Shown: positions 1 through 64,000 of the stretch, piece by piece
Layout of the letters: each line of letters starts with the position of its first letter
How positions within the stretch are numbered: the first letter of the stretch is position 1
DNA from: an uncultured Thermodesulfobacteriota bacterium
Lineage (GTDB): Bacteria; Desulfobacterota; CAZCTP01
Direction: 5' to 3'
DNA: 64,000 bases
Assembly (NCBI GenBank): GCA_964501575.1
Contig: CAZCTP010000005.1
Span: forward strand, 2,446 to 66,445
The notes under the pieces: generated by a model
What the model was told of the DNA's origin: nothing
What the model saw: the letters and a program-made list of their open reading frames with translations, nothing else
Databases searched by the model: none
Translations under genes and position numbers: made by a program

Positions 1-699
1 GGAATAAAATTGGAGAATGTAACTATTAAGGATCTTGGTGAAGCAAGCAGAGTAGTGATTGATAAGGATAATACCACAATTGTCGGAGGAACTGGCTCAA
101 AGGAAGCTATCCAGGAAAGAGCAAATCAAATAAGAAGGCTTATGGATCTTCCTATGACATCCGAATACGATAGAGAAAAATTACAGGAGAGATTGGCAAA
201 ATTGATAGGTGGTGTTGCTGTAATTAAGGCTGGGGGGGCTACAGAAGTAGATATGAAAGAGAAAAAAACAAGGATTGAGGATGCTATTAATGCAACAAAA
301 TCTGCTATAGAAGAAGGAGTTATTCCTGGTGGTGGAGTTGCCTTTATAAGAGCTTCTAAATCTCTGGATTCATTAAATTTAAATGGTGATCAAAAGATAG
401 GAATAAATATTATAAAAAAAGCTTTAGAAGAGCCTATTAAACAGATTGCTGAGAATTCCGGGCTTGAAGGGTCGATTGTAGTAGAAAAAATTAAGGAAAA
501 AGATGGAGCATTTGGGTATAATGCTCTTACAGAAAGATTTGAGGACCTAGTGGAGGCTGGGGTTATCGATCCTACTAAAATCGCAAGAATAGCCCTGCAG
601 AATGCTGCAAGTATAGCATCTTTAATGCTCACAACAGAGGCGGTAGTGGTAGAAATTCCAAAGAAGGAGGAAGGTGGTGGTATTCCACCAATGTATTAA
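1..699 (+). CDS. groEL: Chaperonin GroEL, C-terminal portion (5' end lies upstream of the window)
   Basis: The reading frame is open from base 1. The translation aligns with GroEL residues from about 305 to the C-terminus (DLG...[54 protein letters not shown]). Confidence 0.9.
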
Positions 700-704
700 A
701 CAAG

Positions 705-3461
705 ATGGATTATAAAGAGACATTAAATTTACCAAGAACAGAATTTCCAATGAAGGCTAATCTACCTGAAGTAGAGCCTGAGATACTAAAGGAATGGGAA
801 GGTAGGAGGTTATATGAGAAGATAATAGAAAAGCTTAAGGATAAAGAGAAGTTTATTCTTCATGATGGTCCTCCATATGCTAATGGCCATATTCATATGG
901 GGCATGCTTTAAACAAAATTTTAAAAGATATAATAATAAGATATAAAAGCATGTCGGGGTATAGATGTGACTACTTACCAGGATGGGACTGCCATGGGTT
1001 ACCTATAGAGCTTCAGGTGGATAAATATCTTGGTCAAAAGAAGAGATCTATGTCTATATTGGAATTTAGAGAGTTATGTAGAAGATATGCCAGTGAATAT
1101 ATAGATATTCAGAGAGAAGAATTTAAAAGGCTTGGTGTGTTCGGGGAATGGAATAATCCATATCTTACAATGGATTATAAATATGAAGCAACAATTATTA
1201 GAGAGCTTTCCAAATTTGCTGATAGAGGAGGATTAGTAAGAAGGAGAAAGCCTGTTTATTGGTGTATATCATGTGAAACAGCCCTTGCAGAGGCAGAAGT
1301 TGAATATGGTGAACATGAGTCACCTTCAATATATGTGAAGTTTCCATTAATTGGATCCTCAAACAGGTATCTTGTGATCTGGACAACCACTCCATGGACT
1401 ATTCCAGCAAATTTAGCTATTGCCCTGCATCCAGATTTTGAATATGCAGCTATAGAGATTGATAAAGAGATATTTATTTTAGCAGAGGGATTGATTGAGA
1501 ATTTTATAAAGGAAATAGGGGATAAATCTTATAAAATTATAGAAAGATTTAATTCATCTAAAATAGTTGGTAAAAAATGTCGTCATCCATATATTAATAG
1601 AGATTCATTAATAATAAATAGTCTTCATGTTAATCTTGATATAGGTTCTGGCTGTGTCCATATTGCTCCAGGTCATGGTGAGGAAGATTATCAATTAGGT
1701 TTAGAATATGGGCTTGACATATATTCTCCTGTGGATAAAAAGGGTGTATTTAATAAAGATGTGGAATATTTCGCTGGTATAAATGTATTTAAGGCAAATG
1801 AGCTTATAATAAAAAAATTAGAGGAGGTTGGATGCCTTATAAAAGCTGACACCATGAAGCACTCATACCCCCATTGTTGGAGATGTAAAAAACCATTAAT
1901 ATTTAGAGCTACTGATCAATGGTTTATATCAATGGATATAAATGATCTTAGAAAGAGAGCCCTTAAATCCATAGATTCTGTTAAATGGATACCCCCGTCA
2001 GGCAGGGATAGGATATATGGAATGATTTTAAACAGACCTGATTGGTGTATATCAAGACAAAGATTATGGGGAGTTCCTATTCCAGTATTTTATTGTAAGT
2101 CATGTAATAATATTCTTGTAAGAAGTAGTATTATGGAGCATGTTGCTGATATGGTTGAAAAGGATGGAGCAGATATATGGTTCATGCTTGAAGCAAGAGA
2201 GCTGTTACCTGAGGGGACAAGATGTGAAAGATGTAATGGAACAGAGTTTGAAAAAGAGAATGATATTCTTGATGTATGGTTTGACTCGGGTGTAAGCTAT
2301 GCAGCTGTGCTTAAAAAGAGAGGGAATTTAAGGGTTCCCGCTGATATGTATCTTGAAGGGAGTGATCAGCATAGAGGATGGTTCCATAGCTCTCTTTTAG
2401 CATCTGTTGGGGTTGGGGAAGGTGCTCCATATAGATCTGTATTGACACATGGGTTTGTTGTCGATGGAGATGGTAGAAAGATGTCAAAGACTCTGGGAAA
2501 TGTGATATCACCGAAGGAGATAATAGATAAATTTGGTGCAGAGATAGTTCGTCTATGGGTAGCATCTGAAGATTATAAAGAGGATCTAAGACTTTCTCAG
2601 GAAATATTGAAAAGATTATCCGAAGCATATAGGAAGATAAGAAATACATGTAGATATATGCTTGGCAATATATATGATTTTGATCCTGTTAAAGATGGTA
2701 TAAAATATAATAAACTTATTGAGATTGATAGATTAGCATTATATAGATTAAATATGCTTATAAATAGGGTGCGAAACGCCTATGAGAAATATGAATTTCA
2801 TATTGTATTTCATTCAATTCATAATTTTTCTATTGTAGAGATGAGTAATTTCTATCTGGATGTATTAAAGGATCGTCTATACACATTTAAAAAAGATTCA
2901 TTTGAAAGGAGATCAGCTCAAACAGTTATATATAACATAGTTGTCTCTATTGCTAAACTTATAGCTCCAATATTACCTTTTACAGCAGAGGAGGTATGGA
3001 GATATATTCCATCAAAGAAGAATAATGATAGTATTCATCTAACAGAATTCCCCGAGTTTAATGAGGCTTACAATGATACCGAATTAGCCAAGAGATGGAA
3101 TATATTGCTTGATGTTAGGGAGGATGTTAAAAAGGCTCTGGAAATTTCCAGAAATAATAGAGTTATAGGAAGTTCTCTAGACGCCTTAATAGATATAAAA
3201 GTAGAGGGGGAAATTTTTGAACTCTTAAACAGATATAAGGATGAGCTTAAAACAATATTTATTGTTTCTGAGGTAAGATTAAATAATGACGTAAAAGGTG
3301 ATATATATGAAAGTCTTACTATAAGTGGATTGAAGATAAAGGTAACAAGAGCTCCTGGTAAAAAGTGTGAGAGATGTTGGAATTATAGTACCACAGTAGG
3401 AGAAAATAGAATATTTCCATCTATATGTGATAGATGCATTAAAGTACTTAAAGAAAATTGA
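705..3461 (+). CDS. ileS: Isoleucyl-tRNA synthetase
   Basis: 918 aa with a class I HIGH motif (PYANGHIHMGH), KMSKS (KMSKTLGN) and a C-terminal CxxC...CxxC zinc finger. It starts 5 bp after the groEL stop. Confidence 0.95.
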   Translation: MDYKETLNLPRTEFPMKANLPEVEPEILKEWEGRRLYEKIIEKLKDKEKFILHDGPPYANGHIHMGHALNKILKDIIIRYKSMSGYRCDYLPGWDCHGLPIELQVDKYLGQKKRSMSILEFRELCRRYASEYIDIQREEFKRLGVFGEWNNPYLTMDYKYEATIIRELSKFADRGGLVRRRKPVYWCISCETALAEAEVEYGEHESPSIYVKFPLIGSSNRYLVIWTTTPWTIPANLAIALHPDFEYAAIEIDKEIFILAEGLIENFIKEIGDKSYKIIERFNSSKIVGKKCRHPYINRDSLIINSLHVNLDIGSGCVHIAPGHGEEDYQLGLEYGLDIYSPVDKKGVFNKDVEYFAGINVFKANELIIKKLEEVGCLIKADTMKHSYPHCWRCKKPLIFRATDQWFISMDINDLRKRALKSIDSVKWIPPSGRDRIYGMILNRPDWCISRQRLWGVPIPVFYCKSCNNILVRSSIMEHVADMVEKDGADIWFMLEARELLPEGTRCERCNGTEFEKENDILDVWFDSGVSYAAVLKKRGNLRVPADMYLEGSDQHRGWFHSSLLASVGVGEGAPYRSVLTHGFVVDGDGRKMSKTLGNVISPKEIIDKFGAEIVRLWVASEDYKEDLRLSQEILKRLSEAYRKIRNTCRYMLGNIYDFDPVKDGIKYNKLIEIDRLALYRLNMLINRVRNAYEKYEFHIVFHSIHNFSIVEMSNFYLDVLKDRLYTFKKDSFERRSAQTVIYNIVVSIAKLIAPILPFTAEEVWRYIPSKKNNDSIHLTEFPEFNEAYNDTELAKRWNILLDVREDVKKALEISRNNRVIGSSLDALIDIKVEGEIFELLNRYKDELKTIFIVSEVRLNNDVKGDIYESLTISGLKIKVTRAPGKKCERCWNYSTTVGENRIFPSICDRCIKVLKEN

Positions 3462-3925
3462 AGAGATATATAATACCCTTTTCAATATCTATAATATTTC
3501 TGGATCAGATTACAAAATATATGGTATCAAAATATCTTACTCTTTATGAATCTATAGAAATAATAGCGGGGAAATTTAATATTACTTATATAAAAAATAG
3601 GGGTGGAGCATTTGGTATATTGGGGTGGATAGATTCACCACTCCTGAATATTGGATTTTTATTATTATCTATATTAGCATTGATAATAATAATCCTGCTT
3701 ATAAAGAAAGCCGATGATAAAGCTGTTATTCCTAACATTTCATTCTCTTTAGTCCTTGGTGGAGCATTGGGTAATATGATAGATAGGATAAGGATAGGTG
3801 AAGTTATTGATTTTCTTGATATACACTGGAATTCTTATCATTGGCCAGCATTTAATATCGCGGATAGTGCAATAACTATAGGAATGATCCTTTTAATATT
3901 TGACATTATAAGGAGGAAGGGATGA
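3458..3925 (+). CDS. lspA: Lipoprotein signal peptidase II
   Basis: Four predicted TM segments and the conserved NRGGAFG and FNIADSAI motifs. The TTG start overlaps the ileS stop, reproducing the classic ileS-lspA arrangement. Confidence 0.75.
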   Translation: MKRYIIPFSISIIFLDQITKYMVSKYLTLYESIEIIAGKFNITYIKNRGGAFGILGWIDSPLLNIGFLLLSILALIIIILLIKKADDKAVIPNISFSLVLGGALGNMIDRIRIGEVIDFLDIHWNSYHWPAFNIADSAITIGMILLIFDIIRRKG

Positions 3926-4377
3926 ATAGTAAAATATTTACCAAGATTGTATGTGGTGTTTATGTGGTTACAGTAAAAAAGGATGATATTATAAATGGGA
4001 TTACCATTGCCTGGGCAAATAGGGTATCACATTCTCCTTCACTTATAATGATATCCGTGGGTAAGAAACATTTTAGTCATGAGTTAATTAAGGAAGGTAA
4101 GGTATTTGCATTAAATATTCTAAGTGATGAACAGAAGGATATAGCAAAAATTTTTGGGTTAAAATCGGGCAGAGGTATTAATAAATTTAAGGATATAGAA
4201 TATACTACAAAATCTACAGGATGTCCTATATTAAAGAATTGCATAGGATATTTAGATTGTAAGGTTGTTTCATCATTAGAAGCTGGGGACCATACCCTAT
4301 TTATAGGTGAAGTTATAGAAGGGGAGCTTTATAATGATAAGGCTACATTGATATATAATCCAGATGATTATTTTTGA
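3922..4377 (+). CDS. Flavin reductase-like domain protein (NAD(P)H:flavin oxidoreductase family)
   Basis: 151 aa with similarity to the PF01613-type flavin reductase fold. ATGA overlap with lspA. Confidence 0.55.
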   Translation: MNSKIFTKIVCGVYVVTVKKDDIINGITIAWANRVSHSPSLIMISVGKKHFSHELIKEGKVFALNILSDEQKDIAKIFGLKSGRGINKFKDIEYTTKSTGCPILKNCIGYLDCKVVSSLEAGDHTLFIGEVIEGELYNDKATLIYNPDDYF

Positions 4378-4383
4378 ATTTAT

Positions 4384-4467
4384 TGCCGAAGGGGGGACTC
4401 GAACCCCCACAAGGTTGCCCTTACTAGATCCTGAATCTAGTGCGTCTCCCAATTCCGCCACTTCGGC
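4384..4467 (-). tRNA. tRNA-Leu (anticodon CAG), class II with a long variable arm; no encoded CCA
   Basis: The reverse complement folds as a cloverleaf: acceptor stem GCCGAAG/CTTCGGC, anticodon stem CTAGA/TCTAG with loop TTCAGGA, T arm GGGGG-TTCGAGT-CCCCC, discriminator A. It is GC-rich against the AT-rich genome. Confidence 0.85.
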
Positions 4468-4510
4468 TTTATAATAAAAATTATATTATTAATTTTGGAG
4501 ATTTGTCAAT

Positions 4511-5446
4511 ATGAAGCTATTTAGAAAGATAGAGGATATTAAAGAGAAATTTAGAAACCCGGTACTTACAATAGGTAATTTTGATGGTGTGCATATAGGT
4601 CATAGAAGGATCTTTGATATAGTTAAGGAGAAAGCTTCGAAAATAAATGGAGATTCAGTGGTATTTACTTTCGAACCTCATCCTGTAAAGCTTCTTATTC
4701 CGAATAAAGGTCCGTTTCTTATAACTACCTTTGAGGAGAAGATAAGATTGATTGAAGAATCTGATATAGATATTATAGTATGTCCTAATTTTGATATGAA
4801 TTTCGCAAATCAGACTCCAAGAGAATTTATTGAAAATGTTTTTGTTAATATAATAGGGATTAAAGAAGTTGTAATAGGTTATGATTATCTATTTGGTAAA
4901 AATAGAAAAGGGAATATTAATACTATCAAGGATTTTGGTAAAGAATATGGATTTAATGTTGATGTAATCAAACCGATAAAAGTAGACAATACTATTGTTA
5001 GCTGCACAAAGATAAGGGAATATATAAAAAAAGGGATGGTAAAAGAGGCATCCCTATTATTAGGAAGAGATTATTATATTGATGGTTATGTAATCAGTGG
5101 AAGAGAAAGAGGAAGGAAGTTGGGATTTCCCACAGCCAATTTAAATCCTTATAATGAACTAATACCGAAGTCTGGAGTATATGTTGCTAAAATAGTATAT
5201 TCAAACAGGATGTTTGAAGGGGTGGTAAATATAGGTAATAATCCAACATTTAGCGATACTTCCTTTTCTATAGAGGCACATATGTTTAACTTCAATAAGG
5301 ATATATATGGAGAGAAGATAAGAATAATATTTATTGATAGATTAAGAGAAGAGGTAGCATTCAAGAATCCTGATGATTTAAAAAGACAGATAGAGATTGA
5401 TATAATAACCGCAAAGAAGATATTAAACCTGAGTTACTCAAAATAA
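4511..5446 (+). CDS. ribF: Bifunctional riboflavin kinase / FAD synthetase
   Basis: N-terminal FAD synthetase motif (GNFDGVHIGHRRI) and a C-terminal riboflavin kinase domain (GFPTANL...). 311 aa. Confidence 0.9.
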   Translation: MKLFRKIEDIKEKFRNPVLTIGNFDGVHIGHRRIFDIVKEKASKINGDSVVFTFEPHPVKLLIPNKGPFLITTFEEKIRLIEESDIDIIVCPNFDMNFANQTPREFIENVFVNIIGIKEVVIGYDYLFGKNRKGNINTIKDFGKEYGFNVDVIKPIKVDNTIVSCTKIREYIKKGMVKEASLLLGRDYYIDGYVISGRERGRKLGFPTANLNPYNELIPKSGVYVAKIVYSNRMFEGVVNIGNNPTFSDTSFSIEAHMFNFNKDIYGEKIRIIFIDRLREEVAFKNPDDLKRQIEIDIITAKKILNLSYSK

Positions 5447-5479
5447 TGTAAGCTTATTCTATTCTATGTCATTTTGGTA

Positions 5480-6082
5480 TCAATGAATATTACCGTGCAT
5501 CATTCCCTTTCCCATTTCTGGTATATTTATTTTCTGGTAACCAGTAGGTATTTCAAAGAGGTTATTAGGCTGTTTCTCAATCTTAATATTCTTAAGCTCC
5601 TGACTCCAGCTTCCATCAATAGCAGCTGATTTAATGGTGAAATCAATATCTGTCGCTATCCATTGATATACTTTAAATAAACTATCTCTGTATTTTAAAG
5701 TAACCTCATATTTTTTTGTAGGATGTCCATTTATAGTCTCTGTTCCGATAAGCTTTCTACTAACTTCCCCCTTAACCTTCTTCTCAAACTGTATTCCACT
5801 TTTAACATTAAAAGGAACCTCCATCCACATCCTTTGTTCAGGCATTATCATCCACATAATCTCTTTATCTTTCCTAATAATATTATAGCCTTTATGAACT
5901 GTATCCAAAACTTCCATTCGAATCTTATCCTGCTTATAGTAAATTTTACTTTTAAAAGTTCTACCTGAAGTCTTATGGATTGAATCAGCTGAAAATTCAA
6001 TAGCTATCACCGGATATATTAATAAAATAACACATCCCACAGCCAGAAACATCAATATTGATGACTTTCTTAACCTTTCCAT
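5480..6082 (-). CDS. Secreted hypothetical protein (N-terminal signal peptide; possible LolA-like/lipoprotein-sorting-like fold)
   Basis: 200 aa with a hydrophobic N-terminus (SILMFLAVGCVILLI). A strong SD (AGGAGGGGG) precedes the ATG. Function unknown. Confidence 0.55.
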   Translation of the reverse strand: MERLRKSSILMFLAVGCVILLIYPVIAIEFSADSIHKTSGRTFKSKIYYKQDKIRMEVLDTVHKGYNIIRKDKEIMWMIMPEQRMWMEVPFNVKSGIQFEKKVKGEVSRKLIGTETINGHPTKKYEVTLKYRDSLFKVYQWIATDIDFTIKSAAIDGSWSQELKNIKIEKQPNNLFEIPTGYQKINIPEMGKGMMHGNIH

Positions 6083-6321
6083 TTTTACCCCCTCCTATTT
6101 TTGACATTTAATATAACACATTTTACCCATTAATAATACAAATTTTTTATTTTCTTTAATCAGTTTGTCTATAGAGCTTACAAAAAGATAGACTACTTTT
6201 TAACCCGATTCCTTCTAAAGAAGTATCGGCTTCCATATCTTTCTGTCAGATTAAGAAGGGGAATTTGGTATATTTTGAAATGATATATTATAGATTCTAT
6301 TAGGAGTGAGTAGTATGATGA

Positions 6322-6349
6322 TTGACTTTTAAGAACAATATTATATAAT
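6322..6349 (+). promoter_or_regulatory. Candidate sigma70-type promoter (TTGACT-N16-TATAAT) for the 6450-16590 operon
   Basis: The hexamers were read directly from the sequence, about 100 nt upstream of the SDR start. Confidence 0.35.
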
Positions 6350-6449
6350 TAATATTATTGATAATTTATAAAATTATTATAAAATTATATATGATATCAA
6401 AAAGATTTTTATAATAAAGGGAGAAAATTAATAACTTTTAAGATAAAAG

Positions 6450-7259
6450 ATGGGTATATTATCAAAAAAAATAGCAATTATTACAGGAGGGGGAACTGGC
6501 ATAGGGAAGGCTATCTCCCTTGCCTATGCTAAAGAAGGATGTGATCTCGTAATAGCTCAAAGAACCTATGAAGCAGCTAAGAGGATGTCTGATCAGATAA
6601 AGAGTATGGGAAGGAGGGCCCTGGCATTAAAAACCGATATATCCAAGAGTGAGGATATCCGTAACCTTGTAAAAACCACTTTAGAAGAATTTGGAAGGAT
6701 AGATATATTGGTTAATAATGCAGCAGTATTCTTTCCGGTTCCCTTCTTAGAAATTTCAGAAGAGGAATTGGATATGGTGCTGTCTATAAACCTTAAAGGA
6801 ACCTTCTTACTCAGTCAGGCAGTGGCTAAAGAGATGGTCAAGAGGAGGAAAGGTAAAATTATAAATGTAGGTGCAGGACAGTCTTTACTTGGCATCCCCT
6901 TCTTCTCCCACTATGCCTCCTCAAAGGGAGGAATAAATGCTTTAACCAGGAGTATGGCAGCAGAGCTATCTCCCTATGGTATATATGTAAATGTAGTATC
7001 ACCTGGATATATCCTCACTGATAAGGTAATAGAGCTTCTTCCCCCTGAATTTGCTCAGGCGTTGACAGAGGTTATAACATCTTCAACCCCTTTAGGGAGG
7101 CTTGCCACCCCAGAAGAATGTGCTGGTGCAGCACTATATTTAGCATCTGATGAAAGTAATGGAGTGACAGGACATATTATTCCGGTAGATGGGGGCTGGA
7201 GTTCTGCTGTAAATTTGAATGAGATGATAAACAAATATAAGGAAAGGAGAGATAAATGA
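6450..7259 (+). CDS. Short-chain dehydrogenase/reductase (SDR)
   Basis: TGGGTGIG Rossmann motif, NNAA, and a YASSK catalytic Tyr-x3-Lys. 269 aa. Confidence 0.85.
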   Translation: MGILSKKIAIITGGGTGIGKAISLAYAKEGCDLVIAQRTYEAAKRMSDQIKSMGRRALALKTDISKSEDIRNLVKTTLEEFGRIDILVNNAAVFFPVPFLEISEEELDMVLSINLKGTFLLSQAVAKEMVKRRKGKIINVGAGQSLLGIPFFSHYASSKGGINALTRSMAAELSPYGIYVNVVSPGYILTDKVIELLPPEFAQALTEVITSSTPLGRLATPEECAGAALYLASDESNGVTGHIIPVDGGWSSAVNLNEMINKYKERRDK

Positions 7260-8812
7260 TGAAAGAATACGATCTTATAGTGGTTGGTTCAGGTCATAAT
7301 GGATTAATAGGAGGATGTTACTTAGCAAAGTCAGGATTAAAGGTTTTGGTCCTGGAAAAGAGAGAAATTCTTGGAGGTGGAGCCACAACAGAAGAGCTTA
7401 CCCTTCCTGGATTTAAACACGATGCCTGTTCCAGTGAACATGTTCTTATATTCTTTGGGCCGGTTATTAAAGAGCTTGAATTGGAGACCAGATATGGACT
7501 TGAATACTATTTCCATCCGGTTCTCTATGGGGTAGGTTTTATGGATGGAACAAGTATAGCTATGTATAAAGAGGTTAAAAAAACATGTGAGAGTATAGCT
7601 AAAGTTTCAGAGAAAGACGCAGATACTTATTTGTCCCTTTATAACAAATTTTTAAGTATTAAAGAGCCATTTTTGTCTCAGTCTTTTTCTCCACCTGTAG
7701 ACCCATCTGTCTTCTTTGGTAACTTAGAAAGGGTAGAAGGGGGAAAGGAGTTAGCCAGGCTCGCTATGTTAAATCCAAAGGAGGTTTTAGACGAATTATT
7801 TGAGGATGAAAGAACAAAGGGTTTTATATATGGGATGAGTGGAGCTGCATTATTGAATAGTCCTGATGAATTTGGAAGTGGTCTATCCATCTTTATTACC
7901 CTGGGTCTTCAATATTATGGAAAGATAGGAAAGGCTGTTGGTGGTGCAGGGATGTTAACATATTCTTTAAGGAAATGTCTTGAGGATAATGGGGGCGAGA
8001 CAAGAGTTAATTCTGAAGTAGATAGGATTATTGTAGAGGATGGTAAGGCTTCAGGAGTAAAGTTAAAAGATGGAGAAATAATAAAAGCAAAGAAGGCTAT
8101 TCTTGTTAATAGCCCACCTCATCTTATTGTAAAAATGGTAGGCAAAGACTATGTAGGAGAGGATTTCAGCAGAAAGGCAGAGAATTTTAGATTCGGAACG
8201 GGGCTCTTTGCTATCCATTTGGCCTTAGATGGTGAGGTAAATTTCAATGCTTCTGAATTAAATGGATGTGGAGCAACTATAATCTATGAAACCCTTTCTC
8301 ACAGTCTCAAGTGTTTCAATGAATGTAAAGAGGGAAGGATACCATGGGATAATATCTGTCTTTATTTTACAAATTATAATCTTGGACTTTCGTCCAGGGC
8401 AAAGAGAGCTCCTGAAGGGAAAGCAGCTGCACTTCTTATGGGAATACCTGTTCCTGCATTCTTTTCTGATGGGTCATCATGGCACTTTCATAAGATGAAA
8501 TTTGCTGAAGCTCTTATTTCAAAGCTGGAAGAATATGCACCTAATATAAGATCCCTAATTATTAAAAGCAGGATTGAATCCCCATCAGATATTGAAAGGA
8601 GAATACCAGGAATGGTAGGAGGGGATATTATGATAGGAAGAAATTCTTTAGAACAGTACTTTTTTAGGCCATTTCCTGGATATACACATTATAGAACATC
8701 TATACCAAATCTTTATATGACAGGGGGAGCTACCTGGCCTTCTGGTGGAATTTCTGGAGCTTCGGGTTATAACGTTGCAAATATAATAAAAGAGGATTTG
8801 AATATCAGATGA
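7256..8812 (+). CDS. FAD-dependent oxidoreductase, phytoene-desaturase (CrtI)-like / COG1233 family
   Basis: N-terminal GxGxxG dinucleotide-binding motif (VVGSGHNGL) followed by VLE...GG. 518 aa. ATGA overlap with the SDR. Confidence 0.7.
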   Translation: MMKEYDLIVVGSGHNGLIGGCYLAKSGLKVLVLEKREILGGGATTEELTLPGFKHDACSSEHVLIFFGPVIKELELETRYGLEYYFHPVLYGVGFMDGTSIAMYKEVKKTCESIAKVSEKDADTYLSLYNKFLSIKEPFLSQSFSPPVDPSVFFGNLERVEGGKELARLAMLNPKEVLDELFEDERTKGFIYGMSGAALLNSPDEFGSGLSIFITLGLQYYGKIGKAVGGAGMLTYSLRKCLEDNGGETRVNSEVDRIIVEDGKASGVKLKDGEIIKAKKAILVNSPPHLIVKMVGKDYVGEDFSRKAENFRFGTGLFAIHLALDGEVNFNASELNGCGATIIYETLSHSLKCFNECKEGRIPWDNICLYFTNYNLGLSSRAKRAPEGKAAALLMGIPVPAFFSDGSSWHFHKMKFAEALISKLEEYAPNIRSLIIKSRIESPSDIERRIPGMVGGDIMIGRNSLEQYFFRPFPGYTHYRTSIPNLYMTGGATWPSGGISGASGYNVANIIKEDLNIR

Positions 8813-11085
8813 TTATGGATGAGTATTCGGTTATAGGGAAAAGATTACCCAGGGTAGATGGAGTGATGAAGGTTACTGGAAAAGCCAAATATACTACTGA
8901 TCTTGTATTACCTGGGATGCTACATGGAAAGATTATTAGGTCTCCCTACCCCCATGCCAGGATCCTTAATATAGATACTTCAAAGGCTGAAAAACTTTTG
9001 GGAGTGAGGACTATTATAAAGGGCTCAGATTTTAATGAAATTAAAATAGGGCTTTTTGGGGACCCTGCTCAACTCGATGAACCCTTTTTAGCAGTAGATA
9101 GAGTTAGATTCATAGGAGAAGGAGTGGCAGCAGTAGCAGCTATAGACGAGGAGATAGCGGAAGAGGCTTTAGAACTTATCAAGGTAGAATATGAAGAACT
9201 TCCTTCTCTATTTAGTATGGAGGAAGCTATAAAGGAGGGTTCTTATCAGATACATGAAGGAACTGAAAGAAATATAGCTATGTCATTTTCTTCAGGGTTT
9301 GGTGATATAGATAAAGGATTCAGAGAATCTTATTATATTAGAGAGGATAGATTCTCTCTATCTCCACTTAATTCATGCTCCATGGAGACTCTGGTATCTA
9401 TAGCTGATTTTACCCCTGATGGGAAATTATCCCTATGGAGTCCAACTCAGACTCCATTTTTCCTCCGTAAACAGTTATCCAGGGCTTTAAATATGAGAGA
9501 AGGAGATATAAGGGTTATAAATCCATTTATGGGAGGAGCACACTGTTCGACAAAACATGAGGCGTTAACCCATCATATTTCCTCAGCTTTACTTTCAAAA
9601 AAGGCAGGACATCCGGTAAAGATAGAATTAAGTAGAGAGGAGGTATTTAATATAAACAGAGGGGCTCCCCCTGTTACAATTTACATTAAAACAGGAGTTA
9701 AGAAAAATGGTGAGATTGTAGCCAAGAAATATGAAATAGAGGCAGACTGTGGGGCATATAAGGGTATGAGTCCCCTTTTCCTTTATCTTTCGTACCTTTA
9801 TGCAAATTTCCCTTATCGGCTTCAAAATCTCAAATACGAAGGAAGATTAATCTATACAAATAATCCTCCCAATGCTACCCAGAGAAGTTGTGGATTGGTT
9901 TCTATAAATATAGCCGATGAGTCCCACTTAGGCATAATTTCAGAAGAGCTCGGTATGGATCCCTTTGAAATAAGGCTTAAAAATGCTTTAAGGGAGGGTG
10001 ATATAACTAAACAGAGGGTCAGGATCACAAGCTGTGGACTCTCTGAATCTATCAGAATGGTCAGAGAGAAATTAGGCTGGAATGGAGATAGAGCAATAGG
10101 GGTAGCTTGCGAAGGTTGTCCATCAGGTGCTAAGGCCTTTCTTCCCCATGATACGTCTTCTGCCTTTATAAATATCCATGAAGATGGGACTGTTACTCTA
10201 TTTACAGGACTTCCAGAACTTGGTCAGGGGTCTGATACGGTCATGGCTCAGATTGCTGCAGAAATTTTAGGTGTTTCATTAGAGGATATTAAAGTAATCT
10301 CCGGAGATACCGAGGGTGCGCCTATGGATTTAGGGAGCTATGGAAGTAGAGGGACATTCCAGGGAGGGAATGCTGTTAAGAATGCTGCTTTAGATGCAAG
10401 AAGTCAGCTTCTAATGGCTGCTGCAGAAAAGCTTTCTGTTAAGATAGACGATCTTATAATAAGAGAGAGAAATATATGGGTTAAGAATGACCCTGGAAAA
10501 AGAATCTCTGTTGCTGAGGCTGTTGAGTTTAGCCAAAATATTGGAGGGAAACCTGTCATGGGTAAGGGCTATTATAACCCCTCTTCAGATTTTTTAGATC
10601 CTCTTACTTTCAAAGGAAACATTTCCTTAGCATATAGCTTTGGAGCTCATGGGGTTGAATTAAAAGTAGATGAAGAGACGGGAGAGGTTGGGGTAATCAA
10701 TTCTATAATGGCTCATGACTGCGGTTTTCCTCTTAATCCCATGTCTGTTGAGGGCCAGATAGAAGGACAGATTTCTCAAGGATTGGGGCAGGCATTCTTT
10801 GAAAGGCGTTTTCTTGAAAATGGTCAGCAATTGAATCCAAATTTGCTTGATTATAAAATTCCCACTTCTTTAGAGATGCCCCCTGTAACACCAATCTTAG
10901 TTGAGACCATAGATCCAAATGGGCCATTCGGAGCAAAGGAGTGTGGAGAAGGACCTCAAGTGGGATTTATTGGAGCTATAATAAATGCTGTTTATAAGGC
11001 TGTGGGGGTAAGGATAAAGAAGATTCCTTTGACTCCGGAGATTATCCTAAAAGCTATAGATGAGAAGAGAAGGAGGAGAAGATGA
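8809..11085 (+). CDS. Molybdopterin-dependent hydroxylase large subunit (xanthine dehydrogenase / aldehyde oxidase family, Mo-binding)
   Basis: 758 aa with the N-terminal a/b-hammerhead signature (GK.LPRVDG..KVTGKAKYT.D) and a long MoCo-binding domain. ATGA overlap with the upstream gene. Confidence 0.8.
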   Translation: MIMDEYSVIGKRLPRVDGVMKVTGKAKYTTDLVLPGMLHGKIIRSPYPHARILNIDTSKAEKLLGVRTIIKGSDFNEIKIGLFGDPAQLDEPFLAVDRVRFIGEGVAAVAAIDEEIAEEALELIKVEYEELPSLFSMEEAIKEGSYQIHEGTERNIAMSFSSGFGDIDKGFRESYYIREDRFSLSPLNSCSMETLVSIADFTPDGKLSLWSPTQTPFFLRKQLSRALNMREGDIRVINPFMGGAHCSTKHEALTHHISSALLSKKAGHPVKIELSREEVFNINRGAPPVTIYIKTGVKKNGEIVAKKYEIEADCGAYKGMSPLFLYLSYLYANFPYRLQNLKYEGRLIYTNNPPNATQRSCGLVSINIADESHLGIISEELGMDPFEIRLKNALREGDITKQRVRITSCGLSESIRMVREKLGWNGDRAIGVACEGCPSGAKAFLPHDTSSAFINIHEDGTVTLFTGLPELGQGSDTVMAQIAAEILGVSLEDIKVISGDTEGAPMDLGSYGSRGTFQGGNAVKNAALDARSQLLMAAAEKLSVKIDDLIIRERNIWVKNDPGKRISVAEAVEFSQNIGGKPVMGKGYYNPSSDFLDPLTFKGNISLAYSFGAHGVELKVDEETGEVGVINSIMAHDCGFPLNPMSVEGQIEGQISQGLGQAFFERRFLENGQQLNPNLLDYKIPTSLEMPPVTPILVETIDPNGPFGAKECGEGPQVGFIGAIINAVYKAVGVRIKKIPLTPEIILKAIDEKRRRRR

Positions 11086-11570
11086 GGAACTATATTGATG
11101 TAAATCCTAAACTCTGTAACGGATGCAGAATATGTATGATGGTATGTTCTTTAGAAAAATCTGGTAAGTTCAATCAATTTAATACCGGTATATGGATAGA
11201 ATCCGATGATTTTAAAGGGATAAATAATCCTTTTATCTGTAGACAATGCAAAAGACCGGTATGTGTGGAGGTATGTCCTGCAGAAAAGGCATGGAAAAAA
11301 CCCTATGATTTTGATCCTCCCATATGTAGGGATGAGAAGAGTGGAATAGTGTTTCTTGATACAAGGAAGGAGAGTTGTATAGGTTGCAATGAGTGTATGC
11401 TTTCATGTCCCTTTGGATCAATAAGAGTAAACTTTGAAGATGAGAATTTAGTAAAGTGTGATCTCTGTGGAGGAGATCCTGAATGTGTTAAATTTTGTCC
11501 AACCAGAGCAATTGAATTTGTAGAAATGAGAAAACTAAATCAGAAGAAAATTATGGTTAAGGAGGGATAA
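11082..11570 (+). CDS. 4Fe-4S polyferredoxin (AorA-like electron-transfer subunit)
   Basis: 162 aa with four CxxCxxCxxxC(P)-type clusters (CNGCRICMMVC, CRQCKRPVCVEVCP, CIGCNECMLSCP, CDLCGG..CVKFCP). It overlaps both neighbours. Confidence 0.75.
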   Translation: MRNYIDVNPKLCNGCRICMMVCSLEKSGKFNQFNTGIWIESDDFKGINNPFICRQCKRPVCVEVCPAEKAWKKPYDFDPPICRDEKSGIVFLDTRKESCIGCNECMLSCPFGSIRVNFEDENLVKCDLCGGDPECVKFCPTRAIEFVEMRKLNQKKIMVKEG

Positions 11571-11572
11571 GA

Positions 11573-13480
11573 ATGTATGGATGGGCAGGAATAATTCTTG
11601 ATGTTGACCTTTCTTCAGGAAGGATAGAGAAAAAGCCCTTTGAAGAGGAGTTAGGAGTTAAGTATATAGGGGGTAGAGGAATAAATTCGAGAATTCTATA
11701 TAATGAATTAAAGCCAGGGATTAATCCATTTAGTCCGGAGAATATTATTATATTTGGTACTGGGCCTTTAGCAGGGACTATTGCTCCATCTCCAAGCAAA
11801 CTAAATGTTACCGCAAAGGCTCATTATAATTACTTGGGGACATCCAATGCTGGGGGTAGATTTGCATCTGAGCTGAAATGGGCAGGATATGATCATATTA
11901 TTATGCGAGGCAAAGCCCCTGAACCTGTATATTTGTGGATTGATGATGATGTGATTGAGCTTAAGTCTGCCAAACATTTATGGGGTAAAGATACATGGGA
12001 AACTGAGAGAATAATAAAAGAGGAGCTTGGGGATAGGGATGTTAAGATAGCTTCAATAGGTCCTGCTGGAGAGAACCTTGTTACCTTTTCAAGTATCACT
12101 TTTTCTCTTTATAGATCAGCAGCACAGACCGGAATGGGAGCAATTATGGGCTCAAAAAACCTTAAAGGGATTGCTGTGAGGGGAACTAAAAGTATAGAAG
12201 TTGCCAAGCCTACCTCCCTTAAAAGATTGACCAAGGATATTATTGATAGAATGATGAAGAATCACACCTATTCCTTTATGTCGGTCCATGGGACCCCTGC
12301 CTTTACCTATTCATATAATGAAAGGGGAAATCTCTCTATAAGAAATTTCAGGAAGTCAGGTCATTGGGATAAAGTGGAAGCATTCTCCCTTGAGAATATA
12401 TTTAAATATTATACTGCGGATAGAGCCTGCTTTGGTTGTCCTATTCACTGCAGCCATTTCTTTGTCCTAAAAGAAGGAGAATTTGCAGGAGAAAGGGGAG
12501 GTGGCATAGAATTTGGTCATCTACTCCCATTAGGAATCTCTCTTGACAACTCTAATCTCCTATCAGTATTTAAGGCTACCAATCTCTGCAACCAATATGG
12601 TATGGATACTCTGGAATTTTCCTTTGTTTTAGGAGCTGCTATAGAATGGTATGGAAAGGGAATTATTACAGATAAAGATACAGATGGAATTCCATTGGAG
12701 TGGGGTGATTATAGAGTAATTATAGATATGATTCCAAAAATTGCTAAAAGAGAAGGATTAGGTGATATTCTGGCTCAGGGAGCTATTAAAGCTGCAAAGA
12801 TTTTAGGAAAAGGAGCAGAGGAATGTATAAGCCATTGTAAAGGGATGGCAGTGGCAGCAGATGATGTGAGGCTTTCAAAGGGGACTGCTTTGAGTCATGT
12901 TACAGGGACGATACCTGCTCACCATGAAGAGGGAATGCCCACCCCAGAACTTTATCCAATGGATGCTGAAAGAGCAAAAGAGCTATTTGGAACTACAGAG
13001 GTTATAAATCCTTTATCCTATGATAAGGCATTATGTGTGATCTATTATCAGAATCAGTGCACTTTATTTGATTGTATAGAGCTGTGTAAATTTATATCTG
13101 AGTGGTTCGGTCAGGAAGTAATATTTAAAGATGTAGCTGAGCTATTCTCCTCGGCTACCGGTATCGATATAGATGCAAAGGATATGGAGATGGTTGGAGA
13201 GAGGGTTCATACCTTGGAAAGGGCGTTTAATGTAAGAGAGGGAATGAGAAGAGAGGATGATCATATGCATGGAAGAATAGTAAAAGAAGCCACTCAATCA
13301 GGACCCTTTAAAGGGGAGAGACTGGAACCTGAGAAATTTGAAGAGATGCTGGATAAATATTATGACTTGAGGGGATGGGATAAAAAGACAGGAATACCTT
13401 TAAGAAGTAAATTTAAAAAGGTAGGGCTTGAAGATATAGCAGAAGATCTGGAGAAAATAGGGATACCCCTGGAGGATTGA
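11573..13480 (+). CDS. aor: Tungsten-type aldehyde:ferredoxin oxidoreductase (AOR family)
   Basis: 635 aa matching the AOR family N- and C-terminal domains; the Cys ligand motif is CFGCPIHC. The SD is AAGGAGGG. Confidence 0.85.
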   Translation: MYGWAGIILDVDLSSGRIEKKPFEEELGVKYIGGRGINSRILYNELKPGINPFSPENIIIFGTGPLAGTIAPSPSKLNVTAKAHYNYLGTSNAGGRFASELKWAGYDHIIMRGKAPEPVYLWIDDDVIELKSAKHLWGKDTWETERIIKEELGDRDVKIASIGPAGENLVTFSSITFSLYRSAAQTGMGAIMGSKNLKGIAVRGTKSIEVAKPTSLKRLTKDIIDRMMKNHTYSFMSVHGTPAFTYSYNERGNLSIRNFRKSGHWDKVEAFSLENIFKYYTADRACFGCPIHCSHFFVLKEGEFAGERGGGIEFGHLLPLGISLDNSNLLSVFKATNLCNQYGMDTLEFSFVLGAAIEWYGKGIITDKDTDGIPLEWGDYRVIIDMIPKIAKREGLGDILAQGAIKAAKILGKGAEECISHCKGMAVAADDVRLSKGTALSHVTGTIPAHHEEGMPTPELYPMDAERAKELFGTTEVINPLSYDKALCVIYYQNQCTLFDCIELCKFISEWFGQEVIFKDVAELFSSATGIDIDAKDMEMVGERVHTLERAFNVREGMRREDDHMHGRIVKEATQSGPFKGERLEPEKFEEMLDKYYDLRGWDKKTGIPLRSKFKKVGLEDIAEDLEKIGIPLED

Positions 13481-13482
13481 GT

Positions 13483-13785
13483 ATGAAATCAGTTGAGGTA
13501 AGGCCATTTTTTAACCTGAGAAATATTATTAGAAAGGAGAGAGTAGAAATAGAGATAAAAAATGGGTTTACTGTTAGAGAGGTTATAGATAGACTGATAG
13601 ACTTATACGGTCCTTCCCTCAGAGATGCCCTTATAGACCCTGAAAGAGGGGATATACGTTCCTTTTACTGGATTCTTCTTAATGGAATGGATATCAGAGC
13701 ATTAGAGAAAGGGATAGATACTGAACTTAAGGGTGGAGAGATAATATCCATCATGCAATCCGTTGCAGGGGGTAAATTAAATTAA
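13483..13785 (+). CDS. MoaD/ThiS-like small protein with a C-terminal extension after Gly-Gly
   Basis: About 100 aa, ending ...SVAGGKLN. The ATG at 13483 sits 6 nt after GGAGGA; the tabulated TTG at 13477 is less likely. Confidence 0.5.
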   Translation: MKSVEVRPFFNLRNIIRKERVEIEIKNGFTVREVIDRLIDLYGPSLRDALIDPERGDIRSFYWILLNGMDIRALEKGIDTELKGGEIISIMQSVAGGKLN

Positions 13786-13799
13786 AAAAGGGGGTAAAT

Positions 13800-15011
13800 A
13801 TGAAAAGGGTATTATTAATAATCTCTATTTTGTGTTTATTTTTCAATATTTCCTTTGCAAAGGAGATAAAACCAGGGGTTGTTATAACAAAGGACAATTA
13901 TAAAGAATATCTTCCGGAGTTAAAGAGACTTATGACGAAATCTATGTTTAAGATTCATGTAGAGATAGAGGTTAAGAATGGATTGAAGACCATGCCTATT
14001 GTTGAGAGGGAGAAGTGGCTTTCCAAAAAGGGTTATAGGGATGCTACAAAGAAGTATTCCGGTAGATGTAAGATAGGTCCTAATATGGAGCTATTGAATT
14101 ATGTGGCTGGTGCCCCTTTCCCAAATCCAAAGAACGGGATAGAGTTAGCATGGGATATACAGCATACAATAACCTATGAGCAAGCGCATTTTATGGGTGA
14201 TTATGACCTCTATGATAAAGACAGGAAACCGGAAAGGAGGGTATCCAATAACTTCGGAGTAATTAAGTACATAGGGAGAACCTTTAATCCTCCAATGCCT
14301 GAGATAAAGCCTAATCCGGAGAGAATATGGTGGAAACTGTTCCAATATGTCACGTATCCCTTTGATGCAAGAGGATTTATTGTAACAAGAAAAAGATATC
14401 TTGATATAAAAAAGGAGGATGATATGTGGGCATACCTACCTACATTAAGGAGAATTAGGAGACTTACAGGGGCAGATGTTCAGGATCCTTTACTTGGGTC
14501 AGACTACTGTATAGACGATTATTCTGGGTGGACCCAGAGAGTAAATCCAAAGGTTATGAGCTTTAAATTCTTAGGGGAGAGAGAAATTCTATTCCCTTCC
14601 TATCATGTAGAAGATAAACCCTTTCCCATTACCCCTGAGGAATATTTAAAGGATAAAGGTGGAGCCCTTCAGGTGCCATGGTGTAAGATAAGGGTCTATA
14701 TTCTTGAGGTTGACATGCATGATCCCACATACATGTATAGTAAGAGATTACTATATGTTGATAGAGATATTGGAGATTTCAGACCTATACATGAGGAGTG
14801 CTTTGACCAGAGGGGAAGGCTGTGGAGAACTCAGGAGAATATGCAAAGAGCCTATACTTATAGGGAAAGCCATTGCTGGCCTATATCAATAGTTAGAGAC
14901 CATCAGTCCGGACACTATACTATGATCCCTCTCTATAAGCAATACCTAGATGATCCTAATTTGACGCCATCCTATTTTGAGATAAGACAGCTCATAAAGA
15001 GGGGGAGATAA
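13800..15011 (+). CDS. Secreted DUF1329-like protein (LolA-like fold predicted)
   Basis: 403 aa with a signal peptide (MKRVLLIISILCLFFNISFA) and an N-terminal ITKDNYKEYLP segment resembling DUF1329. SD GGGGGT. Confidence 0.5.
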   Translation: MKRVLLIISILCLFFNISFAKEIKPGVVITKDNYKEYLPELKRLMTKSMFKIHVEIEVKNGLKTMPIVEREKWLSKKGYRDATKKYSGRCKIGPNMELLNYVAGAPFPNPKNGIELAWDIQHTITYEQAHFMGDYDLYDKDRKPERRVSNNFGVIKYIGRTFNPPMPEIKPNPERIWWKLFQYVTYPFDARGFIVTRKRYLDIKKEDDMWAYLPTLRRIRRLTGADVQDPLLGSDYCIDDYSGWTQRVNPKVMSFKFLGEREILFPSYHVEDKPFPITPEEYLKDKGGALQVPWCKIRVYILEVDMHDPTYMYSKRLLYVDRDIGDFRPIHEECFDQRGRLWRTQENMQRAYTYRESHCWPISIVRDHQSGHYTMIPLYKQYLDDPNLTPSYFEIRQLIKRGR

Positions 15012-15048
15012 AACTATAATATTTGATAAATAAATAAAGGAGGATAAG

Positions 15049-16590
15049 ATGGAGAATTATGACATAATAATCTGTGGGGGAGGACATAACGGGCTTACAT
15101 GTGGGGCGTATCTTACTAAAGCAGGGCTTAGTGTTTTAGTAGTGGAAAGGCGTCCTGTGGTTGGTGGAGGGGTTGTTACAGAAAGTATATTTTCAGATAA
15201 AGGCTTTAAGGTAGATTTAGGAGGACATGCCCATGCTCTAATCCAGGCAAATCCTATGATAACAGATAATGAACTTGAATTAGATAGATTTGGTCTTGAA
15301 TATATATATCCAGAGTATCTATACGGACATCCATTTCTTGATGGCTCTTATATAATTCAATCCAGAGATGTAAATAAAACGTGTGATAGCTTGGCAAAAT
15401 TTTCCCAGAGGGATGCATCATCATTCTTAGAACTTTATAATCTATTCTTAAAATTTAAGGATATGATAGTTACTCTCCTCTTCTCTCCACCTCCTCCCTT
15501 AAGTGAAATGATAAAGGGTTTAGAAAGCAGTGAAGATGGTAGAGAATTATTAAGAATAATGCTTCAGAGCCCGATAGATTTTGTCAATGAAAGGTTTGAG
15601 AATGATAAGGTAAAGGCATGGCTTTACTGGTGGGGACTTCAGATAGGAGGAAGGCCTGATCAGGAGGGAACAGCCCTGTTATTTATGTGTTTACTTACCC
15701 TTGTTCAGCATTTTGGGTTCGGATATCCCAAGGGGGGTGGAGGGAAATTGAGTGAAGCCCTGGCTAAATATATTACCTCAAATGGAGGGACTATAAGAAC
15801 AAATGCAAAGGTTAAAAGGGTAATAGTAGAGAATGGAAGGGCTAAGGGTATAGAACTTTCTGATGGAGAGATTATATTTGCAAAGAAAGGAATAGTCTCA
15901 AATATTCATTTAAAGCTTCTATTCCCTGAGATGGTGGGAAGAGAGAATGTATCATCTTCATTTATTAAGAGTGTAGAGAGATTTAAAATAGGATTTTCAG
16001 GTTTTGGAATACATCTTGCTCTGAATGAAGCTTTAAGATTCAAGGTAGAGGAGATAAATAAATGCTCTGTCTTCGCAGTTGCTGAAAGTGTTAGCGATGT
16101 TTTAGAGAATTATGATGATATAGTAAAGGGAAATCCCTTTAGCAAAGAACCTCTTGTAATTGGAGTCTGTTCTACTATAGATGATCCCACAAGAGCTCCT
16201 GATGGAAAGCATGTGCTATTCCTATTTAGATTTGTCCCCTACAATATAGGAAATATGAAGTGGAAAGGTGCAAGGGAGAAGGTAGCTGGTGATATGATGG
16301 AAAAGCTCAAAAGGTATGCTCCAAATATGGATGATAAGAATATAATAGGTAAATTTATTGATGATCCAGTTACCATAGAGGCACGGAATCCATGTATGAT
16401 CCGCGGAGATATCTTTCAGGGTGATATATCCCTGTATCAGTTTGGTCCTATGAGGCCATTGATAAGGTTTAATTATAAGATGCCTGTTGAGGGGCTCTAT
16501 CTCTGTGGACCCTCTACCCATCCAGGAGGATCGGTAACTGGAGGGGGAAGAGCCTGCGCAAAGGCTGTATTAAAGGATTTAGGATTATAA
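15049..16590 (+). CDS. FAD-dependent oxidoreductase, phytoene-desaturase (CrtI)-like, paralog of 7256-8812
   Basis: ICGGGHNGL GxGxxG motif. 513 aa. SD AAGGAGGA. Confidence 0.7.
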   Translation: MENYDIIICGGGHNGLTCGAYLTKAGLSVLVVERRPVVGGGVVTESIFSDKGFKVDLGGHAHALIQANPMITDNELELDRFGLEYIYPEYLYGHPFLDGSYIIQSRDVNKTCDSLAKFSQRDASSFLELYNLFLKFKDMIVTLLFSPPPPLSEMIKGLESSEDGRELLRIMLQSPIDFVNERFENDKVKAWLYWWGLQIGGRPDQEGTALLFMCLLTLVQHFGFGYPKGGGGKLSEALAKYITSNGGTIRTNAKVKRVIVENGRAKGIELSDGEIIFAKKGIVSNIHLKLLFPEMVGRENVSSSFIKSVERFKIGFSGFGIHLALNEALRFKVEEINKCSVFAVAESVSDVLENYDDIVKGNPFSKEPLVIGVCSTIDDPTRAPDGKHVLFLFRFVPYNIGNMKWKGAREKVAGDMMEKLKRYAPNMDDKNIIGKFIDDPVTIEARNPCMIRGDIFQGDISLYQFGPMRPLIRFNYKMPVEGLYLCGPSTHPGGSVTGGGRACAKAVLKDLGL

Positions 16591-16715
16591 TTAGACAGAA
16601 CAGGTATTAAAACTATTTCATATGAATTAAAGATTCACTCTCTTAGAAAATAAGTGATACTGCCTACCCATATTAAAAATTTGCTTTTATTCTTTAAATA
16701 TATTATTCTTTAAAT

Positions 16716-16895
16716 ATGGAACATAAAGAAATAATAGAAAAATTAAAAACTATATTTAGTTTATCAAAAGAGCTCGTAGAAGCAAGGATACCAGCTTTAG
16801 AGGGTGATGTAGAAATAATACTTTCAATAGTAGGAGATAAACTCAGGTATATTGTTCCTGAAGAATTTTATGAGCATATTGTAAAATATGAATGA
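16716..16895 (+). CDS. Hypothetical small protein (59 aa), not in the ORF track (below its length cutoff)
   Basis: Open ATG-to-TGA frame (MEHKEIIEKLKTIFSLSKELVEARIPALEGDVEIILSIVGDKLRYIVPEEFYEHIVKYE) in a 560-bp intergenic gap. Codon composition resembles the genome, but no clear SD. Confidence 0.25.
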   Translation: MEHKEIIEKLKTIFSLSKELVEARIPALEGDVEIILSIVGDKLRYIVPEEFYEHIVKYE

Positions 16896-17062
16896 AAAGA
16901 AGAATAACTGATAGAAGAAAAATATTAAAAACTGTTCCAAAGCTTAGAAAAATTAAGAGAAGGAAAAAGGATAACAAATAAATGTCATCCAAGATGTATC
17001 CTATCGGCTGCAAAGGTATACCTTGTATTTGAGCATTTCTATCTCTCAGTTTGTAAATTATT

Positions 17063-17091
17063 TTGATATTTCTATTATAATTTATTATAAT
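17063..17091 (+). promoter_or_regulatory. Candidate sigma70-type promoter (TTGATA-N17-TATAAT) for por
   Basis: The hexamers were read directly; a second overlapping option is TTGTAA(17051)-N19-TATAAT(17076). It lies about 58 nt upstream of the por ATG, which has SD AGAGGAGG. Confidence 0.45.
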
Positions 17092-17149
17092 AAAAATTTA
17101 TATTTTTATAAAAACCTGCAATTGGTTAATGTAAAAAGAGGAGGAATAT

Positions 17150-20100
17150 ATGAAAAGAAGAATGATAACTGTTGATGGTTGTACAGCATGTGCACATGTA
17201 GTACATGCTACAAATGAGATAATAACAATTTATCCAATAACTCCTTCTTCACCTATTGCAGAGATCTGCGATTCAAAATCTGCAGCAGGTGAAGTAAATA
17301 TATGGGGGACAGTGCCAAAGGTTAATGAGATGCAATCTGAAGCAGGAGCTGCTGGAGCAGTTCATGGTTCTCTGACAACTGGGGCTCTTTGCACAACAAT
17401 TACAGCTTCTCAGGGACTTTTATTAATGATACCCAATATGTATAAAATTGCAGGAGAACTCACATCCACAGTATTCCACATAACTTCTCGTTCTCTTGCA
17501 TGTCAGGCACTTTCTATATTTGGAGACCATTCAGATGTAATGGCTGCAAGGTCAACCGGCTTTGCAATGCTTTGTTCTAAAGATGTTCAGGAAGCTATGG
17601 ATTTTGCACTCATATCCCAGGCTTCAACGCTCGAATCCAGAATACCATTTATGCATTTTTTTGATGGTTTCAGAACATCTCATGAGATACAGAAGATAGA
17701 AGAACTTACCTTTGATGATATGCGGGCTATTATAGATGATGAGTTTGTTATAGCCCACCGTATGAGGGGACTTACATCCGATCATCCAAATATAAGGGGA
17801 ACCTCTCAAAATCCTGATGTATACTTTCAGGGACGTGAAACGGTAAATAAATATTATGATGCAACTCCTCAAGTTGTTCAGAAGGTTATGGATAAATTTG
17901 CAGATTTAGTTGGAAGGCAGTACAGAATATTTGATTATTTTGGAGACCCTGAAGCTGAAAGAGTCATTGTAATTATGGGATCAGCAGGAGATACTGTGTT
18001 AAGTACTATTGAGTCATTAAATGCAAGGGGTGAAAAGCTTGGAATGATTCAAGTGAGGCTTTATAGGCCATTTGATACAAATGGTTTTGCGGAGGTTCTT
18101 CCTTCAACTGTCAAAGCAATTGCTGTGCTTGACCGCACTAAAGAACCTGGTGCGATAGGTGAGCCTTTATACCTTGATGTCAGATCAGCTGTTGGTGAAG
18201 CAATAGAAAGAGGAATAGCGGAGTTTAAAACTTATCCTAAAATTGTTGGCGGCCGTTACGGTCTTGGTTCAAAAGATTTTACCCCTGCTATGGTAAAAGC
18301 TGTATTTGACAATTTATCAAAGGATCAGCCGAAAAACCATTTCACTATTGGTATAGAAGATGATGTGACTCATACCAGCATTGAATATGATAAGTCATTT
18401 AGTTTAGATGAAAGAGGTGTTTATCGTGCCATGTTTTATGGATTGGGTTCTGATGGGACTGTGGGAGCAAATAAAAATACTATTAAGATTATCGGAACCG
18501 AGACAGATAATTATGCCCAGGGGTATTTTGTATATGACTCAAAGAAATCTGGAGCTATAACTATATCTCATCTTCGTTTCGGTAAAGAGAAAATACGCAA
18601 TCCTTATCTTTTGTCAAAGGCTAACTTTATTGCATGTCATAATCCTTCATTTCTTGAAAAATACGATATGTTATCCAATGCAGAAGAAGGAGCAATTTTC
18701 CTGCTTACAACATCATATAAAAAAGATAAGGTTTGGGATACCCTACCTATAGAAGTTCAAGAACAGCTTATAAACAAAAAGATGAAGTTTTATATAATTG
18801 ATGCTATATCCCTTGCTGAAGAGATTGGGCTTGGTGCAAGAATTAATATTATTATGCAGACAGCTTTCTTTATAATATCCGGAATTCTACCAAAGGAGGA
18901 GGCTATAAAATCTATAAAAACTGAAATCGAAAAGACCTATATAAAAAAGGGGAATGAAGTTGTTGAGATGAACTATGCTGCAGTAGATAGGGCCCTACAG
19001 AATATAGAAGAAGTTCCTGTACCTAATAAGGTTACAAGTAAGATAAGAATGAAACCTCCTATCCCTGAAGATTCTCCTGATTTTGTTAAGAATGTGACGG
19101 CTAAGATTATTGCTGGGAAGGGAGATTCTCTTCCTGTTTCAGCTATACCTGATGATGGCACCTGGCCAACAGGAACCACTCAGTATGAAAAGAGAAATAT
19201 AGGGGTTTATATCCCAGTATGGGAACCTGAGATTTGTATACAATGTGGTCAATGTGCCTTTGTATGTCCTCATGCAGCTATAAGAATTAAGGCATACGAA
19301 CCAGCCTTATTAAAGAACGCCCCTTCAGATTTCAAATCTGTTGATGCAATTGGTAAGGATTTAAAAGGGCTTAAATTTACTGTTCAAGTAGCGCCAGAAG
19401 ACTGTACAGGTTGTGGTTCATGTTCCTATATGTGTCCAGCGCGTAAGAAGGATGCTGAAGGTAATAAGATTGCTGATTTTAAAGCAATAAATATGAAATT
19501 GCAGGAACCACTTAGACATAAAGAGGCAAAAAATTATAAATTTTTTCTGAATTTACCGGAAACTGATCCATCAAGATACAAAATTTCAACCATTAAAGGA
19601 AGTCAGTTAGCAAGACCTCTATTTGAGTATAGTGGTGCCTGTGCAGGGTGTGGAGAAACGCCATATATAAAGTTACTTACACAGTTGTTTGGTGATAGAT
19701 TAATTATTGGTAATGCAACAGGTTGTTCATCTATATATGGTGGAAATCTTCCAACTACACCTTATGCAAAGAGAGCCGATGGAAGAGGTCCAGCATGGTC
19801 AAATTCACTCTTCGAGGACGCAGCGGAATTTGGATATGGTATGAGACAAACATTAGACAAATTTTATTTACAGGCAATAGAGCTAATAGATAAGTTTGCT
19901 TCGGACCCCTCATATTCGCATGTAAAGGAACTTTTCAATTCGATTAAGAATGCTGATCAATCTAATCAAGAGGGTATTGAACGACAAAGAGCACGTGTTG
20001 AAGAACTTAAAAGAATACTTTCTAAAGATAATTCTACTGTAGTAAAATGGTTTCTTTCCCTTGCTGACTATTTGGTCAAGAAGTCTGTATGGGCTATTGG

Positions 20101-20734
20101 TGGTGATGGTTGGGGATATGATATTGGCTATGGAGGCGTAGACCATGTTCTTGCATCAGGTGAGAATGTAAATCTTCTGATTCTTGATACGGAGGTCTAT
20201 TCAAACACAGGCGGACAGATGTCAAAGTCAACTCCATTAGCAGCTGTAGCTCAGTTTGCTGCAGGGGGTAAGAGAACTCCTAAAAAGAATATAGGACTTA
20301 TTATGACTACATATGGTAATGTTTATGTTGCCCAGGTAGCTTTTGGTGCCAATCCTGCCCAGACAATAAAGGCCTTCTTAGAGGCTGACGCATACAATGG
20401 ACCTTCATTGATTATTGCCTACTCTAATTGTATATCCCATGGTATAGATATGAGCAAAGGGATTGAGGAACAGAGGAAGGCTGTTAGCTGTGGACATTGG
20501 CCTCTCTACCGCTATAATCCAGAACTTGAGCGCCAGGGTAAAAGTCCTCTTATTATTGATAGTAAGGAACCTACTATCTCTTTTGAAGAATATGCATATA
20601 ATGAAAATCGTTATAGAGCACTTAGGTCTCTTAATCCTGAATTAGCAGCAGAACTTATTAAACAGGCAAATGCCGAAGTAAGAAGAAGATGGCAATATCT
20701 TAAACATTTATCAAAATGGATTCCAGAAGTATAG
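17150..20734 (+). CDS. por: Pyruvate:ferredoxin (flavodoxin) oxidoreductase, single-polypeptide type
   Basis: 1194 aa with two ferredoxin-type clusters (CIQCGQCAFVCP, CTGCGSCSYMCP) and a TPP-binding region (GGDGWGYDIGYGG). Nearly all of the 1194 residues align to the PFOR/NifJ family. Confidence 0.9.
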   Translation: MKRRMITVDGCTACAHVVHATNEIITIYPITPSSPIAEICDSKSAAGEVNIWGTVPKVNEMQSEAGAAGAVHGSLTTGALCTTITASQGLLLMIPNMYKIAGELTSTVFHITSRSLACQALSIFGDHSDVMAARSTGFAMLCSKDVQEAMDFALISQASTLESRIPFMHFFDGFRTSHEIQKIEELTFDDMRAIIDDEFVIAHRMRGLTSDHPNIRGTSQNPDVYFQGRETVNKYYDATPQVVQKVMDKFADLVGRQYRIFDYFGDPEAERVIVIMGSAGDTVLSTIESLNARGEKLGMIQVRLYRPFDTNGFAEVLPSTVKAIAVLDRTKEPGAIGEPLYLDVRSAVGEAIERGIAEFKTYPKIVGGRYGLGSKDFTPAMVKAVFDNLSKDQPKNHFTIGIEDDVTHTSIEYDKSFSLDERGVYRAMFYGLGSDGTVGANKNTIKIIGTETDNYAQGYFVYDSKKSGAITISHLRFGKEKIRNPYLLSKANFIACHNPSFLEKYDMLSNAEEGAIFLLTTSYKKDKVWDTLPIEVQEQLINKKMKFYIIDAISLAEEIGLGARINIIMQTAFFIISGILPKEEAIKSIKTEIEKTYIKKGNEVVEMNYAAVDRALQNIEEVPVPNKVTSKIRMKPPIPEDSPDFVKNVTAKIIAGKGDSLPVSAIPDDGTWPTGTTQYEKRNIGVYIPVWEPEICIQCGQCAFVCPHAAIRIKAYEPALLKNAPSDFKSVDAIGKDLKGLKFTVQVAPEDCTGCGSCSYMCPARKKDAEGNKIADFKAINMKLQEPLRHKEAKNYKFFLNLPETDPSRYKISTIKGSQLARPLFEYSGACAGCGETPYIKLLTQLFGDRLIIGNATGCSSIYGGNLPTTPYAKRADGRGPAWSNSLFEDAAEFGYGMRQTLDKFYLQAIELIDKFASDPSYSHVKELFNSIKNADQSNQEGIERQRARVEELKRILSKDNSTVVKWFLSLADYLVKKSVWAIGGDGWGYDIGYGGVDHVLASGENVNLLILDTEVYSNTGGQMSKSTPLAAVAQFAAGGKRTPKKNIGLIMTTYGNVYVAQVAFGANPAQTIKAFLEADAYNGPSLIIAYSNCISHGIDMSKGIEEQRKAVSCGHWPLYRYNPELERQGKSPLIIDSKEPTISFEEYAYNENRYRALRSLNPELAAELIKQANAEVRRRWQYLKHLSKWIPEV

Positions 20735-20793
20735 AATAGAGAATGAAATTAAAATTTTTATAACTTAAAACTAATAAAAATTAGAGGGATAAT

Positions 20794-21422
20794 ATGGAAA
20801 TTATTCAAGCAATTAAAGAAAGACGTTCAATTAATTTTTTGATCCGAGTAAAAAAATTTCAAATAGTGAGTTAAAAGAATTGATAGACCTTGCTAACCTC
20901 TCACCATCTTCCTTCAATTTACAGCCATGGAAGGTTATAGTAGTAAGAAACCCTGAAAAGAAGAGAGTTTTAAGAGAGTGCGCTTTTCATCAACCTAAGA
21001 TTGAAGAAGCCCCTGTAGTATTAATTATAATTGCTGATCTAAAAGCTGTTGAGGAAAATATGGAAAAAGCGCTTAATAGTTGGCAAGAGCTCGGATATAT
21101 AAAATCTGATGAAAGAGATACCTATATCGGTATGATAAATAATCTTTATGGAGAGACGGAAAGTCTTAAAAGGAAGTTATTTGCAGTAAAGAATGCTTCT
21201 TTATTTGCCATGAACCTCATGATTGCAGCAAAGGTATTAGATTTTGATACACATCCAATGGACGGATTTGAGGAAGATAAGATAAAAAAAGAATTTAATA
21301 TACCCGAGGATGAAATAATCCCGATGCTTATAGCTGTTGGTAATCTAAAGCCAGAAATAATACTTCTTAAAAGAGCATTTAGGAGAAGCTTTGAAGAATT
21401 TGTAATATTTGAAAATGTATAG
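20794..21422 (+). pseudogene. Nitroreductase-family gene interrupted by a 1-nt frameshift in a T6 homopolymer (20835-20840); possibly a sequencing error
   Basis: The ATG at 20794 (SD AGAGGGA) encodes MEIIQAIKERRSIN..., the canonical nitroreductase N-terminus, and then stops after 26 codons. The rest of the family (FDPSKKISNSELKELIDLANLSPSSFNLQPWK...) continues in the other frame. Confidence 0.6.
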
Positions 21423-21703
21423 CGAGGCCGGTCCTGTCCCAATGAGTAGGATTGACTAGCTAATATAAAAGTAGAGAATATCTTGTTTTCGAATATTCCC
21501 TGCGGCTTGTCGTAGAGAGCTTCAAATATACTAAAAAAGTTTCTGAGGACTTCCTCAAAAATTTTATAGCAGTATATAAACTATTATATAAGAAACTTCT
21601 TCCTTTAAATTTCTTTAAATTTTTTTATTTCCAAAAACTTTTGATATTACAGTAATTATCTTCAATATAAACGAATTCTTAGAAAACTATAGTATATTTT
21701 AAA

Positions 21704-21733
21704 TTGACATAATTATAATTTTAGATATATAAT
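21704..21733 (+). promoter_or_regulatory. Candidate sigma70-type promoter (TTGACA-N18-TATAAT) for the 21786-22553 two-gene unit
   Basis: The hexamers were read directly. Confidence 0.4.
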
Positions 21734-21735
21734 TA

Positions 21736-21753
21736 AATAATAATAATAATAAT
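21736..21753. repeat. (AAT)6 microsatellite in the 5' leader
   Basis: Six perfect AAT units were read directly. Confidence 0.8.
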
Positions 21754-21785
21754 ATAAAAATTATTATAAAGGAGGTGATAAAATA

Positions 21786-22277
21786 ATGAATAAGAATCTA
21801 CTAAAGGTAACCCGCTTAATACCATCCTCAGTGGTATTGATAAGTGTTGGAACTTCTGAAAAATCCGATGTTATGACAGCTACTGCTACGTTTGTTTCTG
21901 AAGATCTGCCTTTAATTACTGTAAGTGTTGCTAAACATCTTATCTCCAATGAAATTATAGAAAAATCTGGAGAATTTGTCCTCAATATTCCCTCTATTAA
22001 TCAGGTTGAACTTACAAGAGAGATAGGCGCTACTCATGGTAAAGAGGTGAATAAATTTAAAAGATTTAATATTGAGACTGAAAGGGCAAAGAGGATTAAT
22101 TCTCCTTTAGTAAAAGGATGCTTTGCTAATATTGAATGTAAGGTTATCACATCTATCCCGGTTAGCAACTATACTCTTTATCTGGCTGAGGCTATAGAAT
22201 ATAGAATCGATGACAAACTGTTTCCTATTGTGTGGCATAAGGATAAATACTTTGCTTTAAAAGAAGAAATAAATTAA
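21786..22277 (+). CDS. Flavin reductase-like domain protein
   Basis: 163 aa with similarity to the PF01613-type flavin reductase fold; paralog of 3922-4377. SD AAGGAGGTGA. Confidence 0.6.
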   Translation: MNKNLLKVTRLIPSSVVLISVGTSEKSDVMTATATFVSEDLPLITVSVAKHLISNEIIEKSGEFVLNIPSINQVELTREIGATHGKEVNKFKRFNIETERAKRINSPLVKGCFANIECKVITSIPVSNYTLYLAEAIEYRIDDKLFPIVWHKDKYFALKEEIN

Positions 22278-22295
22278 GGAAACAAGGAGGTAAAA

Positions 22296-22553
22296 ATGTC
22301 TGATAAATTAAAAGAAGCTTATGTATGCAAAACATGTGGTAAGATAGGAAAGATTGAACATTTATGTAATCCTGCTACTGAATTCAAACTTTTAAATGTT
22401 GAACCTTCTAATTGCCAATTCTGTGGAGAAAATATTAAAACTCCTTATCATATGTGTAAAGGTAAACTTCAGGAGGCAGAATATGTCTGTGGACAATGTG
22501 GAAGGATAGCACTCAATGAAGAGTGCCTCTGTGTACCAGAAAAAATAAATTAA
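22296..22553 (+). CDS. Small cysteine-rich protein (10 Cys, three CxxC), predicted metal-binding, internally duplicated
   Basis: Two copies of EAYVCxxCGxI(x6)LC.P (residues 7-26 and 60-81). SD AAGGAGGT. A rho-independent terminator follows. Confidence 0.6.
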   Translation: MSDKLKEAYVCKTCGKIGKIEHLCNPATEFKLLNVEPSNCQFCGENIKTPYHMCKGKLQEAEYVCGQCGRIALNEECLCVPEKIN

Positions 22554-22559
22554 AATCAA

Positions 22560-22586
22560 GGGAGAGGCTTCTCTCCCTTTTTGTTT
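22560..22586 (+). terminator. Rho-independent terminator
   Basis: GGGAGAG-gctt-CTCTCCC hairpin followed by TTTTTGTTT. Confidence 0.75.
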
Positions 22587-22798
22587 ATATTTACCTAATT
22601 ATTGTTTACTATTACTTACAAATAATTTTGTGTAGAAATTATTAACACTGTCATTATAAATAAAGATTTTATAATCCTGCAAATAGCTATCAATAGGTTT
22701 AAAAGAAATTGACAATTATTTATATTTTTGTTAAATATAAAATAAAATAGCTTCTTAATTTATTTTATATAAATATAATAAATATAGGGGGTGTGAAT

Positions 22799-24316
22799 AT
22801 GCAGGTAAATGTGGCTCAAATTAAAGAATTAATAACTGCCTATATACCCAATTTAATTGGAGCTATAGCTATTTTAATTTTGGGATGGTTAATTTCTTTA
22901 CTTGTTACTGCTATTGTCCGTGCGGGACTCAGGCATACAACCCTGGATAATAGACTGGCACGTTGGATTATGGGGGAAGAGGCTGCTAAGAAGATAGAGG
23001 TTGAAGAAGGAATTGCTAAAGGAATATTTTATTTACTTATGCTCTTTGTACTGGTTGCATTCTTCCAGGCTCTTGGACTTACCCTTATCACTGAACCTAT
23101 AAATAGATTTTTAACCAAACTCTTTCAATTTATCCCTCAATTATTAGGAGCTCTGATATTATTAATTATAGCGTGGTTCGTAGCAGGAACTCTAAGACTT
23201 ATCATTTCAAAGCTATTAAGCACAAGTAAGTTTGATGAGATTGTAGGAGAAAAGGTTGGAAGGGAAGAGAAGAAGCCTATCCCGTTGACAAAAACAATTG
23301 CTGATACTGTATACTGGCTGGTATTTCTGCTTTTCTTACCTGCGATATTAAGTACTTTGGCTCTGGAAGGTCTTCTTGAACCTATCAGAGAAATGGTCAA
23401 CAGAATCCTGACCTTTCTACCAAATATATTTGCAGCTGGTTTAATCCTTGGAGCAGGGTGGTTTGTTGCTCGTATTATTCAAAGAATTGTCACCAATCTA
23501 TTAACCGCTATTGGAACCGATAGATTGGGTGAGCAGGTAGGAATAGGGACAGTTTTGGGTACTGAAAGACTTTCTGGACTCCTTGGCTTCATAGTCTATA
23601 TTCTAATCCTTATTCCAGTACTTATTGCTTCTCTGAATGCATTAAAGCTTGAAGCGGTGACCAAACCAGCAAGCAATATGCTTAATATGATTCTTCAAGC
23701 CATTCCATCTATATTTGCTGCTGCTCTATTATTGACTATATCCTATATAATAGGACGTCTGGTGGCAAATTTAATCGCTACCCTACTTGCAAATGCTGGT
23801 TTTAATAAGATTATGGTCTGGCTGGGAATAGGAGAGGAGAGTTCAGAGGGAACAAAAACCCCTTCAAATATATTAGGCTATCTGGTTCTGGTTATAATTA
23901 TGCTTCTCGCTATAATTGAAGTTTTTCAGATTCTGGGATTTGGTGCTGCAGCTGATTTAATTAGTCAATTTATAATATTTATAAGTCATGTCATTTTAGG
24001 ATTGATTATATTCGGTATTGGATTATACTTAGCTAATCTTGCCTCCAAGACTATTCAGGCGAGCAGTACAACCCAGGCTAATCTGTTAGCCCTTGCAGCA
24101 CGTATCACCATTCTGATTTTTGCAGGAGCAATGGGTTTAAGACAGATGGGACTGGCAAATGAGATTATTAACTTAGCCTTTGGTTTACTGCTTGGAGCAA
24201 TAGCAATCGCAATAGCGATCGCTTTTGGATTAGGAGGTCAGAAGATAGCTGCTCAAGAATTGGATGAGTGGATTAAATCATTAAGATCAAAATCCAAGAA
24301 ATCACAAAGAAATTAA
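22799..24316 (+). CDS. Polytopic membrane protein built from tandem conserved-TM-helix (MscS N-terminal-type) repeats; no MscS channel domain
   Basis: Four to five repeats of about 95 aa, each with IP.L.GALILLIIAWFVAG.L..II..LL......G..VG. The ATG at 22799 lies 7 nt after GGGGG (the tabulated GTG at 22793 is less likely). 505 aa. Confidence 0.65.
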   Translation: MQVNVAQIKELITAYIPNLIGAIAILILGWLISLLVTAIVRAGLRHTTLDNRLARWIMGEEAAKKIEVEEGIAKGIFYLLMLFVLVAFFQALGLTLITEPINRFLTKLFQFIPQLLGALILLIIAWFVAGTLRLIISKLLSTSKFDEIVGEKVGREEKKPIPLTKTIADTVYWLVFLLFLPAILSTLALEGLLEPIREMVNRILTFLPNIFAAGLILGAGWFVARIIQRIVTNLLTAIGTDRLGEQVGIGTVLGTERLSGLLGFIVYILILIPVLIASLNALKLEAVTKPASNMLNMILQAIPSIFAAALLLTISYIIGRLVANLIATLLANAGFNKIMVWLGIGEESSEGTKTPSNILGYLVLVIIMLLAIIEVFQILGFGAAADLISQFIIFISHVILGLIIFGIGLYLANLASKTIQASSTTQANLLALAARITILIFAGAMGLRQMGLANEIINLAFGLLLGAIAIAIAIAFGLGGQKIAAQELDEWIKSLRSKSKKSQRN

Positions 24317-25179
24317 TCTCCCCTCTCAAAATGCTTTTTCAATACACTCATCATGAGTGGAAGGGGGGCTTTCTCCCCTGTCCATAATTCAAAGCTTAAT
24401 GCTCCTTGATAACAAAGCATTCCCAATCCATTAGCACACCGCAGTCCCAAGGACTTTGCCCTTAGAATAAATATAGGCTCTTCCGGATTATAAACAGTAT
24501 CAAATATAACTGAATCCCTGGATAAAACTTCCAGAGGAATAGAAAGTTCAACATTTATATTTTTCATACCTACAGGGGTGGCATTTATAAATATATCAGA
24601 TTCTCTTAAATACTCAGATATAACCCCATCTTCCAGAGGTATCGCAATAAATTCTGTTGATCTAAATATCTCTCTGTATTGATTTATGAGCTTTTTCCCC
24701 TTATCCAAGCTCCGATTTGCAACCACAATTCTCTTTGCTCCATCTTTTGCAAGGCTCACGAGGATAGCTCTTGCAGCTCCACCTGCTCCAAGCATAAATA
24801 TTCGTTTAGCAGAGGGAGAGATCCCAAGATCATTCTTTAGAGCATATAAGAAACCTAACCCATCGGTATTGGTCCCTATAAGCCTTCCCTGATTATTTAA
24901 GATAGTATTAACAGCTCCTATTAATCTTCCCTCTTCCTCTACTTCATCCAGATATTTAATAACTTCCTCTTTATGAGGAATGGTTACATTAATCCCTCTT
25001 ATATTTAACCCTTTCATTCCTTGAATTGCATCTCTTAAATCAGAAGGTTTTACTTCAAAGGGAAGGTAAATACAGTCTAAACCGAGGTACTCAAATGCAC
25101 TATTATGCATAAGGGGTGACAGGGTATGTTCTATTGGATATCCAAATATCCCAAAAATTTTTGTCTTTCCCGAAATCAT
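24313..25179 (-). CDS. aroE: Shikimate dehydrogenase
   Basis: Homology begins at MISGKTKIFGIFGYPIEHTLSPLMHN, and a GAGGAARA Rossmann motif is present. The tabulated upstream ATG at 25221 adds 14 residues with no counterpart in the family and would place a TGnTATAAT box inside the coding sequence. Confidence 0.75.
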   Translation of the reverse strand: MISGKTKIFGIFGYPIEHTLSPLMHNSAFEYLGLDCIYLPFEVKPSDLRDAIQGMKGLNIRGINVTIPHKEEVIKYLDEVEEEGRLIGAVNTILNNQGRLIGTNTDGLGFLYALKNDLGISPSAKRIFMLGAGGAARAILVSLAKDGAKRIVVANRSLDKGKKLINQYREIFRSTEFIAIPLEDGVISEYLRESDIFINATPVGMKNINVELSIPLEVLSRDSVIFDTVYNPEEPIFILRAKSLGLRCANGLGMLCYQGALSFELWTGEKAPLPLMMSVLKKHFERGD

Positions 25180-25191
25180 AAAATTATTTTT

Positions 25192-25200
25192 ATTATAGCA
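25192..25200 (-). promoter_or_regulatory. Extended -10 element (TGCTATAAT) 12 nt upstream of the aroE ATG; short-leader transcript suggested
   Basis: Read directly on the minus strand; no SD is present. Confidence 0.3.
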
Positions 25201-25275
25201 TATAAAAAATAATGCTTGCATGTAAACTACAAAAATTTTATATTATAAAAAGATTCTAAAAGGAGGTAATCTAAA

Positions 25276-26367
25276 TTGGCACGTAAAGGGAAAAGAGCGG
25301 TATTAGTAAAGCCAGATCAACCTATAGAAATATGGGAACTTCCGGTACCATTGCCCCAACCTGGAGGAGTATTGCTAAAGGTAGAAATGGGAGGAGTATG
25401 TGGTACCGATGTTCACCTGTGGCATGGTGATATGGAACTACCCTATCCTATTGTACTCGGGCATGAGGGAATAGGTATAATTGAAGAGTTTGGAGAAGGA
25501 TTAACCAAAGATTATGCTGGAACCCCCCTAAAAGTTGGGGACAGAGTTTATTGGGCCCCTATTAAACCTTGTTACCATTGTTATTACTGTACTGTAATAA
25601 AGGATTTTTCTCTATGTGAAGAGATGGTAATATTTGAACATGCAGAAAAACCTAACTGGGCAAGCTATAATGAGTATGCATGGCTTCCTGCAGGAATGCC
25701 ATTTTACAGAATCCCTGATGATACTCCCTCTGAATCTGTAATCGCCTTTGGATGTGCCATGCCTACTATGCTTCAGGGTCTGGAAAGATTAGGAGGAGTG
25801 GAACCCAATCAAACAGTTGTAATTCAGGGAGCTGGGCCAGTAGGACTTGCAGCTACCCTTCTTGCCAGACTTTCAGGAGCAAGGAAGATTATAAATATTG
25901 GGGCACCAAAACACAGGTTGGAGATGGCAATACGTTTTGGAGCAACTCATACAATCAATATAGACGAAATCCAAGGAGAAGAAAACAGGATTAAACGTTG
26001 TCATGAACTTACTGAAGGGATGGGAGCTGATGTGGTTATAGAGGCTGCAGGAGTGCTTGCCGCCTTTTCAGAAGGTCTTAAGATGCTTGCAAAAAATGGA
26101 AGATACCTTATAGTAGGATTATGGTCGGGTAAGGGAGCTATCCCTCTGGATCCAAGGTATATAAATAATAATAACCTTAAAGTTATAGGAACTGCCTTAG
26201 CCCAACCCCAGCATTATTACAGAGCAATTCAGTTGGCTCAGGCACATCATAAAGAATTTCCTATGGTTGAAATTGTTACCCATCGTTTCCCGATTGAAAA
26301 AAGTCAGGAGGCTCTTGAAGCGGTAGCTAAGCTCGAAACGGTTAAAGCAGTAATTATTCCTTCCTGA
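25276..26367 (+). CDS. Zinc-dependent alcohol dehydrogenase family (MDR)
   Basis: GHEGIG Zn motif, structural-Zn Cys cluster (CYHCYYC) and a GAGPVGL Rossmann fold. TTG start 8 nt after AAGGAGGT. Confidence 0.8.
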   Translation: MARKGKRAVLVKPDQPIEIWELPVPLPQPGGVLLKVEMGGVCGTDVHLWHGDMELPYPIVLGHEGIGIIEEFGEGLTKDYAGTPLKVGDRVYWAPIKPCYHCYYCTVIKDFSLCEEMVIFEHAEKPNWASYNEYAWLPAGMPFYRIPDDTPSESVIAFGCAMPTMLQGLERLGGVEPNQTVVIQGAGPVGLAATLLARLSGARKIINIGAPKHRLEMAIRFGATHTINIDEIQGEENRIKRCHELTEGMGADVVIEAAGVLAAFSEGLKMLAKNGRYLIVGLWSGKGAIPLDPRYINNNNLKVIGTALAQPQHYYRAIQLAQAHHKEFPMVEIVTHRFPIEKSQEALEAVAKLETVKAVIIPS

Positions 26368-26371
26368 ACTT

Positions 26372-26962
26372 TTATCTTAAATTTAATCTCTTTTTACAGA
26401 TGGGGCAAAAATCAGGCCCTTTTATATCAGTATCTCTGAGGGAATTTGAGAAATGCATTATACATCTCGGATTATTACAATGCCTGAGTCCATAGGTATG
26501 TCCCAGTTCATGGATTGCTTCCTTTAAAGTTCGTTCTAAGAATAATCTTCTATCAGCTTTAAAACTATAATATTCCTGACGAAGTCTTGTAAGAGATATA
26601 ATGCATATATTATTTCTAATATCTGCTTCTCCAAAGACAAAATTTAATCCGGTGACATATAGATCCCTATCTATGATACCCAATATTCTTTCAGCCTGCG
26701 TTTTGAATTTATCTAAACCCCTGAGTATCTTTGAGGAATAATACTGAGCTCTTTTCGAATTAAAGGCATATTCTGGGAGAGGCTCTGGACCAGAAATTTT
26801 TACTGAAAAATCAAAATATTTTTGAAGCTCTTTACCTAAGAAGTTAAGATTTTCTTTCTCAATTTTACCAAAGGGTACTATAAGTAAATTGTTTTGGGGT
26901 TTAGATTTTATGGACGTATTGAATAGAGATAAAAAAGAAAGGGATATTATTAAATACTTCAT
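26372..26962 (-). CDS. Archaemetzincin-like zinc metalloprotease with signal peptide
   Basis: HELGHTYGLRHCNNPRCIM (HExxHxxGxxHCx4CxM) together with an N-terminal signal sequence. Confidence 0.7.
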   Translation of the reverse strand: MKYLIISLSFLSLFNTSIKSKPQNNLLIVPFGKIEKENLNFLGKELQKYFDFSVKISGPEPLPEYAFNSKRAQYYSSKILRGLDKFKTQAERILGIIDRDLYVTGLNFVFGEADIRNNICIISLTRLRQEYYSFKADRRLFLERTLKEAIHELGHTYGLRHCNNPRCIMHFSNSLRDTDIKGPDFCPICKKRLNLR

Positions 26963-27369
26963 AGTTTTAATATACCATAAAAATTTAGCATGAAAAATAG
27001 AAAGAAAATTATAATAATTTAAAATTAAAATAAAATAATAAAATATTGATAAATTAAAGTTAGAATATTCCTATTATTGCTTTAAATGAGCTTTCTAATT
27101 TCATCAAAAGTTTATATAAAATTTCCCTGAGAATTGTCGAAGGAATAAATTCACAACAGTAAATATCTATTTTTTGAAATAGGAGATACAGAATGTGACA
27201 ACAAATTGTTTTATCAATTCATAATTTGTTCTTTATGTTATTCTGAATTAATAAATTTGTGAAATTTAAGAAATTACTGTTTTCGACAGAGCAGGGCGTT
27301 TCCGGTTATTCCCCAGAAAATGATTGATATTGGATGAAAAAATATTTAAAATAAAAAAGGAGGTGTATT

Positions 27370-27924
27370 ATGAAACCTACTGATCAATTAAAAGAAGAGC
27401 ATAAAGCAATAAAGTTGATGTTGGATATCTTGGAAAAGATTTATAGAAAGCTTGAAGCTGGAGAAGAAATAAATAAAGAGGATCTTGATAAAATTTTAGA
27501 GTTTACCAGTGTATTTATAAGCAAATGCCATCATGGGAAAGAAGAAGATTTACTTTTCCCAGCTATGGAAGAAGCAGGTGTTCCCAGGAAGGGAGGGCCA
27601 ATAGAAGTTATGATTGAAGAGCATGATATAGGTAGAGAATGTGTAAAAGCTTTGAATGGAGCTATTAAAAAATATAAAACAAATGATACAGAAGCTATAG
27701 ATGAAATAATTAAAAATGCCAGGAATTATGTTGGCCTTCTTAGGACACACATTGATAAAGAAGATAATATACTTTATTCAATGGCAGATGCACATCTTTC
27801 AAGAGAGAAGCAAGATAAGTTATTGAAGGAATTCGAAATTGTTGAAAACGAAAAGATTGGCATAGGGAAGCATGAAGAGTTTCATAAACTTTTACACCAT
27901 TTAAAAGATGTTTACTTAAAATGA
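27370..27924 (+). CDS. Hemerythrin-like HHE cation-binding domain protein
   Basis: Repeated H/E ligand motifs (H.E.....H, CHHGKEEDLLFP, HIDKEDN). SD AAGGAGGTG. Confidence 0.7.
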   Translation: MKPTDQLKEEHKAIKLMLDILEKIYRKLEAGEEINKEDLDKILEFTSVFISKCHHGKEEDLLFPAMEEAGVPRKGGPIEVMIEEHDIGRECVKALNGAIKKYKTNDTEAIDEIIKNARNYVGLLRTHIDKEDNILYSMADAHLSREKQDKLLKEFEIVENEKIGIGKHEEFHKLLHHLKDVYLK

Positions 27925-28189
27925 TTTATAATTAGCAAAATTACCTATCAGTTGATAAAATAGGAATTTATAAAAGGTTTAGAGGTAATTCCTTTATCTT
28001 TTTTCCCTCCCCTGAGTGTTTTTCTTTAAAACCTTAACCTCGGTTATCCTTTGGAAGAAGGGAAGTTAATTTAGGAACAAAAATTCTTTAATCCTTTCCA
28101 GGTAAAAAGGAAATATTTTGGGGGCTTTATGCCCCAATTGTCAAGAATTAATGAATTCACTATAAATTGCTGTTTGTTGGGATTAAAGT

Positions 28190-28218
28190 TTGACACGAAT
28201 TTCTTTTTAAAATAAAAT
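28190..28218 (+). promoter_or_regulatory. Candidate sigma70-type promoter (TTGACA-N17-TAAAAT)
   Basis: The hexamers were read directly, about 27 nt upstream of the ATG at 28245. Confidence 0.45.
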
Positions 28219-28244
28219 GTGTTATTAAATGGTGGTATAATTAA

Positions 28245-29189
28245 ATGAGACTTGCAAAGGAAAAAAAATCTACTTTATTCACAATTCTTCTTATAATTAT
28301 TATTACTTTCCTTTCCTGTGGCAAATATAGTGATGAAAAGGTAATAAATTTAGAAGAAAAGGAATCGATAAAAGAGGGGAGAAATGTTTCCAAAGATGAA
28401 TCTCTTCGTATTGCTGTAGGTGGGATGATTACACCAAGAGAGGGATTTTCTTACTACAAGAGACTTCTTGATTATATAGGTGAAAAATTAGGGAAATATG
28501 TTGATTTTGTTGATAGGGAGGATTATGCAGAGATTAATAGATTGCTGAAGTCAGGTAATATTGATGTAGCCTTTGTATGTGGTGGTCCTTATGTTGATGG
28601 TCATGAAGACTTTGGGCTTGAACTTCTTGTAGCTCCTGTTATAAATGGGAAGACTGTTTATTATTCATATATTATAGTGAATAGGAACAGTGATATAAAA
28701 GAAATTGAGGATCTTAGAGGGAAAATATTTGCCTTTACTGATCCACTTTCAAATACTGGGGAACTTGTTCCCACCTATATGCTTTCCAAGATGAATGAGA
28801 CTCCGGATACATTTTTTAAAAAGTGTGTTTTTACATACGCCCATGACAGGTCTATAGAAGCAGTTGCCCAGAAACTTGTGGATGGTGCTGCGGTTGATAG
28901 CCTGATATGGGAATATTTAAATAAGGTCAACCCCAAATTGACCTCAGAAACAAGAATAATAAAGAGATCACCCCCTTATGGGATTCCACCTGTAGTAGTA
29001 CGTCCTGACCTTGATCCTGAATTAAAGAAGAGGATTAAGGATATATTCCTTAATATACATAGAGATAAAGAGGGACAGAAGATATTAGAGGGAATGATGA
29101 TCGAGAAATTTGTTCAGATAGATGATAGTGCCTATGACTCTATAAGGGCGATGAAAAATTGGCTAAAAGAATCACTTCATGGTGAATAA
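28245..29189 (+). CDS. Periplasmic substrate-binding lipoprotein, PhnD/SsuA-like
   Basis: Lipobox-like FLSC, followed by similarity to the phosphonate-binding PBP fold (RIAVGGM...VDVAFVCGGPY). Confidence 0.65.
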   Translation: MRLAKEKKSTLFTILLIIIITFLSCGKYSDEKVINLEEKESIKEGRNVSKDESLRIAVGGMITPREGFSYYKRLLDYIGEKLGKYVDFVDREDYAEINRLLKSGNIDVAFVCGGPYVDGHEDFGLELLVAPVINGKTVYYSYIIVNRNSDIKEIEDLRGKIFAFTDPLSNTGELVPTYMLSKMNETPDTFFKKCVFTYAHDRSIEAVAQKLVDGAAVDSLIWEYLNKVNPKLTSETRIIKRSPPYGIPPVVVRPDLDPELKKRIKDIFLNIHRDKEGQKILEGMMIEKFVQIDDSAYDSIRAMKNWLKESLHGE

Positions 29190-29198
29190 AAATAAAAG

Positions 29199-30860
29199 AT
29201 GTTTGGATTGAGAAATAAGTTTCTCATTGTTAATTTTTTTATAGGATTACTGGCAGGAATATTAATTTTATTGTCTATAAAGAGTATACTCCATAAGAAA
29301 CTCCTTATAGAATTGCAGAAGAGAGGAGTATTTATGGCAAGACATCTGGCTAAGCTGTCCTCTCAGAGATTGTTGACAGAAAAAATTTTTCTACTACAAA
29401 TGGATATAAATGATTTTAAGAAGTCTAATGATGATATTGAATACATTTTTATTAAAGATTCTCATGGGAAAGTGGTTGTTCATACCTTTAGAAATGGATT
29501 TCCTGTTCAACTTAAAAATTATAATGAATTAAAAGATGGTCAGCAGTGCAGTATAAAGGAGTTCTCATCAAGCAGGGGTATAATCTATGATATAGCGGTT
29601 CCGATTGTAATGGGCAGATTAGGGGTTGCCCATATTGGATTAACAGAAAGGTTTATAAAAAAGAGCACTTCTGAAATTGTATGGGTAGTTTTACGTATAA
29701 TCTTTGTTATTCTATTTATAAGTGGAATGTTAGCCATTCTATTTTCTATGAAGATCACAAAGCCTATTTCAAAACTTGTTGAGGCTTCAAAGGAGATAGG
29801 TGCGGGTAATCTTAGGCATCGTGTAGATATAAAATCCAAGGATGAGATAGGTGAGCTTGCAAAAACCTTTAATACAATGGCTGATAGTCTGCTTAACTCT
29901 CGTAATAGACTTGAGAAAGAGATTGCTGAAAGAAAGATCACCCAGATAGGGCTTGAGGAATCTGTTGAGTTTCTTAATTCAATCTTTGATAGTATAAGGG
30001 ACCCCTTTGTAATACTGGATAGAGATCTCAGGATTATAAGGGTAAACAATGCATACGCTCGGATTAAAGGTAAACCAGTGGATTCCTTAGCAGGAGGAAC
30101 ATGTTATAGAATTCTTGAAGGAAGGGATAACATATGTGATAATTGTGTAATAGAAAAAACCTTTAAATCAGGTGAACCATGTATAAAGGAGAAAAAGGTT
30201 TTATTGCCTGAAGGCTCTGAAGCATGGTTTGAACTTTATACTTATCCAATTTATGATAAAGAAAGTTCGATAAGATATGTAATTGAGTATACTCGTGATA
30301 TTACCGGGAGGAAGAAGGCTGAGGAGGAAACAAAGAGATTGATAAAAGAACTTGAAGAACTTTCAAGAACAGATAGTCTTACAGGAGTCTTTAACAGGAG
30401 GGTATTACTTGAGTTGCTTGAATATAACTTAAATAGAGCAAAGAGATATAGTAATAATCTTTCAGTGATATTATGTGATGTAGACAGATTTAAAGAGATT
30501 AATGATACTTATGGCCACCCTGTGGGTGATGTAGTACTTAAGACGATTGCTCAACTTATGAGAGATACACTGAGATCTATTGATATTATTGTACGGTATG
30601 GTGGTGATGAATTTTTGATAATGCTTCCAGAAACAGCTTTATATGGTGCAATGGATGTAGCTGAAAGGATCAGGAATGGGGTAGAGAAAACGCAAATTAG
30701 TGTTTCCGATAATATAAATATCAATCTTACATTGAGTCTTGGAGTAGTGGATTGTAAAGATATTTCCGATGTGAATGATATATTAAGAATCGTAGATTAC
30801 GCACTCTATGAATCAAAGAAAGGCGGTAGAAATAGAATATATGCATCTGGATTAAAGTAG
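29199..30860 (+). CDS. Diguanylate cyclase with periplasmic sensor loop, HAMP, PAS and GGDEF domains
   Basis: Two TM segments flank a periplasmic region of about 135 aa, followed by HAMP, PAS and GGDEF (RYGGDEFLIMLP). It starts 10 bp after the PBP gene. Confidence 0.85.
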   Translation: MFGLRNKFLIVNFFIGLLAGILILLSIKSILHKKLLIELQKRGVFMARHLAKLSSQRLLTEKIFLLQMDINDFKKSNDDIEYIFIKDSHGKVVVHTFRNGFPVQLKNYNELKDGQQCSIKEFSSSRGIIYDIAVPIVMGRLGVAHIGLTERFIKKSTSEIVWVVLRIIFVILFISGMLAILFSMKITKPISKLVEASKEIGAGNLRHRVDIKSKDEIGELAKTFNTMADSLLNSRNRLEKEIAERKITQIGLEESVEFLNSIFDSIRDPFVILDRDLRIIRVNNAYARIKGKPVDSLAGGTCYRILEGRDNICDNCVIEKTFKSGEPCIKEKKVLLPEGSEAWFELYTYPIYDKESSIRYVIEYTRDITGRKKAEEETKRLIKELEELSRTDSLTGVFNRRVLLELLEYNLNRAKRYSNNLSVILCDVDRFKEINDTYGHPVGDVVLKTIAQLMRDTLRSIDIIVRYGGDEFLIMLPETALYGAMDVAERIRNGVEKTQISVSDNININLTLSLGVVDCKDISDVNDILRIVDYALYESKKGGRNRIYASGLK

Positions 30861-31074
30861 TAGTATTATGATAATATAAAAACTTTTAACTAATAGTAAG
30901 AGTGTAGATTCTATACTCTGGGATATGACAAGAATTAAAAAGGGATCTTGAGTGAAGATTGTAAGCTTTCAAAATAGCTCCAAAAATATTTAGGTTATTC
31001 AATGGGAAATAATTTATATGAGAATTTAATATGATATAATGGATTGTCAAAGATTATATGAATGAGGTGAGTAT

Positions 31075-32220
31075 ATGTTTTTAGAGCTTACTCAGGATGA
31101 AAGGAGTATTAGAGATATAGCTAAAAGATTTGCTAGAGAGAAGGTTTTTCCAAGAGCTAAAGAGATAGATGAAGGAGATGAATATCCAGAGGATTTATTT
31201 AAGCTTTTAGCAGAGATGGGATATTTTGGGATGATAGTCCCAGAGAAATATGGAGGGGTAGGAGGTAGTCTATTGTCCCTATGTTTGGTGATAGAAGAGC
31301 TTGCAAAGGTATGCGGGTCTACCTCTTTAAATGTTGGTGTTCAAACCGGAGGTATGATGCCAATTATTATTGCCGGGAATGAAGACCAAAAACAGGGATA
31401 TCTTCCTAAGCTTGCGGCTGGTGAATATATATCTGCATTGGCAATTACAGAACCGGATGCAGGTTCTGATGTTTCCTCTATAAAGACAAAGGCTTATTTA
31501 GATGGGAATGAGTGGGTTATAAGTGGTAATAAATGTTTTATAACCAATGGGGGAGTTGCTCATATATATTCAGTTTTTGCGAAAACAGATCCAGAACTTG
31601 GAAGGAAAGGAATAAGTGTATTTCTGGTTGAAAAGGAGAGGAGAGGACTATATTTTGGTAAAGTTGAAAATAAAATGGGTATGAGAGGTTCAAGGACATC
31701 CGAAGTAATTTTTGATAATCTAAGAATACCTGAGGGAAATATGCTTGGGAAGAGAGGAGATGGTTTTAAGATAGCTATGGAAACCTTAAGGATAACAAGG
31801 CCTACAATTGCTGCTCAGGGAGTTGGTATTGCACAGGGAGCATTTGAATATGCATTGAGTTATGCAAAGGAAAGGAAACAGTTTGGAAAGCCTATTACCT
31901 CATTTCAGGCAATCCAGTTTATGCTTGCAGATATAGCAACAGAGATTGAAGCAGCAAGGCTCCTTGTTTATAAAGCTGCATCTCTTATTGATAGAGGTGA
32001 AGAAGATATAGCAATGATAAGCTCCATGGCAAAGAGGTTTGCAACCGATGTTGCCATGAAGACAACAATAGATGCTGTTCAAATTCTTGGAGGATATGGA
32101 TACATGAAGGATCATCCAGTAGAAAGGATGATGAGGGATGCAAAGCTCCTACAGATATATGAAGGGACAAATCAGATTCAGAGAAATATAATAGCAAAGG
32201 AGTTGATTAAAGATGTCTAA
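31075..32220 (+). CDS. Acyl-CoA dehydrogenase
   Basis: 381 aa with the ACAD N-terminal, middle and C-terminal domains, including the catalytic Glu region near the C-terminus (YEGTNQIQ). Confidence 0.85.
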
Positions 32221-32692
32221 GTTAACCCATTTTGATGATCAGGGAAGGTCAAAAATGGTGGATATTACGGATAAGGATATTACAAATAGAGAGGCTGTAG
32301 CTTCATGTTATGTAATTGTAAATCCTGATACATTTAGTCTTATAGTAAATAAAGAGATAGAGAAGGGAGACGTATTTGAAGTTGCAAGAATAGCCGGTAT
32401 AATGGGGGGTAAAAAGACAGGTGAACTTATTCCAATGTGTCATCCATTGAATATTACATCCATTGATATAAAGTTCTATCCTGTAAATGAGGAGAGCAAG
32501 ATAAAGGTGGAGTCTACAGTAAAAATAGTTGGTAGAACTGGGGTTGAGATGGAAGCCTTAATATCTGCTACTATAGCTGCACTTACAATATATGATATGT
32601 GTAAAGGGGTAGATAAAGGGATAACAATAACAGATATAAAGCTTATAAGTAAAAAGGGGGGTAAAAGCGGGGATTTCTTCAGGGAATCCTGA
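32213..32692 (+). CDS. moaC: Cyclic pyranopterin monophosphate synthase accessory protein
   Basis: 159 aa, all of which align to MoaC. It overlaps the ACAD stop. Confidence 0.85.
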
Positions 32693-33683
32693 GCTTCTGA
32701 TATTTTCTTACTGCCAGATTATGTTCTCTAAGATTAGTTGAATAATAATGGGTTCCATCGTTTTTTGAGACGAAATATAGATAGTTACTCTTAGCAGGAT
32801 ACAAAGCAGCAATTATTGATTCCTCTCCAGGGTTACAGATAGGTCCTATAGGAAGTCCATTAATAACATATGTATTAAAAGGAGTAGGCTTCTTTAAGTC
32901 TCTCTTCCTTATATTTCCATTAAAGTCTTTAAAAATCCCGTATATAACAGTTGGATCGCTCTGGAGTCTCATGCCTATCTTAAGCCTGTTGTGTAATACA
33001 GATGAAACCCTAAATTTTTCACTCATAAGGAAAGCTTCTTTTTCTATTATAGATGCTAAAATAATTATATCTTTTTTATTCATTCCTTTTCTCTTCTCTA
33101 TAGGATAATATTTCTTTAGATATATTTCATTGAAGTGCGAAACCATCTTTTTTATAATATCCTCTGGAGGGATTCCCTTTCTGAAATAATATGTATCAGG
33201 GAACAGATATCCTTCCACACTTATGCCATCAATTCCTAAGGAATGGATTAAATCTTTATTAAATGCTGCTTTAATAAATGACTTTGAATCACATATTCCA
33301 TCATTTTCAAGTAATTTTCCTATTTGATAGATATTATAACCCTCTGGAATTGTGACTCTGTGTTCTAAGCTTCTTCCTCTTTCCAATATATTTAACAATT
33401 CTCTTAATGGGGTTGATGTATAGAGCTCATATTCACCAGCCTTGATATTTACTTCATAGTATTTAGCAAGGAGTATAAAATTCCACTCATTTTTTATAAT
33501 TCCCTTAACTTTTAATATCTTTGCAATATCAGAAATATTTTCCCCTGGTGATATTAGTACAATTTTCTTTATATGAGGATTATTCACTGTTCTATATTTA
33601 TCGAAATAGAACAAGAGCAGTACAGATATTACAATAAGGATAGTACTCAGTATTAATATTACTCTTCGTATACTACTTTTCAC
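32679..33683 (-). CDS. mltG: Endolytic murein transglycosylase (YceG-like)
   Basis: N-terminal TM segment plus a YceG-like domain. 334 aa. It overlaps ruvX. Confidence 0.8.
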   Translation of the reverse strand: MKSSIRRVILILSTILIVISVLLLFYFDKYRTVNNPHIKKIVLISPGENISDIAKILKVKGIIKNEWNFILLAKYYEVNIKAGEYELYTSTPLRELLNILERGRSLEHRVTIPEGYNIYQIGKLLENDGICDSKSFIKAAFNKDLIHSLGIDGISVEGYLFPDTYYFRKGIPPEDIIKKMVSHFNEIYLKKYYPIEKRKGMNKKDIIILASIIEKEAFLMSEKFRVSSVLHNRLKIGMRLQSDPTVIYGIFKDFNGNIRKRDLKKPTPFNTYVINGLPIGPICNPGEESIIAALYPAKSNYLYFVSKNDGTHYYSTNLREHNLAVRKYQKLRIP

Positions 33684-34083
33684 CCCTTATACTATCTAAA
33701 TATCCTTGGAGAATAAATGTAGCTGCCAATTTATCCACAGTTTTCTTTCTCTTTTTTCTACTTACATTTCCATCTATAAGTACCCTACTTGCAGCCTTTG
33801 TAGAAAATCTTTCATCCCAGGTTGTTACGGGAACGTGGAGGAGGGCTTCTATCTCATTTATAAAAATTAAAACCTCCTCCACTTCCTTACCCATACTTCC
33901 ATCTTCTCTGATCGGAAGACCTACCACTATCTTTTTAACTTCCATCTCCTCTACAATATCTTTAAGTATTGATATATTCTCAGTTTCTATAACTTTTAAC
34001 CCATTGGCAATTATAGAATTCTCATCACTAATAGCAATACCTATCCTCTTTTTTCCAAAATCTAATCCTAAAATTCTTCCCAT
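33673..34083 (-). CDS. ruvX: Putative pre-16S rRNA nuclease / Holliday-junction resolvase YqgF
   Basis: N-terminal ILGLDFGKKRIGIAISD, an RNase H-like fold. 136 aa. Confidence 0.8.
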   Translation of the reverse strand: MGRILGLDFGKKRIGIAISDENSIIANGLKVIETENISILKDIVEEMEVKKIVVGLPIREDGSMGKEVEEVLIFINEIEALLHVPVTTWDERFSTKAASRVLIDGNVSRKKRKKTVDKLAATFILQGYLDSIRGEK

Positions 34084-34869
34084 CTATCTTCTGAATTTAG
34101 AGAAGTCAGGTTTTCTCTTTTCAAGAAATGCATTCTGTCCTTCTAGTGCCTCACCAGTCTTAAAATAATCCGGGGCTAACATCCTTTGATAGGAGAGAGG
34201 GTCATGTCGCATATAATCAAATTCACTCTCGAAGGTCGCTTTCAAAACTCTTAAACATGTGGGGCTCATAGAGAGTATCTCCTGGCACCATTTATCTACT
34301 TCTTCATCTAACTTCTCCATAGGTACAACAGCATTTACAAGCCCCATTTCAAGAGCTTCCTTTGCAGTATATCTCCTACACAAATACCACATCTCCCTTG
34401 CTTTTTTTGCTCCGATTACTCTTACAAGATAACTTACAATATATCCACCAGCAGGGCTTCCAACCCTTGGTCCGTTTTGACCAAATATAGCATGTTCCGC
34501 TGCAATGGTTAAATCACAATAGTATGCTACATGATTTCCCCATCCTATTGCATATCCATTAACTCTTGCAATAACAGGTTTTAGACAGTTTCTTATTGCA
34601 TTATGAATATCTATGTAATAGTCCCATATATCTGGAAAACCTTTATTTTTTTCCCAATTTATATCTCCTCCGGCACAGAATGCTTTATCTCCAGCTCCTG
34701 TCAGAACAACCACACCTATTGTTTTGTCATCGGTGGCATCATGAAATGCCTTTATCATCTCGAGCATTGTTTCATCCGTAACAGCATTCCGGACATGAGG
34801 ACGATTGATAGTTATTCTTGCAACTCCATCCTTCTTTTCATATATTATATCCTTAAAATCCAGTCCCAT
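34084..34869 (-). CDS. MenB/BadI-family crotonase (1,4-dihydroxy-2-naphthoyl-CoA synthase-like)
   Basis: High similarity to MenB over the whole length (LTGAGDKAFCAGGD, GYAIGWG, C-terminal KRKPDFSKF). Confidence 0.75.
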   Translation of the reverse strand: MGLDFKDIIYEKKDGVARITINRPHVRNAVTDETMLEMIKAFHDATDDKTIGVVVLTGAGDKAFCAGGDINWEKNKGFPDIWDYYIDIHNAIRNCLKPVIARVNGYAIGWGNHVAYYCDLTIAAEHAIFGQNGPRVGSPAGGYIVSYLVRVIGAKKAREMWYLCRRYTAKEALEMGLVNAVVPMEKLDEEVDKWCQEILSMSPTCLRVLKATFESEFDYMRHDPLSYQRMLAPDYFKTGEALEGQNAFLEKRKPDFSKFRR

Positions 34870-34880
34870 ATAAAACCTCC

Positions 34881-35219
34881 TTAAAAATATTTAACTATAT
34901 CATTCATTATATCAAAACCTGCTCCACCAGAAAATACTATACCCACTCCAATAGCCTCTTTTATCTCTTCCTTTTTTGCACCAAGCTCATAGGCAATCGG
35001 TATATAATAGGGGAATATGTTATTCAGCCTCATAGCAGTGGCTATGCTTAAAGCCATAAGAACCTTAGTCTTTCTATCCAGAGCTCCATCACCCATTAGT
35101 TTATTTCTCATAAGCAAATAACCTTCCAATATATCTGGAAACTTATCTGCAACTGGTCTAACCTTATCTGGTAGCGAATTTGATATTTCCTTGAGTATAT
35201 TTAGTATATTTTCATTCAT
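34881..35219 (-). CDS. Carboxymuconolactone decarboxylase (AhpD-like) family protein
   Basis: 112 aa with the CMD-domain pattern. It is contiguous with the UbiD stop. Confidence 0.55.
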   Translation of the reverse strand: MNENILNILKEISNSLPDKVRPVADKFPDILEGYLLMRNKLMGDGALDRKTKVLMALSIATAMRLNNIFPYYIPIAYELGAKKEEIKEAIGVGIVFSGGAGFDIMNDIVKYF

Positions 35220-36719
35220 TTAAATCCTCCTCTCAGCCATACTCTTAGCATATGGAGATTGCATTGCTCTTCCCTTATTTATCTCATTATCTGTGAACCA
35301 TCTTTTCAGGTCAACCTTTGGATGTTTCCCCAGTCTAAATTTCCATTTATTGGCATACGGGATCGTCGCATCAATTCCTATTACAGAGGCAAGTCCTATT
35401 CTACCTGGATCATCAGCTTTCTCTGTTGGAAAGTTGGCTGTTCCCCTTATATCATTCAATATCACGTAATCACTGGCTGGATCAGCTCTTGTCATTATAG
35501 CCCAAAGTACTTCCTCCGGATCATATATATTTACATCCTCATCCACTATAACAACCATTCTTAAACCGGCAAGTGCTGTAAATGCAGAAAGGATAATATT
35601 CTTCTGATATCCTTCGTCCCTCCTCCTCCTTTTCTTTACCTGGATTACTATTCCACCAAAGGATTTCATACCATCTAATATATGGGTATCTATAACAAGT
35701 CCAGGACATATTCTATTACCCACATCATACATAGATGCTTCCCTTAAGAAACTACATATATTGTTGCCATCGATAGAATGGGCAAGGGGAGTAAAGAATA
35801 TCGGGTCATCTCTATGGGTTATGGCTGTAGCTTGAAATTTATATGTTTTATAGGATTTTCCGAGATAGCCAGGATATTCCGGGAAGAAAGGGGCCTTTCC
35901 AATCTCCCCCAATTTTTTTGCCTCCTCACTTTCCCATACCGTCTCCTTTGTATCAACATACCCTTCAATAACCCATTCGGCACAGGCAAGTGCATAGGCA
36001 TCAACTGTTTTAGCATTGACTATCTCAACAGGAGTTCCCTGAAGCGCACCAGCTATACCCAATTCATTACATCCAACAGGTACTGAAATCTTCATTCCGC
36101 CACCACCTGCTGCAATCCATATTGCGGGAGATGTACATATATTTATTGTTAATGGTAGTCTGCCTTTATTATCTGCAGTCCTTAATACATGATGCTCAAA
36201 ATGGGTATTAAGATTTATTGATAGACTTGACCAATCTTTACCCTGAAAGTGGGCTCTATTAAATGATATATGAAAGCCGCTTTCAGGGTTTCCTACCAAG
36301 GTATTCCCTCCTCCTAAAATTCTTCCTGCATCCTCTTCAGTATGTTTTATTATAGGTAGTGTAGCAAGAACATCTATACCCTTTGTAATAACATTCTTCT
36401 GGGACGGAGCGCTGTCCACAACTGTTGGATTTAGGGGATTCTTCATTGCATCAAGACACTTAAATTTGAATTTTCTATGGTCATCAATATCAAATATCCT
36501 TGCTACTCTTTCTCTCTTAGCACATATATTTGTTGTTATTTTATGTCCAGGATATCCCTTTATATTCTCAAACAGAAGGGCTGGCCCCCCATCAAATGCC
36601 TTTGCAATACCAGATACTTCATATATTGGATCAACTTCATTCTTCACAACAAATATATCACCGATATCTTTTAAGTATTCAATTGTAGACCTTGTACTTG
36701 TAATATCTTTCTTAGCCAT
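35220..36719 (-). CDS. UbiD-family (prFMN-dependent) reversible decarboxylase
   Basis: 499 aa aligning across the full UbiD fold. Confidence 0.8.
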   Translation of the reverse strand: MAKKDITSTRSTIEYLKDIGDIFVVKNEVDPIYEVSGIAKAFDGGPALLFENIKGYPGHKITTNICAKRERVARIFDIDDHRKFKFKCLDAMKNPLNPTVVDSAPSQKNVITKGIDVLATLPIIKHTEEDAGRILGGGNTLVGNPESGFHISFNRAHFQGKDWSSLSINLNTHFEHHVLRTADNKGRLPLTINICTSPAIWIAAGGGGMKISVPVGCNELGIAGALQGTPVEIVNAKTVDAYALACAEWVIEGYVDTKETVWESEEAKKLGEIGKAPFFPEYPGYLGKSYKTYKFQATAITHRDDPIFFTPLAHSIDGNNICSFLREASMYDVGNRICPGLVIDTHILDGMKSFGGIVIQVKKRRRRDEGYQKNIILSAFTALAGLRMVVIVDEDVNIYDPEEVLWAIMTRADPASDYVILNDIRGTANFPTEKADDPGRIGLASVIGIDATIPYANKWKFRLGKHPKVDLKRWFTDNEINKGRAMQSPYAKSMAERRI

Positions 36720-36740
36720 ATTTGTTCCTCCTTCAATAAG

Positions 36741-37076
36741 TTATACTTCAAAAGCCAAATTTTTAAACCCTTTCTGGCAGTCTCTATCCAGAGATCCACC
36801 AGCAACTCCAGGAATAAATGATATTGTGTCATTATCCTTTAATATTCTATTTAACATTTCTTCAGAATTTGCAGATATACCATTAAGAAGTATAGAGATT
36901 CCAGGAATCCCTGTTTTTGGATTTATAATAATACTTCTCTTAAATTCTTCCCCGTATTTCTTGATAATAATATCTATAAATTCTCTCAAGTTAACCTCTT
37001 TATTAAGAGTAAAAATTTCCACCTCCTTTCCTATTATATTCTTAAGACTCAGATAATATTTAACTTCAACTTTCAT
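36741..37076 (-). CDS. MoaD/ThiS-like small protein with a 17-aa tail after Gly-Gly
   Basis: ...FIPGVAGG followed by SLDRDCQKGFKNLAFEV. It overlaps the upstream AOR by 11 nt. Confidence 0.5.
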   Translation of the reverse strand: MKVEVKYYLSLKNIIGKEVEIFTLNKEVNLREFIDIIIKKYGEEFKRSIIINPKTGIPGISILLNGISANSEEMLNRILKDNDTISFIPGVAGGSLDRDCQKGFKNLAFEV

Positions 37077-38928
37077 ATAAATCGTTTATTAAATCATCAA
37101 GTTCCAGTTCTATAAGCTTATCTTTTGATGGCTTCGCATTTTCAATGTTCCAATCCATTGCAATAAGATATTCTTTAATCTGGGTATCAAGGTCTACTGT
37201 AACGTCTTTGTTTGGACCATCTGGCTGTGGGGGACTTCCTGTTACTCTACCTGGAACCCTGAATTTTAAAGGATTTATTCCCTCTCTTATATTAAAGGCT
37301 TGAAGCATATTTGCAATCCTTTCACCCCTTTTTAAAGCTTCCTCCATGCTTATATTCCATCCTGTAACAGAGCTCAGGAATTTAGGAACTATCGTAGTAT
37401 CAAAGAGGAATTGACCAAACATGCATAGTCCTGATGAACTTAATATATGCATATAATTGCTTAATTTTTTATGATTTTCAGCCTTTCCTGAATAACTGTA
37501 CTTATCATGGGGTTTAATATCTATACCCTTTGGTTCAACCCCTTCAGCCCAATGAGCTCCACCTCTGGTATGTCTTGCTGGGGTTGGGTCCATCTTATAT
37601 GTCGTTGCTATTCCAGGAAGATGTTTGGGGTCTCTCATAGGAACTTCCTGGCCAGCTATATGGATAGCAAATTCTTCTGAACCATTACCAATTTTTTCTG
37701 AAGCCTTCTTTACCCCATCAGCAAGAACATCTCCAAATCCTTCTCTTTTAGCCAATTTTTCTGTCATTTTCACAATGGATTCATGATTCCCCCATCTTAG
37801 TTCTATTTCATCAGTGTCATTAAGGGTTATTATCCCGTTTTCAAAGCATTCAATTGCGAAGGCTATTGTAACTCCTGCTGATATGGTATCAATACCATAT
37901 CTATTACATATATCATTTGCTTTTATTATTGATTCCACATTATCATTGAGGCACATATTACCAAATGCAGCAAGGGTCTCATGTTCGGGTTTCTTCGCAT
38001 CGTCTAATTGATAACCGCCCTCTTTAACAGATACAATTCCTCCGCATGCCACCGGACATCTATAACATGCATACTTCCTTTTTAGGTATTTGATAACATT
38101 AGAATCCGATATTAGCTCCGGGTTAGGGAAATCTACTGGGGCTATTCCTCCATAATTTTTAACCGGGGTTTCTCCAGCCTTTGTCCATACAGCTGTAACC
38201 CCGCATGTTCCAAAATTCCTGAAAACATCAACAAGATGTCCTTTAAATCCTTCAAGAAACTCCTTCCTTAAATTTTCTGTATCCTCTTTATTAGCTATCT
38301 TAATCTCCATATCTCCCTTTGCAGCAATAGCTTTAAGCCTTTTTGAACCCATTATGGCTCCAAGCCCAGATCTTGCTGCAGCTCTTCCTTTATTTGACAT
38401 AATAGCCGATATTAATGATAATTCCTCACCTGATTGTCCAATACACGCAACCTCTGTCTTTTCGCCGTGTCTATTTTTTATTATCTCTTCTGTTTCAAAT
38501 GTATCCTTACCCCATAGATCTGATGCATCCCTCACTTCGGCCTTACCATTCTCTATATATAGATATACTGGTTTATCCGAAATACCACTGAATAAGACCC
38601 CATCATAACCTGATCGCTTTAATGCAACTCCAAAGTATCCACCACTATTTGCATCTCCCCATGTTCCTGTGAGTGGAGACTTTCCAATAGCTGTAAATCT
38701 TGAACCAGTTAATGCGGGAGTTCCGGTTAATGGCCCAGTCATTATACCAAAGTAGCTCTCAGCACTTAGTGGAGAAACTTTTGCCTTCTGTCTACTATAT
38801 ATTAGTCTACATCCAAGCCCATAACCTCCTATAAATTTATTACATATTTCCTCATTTAACTCTTCTTCTTTTACTCTTCTATTGGAAAGATCCACATTAA
38901 GAATCTTTCCCATGTATCCACCTTTCAT
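37066..38928 (-). CDS. aor: Tungsten-type aldehyde:ferredoxin oxidoreductase (second AOR paralog)
   Basis: 620 aa with the AOR Cys motif CYRCPVAC. SD AAGGAGGA. Confidence 0.85.
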   Translation of the reverse strand: MKGGYMGKILNVDLSNRRVKEEELNEEICNKFIGGYGLGCRLIYSRQKAKVSPLSAESYFGIMTGPLTGTPALTGSRFTAIGKSPLTGTWGDANSGGYFGVALKRSGYDGVLFSGISDKPVYLYIENGKAEVRDASDLWGKDTFETEEIIKNRHGEKTEVACIGQSGEELSLISAIMSNKGRAAARSGLGAIMGSKRLKAIAAKGDMEIKIANKEDTENLRKEFLEGFKGHLVDVFRNFGTCGVTAVWTKAGETPVKNYGGIAPVDFPNPELISDSNVIKYLKRKYACYRCPVACGGIVSVKEGGYQLDDAKKPEHETLAAFGNMCLNDNVESIIKANDICNRYGIDTISAGVTIAFAIECFENGIITLNDTDEIELRWGNHESIVKMTEKLAKREGFGDVLADGVKKASEKIGNGSEEFAIHIAGQEVPMRDPKHLPGIATTYKMDPTPARHTRGGAHWAEGVEPKGIDIKPHDKYSYSGKAENHKKLSNYMHILSSSGLCMFGQFLFDTTIVPKFLSSVTGWNISMEEALKRGERIANMLQAFNIREGINPLKFRVPGRVTGSPPQPDGPNKDVTVDLDTQIKEYLIAMDWNIENAKPSKDKLIELELDDLINDLYES

Positions 38929-39141
38929 GATTCCTCCTTAAAATAAAAATATTTATTGAAAGCATTCAACAGATCCATAGAGCCTTAAATATTTAAAAAT
39001 CATCTTGATTTATATAAAAAAACCTCCTCAATTCTTATATTATCATTTTATTTAAAAAGTTATAAATTTCTCTTTTCTAAAAAATCTGTTCTAAATGTCA
39101 AAATCTCAGAAATATAATATCTAATATTCCAACTATACACT

Positions 39142-39927
39142 TCATATATCCACCACTTCATTAACAATATTGACAGGGGTCCCTATATAAAACCTCTTCC
39201 TACTTATAATAGGAATTTTTATCCTGTTGAGATCTACTATTGCTTCAGCCATTTTGATCCCTGTAATCATCGGGTCTACAATTGGCACTCCATCTATCTC
39301 AAATATACCCATCTTTGTCAACATAGGTGATAGCAGACCACATCCTGCTATTATAACATCAGCACCATCATCAATACAGGAATAGGCAACTTCTTCGAAG
39401 CTTTCTATAGCAAGCTTATAATCACCTACTACACACCCAAAGAATTCCTGAGAAGAAAGTCTAATAGATCTTACAGGATTATTTGCAATTACCTGCTTTT
39501 CCATCCTATATTTATGAATATTTTCCTCAATTTCTCCTATATAGTTAGGATCAGATGTCACAATAGCAAATCTTTTACCTAAGATAGAGGCAAAATGCAT
39601 TGATGATTCAGCAATTCCAATAACAGGTATGTTCATTAGTTGACGGAGTGCAAAGAGGGATGGGTCAAAGAAACATGTTATTACAAGGGCATCATATCCT
39701 TCCTTCTCACTTTTTAAAGCATTCTTAAGTATATCTCTGTCATTTAAGAATCTCAATCCTGGAAAGGATATAAACTCAGGATTTAAACCCCTATCCAGAG
39801 CCTTTATTACTATCTCAGTATCGGGCCTTTTTACCATATTATGGCATTCCTTAACTGTGTTTATATAGGGCTTAAATATCTTTGATTCAAGATCCATTTT
39901 TGCTGGAAGCTGACACCATATTCTCAT
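39142..39927 (-). CDS. Asp/Glu/hydantoin racemase family protein
   Basis: Pattern ALVITCFFDPSL...IPVIGIAESS, resembling hydantoin racemase / arylmalonate decarboxylase family members. The ATG lies 5 nt after GGAGG, which is embedded in the ACAD 3' end. Confidence 0.55.
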   Translation of the reverse strand: MRIWCQLPAKMDLESKIFKPYINTVKECHNMVKRPDTEIVIKALDRGLNPEFISFPGLRFLNDRDILKNALKSEKEGYDALVITCFFDPSLFALRQLMNIPVIGIAESSMHFASILGKRFAIVTSDPNYIGEIEENIHKYRMEKQVIANNPVRSIRLSSQEFFGCVVGDYKLAIESFEEVAYSCIDDGADVIIAGCGLLSPMLTKMGIFEIDGVPIVDPMITGIKMAEAIVDLNRIKIPIISRKRFYIGTPVNIVNEVVDI

Positions 39928-41097
39928 TTATGCCTCCATTAACATTCCTAATCTTAATATTTGGTTTGTTCCGTCATATATCTGAAGTATTTTTGCATCC
40001 CTCATATACTTTTCTACCGGATATTCCTTCATATATCCGTAACCGCCGAGAATCTGGACAGCATTTGATGTTATCTCCATAGCAACATCTCCACCAAAAA
40101 CCTTTGCCATACTTGCAAGGGGAATATCTGGATAGGGATGATTATCATAATACCAGCATGCTTTATATACAAGGTTTCTTGCTGCCTCAATCTTCATCTT
40201 CATATCTGCAAGCATAAGTGCAACAGCCTGATGGTTTATAATAGGTTGTTTCCATGTAATTCTCTGTTTTGCATACTCAAGGGCAGTTTCATAAGCAGCT
40301 CTTGCTAATCCAACAGCCATTGCACCGGTTCCAGGCCCAGTTATGCATAACACATCAGGGACCATAACAGCCCCTCTTCCTTCTTCGCCTAACATATTTT
40401 CTTTTGATACTTGAACATTATCCATTATTAGCTCTGTATTTGACATAAGTCTCTGCCCCATCTTGTCTTCAACCTTACCAATGGAGAATCCGGGAGTTCC
40501 TTCTTCTAAGAAGAATATTGTCGCAGTCTCCATAAGAGGTTTGCTCAGGTCATTTCTTGTAAGTATTCCATATAGCTTTGAAACCCCACCATTTGTAATA
40601 AAACATTTCGTTCCATTTAAGATATAATGATCTCCATCTCTTTTACAGGTAGCTTTTGGCCCTATCTCGGGATCAGGAAATGGACAAAATAGGTCTGAAC
40701 CACTATGGGGTTCTGTTGCAGCAAATGCAAATAATCCTTTATTTGCGAGGGGAAGCCATTTTTCTTTCTGTTCTTCTGTTCCATACTTTGCTATACACCA
40801 TGCTGATGCCGCACTGACACAGAAAGATTCTCCCATGCCAGCATCAGCAGCCCCAATCTCTTCAATAACAATAGCTAAGTCAAGAACTTTGCCTCCTCCT
40901 CCCCCATACTTTTCTGGAACAAGCAAGGAATTAAATCCTAAGTCTAACCATTTTTGAACAATATCCTTTGGATAACAATCCTTTGGGTCTTGCTTTCTGT
41001 CATATTCTGGAGCAGCAGGCTTTATTTCATTCTGAGCAAATCTCCTCGCTGTTTCCTGAAGACGCTTTTGGTCTTCTGTTAATCTAAAATCTATCAT
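39928..41097 (-). CDS. Acyl-CoA dehydrogenase
   Basis: 389 aa; ACAD domains span the protein. Confidence 0.8.
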   Translation of the reverse strand: MIDFRLTEDQKRLQETARRFAQNEIKPAAPEYDRKQDPKDCYPKDIVQKWLDLGFNSLLVPEKYGGGGGKVLDLAIVIEEIGAADAGMGESFCVSAASAWCIAKYGTEEQKEKWLPLANKGLFAFAATEPHSGSDLFCPFPDPEIGPKATCKRDGDHYILNGTKCFITNGGVSKLYGILTRNDLSKPLMETATIFFLEEGTPGFSIGKVEDKMGQRLMSNTELIMDNVQVSKENMLGEEGRGAVMVPDVLCITGPGTGAMAVGLARAAYETALEYAKQRITWKQPIINHQAVALMLADMKMKIEAARNLVYKACWYYDNHPYPDIPLASMAKVFGGDVAMEITSNAVQILGGYGYMKEYPVEKYMRDAKILQIYDGTNQILRLGMLMEA

Positions 41098-41113
41098 TTT
41101 TAAACCTCCTTTT

Positions 41114-42145
41114 TTAGTAGTTTACTTTCCCCACATAGAACTCCTCATCGGGTTCCCTTGGGGTTATGCCTATAGCCCTTAAGGAAGCTCTATATCTCTC
41201 TTTAATATGTTCATATAGCCTGTGAACAGGAAGTCTAAGGGGACCACCATTGAATCCCACAAGCCATCCCATATATTTCCATTCGGGGTAATGGTAAGTG
41301 CCTTGAAGAAGGGTTGGGTACAATCTTTCCATCCATATAGCCCTTGCTGGTTGAAGCTGCCAATATAATTCCATCCCTTTGTTCATATCTCCCTTCTGCA
41401 TCAGATTAAAATATTGGGTAAGTCTTGGATTGTCCGGAGTCTGGAGATATTCATAGGGCCCGGCCCCCGCCCACTGCATTCCATATTTCTCAATCCATAT
41501 TGGCCAATTTGCCTCCGAGGGATCCTGAACCAATATCTTATGTCCGTACAGCCTCTGAGCTTCAGCAAACCCGGCTACACTAAGTGTTCCATACTTCATA
41601 CCAACTACATTTTCAATATCAGCCATTTGGTTAAGAAGCTGGGGCGGAAAAGCACTTGGATGAAATCTCTCAAAATTATATTTATGTGATGGGTATAGAT
41701 TTATTGCAAGGTCTGTAGAATTACATATTCTTTCTGTGAAATCATATATTTCTTTTTCACTCTTTGGATAAAAATAGGGAGGATAACCAAGTAATGCTGA
41801 GTCGCATCCACAACCTTCTGCGTATTTTACCATCTCAAGTGTATCCTCAAAGGAATTAAAGCTCAACCATAGAGATATGAATATTTTACCCTTTGCTTCA
41901 TCTACTGCTATCTCCATAAATTTTTTCATTTCTTCTTTCGTTGTTCCTGCATCTGGAACAAGAAGGGTTGAGAAGAATCCATGTTTTATACATTCTTTTA
42001 CATCGTGTCTGATTCCTTTTTCATCCAAGTTTCTGAGATCAGGAGTGAAGGATGGAAATAAGCAATTTTCAATTCCCTTAAAATTTTCTTTGGCCCATTC
42101 CTTTGCTTCTGATTTTCTATATTTCATATTTCCTCCTTTTTTCAT
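41114..42145 (-). CDS. DapA/NAL-family class I aldolase-like protein (dihydrodipicolinate synthase family)
   Basis: GTT(K)EE, AEGCGCDSALL..P.Y and VVGMKYG (putative Schiff-base Lys) align with the DapA family. The ATG at 42127 is an alternative start. Confidence 0.5.
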   Translation of the reverse strand: MKKGGNMKYRKSEAKEWAKENFKGIENCLFPSFTPDLRNLDEKGIRHDVKECIKHGFFSTLLVPDAGTTKEEMKKFMEIAVDEAKGKIFISLWLSFNSFEDTLEMVKYAEGCGCDSALLGYPPYFYPKSEKEIYDFTERICNSTDLAINLYPSHKYNFERFHPSAFPPQLLNQMADIENVVGMKYGTLSVAGFAEAQRLYGHKILVQDPSEANWPIWIEKYGMQWAGAGPYEYLQTPDNPRLTQYFNLMQKGDMNKGMELYWQLQPARAIWMERLYPTLLQGTYHYPEWKYMGWLVGFNGGPLRLPVHRLYEHIKERYRASLRAIGITPREPDEEFYVGKVNY

Positions 42146-42401
42146 AAATTATTTTTACTAAAAAATCAAGCTTTTAGAAATAGAGTTTAAAAATTATAGA
42201 TTTAACCTCCTTTTATGATTTGTTTTTCAAAAGTAGTTTATATTATAAAATCATTTAAATAAAATTACAATTTCTTATTGTCTGAATTAAGAGATTGATT
42301 TTATTGATAAGCACATAAAACTTGTTTGTTTAACTCTGTTGATTGTGGGTATTATGTGGTTTTGAACGTAGTTACAAAGTAAGTATCTTCTAAGATAATC
42401 A

Positions 42402-42430
42402 TTGACAATAAGTCTAATATATTATATATT
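42402..42430 (+). promoter_or_regulatory. Candidate sigma70-type promoter (TTGACA-N17-TATATT) for uppP
   Basis: The hexamers were read directly, about 17 nt upstream of the ATG at 42448. Confidence 0.4.
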
Positions 42431-42447
42431 GTAGAGAAAAGTCTCTA

Positions 42448-43203
42448 ATGAATATATCTTATGCGATCTTATTAGGAATATTGCAAGGGTTAACAGAATT
42501 TTTGCCTATAAGCAGCTCAGCTCATCTTGTAATTGTCCAGTCCTATATAAAAGATTTTCATCAACCTGGGGCATTATTTGATATTACACTACATTTTGGA
42601 ACATTGTTGGCGATATTCATATATTTCAGAAAGGAAATAAAGAATATATTGTTTAATAATAGAAAAGTAATAATTTTAATAGTAATTGGAAGTATACCAA
42701 CCGGGATAATAGGACTATTACTTAAAGATTATGCAGAGATTCTCTTTTCATCCCTATCTTTATCTTCATTAATGCTTATTGTAACAGGCATTCTTTTGTA
42801 TATAGCATCTAAATTTAATAATAACGGGAAAAAAGAGATAAGGAAATCTGATGCTATATTAATAGGTGTTATTCAAGGGCTTTCTGTAATTCCTGGTATA
42901 TCCCGATCTGGATCAACCATATCTGTAGGTATATATAGGGGAATAAAGGCTGAACATGCTGCAGAATTCTCGTTTTTGCTTTCAATCCCAGCAGTATTGG
43001 GAGCGAATATTTTAAGTATGAGAGATTTCGTTTTACTTTCTGGAACCGAGGTAAGCTATTACATTATTGGAATGCTTACTTCGTTTTTGTCCGGTCTTAT
43101 AGGTTTGCATTTCCTTATGAAATTTATAAATAGATTAAACTATTTTTCATATTATTGTTTTGCTATTGGAGGTATAAATCTAATTGAAGCCTTCAAAATA
43201 TAA
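42448..43203 (+). CDS. uppP: Undecaprenyl-diphosphate phosphatase
   Basis: N-terminal GILQGLTEFLPISSSAHL, a C-terminal repeat (GISRSG), and 8 TM segments. Confidence 0.85.
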   Translation: MNISYAILLGILQGLTEFLPISSSAHLVIVQSYIKDFHQPGALFDITLHFGTLLAIFIYFRKEIKNILFNNRKVIILIVIGSIPTGIIGLLLKDYAEILFSSLSLSSLMLIVTGILLYIASKFNNNGKKEIRKSDAILIGVIQGLSVIPGISRSGSTISVGIYRGIKAEHAAEFSFLLSIPAVLGANILSMRDFVLLSGTEVSYYIIGMLTSFLSGLIGLHFLMKFINRLNYFSYYCFAIGGINLIEAFKI

Positions 43204-45190
43204 TAAAGAGATTATAGGGATAATATCATTCTCATTGGCTGTATTTATTGGTATAAGTTTATTTTCGTACAATTCCAATGACATCTCATTCAGTAATATA
43301 GATAATAGAGGAATTAGTAATTTAGGTGGATGGGTAGGGGCATATTTATCCAATATTTTATTTCAGGTAATAGGATTGAGTTCATATCTTATACCTTTTA
43401 TTTTACTATATGTATCAATAAACTTTTTTATAGATAAAGAATTTAAAAAGTCTGAATTTATAGGGATAGTCACATTCATAATTTCAGGTTCATCCATTAT
43501 TGCTTTGACATTTCCCTATGTATCAATTAATGGGAATAGAATATTGGGAGGAGGAATATTTGGTTCCTTTATTTCAAATATATTAATAGAATACTTCAAT
43601 ATTACAGGGACATTTATTCTCCTTTTATCAGCAGTTATCTTGTCAATTATATTAATTGGTAATGTATCTGTCTATTCTCTCTTTAAATCAATTAGTATAA
43701 AAAGAAGTCCTTTGAAAGTTAATACTAAGCAAAATGTTCCAGTAACTCAGGATGCTGATGTATCTATAAAACCTGAGATTGACTCAAAATCCATGACAGA
43801 TCAAGGCTACCAAGCTCCTCCAATAAGTTTACTGAACTCCCCTGGATCTTCAGTATCTAAACTTGAAAAAGATGAATTGATAAACAATTCAAAAATTCTT
43901 GAAGATAGATTAAAAGGATTTGGTGTTAATGGTAAAATTGTAGAAGTGCATCCTGGCCCAGTAATAACAATTTATGAGTTCGAACCTGCCCCAGGTGTAA
44001 AAATAAATAAGATAGTTAATCTTTCACATGATTTATCTTTAGCCCTGAAGGCTCCATCAATTAGGATAGTTGCTCCTATTCCGGGAAAGTCTGTAGTTGG
44101 TATAGAGATTCCTAATACTGTCAGAGATACAGTTTATCTAAAAGAAATATTGAAATCTAATGAATTTAATAATTCAAAGTCAAAGCTTACATTGGCTTTA
44201 GGAAAGGATATATTTGGAAATCCGGTGATAACAGACCTTACAAAGATGCCTCATCTATTAATTGCTGGTGCAACCGGAGCAGGTAAGAGTGTTGGTTTAA
44301 ACTCTATGATATGTAGTATTTTATATAAAGCTACACCGGATGATGTTAAACTAATGATGATAGACCCGAAGATGTTAGAACTTTCGCTATACGATGGGAT
44401 TCCTCATCTTCTTATTCCAATAGTTACAGATTATAAGAAATCTGCCCCAGCATTAAAAGGAATTGTAGAAGAGATGGAAAATAGATATAGAATAATGGCT
44501 GATATTGGTGTAAGAAATATAGATAGGTATAACCAAAAGGTAGGTAAAGAAGGTAAGAAGATTCCATATATAGTTGTTATTATTGATGAACTTGCTGATC
44601 TTATGATTGTGTCAGCAAGAGAAGTGGAGGAATCTATTGCAAGATTAGCTCAGATGGCAAGAGCGGCTGGGATACACCTTATTGTAGCCACTCAGAGGCC
44701 ATCTGTTGATGTTTTGACAGGTATAATAAAGGTTAATTTTCCTGCAAGAATCTCTTTTAAAGTTACTTCAAGAGTGGATTCAAGGACTATTCTTGATGCT
44801 ATTGGAGCAGAGAGTTTGCTTGGATCAGGAGATATGCTATTTCTTCCTCCAGGGACCTCAAAGCTCAAGAGAATCCATGGAGCATATATATCCGAGTTAG
44901 AGATAAAGAGAGTTGTGAACTTTCTGAGAAAATATAAGACACCAGAATATAATGAGGAGATAATGAAATGGGGGGAGAGCGATTTTAATGAAGATGAAGA
45001 GCAGGATGAGAAATATAAAGAGGCAGTGGAGATAGTTCTACAAACAGGACAGGCATCAATATCTCTTATTCAGAGAAGATTGAAGATAGGTTTTAATAGG
45101 GCTGCGAGAATGATTGAGATGATGGAGAAGGAAGGTATAGTGGGACCTCAAGAGGGAGGGAAGCCAAGGGAGGTATTATTAAAGGAATAG
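43184..45190 (+). CDS. ftsK: DNA translocase FtsK
   Basis: N-terminal TM segments, Walker A (AGATGAGKS), Walker B (VVIIDELADL) and a C-terminal gamma winged-helix domain. Confidence 0.9.
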   Translation: MKPSKYNKEIIGIISFSLAVFIGISLFSYNSNDISFSNIDNRGISNLGGWVGAYLSNILFQVIGLSSYLIPFILLYVSINFFIDKEFKKSEFIGIVTFIISGSSIIALTFPYVSINGNRILGGGIFGSFISNILIEYFNITGTFILLLSAVILSIILIGNVSVYSLFKSISIKRSPLKVNTKQNVPVTQDADVSIKPEIDSKSMTDQGYQAPPISLLNSPGSSVSKLEKDELINNSKILEDRLKGFGVNGKIVEVHPGPVITIYEFEPAPGVKINKIVNLSHDLSLALKAPSIRIVAPIPGKSVVGIEIPNTVRDTVYLKEILKSNEFNNSKSKLTLALGKDIFGNPVITDLTKMPHLLIAGATGAGKSVGLNSMICSILYKATPDDVKLMMIDPKMLELSLYDGIPHLLIPIVTDYKKSAPALKGIVEEMENRYRIMADIGVRNIDRYNQKVGKEGKKIPYIVVIIDELADLMIVSAREVEESIARLAQMARAAGIHLIVATQRPSVDVLTGIIKVNFPARISFKVTSRVDSRTILDAIGAESLLGSGDMLFLPPGTSKLKRIHGAYISELEIKRVVNFLRKYKTPEYNEEIMKWGESDFNEDEEQDEKYKEAVEIVLQTGQASISLIQRRLKIGFNRAARMIEMMEKEGIVGPQEGGKPREVLLKE

Positions 45191-45264
45191 GGATTGTTGC
45201 ATTATTAATATTTATTATATTAATTTTTAATATTAGAGATAGCTTTAGCCTTGAAAGGGATATA

Positions 45265-45816
45265 TTGGATAGGATGCAATTAATATATGAGGAAGCAGAT
45301 GATATAAAGGGTAATTTTATTCAGGAGTCTTTCTTAAAGTCCTTAAATAAATGGGATAAAATGGAAGGGGAGTTTTATATTAAAAAACCTGGAATGATGC
45401 GATGGAATTATAAAAAGCCATATATTCAGGAGATAATAATTTATGGTAGGAAGATATGGATCTATTATCCTTTAGAGAAGGAAGTAACTGTGAATAAATT
45501 ATCAGATGCATTGATAGATAATATTTCAATAACCTTTCTATTAGGTGCTGGAAATATAAAGAAAGATTTCAATATTAAAATGGCTAAGGTCCCTTATTCA
45601 TTTAATCTCTTTCCAAAGAATCAAATGGGAGATGTAGATAGAATATTCATAAATATTGATAGTAAGAGTTATTTAATAAAACTAATGGAGATCCATGACA
45701 TATATGGGAATATAAATAGGCTAAAGTTTAATAATCTTTCAATAAATAATAATATTTCTTTATCTTTGTTTATTTTTAAACCACCAAAAGATGTGGAGAT
45801 AATAGGTGAAGAATAA
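45265..45816 (+). CDS. lolA: Outer-membrane lipoprotein carrier protein LolA (N-terminus uncertain)
   Basis: The LolA-family pattern runs through the ORF. An in-frame hydrophobic segment lies upstream of the tabulated TTG start; see findings. Confidence 0.6.
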   Translation: MDRMQLIYEEADDIKGNFIQESFLKSLNKWDKMEGEFYIKKPGMMRWNYKKPYIQEIIIYGRKIWIYYPLEKEVTVNKLSDALIDNISITFLLGAGNIKKDFNIKMAKVPYSFNLFPKNQMGDVDRIFINIDSKSYLIKLMEIHDIYGNINRLKFNNLSINNNISLSLFIFKPPKDVEIIGEE

Positions 45817-46048
45817 AATTAAGAGTAATCTTATCTTAAATACATTGGGAGAATATTGTCCTATTCCTATAATTAAGACTCAGGAGTATATAAATAAAAT
45901 AAAAATGGGCGAAGTACTTGAGATATTATCGGATGATAAAGGAATTATAAAAGATATGATAGACTGGTGTAAGGGTAGTGGCAATGAGTTTATAGGGTTT
46001 GATAAGGATAATGATAAGTATAGACTATATATAAAAAGATTGGTATAG
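45806..46048 (+). CDS. TusA-like sulfurtransferase
   Basis: 80 aa with the N-terminal LNTLGEYCPIPIIKT motif (CPxP active-site Cys). GTG start overlapping lolA. Confidence 0.65.
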   Translation: MKNKIKSNLILNTLGEYCPIPIIKTQEYINKIKMGEVLEILSDDKGIIKDMIDWCKGSGNEFIGFDKDNDKYRLYIKRLV

Positions 46049-46058
46049 GGAGAACATC

Positions 46059-46823
46059 TTGGAAGATAGAAGACTCGGTGATGAATGGATAGACTGGAGT
46101 GGTAACTTAAATGATTATGAGTGGGATATAAAGGAAAGGAAACGTCTTTTCTTTGGTTTCTCTATAGTTGTATTTTCTCTTTTAATAACAGGGTCTCTAT
46201 TTTTAGGGTATCTAATAAAACCCCGTCTGAATCAAATAACTCCTCTCTTATCAAAGATAATATTTTTATTCTTCTTTTTTATCCTATCCCTTATATTTTT
46301 ATGGTTTTTCCTTTTAGCAATATCTACAATCACGGGTAAAAACTATCTTCCATTTCCAAGGTTAAACTATGCCATTTTGGATTTCTTCTTAATAAGAGCT
46401 ATATGGCTTGGAGAGAAACTTGGAATATCAAAGGATAGGATGTGTAATTCCTTTATAAAGGTAAATAATGCTCTTGTAAAAAGCATAAAGGGCATATACT
46501 ATAGGGATAAACTTTTAATTTTATTACCTCGATGTTTAGATAAGAGAGTGATAGATGTGATAAAAGATATATGTAAAAGATATAAATGTGAAATAATGAT
46601 AGTAGGTGGGGGGAATCTGGCAAGGAAGATAATCCTTGAAAAGAAGCCTACTGCTATAATAGGGGTTGCATGTGAGAGAGATCTTGTTAGTGGAATAAAG
46701 GATGTAGCAAAGAATATTCCAGTGATAGGAATCGCAAATAAGAGGCCTAAAGGTCCATGTAAGGATACCTATATAGATATCAATCAGTTAGAGGAGGCTA
46801 TTAAATTCTTTAGCTATGGGTAG
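46059..46823 (+). CDS. Membrane protein with Cys-rich cytoplasmic domain (DUF116-like)
   Basis: Two TM helices followed by a domain carrying conserved Cys (LPRCL, C..YKC, VAC). TTG start 6 nt after GGGAG. Confidence 0.45.
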   Translation: MEDRRLGDEWIDWSGNLNDYEWDIKERKRLFFGFSIVVFSLLITGSLFLGYLIKPRLNQITPLLSKIIFLFFFFILSLIFLWFFLLAISTITGKNYLPFPRLNYAILDFFLIRAIWLGEKLGISKDRMCNSFIKVNNALVKSIKGIYYRDKLLILLPRCLDKRVIDVIKDICKRYKCEIMIVGGGNLARKIILEKKPTAIIGVACERDLVSGIKDVAKNIPVIGIANKRPKGPCKDTYIDINQLEEAIKFFSYG

Positions 46824-47850
46824 TATAAAGGCAATAGCTTTGATATCTGGAGGGCTTGATAGTAAGCTCTCCACAAAGATAATAAAGGATATGGGAGTAG
46901 ATATAATAGGGCTTAATTTCTATACCGGATTCTGTATTGTTGAGCAGAAAAGGAGAATAGGAAGAAAAGGGAAAGATGGGGAACTTCCAAGAAATGAGGC
47001 ATTGAAATCCTCTTCAGATATTGGTATACCTCTTGAGATAATTGATATATCTGAGGAGTATCTTAAAATGGTTGTAAATCCAAAATTTGGATACGGTGCA
47101 AATGTTAATCCATGTATTGATTGCAGGATATATATGTTAAGAGAGGCAAAAAGGTTAATGGAAGAAAAGGGTGCAAGTTTTGTAGTTACAGGAGAGGTTT
47201 TAGGAGAGAGACCCATGTCCCAGAACAGAAAAGCACTTGATATAGTTGAGAATGAGAGCGATCTAAAGGGGCTTATACTCCGTCCACTTTCTGCAAAGCT
47301 CCTTTCACCAACCCTACCAGAAATAAATAGATGGGTTGATAGAGATAAACTATACTCAATCCAGGGAAGATCAAGAAAGGAACAGATGAAATTGGCAAAG
47401 GAGTTTGGCATAGAAGAATATCCTCAACCAGCTGGAGGTTGCTGTTTTCTGACTGATGAGAACTATGCAAGGAGGTTTAGGGACCTGCTTGCCCATAAAG
47501 GAGTATTAACCCATGATGATGTGATACTTTTAAGTGTTGGAAGACATTTTAGAATATCTGAAGGTTTAAAGATTATCGTTGGAAGAAATGAAGGGGAGAA
47601 TAATTTACTTGAAAGGTATAAAAGAGGGAGATATATTTTTAAAGTAAATGGTTTTCCAGGACCATTAACATTGGCAGAAGGGATTATAGATAGAGAAGAA
47701 GAAAAAAGGATAATCTCTGCTATAACAGTAAGATATAGTGATTGCAAGAATAATAAAGGAATTGAGGTTATATTGGATAGGGATGGAGTGCATGAGATTA
47801 TTAAGATTGATGAAGTATATGATATTTCAATAGAGGAGATGAGGATATAA
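46816..47850 (+). CDS. ThiI-like PP-loop ATP pyrophosphatase (sulfurtransferase family) lacking a THUMP domain
   Basis: SGGLDS PP-loop at residue 11, a ThiI-like TGEVLGE...SQ...LILRPL block, and a C-terminal domain with a GGCCF motif. Confidence 0.6.
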   Translation: MGSIKAIALISGGLDSKLSTKIIKDMGVDIIGLNFYTGFCIVEQKRRIGRKGKDGELPRNEALKSSSDIGIPLEIIDISEEYLKMVVNPKFGYGANVNPCIDCRIYMLREAKRLMEEKGASFVVTGEVLGERPMSQNRKALDIVENESDLKGLILRPLSAKLLSPTLPEINRWVDRDKLYSIQGRSRKEQMKLAKEFGIEEYPQPAGGCCFLTDENYARRFRDLLAHKGVLTHDDVILLSVGRHFRISEGLKIIVGRNEGENNLLERYKRGRYIFKVNGFPGPLTLAEGIIDREEEKRIISAITVRYSDCKNNKGIEVILDRDGVHEIIKIDEVYDISIEEMRI

Positions 47851-47852
47851 AT

Positions 47853-48104
47853 ATGGATGATGTAGAAAAAATAAGGGTATTTAGAGATATTATAAGAGGA
47901 TCTGATCTAAAGGTCGTAGCAAAGGAGTTTATAAACGTTATAGAGAGGATGATTATTCTTGAGCTTATGGCAGAAGATAGAGGGATTAATATAGAAGAGG
48001 AGATAGAGAAACTATATGATGATAAATGGGAGAAGATTAAGGAAGACAGGGATAACTATATAGATTTTGTAATTGGGAGGATAGTATACCAATTAGAGGG
48101 TTAA
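47853..48104 (+). CDS. Hypothetical small acidic protein
   Basis: 83 aa and tightly packed in the operon, 2 bp after the previous gene and 1 bp before tldD. Confidence 0.45.
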   Translation: MDDVEKIRVFRDIIRGSDLKVVAKEFINVIERMIILELMAEDRGINIEEEIEKLYDDKWEKIKEDRDNYIDFVIGRIVYQLEG

Positions 48105-48105
48105 T

Positions 48106-49503
48106 ATGGGCATTAATGATTTCAACCTGAGTATGATATTAAAAAAAGCTCTTAAGAATGGTGGATTGTTTGCTGACATATATTATGAGAGGAGTATTCC
48201 TACATCTATAATCCTTGATGATAATAGGATAGAGAAAGTTATATCAGGGATTGATGAAGGGGTTGGAATAAGGGTTGTAGATAGTAAATATAGGGTATTA
48301 TATGCGTATACTAATGAGATAGAAAAGGAGAGTCTTTTAAAACTTGCGGATAATATAGCAGTGATGATAAAAGAGAAGATATACGAAAAGAATATAAACA
48401 TAATGAAGAGGGTCCCATCATTGAAATTACCCATATCAAAACTTCCTGATACAGTAGATATAAACTATAAGATAGAGATTGTTAAAAGGGGAAATGATAG
48501 GGCAGTTTCTATGGATAAAAGAGTAAGGCAGGTTAAAGTGGTATATAGAGATTTAATTAAGAATGTTGCTATAGCCAATTCAGATGGATTATATATTGAA
48601 GATGATAGAGTAGAGACTCTCTTCTTTATTCAGGTTGTAGCCTATGATAATGGGGTTATCCAGACAGGCTATGAAGCTGTTGGAGGAGCTATCGGAATAG
48701 AGCTATTCGATGAGAATACACCGGAAGATGTGGCAGAGAAATCTGCAAGGAGAGGATTGATGATGCTTACTGCAAAAAAGGCTCCTTCCGGGAAAATGCC
48801 TGTTGTATTATCGAGTGAAGCAGGAGGGACGATGATACATGAAGCGATTGGACATGGTCTTGAGGCTGACCTTGCAATGGATGGTTTATCGGTATATTCA
48901 AATAAGTTGGGAGAAAGAGTTGCATCACCTCAGATAACTGTAATAGATGATTCAACCATTCCTCATAAAAGAGGCTCCTTTTCCTTTGATGATGAGGGTA
49001 TTGAATCTCAGAAAACAGTTCTTTTAGATAAGGGAATTCTCGTTAATTATCTATATGATAGGGTCTCTGCGATGAAGTATAATACAAAACCCACCGGGAA
49101 TGGGAGAAGAGAATCATATCAGTTTCAGCCAATACCAAGGATGAGCAATACATTTATTGCCCCTGGAGATAGCAATCCAGTAGATATTATAAAAGATACA
49201 TATAAGGGACTGTTTGTTAAAAAGATGGGAGGGGGTCAGGTAAATACTGTTAATGGTGATTTTGTTTTTGAGGTTAGTGAGGGATATCTAATCGAAAATG
49301 GGAAAATTGGAGAGCCTGTGAGGGGAGCAACCCTGACAGGGAATGGCCCCAAGATTTTAAAGATAATAGACAAGGTAGGTAATGATCTCGGATTTTCCTT
49401 AGGTACATGTGGTAAAGATGGCCAGGGGGTACCTGTAGGGGATGCTCAGCCAACACTGAGAATACCTGAAATAGTTGTTGGAGGAGAAAGATTAGAATAT
49501 TAA
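48106..49503 (+). CDS. tldD: Metalloprotease TldD
   Basis: HEAIGHGLE zinc motif. 465 aa. Confidence 0.85.
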   Translation: MGINDFNLSMILKKALKNGGLFADIYYERSIPTSIILDDNRIEKVISGIDEGVGIRVVDSKYRVLYAYTNEIEKESLLKLADNIAVMIKEKIYEKNINIMKRVPSLKLPISKLPDTVDINYKIEIVKRGNDRAVSMDKRVRQVKVVYRDLIKNVAIANSDGLYIEDDRVETLFFIQVVAYDNGVIQTGYEAVGGAIGIELFDENTPEDVAEKSARRGLMMLTAKKAPSGKMPVVLSSEAGGTMIHEAIGHGLEADLAMDGLSVYSNKLGERVASPQITVIDDSTIPHKRGSFSFDDEGIESQKTVLLDKGILVNYLYDRVSAMKYNTKPTGNGRRESYQFQPIPRMSNTFIAPGDSNPVDIIKDTYKGLFVKKMGGGQVNTVNGDFVFEVSEGYLIENGKIGEPVRGATLTGNGPKILKIIDKVGNDLGFSLGTCGKDGQGVPVGDAQPTLRIPEIVVGGERLEY

Positions 49504-49541
49504 AATTAATAGTATCTATAATTCTTATTGTAACCTTCTCT

Positions 49542-51272
49542 GTGGGGGCCCATGGATTTGAGAGAATAAGAAGGGCTGCTGTCAGCGGTAAATTCTATCC
49601 CTCAAATCCAAAAGCACTTTCTTCAATGATAAATAGATTCTTAAAAAATGTTCGTGATAGGAAGGTAAAGATAGAGGGTAAGATAGTGGCTATTATAGTT
49701 CCCCATGCCGGTTATAAATATTCCGGGAGGATATCTGCATATTCATATAAGGCCCTAAAAGGATATAAATTTGATTCAATTATTATTATAGGTCCAAGTC
49801 ATTTTATTCCATTTAATGGTGTATCTGTATATAATAGAGGATATTTTGAAACCCCACTCGGAAAAGTTCCTGTAGATTCAGAGCTTGCAGAGAAGATAAT
49901 AAATTATGATAGCTCAATATCATTTAGAGAGGAAGCTCATATAATGGAGCATTCTTTAGAGGTCCAGCTTCCATTTTTACAGACCATATTTAAGGATATA
50001 AAGATAGTTCCAATAGCCATGGGGTTGCAGGATAGAAAGATGGTTAATATATTGTCGGATGCATTGATAAAGAATCTTTCAAATAAGAATGTTCTTATAA
50101 TAGCAAGCTCAGATCTTTCCCATTATCATCCAGCTAAAGAAGCAAAAAAGCTTGATTCTGAGGGGATAAAATCTATTAAATCCCTTGATTATGATGGGTT
50201 TATGAAAAAGCTTGAGAATGGAAAGACTGAATTCTGCGGAGGAGGTGCTGTAGCTGTTGCATTAAGGGTAGCAGAAGAATTGGGTGCGGATGGAGTAAAG
50301 ATATTAAAATACGGAGATTCCGGTGATATTACCGGGGATAAATCTGCTGTTGTTGGATATCTTTCAGCAGTGATCTTTAAAGGTGAGAAAATTTTGATAT
50401 CCGATGATGGTAAAAAAGAACTGCTAATTATTGCAAGAAGATCAATAGAGGAATATATTAAACACAGGAGAATTCCTGAATTTAAGATCAAAAATAAAGA
50501 GATTTTTAATAAAAGGGGAGTATTTGTTACACTAAAGAAGAATGGTATATTAAGAGGATGTATAGGAATAATAAAACCTGTATTCCCTCTATATAAAGCA
50601 GTTATTAGGTCCGCTATTTCTTCTGCCTTTAATGATCCAAGATTTCTTCCATTATCAAAGAATGAAATTAAAGATATAGATATAGAGATCTCTGCTCTAT
50701 CTCCATTAAGAAGGGTAGAAGATGTATCAGAGATAAAGGTTGGAACCCATGGAATATTGATAGAAAAAGGACCTCATAGAGGAATACTACTACCTCAGGT
50801 TGCTGTTGAGTATAGATGGGATAGGGATAGATTTCTTGAAGCAACATGCAGGAAAGCTGGATTGCCAAAAGATGCGTGGAAGAAGGGAGGTCAGATATAT
50901 ATATTTACTGCTGATATATTCAATGAAGATGATTTTTTATTGCCTTCTAATATAGATAAGTGGAAAAAGAAAGGGAAAATAAAAGCTTACAGTTCTTTGA
51001 ATCTTTTTGAATATCTGAATGGAGGAGCTGATATATATATTAAAAATGGATTTAGAGAGCTTCTTGTCCAGGAATATTCTTATAAAAATCTGAATATTAC
51101 TGTAGAGATATATAAAATGGACAATAAGAATGATGCAAAAAAGGTATATAATAGGGCTAAAGAAAGAAATTATATAGAACTATTGAAGGATAGATATATC
51201 TTAAGAATTTACTCCCCTGATAATATAAATGTAGCTCCCTTTGCTGAGAAAGTAGTAAATAGAATAAAGTGA
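49542..51272 (+). CDS. Fused Memo (AmmeMemoRadiSam protein B)-AMMECR1 (protein A) protein with a C-terminal extension of about 115 aa
   Basis: The N-terminal RRAAVSGKFYP pattern and the IVPHAGY...PSH region match the Memo family. The AMMECR1 domain (IARRSIEEYI...GILRGCIG) follows. GTG start; N-terminus uncertain. Confidence 0.65.
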   Translation: MGAHGFERIRRAAVSGKFYPSNPKALSSMINRFLKNVRDRKVKIEGKIVAIIVPHAGYKYSGRISAYSYKALKGYKFDSIIIIGPSHFIPFNGVSVYNRGYFETPLGKVPVDSELAEKIINYDSSISFREEAHIMEHSLEVQLPFLQTIFKDIKIVPIAMGLQDRKMVNILSDALIKNLSNKNVLIIASSDLSHYHPAKEAKKLDSEGIKSIKSLDYDGFMKKLENGKTEFCGGGAVAVALRVAEELGADGVKILKYGDSGDITGDKSAVVGYLSAVIFKGEKILISDDGKKELLIIARRSIEEYIKHRRIPEFKIKNKEIFNKRGVFVTLKKNGILRGCIGIIKPVFPLYKAVIRSAISSAFNDPRFLPLSKNEIKDIDIEISALSPLRRVEDVSEIKVGTHGILIEKGPHRGILLPQVAVEYRWDRDRFLEATCRKAGLPKDAWKKGGQIYIFTADIFNEDDFLLPSNIDKWKKKGKIKAYSSLNLFEYLNGGADIYIKNGFRELLVQEYSYKNLNITVEIYKMDNKNDAKKVYNRAKERNYIELLKDRYILRIYSPDNINVAPFAEKVVNRIK

Positions 51273-51374
51273 TTGAAAGAGTAATTTTATATTATAGTAT
51301 TTTTCCAGAATATAATAATATACAGACCTAAAATGCCTTCTCTCTTTTTATTTATTCTATAAGCCTAACAAAGG

Positions 51375-51896
51375 TCAAGTAGCTTTCATCTTCTTTTGGT
51401 AGGTATCGAACCACTTCTGGTCTGCTAAAACCACAGAAGTCTCCACCTGTCGTTTTGGAACCGACCAATATATTCTAAGCAATCGATCCTTTTCTTTCAG
51501 AGAAACCAACCTAAAACCACGCTTTTCATAAAAACGGATAGCCCAGATAGCATCTGCCCATGTACCGATCAATATTGGGCGGTTTGTCTGCATTTGAAGA
51601 CAAGAAAGCAACTTTCCTCCTATACCCTGATTCCGCTTAACTGTCCGAACATAGGCATGTCTTATGAGAGTTACATCTCTAACATGTTGAATACCCATTA
51701 CACCAACCAATTTACTATTTTCCTCATATCCCCAGAATATTATACCTTCATCGTCTATTTCATGTCGAAGCTCATCTTTAGACATATAAGGTTCTTTCCA
51801 GCAATCTGTGGGGATAACCCCTTTATACGCTTTAGCAGCATCATTAATAATCTCATATATTATTTCAAACTCACTGTTCGTACATCTACGAATCAT
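51375..51896 (-). CDS. GNAT-family N-acetyltransferase
   Basis: Acetyl-CoA binding motif RNQGIGGKLL. 173 aa. Confidence 0.7.
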   Translation of the reverse strand: MIRRCTNSEFEIIYEIINDAAKAYKGVIPTDCWKEPYMSKDELRHEIDDEGIIFWGYEENSKLVGVMGIQHVRDVTLIRHAYVRTVKRNQGIGGKLLSCLQMQTNRPILIGTWADAIWAIRFYEKRGFRLVSLKEKDRLLRIYWSVPKRQVETSVVLADQKWFDTYQKKMKAT

Positions 51897-52040
51897 AGCT
51901 TTCGTATTTACTCTAAATGAAATAATATCTTCACTTTATTTTCTATTTAGTAAAAATATGCATCTTTTATTTCTATATTATATTATTGTAATCTATTTTT
52001 AAAGAGGTTTCTATTTATAATATTAAATTCAAAACAGTAC

Positions 52041-52069
52041 TTGACTTTAAGACTAAAGATAGTTAAAAT
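52041..52069 (+). promoter_or_regulatory. Candidate sigma70-type promoter (TTGACT-N17-TAAAAT) for the second ubiD-family gene
   Basis: The hexamers were read directly; the SD before the ATG at 52126 is AAAGGAG. Confidence 0.4.
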
Positions 52070-52125
52070 TTATACAATTTAAATAAGTAGAAATTAAGAG
52101 AAAGTGATCATGAAAAGGAGTTAAT

Positions 52126-53604
52126 ATGGCATATAAAGATTTTAGAGAATTTTTAGAAAGGTTAGAAAATATAGGAGAATTAAAACATATTAATGCAGAG
52201 GTAGATTGGAATGATGAGGTGGCTGCAGTAGCAGAAGAAGGATTAGCCAGAAAAGCCCCTGTCCTTATATTCGAAAATGTGAAGGACTATAAAGATACCC
52301 ATGGAAGAAGAATTGCTATAAATTGCCTTGCAAGCTGGAAGAGAATGGCTTTAGCTTTAAACATGGATACAGATGATCCCAAAAATATGATGTCTGAATA
52401 TAGAAAAAGGATAAAAAATCCGATAAAGCCTGTGTTATTGTCCCGTGGTCCTTGTAAGGAAGTTATTCATATAGGTAATGATGTAAATATATATGAATTT
52501 CCTATTATAAAACTAAGTCCAAAAGATGGTGGGAGATATACAAGATGGCAATTATGTATCACAAAAGACCCTGAGACAGGATGGGTAAATGTTGGAACAT
52601 ATAATTCTATGCTTTTTGGAGAGAAGGATGCTGTAACTACATCTCCTGTTAGAACTCAGCATATGGCTGTTCATGCAAGGAAGTATCAGGCTATGGGTAA
52701 GAAAATGCCTTATGCTATTGCAATAGGCTGTGAACCGGTGACAGCTATTATGGGATGTGCTCCTTTTAAAGTCGGTGTGAATGAATTTGATATGGCAGGA
52801 GCATTAAGGGGAGAGCCTGTAGAACTTGTAAAATGTGAGACTATAGATCTAGAGGTCCCAGCAACTGCAGAGATAATAATAGAAGGAGAGATAGATTTAG
52901 ATCCAAAGACATATAGACCTGAGGGACCAGGTGGTAGATATAGTGGATACTATGCATCCATAACAAAGAAGAATTTAGCCCCCGTTTTAAAAATAAAATG
53001 TATAACCCACAGAAATGATCCAATATACTGGACGTATATTACAGGTAGGGATGCTCATATAGCTCCGACAGGTCCTGGATACGCTATCAATTTTCAAACA
53101 TGTGCATTAGTATGGGAACACTTAGAAGAGGTAGGGATAGAGGGCATAAGTGGAGTATGGAGTGATCCGAGTGCTCAATGGACTACTCTATTTATTTCCA
53201 TGGATGTAAAGCATTATGGTGATCCTAAGATGGTAGCTGCTCAGATATGGGGCAATCCAAAGTTTTCAATGATGGGGAAATTTATTGTGATAGTAGATTC
53301 TGATATAGATGTATTTAACTTAAACCAGATAAATCATGCAATAGCTAATAGAGTCAGAGGTAGGGAGGATATAATAATATATAGAGATACTATAGGGTCC
53401 CCCATAGAACCCGGAGTATCTCCTGATATAGTCCAAAAACTTGATATAGGAAAGTGGGATAGGGTATTAATAGATGCAACATGGCCCTATGAATGGGAGC
53501 CGAGGGAAGAATGGGGAGGGGAAAAACATCCCCTAAAGACCATTTCAGATCCTCATATGAGAGAAAGAGTCAGGAATAGATGGAAGGAGTTTGGATTAGA
53601 ATAG
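52126..53604 (+). CDS. UbiD-family (prFMN-dependent) decarboxylase, second paralog
   Basis: 492 aa aligning across the full UbiD fold, including the EGP.G.YSGYY region. Confidence 0.8.
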   Translation: MAYKDFREFLERLENIGELKHINAEVDWNDEVAAVAEEGLARKAPVLIFENVKDYKDTHGRRIAINCLASWKRMALALNMDTDDPKNMMSEYRKRIKNPIKPVLLSRGPCKEVIHIGNDVNIYEFPIIKLSPKDGGRYTRWQLCITKDPETGWVNVGTYNSMLFGEKDAVTTSPVRTQHMAVHARKYQAMGKKMPYAIAIGCEPVTAIMGCAPFKVGVNEFDMAGALRGEPVELVKCETIDLEVPATAEIIIEGEIDLDPKTYRPEGPGGRYSGYYASITKKNLAPVLKIKCITHRNDPIYWTYITGRDAHIAPTGPGYAINFQTCALVWEHLEEVGIEGISGVWSDPSAQWTTLFISMDVKHYGDPKMVAAQIWGNPKFSMMGKFIVIVDSDIDVFNLNQINHAIANRVRGREDIIIYRDTIGSPIEPGVSPDIVQKLDIGKWDRVLIDATWPYEWEPREEWGGEKHPLKTISDPHMRERVRNRWKEFGLE

Positions 53605-53623
53605 ATATCTCTTTCCGATAAGT

Positions 53624-54862
53624 TTATATCTCTATTTTCTTTCCCTTTGTTTCGGGTAGTAACCATACCCATAGTCCGGCTAACAAGGCTGAGAGAGCGC
53701 CCAGGGATATTCCGCCTGCAAGGCCATATATTTTAGCTACTGCAGCAATTATAACAGGAGTGAAAAAATTAATCCCTCTTGCAAGGTTGAATATAGAATT
53801 TGCTGCAGTATTCCTTACCCTTGTAGGGAATAATTCTGTAAATAGAGGCCCAAAATTTGAGAATATTCCTGTTCCAATGCCAGTCAGAAACATAAAAAAG
53901 AGGATTAATTTAGGATATTCCGAAATAATATTCCAGAATATAGTTATCATTAATAACCCGGAGGCCATAAGGGTAGAGTATATTGAAAAAGAGAGTTTTC
54001 TCCCGTATCTATCAGAAAAAAATCCAAAGGATAAATATCCTATTATTTCTCCAATTACTACTATGAGCATTTTACTCCCTGATTTTGCTATTGTGAGCCC
54101 TCTTTCTTCTACTAAATATCCAGGAAGCCATGAATATGTAAACCAATATGCTGACATAGTAAACATAGTTAGAATAAGACTTATAAAGAACGGGGATCTA
54201 AGCTCTTTTGAAAATAACTGTAAAAATCTATTTTTCTCTTTTATAATATCTTTTGTTTCCATTGCTTTTCTTTTAAGCCATACATCAGATTCAGGCATCC
54301 ATATCCTGATGACTCCGGCTAATATTGCTGGTAATGATGATACTATAAATGTAGCTCTCCATCCAAATCTTGGAGCAAATAAGCTTCCCATTATTGCTGC
54401 TGTTCCTACTCCCAAAGGGGCTCCTGTTTGCATATATGCACCGAATCTACCTCTTTTGGATGGTGGAAAGGTTTCACCTATAAGAGTCTGTCCTATTCCC
54501 CATTCACCTCCTACACCTAATCCTGTAATTCCTCTCCATATCAAAAGCCACCATAAATTCATTGTAAGCCCACACATAAATACACCCACGCTATATATTA
54601 TGATAGTCCACTGAAGCATAGCTTTTCTTCCATATCTATCAGCTAAATAACCGAATATTATTCCTCCTATTGCAGTAGTTGCAAGAGATACTCCCCAGAC
54701 TATAGATAATTCCATCTTTGTAAATCCAAATTCATTTCCGATGGGTATAAGTAGGAAGGAATACAAAATAAGATCATAAAAGTCAAAAATCCAACCAGCC
54801 CAGCTCATGAATAAGATTAAATAATGGGCCTTTGTTAATTTCTTATATTCATTTAAGAGCAT
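53624..54862 (-). CDS. MFS transporter
   Basis: 12 predicted TM segments and MFS motif A (GYLADRYGRK). Confidence 0.8.
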   Translation of the reverse strand: MLLNEYKKLTKAHYLILFMSWAGWIFDFYDLILYSFLLIPIGNEFGFTKMELSIVWGVSLATTAIGGIIFGYLADRYGRKAMLQWTIIIYSVGVFMCGLTMNLWWLLIWRGITGLGVGGEWGIGQTLIGETFPPSKRGRFGAYMQTGAPLGVGTAAIMGSLFAPRFGWRATFIVSSLPAILAGVIRIWMPESDVWLKRKAMETKDIIKEKNRFLQLFSKELRSPFFISLILTMFTMSAYWFTYSWLPGYLVEERGLTIAKSGSKMLIVVIGEIIGYLSFGFFSDRYGRKLSFSIYSTLMASGLLMITIFWNIISEYPKLILFFMFLTGIGTGIFSNFGPLFTELFPTRVRNTAANSIFNLARGINFFTPVIIAAVAKIYGLAGGISLGALSALLAGLWVWLLPETKGKKIEI

Positions 54863-54863
54863 T

Positions 54864-56072
54864 CTATTTATTAAATACTACTTTAAAAAATTCTCTTTTC
54901 CCGATCTTCAATTTATATTCTCTATCTGTCTTTATCTCTATCTTTTCATTCTCAATTTTTTTTTCATCTATTGCCACTCCCCCCTGTTTTATTATCCTTC
55001 TTGCTTCAGAATTGCTCTTAACATATTTTGAGACCATGGTTATTAGTTTTGGAAGCCATATACTATCTCCTCTACATTCAATAATCTTTGTTTCTGCATT
55101 ATCAGGAAATTCTTTTAATCTGAATATTGAGTCGAATTCCTTAGCTACTCTTTCCCCTTTTCCTTTGCCATGAAATCTATTTACGATCTCTATACCAAGT
55201 CTAACTTTTGCATCCCTTGGATTTTCTTTGCCTTCTTTTATATTCTTTTTTAAAGTTTCAAGCTCTTCTGATGATATATCGCTTAATAATTCATAATATT
55301 TTAGCATTAGTTCATCAGAAATAGACATTATCTTTCCAAACATATCCTTTGGTGCTTCATCTATCCCTATATAATTATTAAGGGACTTGCTCATTTTATT
55401 AACTCCATCAAGTCCCTCTAATATAGGAAGAGTTATTATTACCTGAGGTTCCTGACCATATTCTCTTTGTAATTCTCGAGCTACAAGAAGATTAAACTTT
55501 TGATCTGTTCCTCCAATCTCCACATCAGCATTTAATACAATAGAGTCATATCCCTGAAGAAGAGGATATAGAAACTCATGAATTCCTATAGGTCTTTTAT
55601 TTGAAAATCTTTTCTCAAAATCATCCCTTTCAAGCATTCTTGCTACAGTATATTTTGATGCTAATTCTATAATATCAACAGCATTCATACTATTTATCCA
55701 ACTACTGTTAAATACTATCTCTGTTTTTTCAGGATCAAGGATTTTGAATATCTGATTTTTATATGTCTCTGCATTCTTTAAAACTTCTTCTCTAGTCAAC
55801 TTCTTTCTTACATCTGATCTTCCGGAAGGGTCTCCGATCATTCCAGTGAAATCACCTATTAGAAAATATACTTTATGCCCTAGGTCTTGAAAATGCTTCA
55901 GCTTTTGAATAAGGATAGTATGTCCAAGGTGTATATCAGGAGCTGTTGGATCAAACCCTGCCTTTACAGTAAGCTGTTTGCCTTCCTTAAGCTTCTTGAT
56001 TAACTCTTCCTCAATAAATATTTCCTTTATTCCTCTTTTTATTATATCTAACTCTTTATTGATGTTCTTCAA
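54864..56072 (-). CDS. tyrS: Tyrosyl-tRNA synthetase
   Basis: HLGH (HIGH-type) motif, KMSKS and a C-terminal S4-like domain. 402 aa. Confidence 0.9.
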
Positions 56073-56847
56073 GTGGCACTACTATCCTTTTTATTCTTGT
56101 GCTTTTACCTGTTTCAGGGTCTATATCTATTATAACCCCATTTAATCTAATATCTCTTTTTGCAACTTGGAATCTCTTTGGCAAACATGTCAGGAATTTT
56201 TCTATAATTATATCCTTATCAACACCTATAACAGAATCCATAGCCCCTGTCATACCAACGTCGCTTATATATGCAGTTCCATTTGGCAATATTCTCTCAT
56301 CAGCTGTTTGAACATGTGTATGAGTTCCTATTACTGCACTAACTTTTCCATCAAGGAACCAACCCATGGCAATCTTTTCTGATGTAGCTTCAGCATGAAA
56401 ATCTACTATTATTATATTTGTTTCTCCACTTAATTTATTAATTTCTCTGAGTGATGCCCTAAAAGGACAATCTATATTTTTCATGAAGACCCTTCCTACA
56501 AGGGATATTATTCCCACCTTTTTACTATATTTGGTATTTATTAAGATCCATCCATTTCCAGGAATATCCTCAGGATAATTAGCAGGGCGAAGTATCCTTT
56601 TTTCTGATGAGAAAAAATCTATTATTTCCTTTTTATCCCATATATGGTTACCAGAAGTTATAACATCAATCCCACACTCTAAAAGTTCTTTAGCATTTTT
56701 AGGAGTTACTCCAAATCCTCCAGAAGCATTTTCTCCATTTGCAAGTATTATATCTATATTATTTTCATCCTTTATCTTATTTAAAAGTTTACGTACAGCA
56801 TTTCTACCAGGCCCTCCAACAATATCACCAATAAAAAATAGTCTCAT
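56056..56847 (-). CDS. ymdB: YmdB-like metallophosphoesterase (2',3'-cNMP phosphodiesterase family)
   Basis: GDIVG...GNH metallophosphoesterase motifs. It overlaps rny, reproducing the conserved rny-ymdB pairing. Confidence 0.8.
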
Positions 56848-58415
56848 TTAGCATACTCCGTAGCTCTTGTCTCCCTTATAGTTGTTACCTTTATCTGCCC
56901 AGGATATGTGAGCTCCTTTTCTATCTTTCTTGCAATCTCTCTGGAGAGTAGGGTAGATTCTTCATCTGTTATATTTTCACTTTTTACCATTATCCTTAAC
57001 TCTCTTCCAGCCTGGATTGCATAAGCTTTTTCTACCTGTGGAAATGAATAGGCTATCCTTTCAAGATCCTGGAGCCTCTTGATATATGTTTCAATCATTT
57101 CTCTCCTTGCACCTGGTCTTGCTGCAGATAATGCATCAGCAGCTTGAATAAGATTAGCTAATATATTATCAGGATTATCATCATGATGATATGCTATTGC
57201 TTCAACAATATTATCAGATTCACCATATTTTTTTATCAATTCAGCCCCTATTTGAGCATGAGATCCTTCTACTTCATGATTTACTGCTTTCCCTATATCA
57301 TGAAGTAGGCCGGCTCTTTTAGCTTCCTTCTCATTTAGTTTTAACTCAGCAGCCATTATTCCTGCTAAAAATGCTACTTCTAATGAATGTTGAAGATTAT
57401 TTTGTCCATAGCTTGTTCTAAATTTTAATTTCCCTATATATTTTATTAGCTCAGGATGAACGCCATGTACTCCAACATCAAAGGTTGCCTGTTCTCCAGC
57501 CTCTTTTATGCTATTTTCTACCTCCTTTTCTGCCTCTTTAACAACCTCTTCAATCCTTCCTGGATGTATCCTACCATCAGCTATTAATCTGTCAAGAGAA
57601 ATTTTGGCTATCTCTCTTCTTATCGGATCATAGGAGGATAATATGACAGCTTCTGGTGTATCATCTACTATAAGACTAATTCCTGTAGTAGCTTCTATAG
57701 CCCTTATATTTCTTCCTTCTCTACCGATTATCCTTCCCTTCATATCTTCATTAGGTAAATCTACAACAGAAACAGTTCTCTCTGCAACATAATTTCCTGA
57801 ATATCTCTGGATTGCTAAACTCAATATCTTCTTTGCCTTTTTATCAGCCTCCTCCTTAGCTTCATCCTCAATACGCTTTATCATCTTTGCTGCTTCATAC
57901 TTTGTTTCATCTATAAGTGAATCCATTAAAAGTTTTTTTGCTTCACTCTGAGTTAAATTAGCAATTCTTTCAAGTTCTTTTTTTGATTTCTCTATCAACT
58001 CATTATATTTATGTTCCTGGCTCGCAACATTTCTTTCTTGCTCTATTAAGGTTTTTTCCCTTTTTGTGACTTCTATTTCCTTTTTTTCTAATAGATCCAC
58101 TTTTTTATCAATATTTTCTTCTCTTTGAATCAATCTTCTCTCTAAATTATTAAGTTCAGCCCTTCTCTCCCTTACTTCTTTTTCAAATTCTGACTTAGAT
58201 TTATATAAAAATTCTTTTGCTTCTAAGATACCCTTCTTTTTTATCTCTTCAGCCTCTTTTTTTGCATCCTCTAATATGTTTTTAGCCTTATTAGCAGCAA
58301 AGAAAATCCTCCTCTCTGTGATTTTCGTCCTTATTAAATATCCTATAATTCCACCTAACAACAAAGATATCGCAATAAATATTGTATTTAAAATATTAAT
58401 CTCCTCCTTTCGCAT
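56844..58415 (-). CDS. rny: Ribonuclease Y
   Basis: N-terminal TM segment, a coiled coil, a KH domain ([15 protein letters not shown]) and an HD domain (LLHDIGKA). Confidence 0.9.
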
Positions 58416-58974
58416 GGATTATTCTCTTCTCGCTAATTATCATGTTGACCTTTATGTCCCCTTTTCTATATGGAATATGATCAATAATCTGAAAATCATA
58501 TGCTAAACCTATCGTATATACATCTTTATTTAGTAGTGTCCTGTCATAAAATCCCTTTCCATATCCCAAACGATTTCCGTTCAAATCAAAAGATATTCCC
58601 GGCACTAATATTATGTCCAAATCATTAGGGTATATAAATCTTGATTTATCAGGATTAGGTTCAGGTATGTTAAATGTTCCTATTCTAAGATTTTGAAACC
58701 CATCAATAGAGAAGAAATTTATTATACCTTTATTGATATCTACCCATGGTAAAGTAACAATTTTATTATTAATAAGGCAATGTTTAAGTATTTCATCTGT
58801 TAATACTTCATTATTGATACTATAATAAAGAGCTATTGTGTTTGCTTTTAAAGAGGAAATCTTTCTTATAGACTCTTCTTGAATAATCTTACTCTTTTCA
58901 TATATCTCTATATTTGATAGAGAAAGACGTTTTTTCAGAAGAGTATTTCTAATATCCCTTCTTATATCTCCCAT
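58396..58974 (-). CDS. 5-formyltetrahydrofolate cyclo-ligase
   Basis: 192 aa matching the 5-FTHF cyclo-ligase family. Confidence 0.7.
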
Positions 58975-59109
58975 CTTAATATATGGGGAATTTTAGAAAT
59001 TAATAGGGATATTGCTCACATGGAGAAGTATAGATTTTTTATATTTAAAAGCTATTTTTTTCATAATATTTTATAAATCCCTTTAATTTCAAAAGTTCCC
59101 AATGTTTTA

Positions 59110-59391
59110 TTATAAAATAATTTTATCTATAAGAGCTATTAACTCCTTTGATCTATTTTCCACACAATCAAAAAGTGATTTTTTTTCTTCTTTAATAACA
59201 AAATATTCATCAGCGATATTTAAAGCCGCTAATATTACAATTTTTTGTAACTCTACCATTCTTGTTATTTTCTGGAGCTCCCGGATCTTTTTATCCACAT
59301 AGTCAGCTATTCTCTTCATATAATCTTCATCTCTGTCACCTTTTATTGTAAACCTCTGATCAAGAATGTTTATTTCTATACCTTTATCCAA
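59110..59391 (-). CDS. zapA: Cell division protein ZapA
   Basis: 93 aa: INILDQRFTIKGD followed by a coiled coil. Confidence 0.75.
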   Translation of the reverse strand: MDKGIEINILDQRFTIKGDRDEDYMKRIADYVDKKIRELQKITRMVELQKIVILAALNIADEYFVIKEEKKSLFDCVENRSKELIALIDKIIL

Positions 59392-59402
59392 CCATTTTCC
59401 TC

Positions 59403-59630
59403 TTATTGAAAATTAATATCTTCCAGTCGGGCTAATAAGCTTTCCACCTTTTTATATATTTCTTCTCTCTCATTCTTTAACATGTCTATTTTTTCATTGA
59501 GCACTCTAATATTTTCATCTTTTTCTCTTAAACCATTAATCAATTCATCCCTTTCTTTTTTTAAACTATTATACCTTTCCATTAATTTAATTATTTTTTC
59601 TTCTAAGGTCTTAAATTCTTTTAATTCCAT
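59403..59630 (-). CDS. ZapB-like coiled-coil protein (75 aa, starting at the ATG at 59630)
   Basis: Heptad-rich MELKEFKTLEEKIIKLMERYNSLKKERDEL.... The tabulated TTG start at 59669 coincides with a -35 hexamer. Confidence 0.5.
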   Translation of the reverse strand: MELKEFKTLEEKIIKLMERYNSLKKERDELINGLREKDENIRVLNEKIDMLKNEREEIYKKVESLLARLEDINFQ

Positions 59631-59639
59631 AATATTTTT

Positions 59640-59669
59640 ATTATAGTGTACTATTAACATATTAGTCAA
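59640..59669 (-). promoter_or_regulatory. Sigma70-type promoter TTGACT-N18-TATAAT driving a near-leaderless ZapB-like/zapA transcript
   Basis: The -35 is the revcomp of 59664-59669 and the -10 is the revcomp of 59640-59645. The ATG lies 9 nt after the -10. Confidence 0.5.
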
Positions 59670-59740
59670 GACTCTTTTCTCTTTTGGGTGGAAATGTTCA
59701 TGCAGATGGTGGTACAGTTAAGTTAGTAAAGATAATGACT

Positions 59741-60943
59741 TTAAAATAGCTTTACTTCAACTATATCACCCTTCTCCATTAAGTCTACATTTTCAGGAAT
59801 CTCGATATATCCGTCTGCATCAGACATACTGGATATATCCGATGATTCTTTAAAAACAGGATATGCCACTCCCTTTTCAACTTTTACTGTAAGGAATTGA
59901 TGTCTCCCAATAGTAGAAACTTCCCTTTTCCCAAGGGGGAGCCGAAGAGCCCTTTCTTCCTTTTCAGGGAGTCTTGCTATCTTTCTTATCATAGGGGCTA
60001 ATATTATATATCCATTTGACAGGCATGAGGTCGGATGTCCTGGCATTCCAAGAACGATCTTTTTATTTACTCTACCAAGCAGGGTAGGTTTCCCGGGTTT
60101 TATAGCTATTCCATGGAATAATACCTCCCCCATTTCTTCTATAACATCCATTAATATATCCATTTCCCCTACCGAAGAACCACCAGAGAATACTATAACA
60201 TTCCATCTATTTTCGTTAAGCACCCTTCTTATATCATTTCTATTGTCAGATAGGGTTGGCAGGATTTCCGGGATCCCTCCATTCTCAATAACGATAGCTC
60301 CTAAGGTATATGAATTTATATTGTATATTTTCCCTGGTTCAAGTGGACTCCCCGGTTCAGAAATCTCATTGCCGGTAGAGAATATTCCTATAACCGGCTT
60401 TTTAAAGACTTTTATCCTATCTATCCCTAATGCTGCTATAGCCCCTATCTTTGGAGGAGCTAATACCTCACCTTTCTTTATAATATTAGTCCCTTTAGGG
60501 ATATCACTCCCTTTTTTAGATACATTTTCCCATGGATATACTGGTTTAAATATAAAAACATCCTTTCCTTTAATCTCGGTATTTTCAACTATTACTATTG
60601 CATCAGCTCCTCCTGGAATCATTGCGCCGGTTGCAATCTCAGAACACTCTCCTTTATTCAAACTTTTTTTAGGTATGTCTCCAGCATATATTTTCTCTAT
60701 AAGTTTTAGTGCTGATGGATTAAACTTTGTTGCTCCAAATGTATCTTCTGCCTTAACAGCGTAACCATCCATAGCAGCTCTATTAAAACCGGGAACATCT
60801 ATTGGAGAGGTTATATCAAGTGATAGAACTCTTCCTGCAGAGTTAAGCAGATTAACTTCCTCATATTCATTGATATGGTCTATGGAATCAAGACATATTT
60901 TTAAAGCATCTTTTACAGAAATCAAAGATTTTATAGGTCTCAT
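59741..60943 (-). CDS. moeA: Molybdopterin molybdenumtransferase
   Basis: 400 aa aligning across the MoeA N-terminal, MoCF-binding and C-terminal domains. Confidence 0.85.
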   Translation of the reverse strand: MRPIKSLISVKDALKICLDSIDHINEYEEVNLLNSAGRVLSLDITSPIDVPGFNRAAMDGYAVKAEDTFGATKFNPSALKLIEKIYAGDIPKKSLNKGECSEIATGAMIPGGADAIVIVENTEIKGKDVFIFKPVYPWENVSKKGSDIPKGTNIIKKGEVLAPPKIGAIAALGIDRIKVFKKPVIGIFSTGNEISEPGSPLEPGKIYNINSYTLGAIVIENGGIPEILPTLSDNRNDIRRVLNENRWNVIVFSGGSSVGEMDILMDVIEEMGEVLFHGIAIKPGKPTLLGRVNKKIVLGMPGHPTSCLSNGYIILAPMIRKIARLPEKEERALRLPLGKREVSTIGRHQFLTVKVEKGVAYPVFKESSDISSMSDADGYIEIPENVDLMEKGDIVEVKLF

Positions 60944-61000
60944 AAACCTTCCTTATAGATTTAAGCGATAAATTTTCATAATAAATTGAAATGTTCTATC

Positions 61001-61783
61001 CTAACACCCCTTGAAAGAAGGTTTTCTCTTTTCAAGGAATGCGGAAACTCCTTCTTTTTTATCCTCTGATGCCATTATTGTAGCAAGTTGAGTAGCTTCA
61101 AACATTGCTCCCTGATCAAGGCTTGTATCAAGACCAAAATTAATAGCCTGAATAGCAAGCTTTATAGAGAGTGGTGATTTTGTCATTATCTTCTTCGCTA
61201 TCCCTATACAGGTATTCATAAGCTCTTTCTGAGGAACGACTTTATTTGCAAGTCCTATTTTTAATGCTTCTTCAGCATCTATATAATCTCCGGTAAGCAT
61301 ATACCATAGAGCTCTTCCCTTGCCTATAAGTCTTGGTAATCTTTGAGTTCCTGCATATCCAGGGATAACACCAAGTCCGAGCTCCGGGAGCCCTAATTTT
61401 GCATTATCTGATAATATTCTTAATGTACATGCCATTGCTAGTTCACATCCTCCTCCAAGTGCAAATCCATTAACAGCTGCGATTATAGGTTTCCCCATGT
61501 TATCCATATAATTTAAAAGAATCTGTCCCTTCCTTGCAAAATAAGGAGTATTTACTGGATTTAGATCAAGGAATTCATTTACATCTGCTCCAGCTACAAA
61601 TGCTTTATCTCCAGCCCCCGTTAAAATACTAACTCTTATATTTCCATTTTTATCAATATCTTCCATTACTATCCTTAATTCCTCAATTACTGTTCTATTA
61701 AGCGCATTTAGTTTGTCAGGTCTATTTATTGTCACAATAGCAATTCCTTCTTTTTCTTCATATAGTAGAGTCTTAAGATCCAT
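61001..61783 (-). CDS. Enoyl-CoA hydratase (crotonase family)
   Basis: 260 aa with ILTGAGDKAFVAGAD and GGGCELA motifs. SD AAGGAGG. Confidence 0.8.
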   Translation of the reverse strand: MDLKTLLYEEKEGIAIVTINRPDKLNALNRTVIEELRIVMEDIDKNGNIRVSILTGAGDKAFVAGADVNEFLDLNPVNTPYFARKGQILLNYMDNMGKPIIAAVNGFALGGGCELAMACTLRILSDNAKLGLPELGLGVIPGYAGTQRLPRLIGKGRALWYMLTGDYIDAEEALKIGLANKVVPQKELMNTCIGIAKKIMTKSPLSIKLAIQAINFGLDTSLDQGAMFEATQLATIMASEDKKEGVSAFLEKRKPSFKGC

Positions 61784-61813
61784 ATTAGTACCTCCTTATT
61801 AAATTTCTAAAAT

Positions 61814-61842
61814 ATATTAACCCTGATATTAACTAATGTCAA
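61814..61842 (-). promoter_or_regulatory. Candidate promoter (TTGACA-N17-TAATAT) for the enoyl-CoA hydratase gene, overlapping a direct repeat
   Basis: Read on the minus strand; a second TGACATTA copy lies 27 bp upstream. Confidence 0.35.
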
Positions 61843-62017
61843 TGGTTTGATTTGAGCTGATAATGTCAGTTGTTTGTCTCCTATATTGGCTATATCAAAA
61901 ATTATATAGGTTGATTATAATTCTGGAATAATTATCAAGGAAGCTTCTTCACTAATTTCTACGTAATATCCTTGGCACTATTTTAAAATATTACTATTAG
62001 CAAAAAAGTTTATTCCT

Positions 62018-63760
62018 TCAGCTATTTCTTTCAAATTCCCTATATGCGTTTGTTATAGGCATCCTTCTATCTTTACCAAAAGCCCTTGGTGTAATTTTTA
62101 TTCCTGGCGGAGATTGACGCCTTTTATACTCACTTTTATCAATCATTCTTATAACCTTTTCTACAATATCTCTTTTATATCCCATCTTAACTATTTCATT
62201 AAATGGAATATCATCTTCTACATACGCCTTTAATATTGGATCCAGAGTATTATATTGAGGTAGAGTATCTGTATCTTTTTGATTCGGCTTTAATTCTGCA
62301 GTTGGTTCTTTTATTAAAACTCTTTCTGGTATAACACTGGATATTGAGTTTCTATATCTTGCCAATTCATAGACCATTGTCTTAGGAAGGTCCTTAATTA
62401 CCGCAAATCCTCCTGCCATATCCCCATAAAGAGTTGCATATCCAACCCCCATCTCACTTTTATTACCAGTTGTCAATACAAGCCATCCAAACTTATTTGA
62501 TAGGGCCATGAGTATGTTTCCCCTTATCCTAGCCTGAAGATTCTCCTCTGTTATGTCTCTATCTTTTCCTTTAAATGGTTCTGAAAGGGATTTAAGAAAT
62601 GAATCAAATATATCCTTTATCAGAATAGTTATAACTCTTATTCCTAAGTTTTCTGCCAATGTTTCTGCATCTTCTATACTCTCTTTAGAGGTATATTGAG
62701 ATGGAAGTATTACTCCTATAATATTATCTTTACCTAAAGCGTCTACTGCGATTACTCCTGTTAAGGATGAATCTATACCACCACTAAGTCCCACTACTCC
62801 CTTATTGAATCCATTTTTTCTCAGATAGTCCTTTGTACCTATAACAAGAGCTTTATATATCTCTTCTATAGGTGAAAGCACTTCTATATTCCTTGATAAT
62901 ATAGGAGATTTATCAGCCCTTTTTGTATCTTTAAGTTTTATAAACTTTACCCCTTCTTTATAGGGATCACATAAAAACCTATCTCTCTTACCTCTGGGAT
63001 CATGTAGTCTACTGCTAAATATTGAATCTGCATCAAGATCCTTAATAATGAGCTCTTCTTCAAATGCTCTCCCATGTTCAATCAACTCTCCTTTTTCATT
63101 AAATATCATGCTACGACCATCAAATACCAATTCATCTTGCCCTCCTACAAGATTCACATAAGCTAAGATAATTTTATTATCTGATGCTCTTGTAGCAAGC
63201 ATTTTCTCTTTAAATTTTACCTTCTCAGCATGGAATGGTGATGCATTTATATTTATTATTATCTCTCCACCTGATAGAGCTTGAGTCCTTTCTGGTCCAT
63301 TAGGATACCATATATCCTCACATATGTTTATTCCAAAGGTAATCCTGTTTAATGAAAATAGTATGATATCCTTACCAGTCTGAAAGTATCTATATTCATC
63401 AAATACTCCATAGTTTGGAAGAAATATCTTATGATAAATAGCTGATATCTCCCCATCATTTATAATAGCTGCTGAATTATATATATCCACATTCTTATCC
63501 ACAAATCCTACTATAGCTGTTATTCCCTCACTATGAATTGCTATTTCATGAATTCCCTTTATGTTATCATCTATAAATTGTGGCTTGAGCAAAAGATCCT
63601 CTGGAGGATAGCCAGTTACTGCCATTTCAGGGAATATAATAATATCAACTCCCATCCTCTTTGCCTCATCTATGTAGCTTATAATCTTTTTTACATTTCC
63701 TTCAATATCGCCAACAGTAGAATTTATTTGAGCCATTCCCAACCTAATTTCTCTCATCAT
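62018..63760 (-). CDS. nadE: Glutamine-dependent NAD+ synthetase
   Basis: N-terminal CN-hydrolase domain plus a C-terminal NAD synthetase PP-loop (GLSGGIDSS). 580 aa. Confidence 0.85.
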
Positions 63761-63966
63761 TATCCCCTTTCTCTATATTTACATTCTTTATTAAAACATT
63801 CCTTTCCCCTATTTCTTTCTATCATAAATGGAAAACCACATACCGGGCACTTAACAGGTACTGGCTTATAGGGTATAGCAAATTTACATTTGGGATACTT
63901 ACTGCATCCATAAAATATACCTCTTTTTGAAACCTTCTCAATTAATTCACCATCGCACTCCTTCAT
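63760..63966 (-). CDS. Small topoisomerase-type C4 zinc-finger protein
   Basis: CxxC...CxxC pairs (CSKYPKC, CPVCG, CFNKEC) resembling zf-C4_Topoisom repeats. It lies close to the window edge. Confidence 0.45.
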
Positions 63967-64000
63967 AGGGCATTTAACATTTGTGCTTAATGGTTTTGTA

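Follow-up and report, generated by a model that had tools for sequence, protein, structure and literature searches.

Gene content and layout of the operon

The window analysed here is a 64-kb stretch of DNA, in which positions 6450–16590 of the forward strand hold eight same-strand open reading frames of at least 100 aa, placed end to end between ribF and PFOR. A first-pass annotation had counted nine consecutive genes, and the JGI calls include two more tiny ORFs 3′ of the operon. In order, the eight genes encode a classical SDR (6450–7259, 269 aa; adh_short_C2, 4.5e-62), a CrtI/CrtO-like flavoprotein of COG1233 (flavoprotein 1; 7256–8812, 518 aa; NAD_binding_8 and Amino_oxidase), a xanthine dehydrogenase (XDH)-family Mo large subunit (8809–11085, 758 aa; Ald_Xan_dh_C, MoCoBD_1 and MoCoBD_2), an AorA/WOR5-S-type polyferredoxin with four [4Fe-4S] motifs (11082–11570, 162 aa; 16 motif cysteines and one extra), an aldehyde:ferredoxin oxidoreductase (AOR) family catalytic subunit (11573–13480, 635 aa; AFOR_N, 2.9e-72; AFOR_C, 1.1e-106), a MoaD/ThiS-like protein (13483–13785, 100 aa from the ATG at 13483, or 102 aa from a TTG at 13477; TIGR01687, 51.6 bits with a cutoff of 49.5; ThiS, 1.3e-6), a secreted DUF1329/LolA-like protein (13800–15011, 403 aa; DUF1329, 5.7e-41; LolA_like, 2.3e-18) with a signal-like N-terminus (MKRVLLIISILCLFFNISFA), and flavoprotein 2, also of COG1233 (15049–16590, 513 aa; Amino_oxidase, 1.2e-16). 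Pfam and TIGRFAM-type profile searches of each protein confirmed every family that had been assigned.

All junctions are operon-tight, yet the codons overlap at only some of them. ATGA overlaps occur exactly where they had been placed, at 7256, 8809 and 11082, and between the AOR and MoaD-like genes the TGA at 13478–13480 is followed by the ATG at 13483, again as annotated. The polyferredoxin stop (TAA) lies 2 nt from the AOR start at 11573, and spacers of 14 and 37 nt precede the DUF1329 and second flavoprotein genes, the non-overlapping spacers spanning 2–37 nt. Six of the seven starts at these junctions are closely preceded by a purine-rich, Shine-Dalgarno-like stretch, which at the Mo/polyferredoxin overlap is a strong AGGAGG; at the flavoprotein 1/Mo junction (8809) this stretch is weak and farther upstream. 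Terminator-like sites in the region number 8, against 9.8 expected from shuffles. The best sigma-70-like promoter match upstream (6322–6349, forward strand; TTGACT-16-TATAAT) agrees with the consensus at 11 of 12 positions, a consensus match only and in AT-rich DNA, and no Rfam element was found in the 367-nt leader. The genes thus form one operon, as had been proposed, sharing one strand and tight junctions throughout. Since overlapping stop and start codons are an ordinary feature of bacterial operons, we take them as evidence of co-translation and not of the stoichiometric assembly that the first-pass annotation had read into them. GC3 is higher in the operon genes (0.27–0.39) than in the flanking housekeeping genes (0.24–0.25). 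The host is an uncultured, low-GC (about 36%), outer-membrane-bearing anaerobe, and the presence of LolA among the genes of the window shows that the cell has a periplasm.

An HcrA-like Mo subunit with an unusual active site

The closest characterised homologue of the Mo subunit is 4-hydroxybenzoyl-CoA reductase alpha (HcrA). In a comparison with 1rm6_A we obtained E = 6.9e-149, 38% identity and, for the predicted model (pTM 0.82), a TM score of 0.91, making HcrABC of Thauera aromatica, with the urolithin C dehydroxylase Ucdh, the best match in both sequence and structure. Its score against the HcrA model TIGR03194 is 677 bits, which lies below the equivalog cutoff of 994.55 and above its scores against the Se-dependent XDH models (322 and 291 bits). 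HcrA and Ucdh are reductive phenol dehydroxylases, and HcrA-type enzymes require low-potential electrons.

The protein falls in a rare "His-Cys" clade, in which the active-site loop reads GGxHC[S/G]K where others have GGGFGGK and an additional Cys lies near the catalytic Glu. In the window protein the motifs are GGAHCSTK for GGGFGGK, RSCG for RG[HFYW]G, and KECGEG, as against GGGFGAR, RGHG and KEASEG in HcrA. Its Moco loop carries a one-residue insertion absent from relatives, and a G360S substitution falls at a Gly that is 99% conserved elsewhere. Nevertheless, the protein looks functional, judging from the retention of Gln214, Arg359 and Glu714, a divergence (10.2% of clade-invariant sites) within the range of its relatives (0.5–11.4%), and the quality of the predicted fold and its match to HcrA. 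The same Mo protein is present on at least two contigs. The Se-dependent molybdenum hydroxylases associated with YqeB/YqeC/SelD offer a further likeness, as a bona fide YqeB gene directly follows the clade relatives P0002, P0003 and P0004 (TIGR03309, 342–359 bits, cutoff 220); unlike the window protein, the Se-dependent nicotinate dehydrogenase of known structure keeps the canonical loop, GGGFGGK, and no YqeB was found in the 64-kb window.

In HcrABC the large subunit works with a beta (FAD/[4Fe-4S]) and a gamma (2x[2Fe-2S]) subunit, both missing here. The earlier observation that no 2Fe-2S or FAD partner lies beside the Mo gene holds across the whole 64-kb window, where tblastn with CoxS/CoxM-type subunits returned nothing better than E = 0.75. 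An adjacent 2Fe-2S subunit is found in 135 of the 160 loci with 39–47% identical Mo relatives, and in all relatives of the clade whose flanking DNA is long enough (L003, L168, L169 and L174). XDH-family enzymes are not known to work without [2Fe-2S] clusters. With no 2Fe-2S or FAD subunit gene in these 64 kb, we assume that the Mo subunit probably pairs with such subunits from genes at another site in the genome.

A self-contained AOR module

The best PDB matches of the polyferredoxin (9mqx_E, 5.8e-25; 8c0z_C, which is AorA, 1.4e-23; 6x6u_B, 1.2e-17) are Fe-S partners of solved AOR complexes. The AOR subunit, presumed to use tungsten, matches 1aor_A (E = 6.7e-109) and carries a CFGCPIHC cluster motif, and from its sequence the MoaD-like protein is a putative AorD-like pterin-cofactor maturation factor, a role held by the MoaD-like AorD and AorE of Aromatoleum aromaticum (PMC6365974). 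A. aromaticum AorABC(DE) and Pyrococcus furiosus WOR5 likewise combine, within a single operon, a polyferredoxin of four clusters with an AOR catalytic subunit and a MoaD-like gene, ordered aorA-aorB-...-aorD. Compared with AorABC(DE), the module here lacks the FAD subunit AorC, its aorA-like gene begins inside the end of a Mo-hydroxylase gene, and the AOR scores higher against the archaeal type (1aor, 368 bits) than against AorB (8c0z_A, 292 bits). Neither an AorC- nor a NuoF-like third subunit was found in the module; WOR5-type AOR-polyferredoxin pairs (6x6u, 6x1o) function without one.

The closest relatives of the AOR (56–61% identical) lie within AOR-polyferredoxin-ThiS modules. Such modules occur without any Mo gene at L172 (Dehalococcoidia) and L171; by tblastn and alignment, their AOR is 56–61% and their polyferredoxin 61–63% identical to that of the window, and the core that the polyferredoxins share aligns free of indels. 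The polyferredoxin, AOR and MoaD-like genes are therefore a self-contained AorA/AorB/AorD-type module that stands alone elsewhere. A second AOR and ThiS-like pair lies in the window outside this operon.

Conservation of the neighbourhood

We compared the seven loci of the Mo clade (the window, L002, L003, L168, L169, L173 and L174) and the wider set of 160. An SDR accompanies the Mo gene in six of the seven (all except L169); the window SDR is 44–45% identical to those of L002, L003 and L168 and 35–36% identical to those of L173 and L174. Three of the loci have DUF1329/LolA-like proteins (the window and, as distant homologues, L168 and L173); two, the window and L168, have a COG1233 flavoprotein. 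The L168 flavoprotein shares 39% identity with flavoprotein 2, and its locus also encodes an MMPL transporter. By contrast, a polyferredoxin and AOR beside the Mo gene were found in none of the 160 relatives' loci and none of the six other clade loci.

The first-pass annotation had staked its interpretation on conservation of the neighbourhood and on the FeS partners, and it is partly supported. The association of SDR, clade Mo subunit, DUF1329 protein and flavoprotein is real, its parts recurring in unrelated contigs. What finds no support is the proposal of a single assembly in which the Mo subunit "sits directly on" polyferredoxin and AOR; because that adjacency recurs at none of the loci compared and the AOR module stands alone elsewhere, the coupling looks like a local rearrangement.

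Likely function

Paired COG1233 flavoproteins constitute limonene dehydrogenase, CtmAB (PMC4109377), and also steroid delta-24 desaturase (PMC11061730); the window pair is likened to them by family and description, rather than by direct sequence alignment. Flavoproteins 1 and 2 are 38% identical to each other and score 258.7 and 328.6 bits against the CrtO model (cutoff 1000). The AF2 model of flavoprotein 2 (pLDDT 93) has 4rep as its best PDB neighbour (TM 0.82, 18% identity). At the published flavinylated-His position flavoprotein 1 has a Cys (GFKHDACS) and flavoprotein 2 a Gly (GFKVDLGG), whereas the S. denitrificans (Sterolibacterium denitrificans) desaturase carries covalent FMN on a His in both subunits.

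Two known systems resemble the operon. In Castellaniella defragrans (CtmAB/GeoA/GeoB/AmeB), two paralogous COG1233 flavoproteins occur together with an alcohol dehydrogenase step, the conversion of aldehyde to acid, and a periplasmic protein of the DUF1329 family that is linked to a hydrophobic substrate: CtmAB hydroxylates limonene, and alcohol and aldehyde dehydrogenases then yield perillic acid (PMC4109377), while AmeB, a DUF1329 protein, is needed for growth on monoterpenes (PMC6394551). It differs in having no Mo enzyme, an NAD-dependent dehydrogenase in place of the AOR, a CtmE/F ferredoxin and reductase that the window lacks, and a flavoprotein pair that is longer (about 549 and 565 aa, against 513 and 518) and less similar (27% identity). 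In S. denitrificans a CtmAB-like pair acts with a water-dependent Mo hydroxylase (C26), followed by oxidation toward an acid. That hydroxylase is of the DMSO reductase family (steroid C25 dehydrogenase type), not of the XDH family. In sterol side-chain activation the desaturase acts before the Mo hydroxylase (PMC11061730). A lipophilic, possibly isoprenoid substrate, as the first annotation had it, fits this literature on AmeB, CtmAB and the desaturase.

Tentatively, and with somewhat less than even confidence, we favour a mosaic of three independently recurring modules in which separate enzymes would oxidise, independently of oxygen, a hydrophobic substrate that is probably an isoprenoid or an alicyclic compound. 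Module A would comprise the SDR, the Mo subunit and the periplasmic carrier of the DUF1329/LolA type, to which a COG1233 flavoprotein is often added; module B the polyferredoxin, the AOR and the MoaD-like factor; and module C the flavoprotein pair. From this gene content we infer a substrate class and an order and direction of steps: the DUF1329 protein would carry the substrate across the periplasm, the flavoproteins would dehydrogenate or hydroxylate it adjacent to a C=C bond, the Mo enzyme would add water-derived oxygen and the SDR oxidise the alcohol (C-H to C-OH to C=O), and the AOR would turn an aldehyde intermediate into the acid, its own polyferredoxin relaying the electrons to ferredoxin. 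As AOR reactions are reversible, gene content does not fix the direction of this last step. Several observations count against such a pathway: no substrate-specific enzyme, CoA ligase or ring-cleavage gene was identified in the operon, the CtmE/F-type system is absent, and the flavoprotein genes are not adjacent and both lack the codon for the flavin-binding His. The UbiD-type enzymes beside clade members at L002 and L003, and the reductive phenol dehydroxylation by HcrA and Ucdh, also speak against it.

An aromatic or phenolic route is unlikely. Here the Mo enzyme would act on a phenolic or aryl acid, either dehydroxylating it reductively as HcrA and Ucdh do or hydroxylating the ring; the AOR would interconvert the aryl aldehyde and acid, the SDR would act on the benzylic alcohol, and the flavoproteins would serve as ene-reductases or dehydrogenases. 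The kinship with HcrA speaks for it, but the score is far under the equivalog cutoff and the active-site loops differ. Within the Mo clade, the UbiD-type (de)carboxylases at L002 and L003 point to aromatic substrates; clade members P0003 and P0004 have two UbiD-family enzymes, as well as a ParA-like protein, in their clusters. At L168, however, the clade's Mo gene keeps company with MMPL, DUF1329 and COG1233 genes but with no UbiD. Two UbiD genes, like the second AOR, lie in other operons of the window. This operon has no CoA ligase, and while a DUF1329 protein was highly expressed in a benzene-degrading culture, the experimental links of COG1233 pairs and DUF1329 proteins are to terpenes and steroids.

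It is quite unlikely that the AorA-type polyferredoxin replaces the 2Fe-2S and FAD subunits, so that Mo subunit, polyferredoxin and AOR share a [4Fe-4S] chain, whether as two oxidations feeding one wire or with low-potential electrons from the aldehyde driving an HcrA-like reduction at Mo. The tight Mo/polyferredoxin/AOR junctions suggest such a complex, but unrelated operon neighbours are commonly translationally coupled and the adjacency has no conservation support. The absence from the 64 kb of the partners that clade relatives retain fits it too, as does the electron demand of HcrA-type enzymes, but XDH-family enzymes that dispense with [2Fe-2S] clusters are not known. The missing third subunit, present in solved AorA-type complexes, would leave one end of the wire free, yet WOR5-type pairs need none, and the polyferredoxin shows no insertion or extension relative to those of Mo-less loci. 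Very unlikely is an incidental mosaic, with the AOR module inserted into an older SDR/Mo/DUF1329/flavoprotein cluster, the FeS/FAD genes deleted and the Mo subunit inactive or decaying: the unique arrangement, the higher GC3, which suggests acquired DNA between ribF and PFOR, the Moco-loop insertion and G360S would agree with it, but nothing interrupts the 758-codon frame, the Shine-Dalgarno at its overlap with the polyferredoxin gene is strong (that of its own start being weak), the catalytic residues are kept, divergence lies inside the clade range and the protein is present on at least two contigs.

A different contig from this sample carries a tandem array of COG1233 flavoprotein genes, the first of which, P0122, is a 71% identical paralogue or orthologue of flavoprotein 2. 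An Asp/Glu-racemase-family protein (39142–39927, reverse strand; Pfam Asp_Glu_race), encoded in a second catabolic cluster of the window, is 47% identical to the product of the gene directly 3′ of the Mo relative in L168, and from this link it possibly belongs to the same pathway as the operon.

Organization and Setting of the Operon

Eight open reading frames, all on the forward strand, span positions 6450–16590 of the window: an SDR (6450–7259), a COG1233 flavoprotein (flavoprotein 1, 7256–8812), a xanthine dehydrogenase (XDH)-family molybdenum large subunit (the Mo subunit, 8809–11085), a polyferredoxin with four [4Fe-4S] motifs (11082–11570), a catalytic subunit of the AOR family (11573–13480), a MoaD/ThiS-like protein (13483–13785), a DUF1329/LolA-like protein with a signal-like N-terminus (13800–15011), and a second COG1233 flavoprotein (flavoprotein 2, 15049–16590). 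Profile searches with Pfam and NCBIfam confirmed all the family assignments of a first-pass annotation made from the sequence alone, and the ATGA overlaps it had described at 7256, 8809, and 11082 are present. It had counted nine genes rather than eight; apart from this its observation stands, and its interpretation is supported in part. The remaining spacers measure 2 nt before the AOR and the MoaD-like genes, 14 nt before the DUF1329 gene, and 37 nt before the flavoprotein 2 gene. Of the seven junctions, six have a purine-rich ribosome-binding stretch shortly upstream of the start codon; that at 8809 is weak and located farther upstream. The best promoter-like site upstream of the operon maps to 6322–6349, terminator-like sites are not enriched in the operon region, and a search for Rfam/RNA elements found none in the operon leader. 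The sole Rfam/ARAGORN match in the 64 kb is a tRNA-Leu(CAG) (4384–4467, reverse strand), between a flavin reductase gene and ribF.

The operon is flanked by housekeeping genes, with those for GroEL, IleRS, LspA, and RibF upstream and that for PFOR downstream. The GC3 of the operon genes (0.27–0.39) is higher than that of the flanking genes (0.24–0.25), which suggests that the operon is acquired DNA. The LolA protein predicted in the window shows the cell to be bounded by an outer membrane, which makes a periplasmic site for the DUF1329 protein plausible.

The Mo Subunit Belongs to a Rare Clade With an Altered Active-Site Loop

The Mo subunit has the domain architecture of the XDH family (Pfam Ald_Xan_dh_C, 3.2e-30; MoCoBD_1, 5e-56; MoCoBD_2, 2.2e-71) and is closest to the alpha subunit of 4-hydroxybenzoyl-CoA reductase (1rm6_A, E = 6.9e-149), to which its AF2 model, with an XDH-family fold, compares at a TM of 0.91 and 38% identity. 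Against TIGR03194, the equivalog model of that alpha subunit, it scored 677.1 bits, below the cutoff of 994.55. The Mo-site residues E714, Q214, and R359, which we take to be the counterparts of bovine XDH E1261 (the catalytic Glu), Q767, and R912, are kept in the protein and conserved in 114, 111, and 117 of 120 homologs, respectively. The cofactor loop reads GGAHCSTK and not the canonical, near-universal GGGFGGK (bovine residues 795–801). When aligned to bovine XDH, its His falls on F798 and its Cys on G799, two positions that presumably line the Mo cofactor.

The nearest homologs identified by BLASTP (proteins P0002–P0007 and P0009) are 50–57% identical to the Mo subunit. The loop variant GG[GA]H-C[SG]K is common to P0002–P0006, P0009, and a further homolog, P0376, only, P0007 carrying the related GGGNC. 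Two more signatures accompany it: RG[S/M]G where other proteins have an aromatic residue (RSCG in the window), and a Cys that precedes the catalytic Glu by two residues (KEC[G/S]EG). In a neighbor-joining tree the members of this His-Cys clade group together. The branch of the Mo subunit is not unusually long. The motif occurs in two of the best 150 representatives from a library of 1.84 billion proteins. We also surveyed relatives 39–47% identical to the Mo subunit in 80 genome and 80 metagenome loci, and among the matches listed the motif was found in none of the 160; this survey left out the close clade, whose loci were looked up singly.

Gene Neighborhoods of the His-Cys Clade

Searches by tblastn with CoxS- and CoxM-type subunits detected no 2Fe-2S or FAD partner of the Mo subunit within the 64-kb window, which bears out, on this scale, the earlier description of a Mo subunit lacking its partners. 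Among the matches listed for the survey, a 2Fe-2S subunit adjoins the Mo gene in 135 of the 160 loci, most of them also with an FAD subunit. Of the clade loci, L168 has genes for MMPL, an SDR, the FAD subunit, the 2Fe-2S subunit, the His-Cys Mo subunit, an Asp/Glu-racemase-like protein, DUF1329, an unknown 499-aa protein, and a COG1233 flavoprotein. L173 contains a LolA-like/DUF1329 gene, an SDR gene that overlaps the next one, and the Mo gene; L174 has SDR, Mo, SDR, 2Fe-2S, and FAD subunit genes; and L169 runs Mo, YqeB, and 2Fe-2S subunit. L002 consists of UbiD genes, a ParA-like gene, Mo, SDR, the His-Cys Mo gene, and YqeB, an order repeated in L003, where genes for a 2Fe-2S subunit, another Mo subunit, and FAD subunits come next.

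With the window included, an SDR is adjacent in six of seven clade loci; a DUF1329/LolA-like protein is encoded in three of them and a COG1233 flavoprotein in two. A 2Fe-2S subunit is encoded in every clade locus with enough DNA (L003, L168, L169, and L174), the window excepted. This is a rare, uncharacterized clade of the XDH family, apparently paired consistently with an SDR and often near a lipid-carrier-like protein. The upstream halves of L002 and L003, where, in a conserved cluster, two UbiD-family genes, a ParA/MinD-like ATPase gene, and small unknown proteins adjoin two to three Mo large subunits, resemble putative anaerobic arene carboxylase clusters.

In three relatives the His-Cys Mo gene is directly followed by YqeB (L002 10001–13165, L003 6417–9513, and L169 216–3459; 342–359 bits, cutoff 220), a selenium-dependent Mo-cofactor maturation protein of which the 64-kb window contains no homolog. 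These neighbors are an indication that some clade members depend on selenium. As a general signature of selenium-dependent hydroxylases the His-Cys loop was rejected, because the Se-dependent nicotinate dehydrogenase (3hrd_A) keeps the canonical loop.

The AOR Genes Form a Portable Module

The AOR protein contains AFOR_N and AFOR_C domains, with the [4Fe-4S] motif CxxCxxxC present as CFGCPIHC at residue 286, and from its family membership we infer that its metal is tungsten. The polyferredoxin best matches Fe-S partner subunits from solved AOR complexes, namely 9mqx_E, AorA (8c0z_C, 1.4e-23), and WOR5-S. AorA-like and AorB-like genes are shared with the AorABC system of A. aromaticum, whose order is aorA-aorB-aorC-aorD/E, AorD/E being MoaD-like maturation factors (PMC6365974). 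The operon holds no AorC- or NuoF-like gene, as the three-subunit type would have, and therefore the window AOR resembles the two-subunit WOR5 type.

Relatives of this AOR, 56–61% identical, are found in AOR-polyferredoxin-ThiS modules without a Mo gene at two other loci (L171 and L172), and their polyferredoxins align to that of the window with no indels in the shared core. Except for one extra Cys, the alignment revealed no docking adaptation in the window polyferredoxin. AOR-polyferredoxin-ThiS is a portable and self-sufficient module. The first-pass annotation had the Mo subunit sitting directly on it, and conservation gives no support to the two being wired together: the module stands alone in L171 and L172, and among the matches listed none of the 160 surveyed loci pairs the Mo gene with a neighboring polyferredoxin and AOR (one has an AOR-like gene, 30% identical, about 7 kb away). 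Nor does a DUF1329 gene adjoin the Mo gene in any of these listed loci. Of the neighborhood it had singled out, what recurs is the association of SDR, Mo, DUF1329, and flavoprotein genes, while the Mo-polyferredoxin-AOR adjacency is not conserved.

L171 itself carries, at 1854–8490, three tandem AOR paralogs (one of them interrupted by a stretch of N), one polyferredoxin gene, and one ThiS gene, adjoining a flavoprotein gene and a 2-hydroxyacyl-CoA dehydratase-like fragment. In the window, two MoaD/ThiS-like proteins (13483–13785 and 36741–37076) have residues beyond Gly-Gly (AGGKLN and AGGSLDRDC...), so both would need C-terminal processing if they are sulfur carriers. MoaC (32213–32692, forward strand) and MoeA (59741–60943, reverse strand) belong to pterin cofactor biosynthesis, and no tungstate/molybdate transporter was recognized in the window.

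The Flavoproteins and the DUF1329 Protein

Flavoproteins 1 and 2 (518 and 513 aa) are 38% identical and separated by five genes. Both are CrtO/CrtI-like, with CrtO as the best curated model at scores far below the curated cutoffs, and AF2 modeling gave flavoprotein 2 a CrtI-type fold (pLDDT 93), the solved structures being 17–18% identical. To our knowledge, paired COG1233 enzymes acting on hydrocarbons have been characterized in two cases only: CtmAB, a limonene dehydrogenase, and the steroid delta-24 desaturase. Compared by motif and published descriptions, the window shares with them two paralogous COG1233 subunits. In both systems the flavin is covalent in each subunit (PMC4109377, PMC11061730), and mapping in the delta-24 desaturase placed the FMN on the His of G-F-[LR]-x-[NS]-[TL]-H-A, a motif found in both CtmAB subunits (PMC11061730). 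The window proteins have the homologous motif but differ at this His, with Cys in flavoprotein 1 (GFKHDACS) and Gly in flavoprotein 2 (GFKVDLGG, motif at residues 52–63). Across 124 family members the position is occupied by Cys (36), His (32), Ala (23), Gly (15), or Tyr (11), and a His four residues farther on is nearly invariant. Covalent flavin links are possible via Cys, His, and Tyr. Since three of these five residues can be linked, both covalent flavoproteins and non-covalent ones may occur in the COG1233 family.

A tandem array of COG1233 genes on contig L005 (10001–15085), at least three in number with a fourth starting at the contig end, begins with a relative of flavoprotein 2 that is 71% identical to it; this contig comes from the same sample as the window and has the same GC (35.4%). 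The array adjoins SdhA/SdhB-like and AMP-ligase genes, and its paralogs 2 and 3 have the published flavin-binding His. Similar arrays occur on contigs L004 and L006, and all three, from three samples, probably represent the same organism or one closely related to it.

The DUF1329 protein scored 141.5 bits with PF07044 (cutoff 23.1) and 66.9 bits with LolA_like. Its hydrophobic N-terminus ends in SFA-KE, a signal peptide as judged by eye. A metagenome scan with this protein alone retrieved no relatives. No AmeACD-like partners (a DUF1302 outer-membrane protein or an RND/MMPL transporter) were found among the annotated window ORFs; the related locus L168 does include an MMPL gene.

Possible Functions of the Operon

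The operon is a mosaic. Its parts all come from known families, and we found no papers on the three-enzyme combination; by this literature search, neither the combination nor the His-Cys Mo clade is described. The pathway for a lipophilic compound proposed in the first-pass annotation gains support from the recurring association of SDR, Mo, DUF1329, and flavoprotein genes and from two literature precedents: AmeB, a DUF1329 protein, is needed for growth on monoterpenes (PMC6394551), and the CtmAB pathway converts limonene to an alcohol, an aldehyde, and an acid (PMC4109377). By analogy, such a pathway would also fit the order in which a Mo hydroxylase acts after a delta-24 desaturase (PMC11061730). 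Because of this association and these three parallels we favor, tentatively and at somewhat less than even chances, an O2-independent oxidation route in which separate enzymes would act in series and the Mo subunit would borrow FeS/FAD partners encoded elsewhere; its substrate, step order, and direction are those we infer. We know of only a few cultured denitrifiers that can attack greasy hydrocarbons, such as terpenoids and steroids, without O2. Strict anaerobes, the operon suggests, follow the same chemical logic (flavoprotein dehydrogenation, water-dependent hydroxylation, alcohol oxidation, and aldehyde oxidation) but rebuild it from different parts.

An aromatic route, in keeping with the UbiD genes that neighbor two clade members and with HcrA and Ucdh being reductive phenol dehydroxylases, is unlikely. 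What makes a true hybrid attractive, with the Mo subunit, the polyferredoxin, and the W enzyme on one shared [4Fe-4S] wire, is the ATGA coupling together with the missing 2Fe-2S/FAD partners, but the arrangement is unique and we consider the hybrid quite improbable. If true, the hybrid would be the first XDH-family enzyme working without [2Fe-2S] clusters, and if the orphan Mo subunit uses the polyferredoxin, the limits of electron wiring in the family need rethinking. We are just as doubtful of hybrid docking joined, independently, to a modified Mo center (with selenium or a second metal, for example) that the His and two Cys of the clade would build; the YqeB neighbors of relatives hint at such a center. 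That the Mo gene is stranded and inactive has the poorest chance: its reading frame is intact, its catalytic residues are in place, and it has diverged to a normal degree, so decay is unlikely. The operon also flags an uncharacterized XDH-family clade with a rewritten active-site loop.

Other Genes in the Window

A second catabolic cluster on the reverse strand (34084–42145) encodes a DHDPS-like protein, an acyl-CoA dehydrogenase, an Asp/Glu-racemase-like protein, a second AOR (620 aa, 33% identical to that of the operon), a ThiS/Urm1-like protein, a UbiD-family enzyme, a CMD-family protein, and an enoyl-CoA hydratase. Its racemase-like gene shares 47% identity with the one that immediately follows the Mo gene in L168, so the operon and this cluster may serve one pathway. 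The UbiD-family decarboxylase genes of the window (52126–53604, forward strand, and 35220–36719, reverse strand) are 28% identical to each other and lie in separate contexts. Finally, a single ORF at 49542–51272 on the forward strand fuses the AmmeMemoRadiSam system proteins B and A.

Follow-up and report, generated by a model that had tools for sequence, protein, structure and literature searches.

MoaD-family proteins with residues beyond the Gly-Gly motif are encoded directly downstream of two tungsten-type aldehyde:ferredoxin oxidoreductase genes

The window, which is the whole stretch of 64,000 nucleotides analysed here, contains two paralogous genes for tungsten-type aldehyde:ferredoxin oxidoreductases (AOR1 and AOR2), and each is directly coupled to a small gene (copy 1 and copy 2) whose product is a MoaD/ThiS-family beta-grasp protein. 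Neither product ends at the Gly-Gly (GG) motif of the family as translated. The reading that we favour, with a probability of roughly 55%, is that both are AOR-dedicated MoaD-type sulfur carriers that are synthesised as precursors and then trimmed by a protease whose gene lies in another part of the genome. The gene pairing and the precursor form are both known, and these genes are a fresh example of them and not a new system.

Results

Family and fold of the two proteins

Both proteins scored above the cut-off of the Pfam family ThiS (PF02597; 29.4 bits for copy 1 and 32.3 for copy 2, cut-off 22.5) and of the NCBIfam model TIGR01687, moaD_arch (51.7 and 51.6 bits, cut-off 49.5); they share 36% identity with each other. 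The ends of both profiles coincide exactly with the GG, which occupies the last two profile positions in both copies while the primary products continue past it. The bacterial MoaD equivalog models stayed under their cut-offs for both copies, and Pfam Urm1 was passed by copy 2 only (30.8 bits, cut-off 21.8), with a score below that of copy 2 for ThiS. The sequence-only reading had proposed alignment to the MoaD, CysO and SAMP families, and the matches indeed end at the GG of both copies: the terminal GG of Ta0895 (2g1e), Pyrococcus MoaD (1vjk), M. acetivorans SAMP1 and CysO falls opposite G97 of copy 1 and G94 of copy 2, and the C-terminus of 4n6e aligns with the GG of both copies in the same way.

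AlphaFold2 models built with a 120-sequence alignment gave a confident beta-grasp core for copy 1 (pLDDT 92.1) and a beta-grasp fold for copy 2 as well (77.8 overall, about 90 in the core), with a pLDDT below 50 for both tails. When these models were compared with the PDB using Foldseek, the top matches of both copies were SAMP1 structures (3po0/4hro; target-normalised TM 0.88-0.91), MoaD within molybdopterin synthase (6jbz, TM 0.86), Urm1 and CysO, with a probability of 1.00. The copy 1 and copy 2 proteins also recur on 5-7 independent contigs drawn from several samples. Because of the profile scores, the models, the structural matches, the independent contigs and, for copy 1, the dN/dS value given below, both ORFs are real genes and not chance ORFs.

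Table 1. Positions of the features discussed in the text. Loci of the GG-less class are numbered within their own sequences.
Feature	Position	Strand	Details
AorA-like polyferredoxin subunit	11082-11570	+	PDB 9mqx_E, 5.8e-25; AorA 8c0z_C, 1.4e-23
AOR1, tungsten-type aldehyde:ferredoxin oxidoreductase	11573-13480	+	AFOR_N + AFOR_C, 635 aa
Copy 1, MoaD-family beta-grasp gene	13483-13785	+	100 aa
Copy 1 core, residues 1-97	13483-13773	+	VAGG at end; from translation
Copy 1 G96-G97	13768-13773	+	From translation
Copy 1 tail KLN	13774-13782	+	Stop codon 13783-13785
FAD/NAD oxidoreductase genes flanking copy 1	7256-8812; 15049-16590		
MoaC, cyclic pyranopterin monophosphate synthase	32213-32692	+	Pfam PF01967
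AOR2, second paralog	37066-38928	-	AFOR_N + AFOR_C, 620 aa, 34% identity to AOR1
Copy 2, MoaD-family beta-grasp gene	36741-37076	-	111 aa
Copy 2 core, residues 1-94	37076-36795	-	VAGG at end; from translation
Copy 2 tail SLDRDCQKGFKNLAFEV	36794-36744	-	17 aa; stop codon 36743-36741
TusA-like sulfur-transfer protein	45806-46048	+	CPxP motif; first gene of TusA/DUF116/PP-loop ATPase cluster
MoeA (metal insertion into molybdopterin)	59741-60943	-	
GG-less class, L008	4369-4671		
GG-less class, L104	about 4878-5180		
GG-less class, L121	2140-2445		
GG-less class, L124	3889-4203		
GG-less class, L130	4377-4691		
GG-less class, L174	4873-5187		

Operons and genomic context

The observation that a MoaD/ThiS-like ORF lies right after each AOR gene stands. 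The ATG of copy 1, at 13483, follows the AOR1 stop codon on the same strand after a gap of 2 nt and has a GGAGG sequence 9 nt upstream, and the start of copy 2 overlaps the AOR2 stop by 11 nt (37066-37076), again on the same strand. The best solved relatives of the two AORs are the tungsten AORs 1aor, 9g7j, 9mqx and 8c0z, those of AOR1 being 1aor, 9mqx_D and 8c0z_A. The polyferredoxin gene ahead of AOR1 overlaps the gene before it, and it and AOR1 make up a module of the AorA/AorB type.

The copy 1 operon is tightly packed and runs in the order SDR, FAD oxidoreductase, xanthine-dehydrogenase-family Mo subunit, AorA-like polyferredoxin, AOR1, MoaD-like protein, DUF1329 protein and FAD oxidoreductase. 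It extends over 6450-16590 on the plus strand with tight overlaps between its genes; both oxidoreductases are of the FAD/NAD type and the DUF1329/LolA-like protein is secreted. The gene for the Mo subunit (8809-11085, 758 aa) has no adjoining genes for 2Fe-2S or FAD subunits, and its position within the AOR1 operon places molybdenum-hydroxylase and tungsten-AOR genes in one transcription unit. The copy 2 operon (34084-38928, minus strand) consists of AOR2, the MoaD-like gene, UbiD, CMD and enoyl-CoA hydratase, a setting that suggests a pathway for aromatic or unsaturated acids or aldehydes. A second UbiD paralog is found at 52126-53604 (+). An Rfam scan of the window found one tRNA only (4384-4467, minus strand) and showed that neither AOR operon is preceded by a Moco/Wco riboswitch, and a promoter and terminator scan gave background level only.

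Two genes of cofactor synthesis, MoaC and MoeA, are present in the window, neither of them beside an AOR and both more than 4 kb from either AOR. MoaC belongs to the general molybdopterin pathway. The TusA-like gene opens a plus-strand cluster (45806-47850) that continues with a DUF116 gene and a PP-loop ATPase gene with ThiI/tRNA_Me_trans and NFACT-R_2 domains. This cluster resembles a module for sulfur relay or thiolation, and the TusA-like protein is a possible upstream sulfur donor to the MoaD-like carriers. Just past the right end of the window (L092, 835-5260) there are genes for a bis-MGD molybdopterin oxidoreductase (849 aa) and for NrfD-type membrane and 4Fe-4S subunits. The organism encodes several Mo/W enzymes, yet genes for MoaE, MoeB and MoaA are absent within 83 kb.

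The statement that the window holds no E1-like or JAMM gene was upheld by Pfam and motif scans and extends to 83 kb. Pfam matches, newly scanned or precomputed and covering all sizeable ORFs, revealed no ThiF/MoeB, MoaE or JAB/MPN domain in the window and the adjoining 19 kb, which together make up 83 kb of the 109-kb metagenomic contig, and no ORF of 60 aa or more, in the window or in the flanking 19 kb, contains the JAMM motif HxHx(6-9)SxxD. Two other peptidases were considered as the trimming protease, namely a TldD/PmbA-family metallopeptidase (48106-49503) and an M54 peptidase (26372-26962), and both were set aside because nothing ties them to the carriers. The TldD/PmbA gene stands alone and adjoins a gene for a single 576-aa protein in which Memo, AMMECR1 and DUF6599 are fused (49542-51272, plus strand). 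In a Promethearchaeota genome (L045), a minus-strand ORF at about 1-1419 (473 aa) has a canonical JAMM motif (HSHPSLDIFFSSTD); an AOR gene and a MoaD-like gene with a GG end are located a few kb away.

Residues after the Gly-Gly motif

The C-terminus of copy 1 reads ...IMQSVAGG-KLN and that of copy 2 ...FIPGVAGG-SLDRDCQKGFKNLAFEV, where the GG is G93-G94 and the tail includes a Cys. The sequence-only reading was thus accurate in describing VAGG followed by extra residues in both. Where the family usually has Pro-Pro ahead of xGG, the alignment shows Gln-Ser for copy 1 and its relatives and Pro-Gly for copy 2.

How frequent such tails are was judged from a profile search run exhaustively against 1.84 billion cluster representatives, which returned 1,730 relatives, the best 150 of which were aligned to the profile. 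The nearest set consists of 50%-identity cluster representatives, and termini were scored by hmmalign. Among the best ~150 of the 1,730 relatives an exact GG end was found in 110, a GG followed by a tail of 1-34 residues with no common sequence in 35 (23%), and no GG in 4. In a second set nearer the family consensus, 7/117 had tails, and tails also occur in a few MoaD-like genes near AOR genes. Given these frequencies, two tailed paralogs and a tailed ortholog represent only a mild enrichment, and tails are a common and variable trait of the family.

Word-indexed homolog searches with single proteins as queries retrieved a single protein, P0002, for copy 1 and came back empty for copy 2. P0002 is the only close ortholog of copy 1 (76% identity); its gene comes right after an AOR gene, and its C-terminus reads GG-ID. 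The DNA of the two genes shows a common AT-rich spacer in which the frame is changed by an indel, and their final codons are GGT AAA TTA AAT TAA in copy 1 versus GGG ATT GAT TAA in P0002. The copy 1 tail is spacer that is read until the first stop codon, ahead of the ribosome-binding site of the next gene, and the frame change between the orthologs implies that it has no sequence-specific function. The last 17 residues of the core, ELKGGEIISIMQSVAGG, are identical between copy 1 and P0002 as against 76% overall, and dN/dS is 0.14 over the 97 core codons. Purifying selection acts on copy 1, and in this comparison the GG arm is its most constrained part. The next relative of copy 1, P0004 (47% identity), is also encoded after an AOR gene and has an exact GG end.

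No ortholog of copy 2 was found among 5.8 billion proteins, the nearest relatives being at most ~35% identical. Its tail likewise has no homolog among the 5.8 billion proteins and is modelled at low confidence, and nothing supports a role for its Cys, which the sequence-only reading had pointed out. Searches of plasmids by tblastn with copy 2 and with the GG-less class described below gave zero matches. AOR and JAMM genes are both missing from the surroundings of two tailed archaeal SAMP1-like relatives, P0258 and P0210, and a metagenome scan with AOR1 found no ortholog above 49% identity and yielded no further tailed ortholog for copy 1 or copy 2. Neutral read-through is the best description of the tails, and it implies that a trimming activity exists elsewhere in the genome.

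AOR-MoaD pairing in other organisms

The pairing of AOR and MoaD genes is not new. Iyer, Burroughs and Aravind described AOR-adjacent MoaD genes in 2006 as a 'tungsten cofactor biosynthesis' neighbourhood that is sporadic and probably mobile, and also reported an AOR-MoaD fusion in Azoarcus (PMC1779556); a further description, for archaea, followed in 2010 (PMC2948915). The window resembles the neighbourhood of 2006 in that the MoaD-family gene is strictly beside the AOR gene and in that copy 1 is flanked by genes for a 4Fe-4S ferredoxin and for FAD/NAD oxidoreductases. It differs in that its copies carry 3 and 17 residues past the GG, and in that MoeB and MoaE, frequent in that neighbourhood, are absent from the 83 kb examined here. 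The AOR operon of Aromatoleum aromaticum ends in two MoaD-like genes, aorD and aorE, and the purified enzyme contains neither AorD nor AorE (PMC6365974). Recombinant AOR activity rose from 4.5 to 16 U/mg once aorDE was added to the expression plasmid (PMC9295118). In Thermococcus kodakarensis, deletion of the AOR-adjacent gene for UblC (TK1065) left ~54% of AOR activity, and FOR activity was nil in the deletion strain, both in sulfur-free medium (PMC11323500). None of the solved AOR entries matched in the PDB contains a MoaD-like chain.

Among 160 AOR loci surveyed in genomes and metagenomes, a MoaD-like gene was found near about half of the genome loci and near 12/80 of the metagenome loci, and these MoaD-like genes mostly end in GG. 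Outside the lineage of the window, 15 of the 17 GG-bearing AOR-adjacent genes have an exact GG end. The closest AOR1 relatives that were found (L098-L102, 45-49% identity) have no MoaD-like ORF within 3 kb, which suggests that the carrier gene is gained and lost among close AOR lineages; an AorA-like ferredoxin gene is located upstream of AOR in at least L098, L100 and L102.

The survey also revealed a GG-less class, a conserved MoaD-fold protein of ~100 aa that is encoded directly downstream of polyferredoxin-AOR pairs at 6 loci (Table 1). The AORs beside it are 39-43% identical to AOR1. Its C-terminus reads ...GDV[VI]QLFG and is followed by a true stop codon, and it covers positions 1-82 of the 88 profile positions, the last six (PPxxGG) being missing. 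No dedicated Pfam or NCBIfam family exists for it. At 5/6 of these loci the same cluster contains a second, GG-bearing MoaD-like gene, and the GG-less class may correspond to one member of the aorD/aorE pair. Because the class sits beside related AORs, it is possible for AOR-linked beta-grasp proteins to have a role that is independent of the GG. Profiles built for the two classes gave copy 2 59.3 bits on the GG-bearing and 22.2 on the GG-less profile, and gave copy 1 43.8 and 42.9 bits, respectively; copy 1 has neither the RYxPD...KKA insertion nor the WW pair that mark the GG-less class.

Discussion

The two MoaD-like proteins are explained best as precursors of sulfur carriers. As members of the TIGR01687 subfamily they would serve the upstream AOR, to whose translation each is coupled, by helping to make the molybdopterin part of its tungsten cofactor. 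The first in-frame stop codon lies inside the downstream spacer, which leaves an intact GG with 3 or 17 predicted disordered, non-conserved residues behind it. Since a thiocarboxylate carrier can work only if the second Gly is its free C-terminus, the tails would have to be removed. We infer that a protease from another part of the genome, most likely of the JAMM/MPN+ kind, cuts off the tail behind the second Gly, that the Gly exposed in this way would be adenylated and thiocarboxylated by an E1 of the MoeB/ThiF type, whose gene would likewise lie at another site, and that each carrier would be specific for the adjacent AOR.

The contention that carrier function depends on removal of the tail has good precedents. 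E. coli MoaD is inactivated by insertions or substitutions at the C-terminal Gly, as summarised in a study of Mycobacterium tuberculosis MoaX, a protein that is itself cleaved proteolytically at the Gly82-Ser83 bond and is inactive in E. coli unless correctly processed (PMC4326299). The carriers QbsE of thioquinolobactin synthesis and CxnE of chuangxinmycin synthesis end in GG-CF and in GG plus the decapeptide SEAARAEESR, and their trimming by the JAMM proteases QbsD and CxnF, respectively, ahead of adenylation has been proposed (PMC5925218). In Deinococcus, a MoaD-MoaE fusion is cleaved by DR0402 (PMC8832034).

The window proteins resemble QbsE and CxnE in being MoaD/ThiS carriers with a short peptide past the GG. 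However, the clusters of QbsE and CxnE include the JAMM protease and often an E1-rhodanese, whereas the window copies have no protease gene nearby, and the product in those systems is a secondary metabolite, whereas the context here is a tungsten enzyme. With MoaX, D. radiodurans DR2607/DR0402 and SAMP1-MoaE/HvJAMM1 they share a GG that is internal in the translated product, and in MoaX, DR2607 and SAMP1-MoaE cleavage that exposes the GG is needed for molybdopterin synthase to work. The C-terminal part of those proteins is a functional MoaE domain, however, whereas the window tails are short, non-conserved and disordered in the models. The MoaD-related protein 1v8c of Thermus thermophilus also has a solved MoaD core and residues past the aligned VAGG, but its extra part is a folded domain of ~80 residues in place of a short tail.

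Several results count against the precursor-carrier reading: there is no JAMM/MPN, ThiF/MoeB or MoaE gene in the 83 kb, the Pro-Pro before xGG is replaced in both copies, the GG-less QLFG protein is conserved in related Fer4-AOR operons, and copy 2 lacks an ortholog among 5.8 billion proteins. The missing E1 and JAMM genes and the GG-less protein also lend some weight to another explanation, unlikely in our judgement though it deserves to be taken seriously, in which the proteins are AOR-specific assembly factors or chaperones that work independently of the GG and are not thiocarboxylated, for example by holding apo-AOR or a pterin intermediate for insertion of the tungsten cofactor. Such proteins would not require a free C-terminus, and tails would be tolerated. 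The lack of E1 and JAMM genes nearby would fit, as would the GG-less class after AORs at 6 loci, the AOR-MoaD fusion in Azoarcus, the nearly equal scores of copy 1 on the two class profiles, and the variable C-terminus of the copy 1 group and its nearest neighbours (GG, GG+2, GG+3 or truncated). However, the window proteins retain the whole GG arm, all 17 of its residues being identical between copy 1 and its ortholog; copy 1 does not have the marks of the GG-less class and copy 2 falls clearly in the GG-bearing class. In addition, the GG-less protein has a GG-bearing companion at 5/6 loci while the window has one MoaD-like gene per AOR, which makes it more likely that this gene is the carrier, and a MoaD-like protein neither co-purified with AOR (PMC6365974) nor appears in solved AOR structures. 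The structural-partner alternative raised in the sequence-only reading therefore fares unevenly: that reading held that non-beta-grasp folds or GG-less orthologs would favour it, and the fold is beta-grasp, while positional homologs without GG do follow related AORs at 6 loci and keep the alternative alive despite the conserved GG arm of the window proteins. It is doubtful, though conceivable, that in the lineage of the window carriers have been turning into GG-independent, AOR-specific cofactor-insertion or assembly factors and that the window proteins are carrier-to-chaperone intermediates. Such a shift would explain both the drifting C-terminus (GG, GG+2, GG+3, GG+17) and the GG-less QLFG class.

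It is also improbable that the two are SAMP/Urm1-like protein modifiers, that is, precursors trimmed in the manner of ubiquitin and conjugated to lysines of AOR or other targets in a regulatory role. SAMP1 and Urm1 are among the top structural matches and there are weak matches to their profiles, the three Thermococcus Ubls, of which the AOR-adjacent UblC is one, form conjugates (PMC11323500), and SAMP1 conjugation is reported to regulate molybdopterin synthase (PMC4443979). However, the NCBIfam scores are far under the cut-offs for SAMP1 (NF041918; 46.1 and 30.5 for copies 1 and 2, cut-off 60) and for Urm1-like proteins (NF053661; 21.9 and 23.3, cut-off 70), no E1, E2 or JAMM genes were found nearby, and strict operon coupling to AOR suits cofactor supply better. 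The host moreover appears to be a bacterium (lspA, lolA, ftsK, RNase Y, zapA/zapB, dprA). To our knowledge, conjugation of the SAMP/Urm1 type is little documented in bacteria.

Decay of the two genes, with tails that arose when the original stop codon was lost in copies no longer needed, is very improbable: copy 2 is without orthologs, sits at the end of a long branch and has the lower model confidence, and the AOR1 relatives without a MoaD-like gene within 3 kb indicate that the partner is dispensable in some lineages, but the dN/dS and the identical C-terminal arm contradict decay for copy 1, and both ORFs are intact, above the family cut-offs and tightly coupled to their AOR genes.

Little is understood about how tungsten enzymes mature, and AORs attract biotechnological interest because they can reduce acids to aldehydes. 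Heterologous production of AOR benefits from co-expression of the linked MoaD-like genes (PMC9295118). If the carriers are made as precursors, a host without the right protease would yield an inactive carrier and a poorly matured AOR, comparable to MoaX in E. coli (PMC4326299), and a construct that ends at the GG would be a practical remedy. The GG-less class further points to a division of AOR-associated beta-grasp proteins into two kinds, which may bear on the unexplained aorD/aorE pair.

Follow-up and report, generated by a model that had tools for sequence, protein, structure and literature searches.

A probable frameshift pseudogene of the nitroreductase family, split at a run of T residues in an uncultured Thermodesulfobacteriota bacterium

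Background

In a 64,000-nt stretch of DNA from an uncultured Thermodesulfobacteriota bacterium (contig CAZCTP010000005.1 of assembly GCA_964501575.1; referred to here as the window), an open reading frame of 180 codons that starts at a TTG is preceded by a short reading frame with an ATG start, and the two together read like a single nitroreductase gene. The locus raises the question of whether such a gene is really broken in this organism and, if so, whether its product is lost. The initial annotation, made from the sequence alone, described a nitroreductase gene split by a one-base frameshift inside a run of six T residues (T6), and left three options open for the origin of the split: an error of homopolymer sequencing, a recent pseudogenisation or a slippage-prone tract. 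We have compared the locus with assemblies of the same species, with orthologs in other genomes and with the wider protein family in order to weigh these options.

Structure of the locus

The features of the locus that are needed for the argument are as follows, with the basis of each in brackets.

20783..20789, + strand: Shine-Dalgarno-like AGAGGGA, 4 nt 5' of the original start codon ATG 20794 (sequence reading)
20794..21422, + strand: the whole probable nitroreductase pseudogene (PF00881 family), 209 aa if the T-run is taken as T7 (restored translation, Pfam, end-to-end ortholog alignment)
20794..20874, + strand: 5' fragment, an ORF of 26 codons whose residues 1-15 match the ortholog consensus (ORF list and sequence)
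20835..20840, + strand: T6 homopolymer, putative site of a one-base deletion (sequence, orthologs with T7, five assemblies of the same species)
20850..20856, + strand: A7 run (sequence and homopolymer scan)
20880..21422, + strand: 3' fragment, an ORF of 180 aa from TTG, corresponding to residues 30-209 (ORF list, gapless ortholog alignment)

Direct reading of the sequence confirms the ATG at 20794, the Shine-Dalgarno sequence AGAGGGA before it and the stop after 26 codons that the initial annotation reported: the ORF 20794..20874 begins with ATG 20794-20796, ends with TAA 20872-20874 and encodes MEIIQAIKERRSINFLIRVKKFQIVS. Its codons 1-15 specify the authentic nitroreductase N-terminus MEIIQAIKERRSINF, and codons 16-26 are out of frame. 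The T-run consists of exactly six T residues, with an A on one side and a G on the other. The frame of the 180-aa ORF is +2 (equivalently, -1) relative to that of ATG 20794 and is open from 20835, directly after a TAA at 20832-20834. When one T is inserted into the T6 run, the two frames are joined into a protein of 209 aa containing ...RRSINFFDPSKKISNSELKELIDLANLSPSSFNLQPWK..., which bears out the earlier prediction that an extra T would connect the ATG frame to the ORF from TTG 20880. The A7 run further downstream encodes a conserved K-K in the authentic frame, and the 3' fragment contains no further stops or indels relative to orthologs. No single uninterrupted ORF covers the nitroreductase domain, the frame being broken after codon 15, and because of this break and the premature TAA at 20872-20874 we have filed the locus as a PF00881 pseudogene and not as a working member of the family.

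Family identity and relatives

The restored translation of 209 aa scores 92.2 bits against the Pfam profile PF00881 (Nitroreductase; curated cut-off, 23.5 bits) and spans positions 1-166 of the 167 in the profile, a level of sequence similarity that is far beyond chance; the 180-aa ORF alone scores 66.8 bits and reaches only positions 24-166. The restored frame, the Pfam match and the orthologs thus agree with the initial annotation that this is a nitroreductase gene split by one base within T6. Like other members of the family, the restored protein spans the whole domain, matches its relatives in length and keeps the RRSxNxF N-terminal segment, the motifs SPSSFNLQPW and THPMDGF, and a C-terminal RR. 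It differs from them in that the gene is frameshifted after codon 15, which leaves an annotated product without residues 1-29.

Among about 5.8 billion protein clusters, a word-indexed search identified 916 relatives. The sole match at 100% identity was the 180-aa product itself (P0001, together with P0121, the same sequence with an M start), and the next-best matches to the restored protein were about 66-73% identical to it and almost all 207-209 aa in length; for the orthologs that align with it from end to end, identity is ~60-72%. These nearest relatives are uncharacterised proteins, and those that carry names belong mostly to metagenome-assembled genomes (MAGs) of Nitrospirae/Nitrospirota and Thermodesulfovibrionales; Dissulfurispira thermophila and a small number of Candidatus Acetothermia MAGs are also represented. 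The taxonomy of these best hits, taken by itself, would probably place the bacterium in the Nitrospirota/Thermodesulfovibrionia. With the locus's own 180-aa product set aside, all 119 of the other homologues among the matches listed are 207-232 aa long. In an alignment of 32 sequences, with which the restored protein aligns from end to end, the other 31 homologues all start at the upstream Met, the N-F-F codons coincide with the T-run, and residues M1, R10, R11, S12, N14 and F16 are invariant, the restored protein included. The first 18 residues of the restored N-terminus are identical to those of one ortholog (P0013). An ortholog that truly starts at the position of the downstream TTG, which the initial annotation had named as the finding that would make the upstream segment a spurious match, was not encountered among the listed full-length orthologs, which start at the upstream Met.

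The nearest solved structures are nitroreductase-family flavoenzymes, namely 3ge6, 3bem (YdfN) and 1nox (the NADH oxidase of Thermus), whose alignments start at query residues 3-7; query residues 1-64 alone match 51 solved family members, and E. coli NfsB (1ds7) aligns with residue 1 of the query opposite its own residue 1, a correspondence of start positions and not a residue-by-residue comparison. A search of the window for a second nitroreductase, i.e., a paralogue of the split gene, found none.

The ancestral state of the T-run

The comparison with orthologous loci that the initial annotation proposed gave a uniform result. In one tblastn scan of species-representative genomes, from which 80 loci were retained, every locus gave one unbroken match that runs from residue 1 of the query to about residue 207 and is intact in this sense. 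The N-F-F codons read AAT TTT TTT, i.e., an in-frame T7, in 24 of the 80 orthologs and are synonymous variants of this sequence in the rest, and the window has AAT TTT TT|G AT at the same place. Since the orthologs are intact and 24 of them carry T7, the lesion is most simply explained as a T7 run that lost one T. Runs of this kind are known to be disfavored elsewhere: UUUUUUU and AAAAAAA are depleted in the genes of E. coli (Sharma et al., PMC4066793), and transcriptional slippage or a high rate of indel mutation have been suggested as possible reasons for the depletion (PMC4066793).

The orthology of these loci rests on sequence and length only, since there is no shared synteny to add to it: a pyruvate:ferredoxin oxidoreductase (PFOR) gene adjoins the nitroreductase gene in none of the 80 loci, and a single weak match to a flavin reductase was found among them. 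Unlike the genes at these loci, the gene in the window has PFOR and flavin reductase genes as its neighbors, so that the nitroreductase sits in a lineage-specific context (loci L005-L084 compared with window positions 17150-22277).

Is the lost base a sequencing or assembly error?

Indel errors of sequencing fall most typically in homopolymers, and the most obvious alternative to a broken gene is that the organism truly has T7 and an intact gene, one T having been under-called. To this we would assign only a small chance, for reasons that come from the assemblies of other datasets. Gene calls of exactly the 180-aa product exist at JGI, at NCBI and in Logan, among them those of three JGI metagenomes and two SRA runs (Logan). 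The five assemblies of the locus from these datasets compare with the window as follows.

JGI 3300023444 (L002): identical to the window; T6
JGI 3300038380 (L001): two SNPs, at 18816 and 18849; T6
JGI 3300038381 (L003): both SNPs of L001, with 9 nt deleted in frame from PFOR and 30 nt deleted from a mechanosensitive-channel gene; T6
Logan SRR9849936 (L004): no difference over 3.9 kb; T6
Logan SRR9849951 (L085): one SNP, at 18849; T6

All five of these assemblies have T6, on at least four distinct flanking haplotypes, and at the level of assembly consensus no polymorphism of the tract was seen between them. The JGI samples and SRA runs may overlap in their libraries, which puts the number of truly independent datasets at three to five, and the datasets may also share a platform. 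The evidence for T6 comes throughout from consensus assemblies and not from reads, so that a T missed systematically at just this position is formally conceivable.

The window itself provides a second measure of sequence quality. ORFs of at least 150 aa number 48 and together take up 87% of its bases; within them lie 91 other homopolymers of at least 6 nt, 21 of which are 7-9 nt long, with no break of frame at any of them. A scan of the window for homopolymers at frame junctions returned gene boundaries only, apart from the nitroreductase locus, and the window yielded no further split gene. Two groups of ORFs were considered as possible split genes, namely LolA/TusA/DUF116 at 45265-46823 and ZapA/ZapB at 59110-59669, and both were rejected in view of the finding that each member covers its whole Pfam profile. 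The recurrence of the same T6 in five assemblies, together with the 91 intact homopolymers, makes a sequencing error unlikely and a random or platform-wide homopolymer error very unlikely, and the first of the three options in the initial annotation loses most of its force on these grounds.

Nor has an intact allele of this species come to light. The search of about 5.8 billion protein clusters found no 209-aa allele of the species and, beyond the 180-aa product itself, nothing above 73% identity. Two scans of the metagenome_contigs collection, one that allowed T5-T8 with a variable gap and one with a fixed-length IUPAC pattern that fits both T6 and T7, gave no match; the known T6 allele was absent from it as well, so the collection evidently does not include the organism and its silence is not evidence against a T7 allele.

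A frameshift pseudogene as the best reading

Of the three options first considered, recent pseudogenisation is the best supported, and we regard it as probable that the locus is a genuine, fixed and probably recent frameshift pseudogene of an FMN-dependent nitroreductase-family gene. The sequence of events would have begun with a deletion of one T from a T7 run in the N-F-F codons, most likely through replication slippage on the homopolymer, and the deletion would then have become fixed in the sampled population of this uncultured, low-GC bacterium. Translation from the original ATG now departs from the authentic frame after codon 15 and stops at codon 27, and residues 30-209 survive only as an ORF from a TTG that lacks a convincing ribosome-binding site, a remnant without the family-invariant N-terminal segment that comprises R10, R11, S12, N14 and F16. 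In our reading of the sequence, no convincing Shine-Dalgarno sequence precedes TTG 20880. In the related enzyme NfsB, residues that match the lost segment take part in FMN contacts: in the Klebsiella protein the ribityl chain of the cofactor is contacted by Arg10, Ser12 and Ser39, and its pyrimidine ring by Lys14 (PMC10805014). Since the FMN-contact segment is lost and the TTG has no convincing ribosome-binding site, loss of function is likely, and the gene is most likely non-functional.

The presence of a single lesion suggests that the inactivation was probably recent. We found neither several lesions nor an excess of changes at conserved positions, either of which would point to an old or decaying pseudogene. 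Of 79 columns with a conservation of at least 95%, the restored protein departs from the consensus at 4 (P83L, G150D, G188E and P193K), the second-highest number among 74 sequences; intact orthologs of similar divergence depart at 4-5 of the 79, in what is a comparison of low power. The undamaged state of the 180 codons would fit a recent pseudogene and would fit a gene still under selection equally well.

In all these respects the locus resembles the homopolymer-slippage pseudogenes of bacteria, in which a mononucleotide run has lost one base and the rest of the gene is intact, as are the relatives examined. There is no material difference from that class, and the locus is unusual only in that the lesion is common to several micro-diverse haplotypes. 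The finding is one of ordinary gene inactivation. In biological terms it would mean that the population has dispensed with one accessory flavoenzyme, no more, and it has little importance beyond annotation: the 180-aa "nitroreductase" in JGI, NCBI and Logan data should be labelled as a frameshifted pseudogene. The case also illustrates that a real frameshift can be told from a homopolymer artefact without reads, by comparing SNP-distinct independent assemblies, examining the same codons in orthologs and counting the intact homopolymers on the contig.

Recoding, slippage and phase variation

We see a slim chance that the full-length enzyme is still made, through -1 ribosomal frameshifting, transcriptional slippage or a phase-variable switch between T6 and T7. 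Read in the frame of ATG 20794, the sequence contains two slippery heptamers, T_TTT_TTG (20835-20841, i.e., T6 plus G20841) and A_AAA_AAA (20850-20856), both of which fit the pattern X_XXY_YYZ in the zero frame and lie 5' of the premature stop. A slip in the P site on the T-run would, as read from the sequence, restore exactly N-F-F-D, and the 3' ORF is otherwise undamaged. The translational "correction" of indels is, moreover, a recognised phenomenon (PMC5009743).

Several observations speak against these mechanisms. The length of the tract is the same in all five assemblies, contrary to what phase variation would lead one to expect, and six T residues are short for efficient transcriptional slippage or for phase variation. 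As for recoding, the frameshift occurs in none of the 80 orthologous loci, and the signals that would be expected to stimulate it are lacking: the 90 nt at 20841-20930 fold to -5.7 kcal/mol as compared with a mean of -9.5 for shuffled sequences (z = +1.48, i.e., more weakly than the shuffled ones), and there is no GGAGG- or other Shine-Dalgarno-like stimulator in the 20 nt upstream. Where a stimulator is missing, heptamers in E. coli exceed the frameshifting background of ~0.055% only 2- to 10-fold, and U_UUG is a poor A-site motif even when it is combined with a pseudoknot (PMC4066793).

The likeness to programmed -1 frameshifting of the dnaX and IS3/IS911 types consists of a zero-frame X_XXY_YYZ heptamer at a frame junction. 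The present locus differs from those systems in having no downstream structure, no upstream Shine-Dalgarno-like stimulator, no conservation in the 80 orthologs and, in UUG, a poor shifter in the A site. A programmed frameshift event is not supported, and the A_AAA_AAA heptamer is incidental. The zero-frame T_TTT_TTG could yield a small amount of full-length product, and adventitious leakiness at a level well below 1% is plausible if one extrapolates from E. coli. It is an even slimmer prospect that slips of the ribosome, or of RNA polymerase, on T_TTT_TTG yield a useful amount of the full-length protein, as a lineage-specific "correction" of the indel; if true, an enzyme once expressed normally would now be made at a very low level. 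The constant tract length, the lack of a stimulatory RNA structure and the absence of the frameshift from all 80 orthologs leave the suggestion of a functional slippage-prone tract unsupported.

The slimmest prospect of all is that the ORF from TTG 20880 is itself functional, either as an N-terminally shortened nitroreductase or as half of an enzyme in two pieces, for which ribosomes would terminate at TAA 20872 and then reinitiate, for although gene callers have annotated it as a nitroreductase, its score against PF00881 is still 66.8 bits and only 5 nt separate the TAA from the TTG (which makes reinitiation physically possible), it lacks profile positions 1-23 with the invariant R10, R11, S12, N14 and F16, the NfsB residues that match the lost segment contact FMN (PMC10805014), no convincing Shine-Dalgarno sequence lies 5' of the TTG, and its length is unlike that of any of the 119 other listed homologues (207-232 aa), with an upstream Met as the start in all 31 of those aligned.

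Neighboring genes and other features of the window

Two predicted signals lie between the probable pseudogene and the flavin reductase gene downstream of it.

21540..21561, no strand assigned: terminator-like hairpin 3' of the pseudogene that has a T-rich tail on each strand (consensus scan only)
21704-21733, + strand: perfect sigma-70 consensus promoter TTGACA-18-TATAAT, 53 nt 5' of the flavin reductase start at 21786 (predicted)

With a predicted promoter of its own and a terminator-like hairpin upstream, the flavin reductase gene would not depend on the nitroreductase gene for its expression. The 363-nt non-coding gap at 21423-21785, which holds the promoter, has no Rfam match. Just 3' of the flavin reductase gene there is a Cys-rich ORF of 85 aa (22296-22553, + strand), which gene calling recovered in the assemblies examined and which has no Pfam match. 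A C-x2-C-G ... C pattern occurs in it three times (YVCKTCGKIGKIEHLC, CQFCGENIKTPYHMC and YVCGQCGRIALNEECLC), and, to judge from this sequence, it may be a small metal-binding protein.

In the strain in JGI 3300038381, the 9-nt in-frame PFOR deletion, at 18061-18069, gives a product of 1191 aa as compared with 1194, and the 30-nt deletion in the mechanosensitive-channel gene lies at about 23405-23433; a tandem repeat was sought as the cause of the latter and none was found. Further haplotypes are distinguished by the SNPs at 18816 and 18849. On the 5' side of the 1194-aa PFOR gene, a stretch of 559 nt (16591-17149) contains no long ORF and is a possible regulatory region; two very short genes, of 59 and 29 aa, were called within the matching stretch of Logan contig L085.

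The window's only Rfam match at the gathering threshold is a tRNA gene (4384-4467, - strand; 57.4 bits), which lies between an ORF that ends at 4377 and another that starts at 4511. The homopolymer scan also flagged an A8 run at 6464-6471 (+ strand), 14 nt inside the start of an ORF of 269 aa (6450..7259), because on its 5' side a second frame stays open over 23 codons; this is probably just the start of a gene.

What the first reader, a model, noticed from the sequence alone, without database searches (positions are those of the whole stretch)
21786..22586. Flavin-reductase-like gene co-transcribed with a small internally duplicated Cys-rich protein
The 85-aa protein has 10 Cys arranged as two copies of EAYVCxxCGxI(x6)LC.P plus a central CQFCG. 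It follows the flavin-reductase-like gene by 18 bp, and the pair is flanked by a promoter-like element and a clean terminator. The arrangement resembles two-component flavin-reductase / rubredoxin-like electron-transfer pairs. However, the motif is not the canonical rubredoxin CxxCG...CPxCG, so this may be a distinct metal-binding redox partner.
Basis: seen in the sequence. Interest (0 to 1): 0.5.

Follow-up and report, generated by a model that had tools for sequence, protein, structure and literature searches.

The report
Flavin reductase with triple-knuckle cysteine protein
A small gene next to a flavin reductase encodes a member of an undescribed family of three-repeat cysteine/histidine metal-binding proteins from anaerobic bacteria; its neighbours and fusions suggest, but do not prove, that it carries electrons the way rubredoxin does.

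Summary
A 163-aa Pfam Flavin_Reduct gene (21786-22277) is followed after 18 nt by an 85-aa, 10-Cys ORF (22296-22553). Both have Shine-Dalgarno sites, and the pair lies between a perfect TTGACA-18-TATAAT promoter and a hairpin terminator.

The small protein is not two copies plus a fragment. It has three homologous units, C-x2-C-G-x7-[H/C]-x-C. It belongs to a real family: 163 clusters at 50% identity, more than 105 genome species, and 245 distinct cores. The family has 9 invariant Cys, 2 near-invariant His and rigid spacing. It matches no Pfam or NCBIfam model above cut-off, no PDB sequence convincingly, and no PDB fold. Hosts are mostly Desulfobacterota, anammox Planctomycetota and Nitrospirota.

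Linkage to the flavin reductase is confined to the window's own narrow clade (3 of 3 visible cases). It is absent from 105 other family loci and from 2 flavin-reductase orthologue loci. Elsewhere the family sits beside class-A flavodiiron proteins and rubredoxin-less erythrins, and is fused to superoxide reductase and to dodecin. These protein types classically use, or occur fused to, rubredoxin domains.

Best reading (about 0.4): a rubredoxin-like redox partner, making the pair a split analogue of Moorella Hrb. Main rival: a structural zinc-finger array, since 22% of members carry basic tails. The metal is unknown. Interest is moderate.

The parts
21704..21733 (+). sigma-70-type promoter, TTGACA - 18 nt - TATAAT, 52 nt upstream of the first ATG
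   Evidence: a 12 of 12 match and the best site in the 20700-22900 scan. The region is AT-rich (24% GC), so weaker matches there are common.
21737..21767 (.). imperfect inverted repeat (15-nt arms, 80% complementary) between the -10 hexamer and the ribosome-binding site; a possible operator
   Evidence: repeat I4. A PerR/Fur-type 7-1-7 box search found two 2-mismatch matches here, but the window-wide count was not significant (9 found against 4.6 expected). This part is speculative.
21786..22277 (+). flavin reductase-like FMN-binding protein, 163 aa (ribosome-binding site AGGAGGTGAT at 21770-21779)
   Evidence: PF01613, E 3.7e-25.: the closest solved relatives are PH0856 FMN-binding protein 2r6v (2e-14) and flavoredoxins 3bnk and 2d5m.: 73 close homologues, all single-domain and mostly about 145-180 aa.
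22296..22553 (+). 85-aa three-repeat Cys10His2 protein (ribosome-binding site AAGGAGGT at 22284-22291)
   Evidence: a member of an uncharacterised family with 9 invariant Cys and 2 near-invariant His. Identical copies occur on 4 metagenome contigs.
22320..22373 (+). repeat unit 1 (residues 9-26, YVCKTCGKIGKIEHLCNP; ligand candidates C11, C14, H22, C24)
22407..22463 (+). repeat unit 2 (residues 38-56, SNCQFCGENIKTPYHMCKG; ligand candidates C40, C43, H52, C54)
22482..22538 (+). repeat unit 3 (residues 63-81, YVCGQCGRIALNEECLCVP; ligand candidates C65, C68, C77, C79). C77 is specific to this clade and makes the only all-Cys site.
   Evidence: Cys occupies this position in 4 of 245 cores (P0001, P0002, P0005, L136), His in 45 of 245, and other residues in the rest.
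22558..22586 (+). intrinsic terminator: 9-bp stem AAGGGAGAG / CTCTCCCTT, 4-nt loop, then a T-run
   Evidence: An equivalent hairpin follows the homologous gene in L005.

Best explanation
The region is a two-gene operon. The first product is a flavoredoxin-type FMN protein (Flavin_Reduct fold). The second is a small metalloprotein built from three tandem knuckle units, C-x2-C-G-x7-[H/C]-x-C, each offering four metal ligands.

Proposed mechanism, inferred and not shown: the flavoprotein takes reducing equivalents from NAD(P)H or reduced ferredoxin. A pyruvate:ferredoxin oxidoreductase gene lies about 1 kb upstream. The flavoprotein then passes single electrons to the metal centre(s) of the small protein. 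That protein shuttles them to an acceptor such as an O2- or ROS-scavenging di-iron enzyme.

On this reading the pair is a split functional analogue of the high-molecular-weight rubredoxin Hrb (FMN flavin-reductase domain fused to an Fe(Cys)4 rubredoxin domain). The family as a whole would fill the rubredoxin slot beside rubredoxin-less flavodiiron proteins, erythrins and superoxide reductase.

Shown: the genes, the operon signals, the family, its conservation pattern, its contexts and its fusions. Inferred: metal binding, the identity of the metal (Fe rather than Zn), electron transfer, and the physiological acceptor.
For: - Operon anatomy: 18-nt gap, both ribosome-binding sites, one strong promoter and one terminator.
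- The pairing recurs in the only other clade members whose upstream DNA is visible: L005 (67% identity) and L136 (50%).
- Domain fusions, verified with Pfam: Rubrerythrin-type rubredoxin domain + Desulfoferrodoxin + this domain (P0062), and Dodecin + this domain in three 50%-identity clusters (P0077, P0088, P0122).
- Neighbourhoods. Class-A flavodiiron proteins are adjacent in 8 of 105 genome loci, in two arrangements, and also in the P0154 loci L006-L008. 163-aa erythrins that lack the usual rubredoxin domain lie next to or near members in 6 of 105 loci. P0070 sits inside a rubrerythrin / encapsulin / rubredoxin / FDP-like / DJ-1 cluster.
- A strict motif search found no canonical rubredoxin ORF in any of the 105 loci.
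- Each of these partner types is known with a fused rubredoxin(-like) domain. Hrb is FMN + Fe(Cys)4 rubredoxin with a flavodiiron partner (PMC12288474). Flavin-reductase-like domains are electron-input modules of cyanobacterial FDPs (PMC4390876 abstract).
- Units 1 and 3 begin Y-x-C-x-x-C-G, the same as the first rubredoxin knuckle (sequence; the rubredoxin motif is from my own knowledge).
- Hosts are overwhelmingly anaerobic lineages.
- The window clade has turned unit 3 into an all-Cys site, the ligand set of rubredoxin iron.
Against: - No direct evidence exists for any metal. Cys3His sites (units 1 and 2 in 99% of members) are classical structural zinc sites. No natural mononuclear Fe(Cys)3His electron carrier is known to me.
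- The fourth ligand of unit 3 is not conserved: His in 18%, Cys in 2%.
- About 85% of family loci show no redox neighbour. The commonest same-strand neighbours also include LD-carboxypeptidase, radical SAM and YhdP proteins.
- The redox associations come from a handful of clades, so the independent events are few, roughly 6 to 8.
- 55 of 245 members carry Lys/Arg-rich tails, some of them long histone-H1-like AKPAA repeats. That is odd for a soluble electron carrier.
- Flavin-reductase orthologues at 54-59% identity do without the small gene.
- In L136 the small gene is intact beside a truncated flavin reductase.
- The AlphaFold models have low confidence (pLDDT 69 and 63).
Confidence: 0.4

Rival explanations
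1. The protein is a structural zinc-finger array: three Cys3His / Cys4 zinc knuckles that mediate binding to nucleic acid or protein. It would act as a small regulator, adaptor or nucleoid-associated protein, perhaps tied to stress. Its position beside the flavin reductase would then be regulatory or incidental.
For: - Cys3His is a typical zinc ligand set.
- The only sequence similarities found are to tandem zinc fingers and small zinc-finger proteins, all below family thresholds: PRDM9 fingers E 2.9e-05, HVO_2753-like E 0.017, and DUF7573, C1_2 and DZR_2.
- 22% of members have Lys/Arg-rich tails, including an HC2 histone-H1-like match in P0112 and AKPAA-repeat tails of more than 150 aa in L058 and L122.
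- One member is fused to a response-regulator receiver domain, in the position where an output domain would sit (P0152).
- Most loci have heterogeneous neighbours, and many genes look monocistronic.
Against: - The spacing C-x2-C-x7-8-H-x-C fits no known DNA-binding finger. C2H2 fingers need about 12 residues before the first His, and Ros/MucR fingers need C-x2-C-x9-H-x3-H (own knowledge).
- No structural match was found to any finger or ribbon.
- Fusions to SOR and dodecin, and adjacency to FDP and erythrin, are not explained by this reading.
- The window protein itself has no basic tail.
Confidence: 0.3
2. The protein is a metal buffer or metallochaperone. The 9 Cys and 2 His would form a polynuclear thiolate cluster, like the metallothionein M3Cys9 cluster or the SmtA Zn4Cys9His2 cluster. 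Alternatively they would hold Fe or Zn for delivery to di-iron or Fe-S enzymes.
For: - The invariant ligand count is exactly Cys9His2, the same as the SmtA cluster (own knowledge).
- NifU_N or NifU genes lie two genes away in the FDP-linked clade and beside P0005.
- The neighbours are metal-dependent enzymes.
Against: - The regular three-fold repeat with local four-ligand sets, and a repeated strand-knuckle-strand-turn pattern for units 1 and 3 in the models, point to separate mononuclear sites.
- Cys makes up about 12% of residues, which is low for a metallothionein.
- There is no Pfam Metallothio_Pro hit.
- No metal-resistance or metal-transport genes appear in the neighbourhoods.
Confidence: 0.12
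3. The protein is a redox-switch stress protein. Its zinc-thiolate centres would release zinc on oxidation, as in Hsp33 or the DnaJ Cys-rich domain, and so activate a holdase or signalling function during O2 exposure of an anaerobe.
For: - One member is fused to Hsp20 (P0012), and an Hsp20 gene lies downstream of clade member P0005.
- A weak NCBIfam hit covers the DnaJ zinc-finger region (E 0.11).
- The general oxidative-stress context.
Against: - There are only two Hsp20 associations.
- The protein has no substrate-binding domain of its own.
- The DnaJ similarity is far below threshold.
Confidence: 0.08

Closest known systems
Hrb, the high-molecular-weight rubredoxin of Moorella thermoacetica (flavin-reductase-like FMN domain fused to a rubredoxin domain; donor to the flavodiiron protein FprA)
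   Same: An FMN Flavin_Reduct-type module is coupled to a small Cys-knuckle metal module. The wider family also associates with flavodiiron proteins. The Hrb description comes from PMC12288474.
   Different: Here the two modules are separate polypeptides. The metal module is not a rubredoxin: it has three C-x2-C-x10-C units with His, no C-P-x-C-G second knuckle, and no PF00301 hit. No flavodiiron gene is called in the roughly 16 kb around the pair (L001).
Rubredoxin (PF00301)
   Same: Both are small proteins with Y-x-C-x-x-C-G knuckles, found in anaerobes. They share the same set of partner enzyme classes (FDP, rubrerythrin, SOR, flavin reductase).
   Different: Rubredoxin has one Fe(Cys)4 site made from two knuckles about 30 residues apart. 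This family has three knuckles, each followed 8 residues later by H-x-C. The ligand sets are mostly Cys3His. No sequence or fold match was found.
Flavoredoxin / PH0856-type FMN-binding proteins (PDB 2r6v, 3bnk, 2d5m)
   Same: The 163-aa gene product matches these at E 2e-14 to 3e-06 and has the same single-domain size class.
   Different: I know of no dedicated Cys-rich partner gene described for them, and the close orthologues sampled here lack one.
Small zinc-finger micro-proteins of haloarchaea (HVO_2753-like, PF07754; PDB 9fhl)
   Same: They are also proteins of under 100 aa made of several C(P)xCG knuckles, with functions that are poorly defined.
   Different: The match is only marginal (E 0.017 to the PDB chain; Pfam E 0.93). 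The ligand pattern, repeat number and taxonomic range all differ.
Bacterial metallothionein SmtA/BmtA (Zn4Cys9His2 cluster)
   Same: The count of conserved ligands is identical, 9 Cys and 2 His (SmtA facts from my own knowledge).
   Different: The Cys spacing is unrelated, there is no Pfam hit, and this family has a regular triple repeat that suggests separate sites.

Membership tests
Flavin_Reduct (PF01613), for the 163-aa gene | A match to the Pfam model above the gathering score, over the full domain | tested here: met
   89.3 bits against a 27-bit cut-off, residues 10-158 on profile positions 2-152 of 153
Named flavin reductase equivalogs (HpaC, StyB, RutF, HsaB, FerA) | NCBIfam equivalog score above the curated cut-off | tested here: not met
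   the best score is 34 bits against cut-offs of 200-340. The gene is a generic family member, not one of these enzymes.
Rubredoxin (PF00301), for the 85-aa gene | Pfam model match | tested here: not met
   not among the 13 families listed at E<=1
Rubredoxin (PF00301), for the 85-aa gene | Two knuckles, C-x2-C-G and C-P-x-C-G, about 30 residues apart, forming one Cys4 site | tested here: not met
   The sequence has three C-x2-C-G knuckles, none with Pro, each followed by [H/C]-x-C. The regex hit reflects knuckle spacing only.
Rubredoxin (PF00301), for the 85-aa gene | A bound Fe(Cys)4 centre with reversible one-electron redox chemistry | not testable with these tools
   This needs purified protein, metal analysis, UV-vis/EPR and electrochemistry.
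Rubredoxin-like / zinc-ribbon fold | Structural similarity of a model to solved rubredoxins or zinc ribbons | tested here: inconclusive
Zinc-ribbon / double zinc ribbon families (DZR, DZR_2, Zn_ribbon_*), DUF1610/COG2888 label given by IMG | Pfam or NCBIfam score above the cut-off | tested here: not met
   all scores are 10-17 bits against cut-offs of 24-75. The IMG names are automatic labels.
C2H2 zinc fingers | C-x2-4-C-x12-H-x3-5-H spacing and the beta-beta-alpha fold | tested here: not met
   The spacing here is C-x2-C-x7-8-H-x-C. The PRDM9 similarity rests on the 25-29-residue periodicity and the Y-x-C-x2-C-G motif.
Bacterial metallothionein (Metallothio_Pro PF02069) | Pfam match and the SmtA-like Cys/His pattern | tested here: not met
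   no hit. Only the ligand count (Cys9His2) coincides.
The uncharacterised three-unit Cys9His2 family defined here | Three units C-x2-C-x10-C, His two residues before the third Cys in units 1 and 2, a 10-residue linker between units 2 and 3, and G after each C-x2-C | tested here: met
   the window protein has every invariant position. Unit 1 has the rarer spacer of 9 residues (13 of 245 cores) and unit 3 has the clade-specific extra Cys.
Hrb-like two-module reductase (function) | Electron transfer from FMN to the Cys-ligated metal centre and on to a di-iron acceptor | not testable with these tools
   Only gene order and fusions are available.

The most novel reading that the evidence does not exclude
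The family is a previously unrecognised class of iron or iron-sulfur electron carrier, with three compact Cys3His/Cys4 sites within about 75 residues. It would replace rubredoxin as the donor to flavodiiron proteins, erythrins and superoxide reductase in Desulfobacterota, anammox bacteria and Nitrospirota. In the window lineage it would be reduced by a dedicated flavoredoxin-type FMN protein.
Probability: 0.25. Interest if true: 0.75.

Novelty: new variant of a known kind. Interest (0 to 1): 0.5.

Why it matters
Oxygen and ROS defence in strict anaerobes, such as sulfate reducers, syntrophs and anammox bacteria, is usually drawn with rubredoxin as the electron hub. Yet many class-A flavodiiron proteins and erythrins have no identified donor encoded nearby.

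This family is widespread and unannotated. It sits beside or is fused to exactly those enzymes, and in the window lineage it has its own flavoprotein reductase. If it carries electrons, it would be a missing link in these pathways and a new metal-site architecture.

If it instead proves to be a zinc-finger array, it would be one of the few tandem-finger families native to bacteria. Either outcome can be tested with one recombinant protein.

Tried and rejected
- Word-indexed homologue search with the single protein found only itself and one relative. The exhaustive phmmer search was needed to reveal the family.
- The search for related loci with family alignments failed twice, because no stretch was conserved enough. 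I replaced it with a degenerate DNA pattern for unit 1. That pattern gave 120 genome loci, 105 of them true members.
- The N-terminal domain of fusion P0044 looked PNPOx-like by eye. Pfam gave only E 0.053 and the PDB search found nothing, so it is not used as evidence.
- The search for a PerR/Fur-type operator was not significant.
- The organism of the window could not be named. The window has 35% GC. Close flavin-reductase homologues are labelled Thermodesulfobacteriota or Deltaproteobacteria MAGs.
- Literature searches found no description of the family.
- Rejected: that the ORF is spurious (hundreds of conserved homologues), and that it is a rubredoxin or a known zinc ribbon (membership tests failed).

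Full report
**1. The observation**

- 21786-22277 (+) encodes 163 aa.
- 22296-22553 (+) encodes 85 aa with 10 Cys, after an 18-nt spacer.
- Each ORF has a strong Shine-Dalgarno site: AGGAGGTGAT at 21770-21779 and AAGGAGGT at 22284-22291.

The consensus scan found a perfect TTGACA-18-TATAAT at 21704-21733. It also found a 9-bp, 5-GC hairpin with a T-run at 22558-22579. The upstream nitroreductase gene (20880-21422) has its own terminator-like hairpin at about 21540-21561. The pair therefore looks like a self-contained bicistronic unit.

The first product is Pfam Flavin_Reduct (E 3.7e-25). It reaches no NCBIfam equivalog cut-off. Its closest solved relatives are the PH0856 FMN-binding protein and the flavoredoxins of Methanosarcina and Desulfovibrio.

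**2. Anatomy of the small protein**

Reading the sequence against its family shows three equivalent units, [Y]-x-C-x2-C-G-x(6-7)-[H/C]-x-C-x-[P/K]. The candidate ligand sets are C11/C14/H22/C24, C40/C43/H52/C54 and C65/C68/C77/C79.

Profiles of the three units built from 135 family members align to each other with hhalign probabilities of 97.5-98.2%. These values are inflated, because the units were extracted by their Cys pattern. Even so, the non-Cys positions also agree: Y at -2, G after the knuckle, H at -2 from the last Cys, and P at +2.

**3. It belongs to a real, undescribed family**

The word-indexed search found only the protein itself and one relative. The exhaustive phmmer search over 1.84 billion representatives found 163 clusters at E<=1e-3 and 13 at E<=1e-10. 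A few eukaryotic C2H2 arrays are among the weakest hits.

In a 97-sequence alignment, C11, C14, C24, C40, C43, H52, C54, C65, C68 and C79 are invariant. G15, H22, L23, P26, G44, G69, R70 and P81 are at least 90% conserved.

Across 245 distinct cores the geometry is rigid.
- The spacing is C-x2-C-x10-C in every unit.
- The linker between units 2 and 3 is exactly 10 residues.
- His lies two residues before the last Cys in unit 1 (242 of 245) and unit 2 (243 of 245).
- In unit 3 that position is His in only 45 of 245 and Cys in 4 of 245.
- Those four are the window protein, P0002, P0005 and L136. This is the window's own clade, which also has the rarer 9-residue spacer in unit 1.

No Pfam or NCBIfam model reaches its cut-off. 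None of the hits in the profile search carries a Pfam domain or a curated name. PDB sequence hits are limited to periodic zinc-finger arrays and one small archaeal zinc-finger protein, at weak scores.

**4. Distribution**

105 of them encode true members. Hosts are mainly these groups:
- Desulfobacterota (Desulfobacterales, Syntrophobacterales, Desulfobaccales, Desulfobulbus, Desulfoluna, Desulforhabdus);
- anammox Planctomycetota (Brocadia, Kuenenia, Scalindua);
- Nitrospirota;
- a few others.

These are essentially anaerobic lineages.

The window itself has 35% GC and is identical to four metagenome contigs. Its organism could not be named.

**5. Is the link to the flavin reductase general?**

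Within the window's clade, yes.
- L005 (67% identity) is preceded by the homologous flavin reductase.
- L136 (50% identity) is preceded by the C-terminal 79 residues of one. Nothing homologous lies further upstream, so this is either a remnant or an assembly join.
- The P0005 contig starts only 67 nt upstream of the gene, so it is uninformative. Hsp20 and NifU genes follow it downstream.

Outside the clade, no.
- phmmer with the window flavin reductase found no homologue among all ORFs of the 105 genome loci.
- Two flavin-reductase orthologue loci, at 59% and 54% identity, contain no family gene.
- All 73 close flavin-reductase homologues are single-domain.

The pairing is therefore a lineage-specific operon, not a family-wide rule.

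**6. What the family keeps company with**

Neighbourhoods are heterogeneous, and many genes look monocistronic. Only 95 of 210 flanking slots hold a same-strand gene within 300 nt. Among those 95, Pfam counts LD-carboxypeptidase 8 (one clade), flavodiiron protein 7, radical SAM 7 and YhdP 6. The functionally coherent signal is the following.

- **Flavodiiron proteins.** Class-A FDPs (Lactamase_B/ODP + Flavodoxin, 391-416 aa, no rubredoxin domain) lie directly or nearly adjacent in 8 of 105 loci. There are two arrangements: downstream in L086, L095, L103, L106 and L128, and upstream in L024, L105 and L107. The metagenomic P0154 loci (L006-L008) show the same downstream arrangement, and there a nitroreductase gene lies two genes upstream.
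- **Erythrins.** 163-aa Rubrerythrin-domain proteins that lack the usual C-terminal rubredoxin-like domain lie next to or near members in 6 of 105 loci.
- **An oxidative-stress cluster.** P0070 is embedded in a cluster of DJ-1, rubrerythrin, encapsulin, rubrerythrin, Zn-ADH, [member], thioredoxin-like, rubrerythrin, rubredoxin and an FDP-like protein.
- **Fusions.** These are RUBY_RBDX + Desulfoferrodoxin (superoxide reductase) + this domain (P0062); Dodecin (a flavin-binding protein) + this domain in three clusters; and single cases of Hsp20, a receiver domain and a CN-hydrolase.
- **No rubredoxin nearby.** A strict motif search found no canonical rubredoxin ORF in any of the 105 loci.

FDP, rubrerythrin, SOR and Flavin_Reduct proteins are all known in versions with a fused rubredoxin(-like) domain. 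Hrb is described as FMN plus an Fe(Cys)4 rubredoxin domain with an FDP partner in PMC12288474. Flavin-reductase-like domains are electron-input modules of cyanobacterial FDPs (PMC4390876). The remaining examples are from my own knowledge. The family repeatedly appears beside the rubredoxin-less versions.

A rough expectation for a random gene to have an FDP as an immediate neighbour is about 0.1%. This is my estimate, from a few FDP genes per roughly 4000-gene genome. The observed 7-8% is a large excess, but it reflects only a few independent evolutionary events.

**7. Interpretation**

I commit, at about 0.4, to the redox-partner model. The small protein would be a metal-centre electron carrier that is functionally analogous to rubredoxin. 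The window operon would be a split analogue of Hrb.

The window clade's conversion of unit 3 to an all-Cys site fits an iron site. The position about 1 kb downstream of a PFOR gene and next to a nitroreductase gene fits a low-potential electron-handling neighbourhood, although those genes are separate transcription units.

The main rival, at about 0.3, is a structural zinc-finger array.
- Cys3His is a classic zinc set.
- 22% of members carry Lys/Arg-rich tails, some of them long histone-H1-like repeats.
- One member replaces the output domain of a response regulator.
- Most neighbourhoods are not redox-related.

Metallothionein-like or metallochaperone roles (Cys9His2 equals the SmtA ligand count; NifU genes nearby) and an Hsp33/DnaJ-like redox-switch role (the Hsp20 fusion and neighbour) are less likely, but they are not excluded.

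**8. Novelty and score**

The flavin reductase is ordinary. The small protein is a member of a widespread family with no Pfam or NCBIfam model, no solved structure, no curated name, and no description found in four literature searches. Its kind, a small CxxC-knuckle metalloprotein, is known. Its triple C-x2-C-x10-C architecture with His, and its pattern of partners, are new. I rate it a new variant of a known kind, with interest 0.5.

The anatomy and the judgement that this is not a canonical rubredoxin are right. The redox-partner idea is plausible and now has contextual support. However, the linkage to flavin reductase is confined to one clade, and the metal chemistry is untested.

Noticed in passing
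L136:245-484 (upstream of the family gene at 485-745): Only the C-terminal 79 residues of the flavin reductase are present ahead of an intact Cys-rich gene. The 244 nt further upstream are AT-rich and have no homologous reading frame. This is either a decayed partner gene or a chimeric assembly.
   Followed up: partly
L058:1021-1746, L122:411-1151, and about 22% of family members (for example L030, L083, L121): Many family members carry Lys/Ala/Pro-rich tails at the N or C terminus. Two Nitrospirota proteins have tails of more than 150 aa made of AKPAA-type repeats, and P0112 matches Pfam HC2, a histone H1-like protein. This suggests binding to nucleic acid or another polyanion.
   Followed up: partly
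proteins P0006-P0009, P0011, P0014, P0021, P0047: Tandem-duplicated versions of about 170 aa carry six units (17-19 Cys; P0047, at 152 aa and 15 Cys, lacks one unit). Their organisms and genomic contexts were not examined.
   Followed up: no
L134:847-1546: Hsp20 and NifU genes lie downstream of the closest clade member, P0005. This echoes the Hsp20 fusion in P0012 and the NifU_N gene two genes from the FDP-linked members.
   Followed up: partly
window 21737-21767: An imperfect 15-nt inverted repeat (ATAATAATAATAATA / TATAAAAATTATTAT) lies between the -10 hexamer and the ribosome-binding site of the operon. It could be an operator or only AT-rich low complexity. The PerR/Fur box search was not significant.
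   Followed up: partly
window 23405-23433 (inside the mechanosensitive-channel gene 22793-24316): The otherwise identical metagenome contig L003 lacks these 29 nt. That would shift the frame of the channel gene, so it is either a strain variant or an assembly error.
   Followed up: no
window 20880-21422: The nitroreductase ORF starts at TTG and aligns to the Pfam model only from profile position 24, so its N terminus is short or the start is miscalled. Nitroreductase genes also occur near family members in L006-L008, L022 and L112.
   Followed up: no
window 25276-26367, and L009/L010/L011 and the P0070 contig: A Zn-dependent alcohol dehydrogenase-type gene directly precedes family members P0111 and P0070. 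A gene of the same type lies about 2.7 kb downstream of the window's small gene. This may be coincidence.
   Followed up: no
L006:5238-5879 and L086, L095, L103, L106, L128 (position -1): A conserved protein of about 215 aa with no Pfam match always precedes the family gene in the FDP-linked clade. It has an apparent lipoprotein-like N terminus and only a weak PsbP_2 hit (E 0.05). Its function is unknown.
   Followed up: partly
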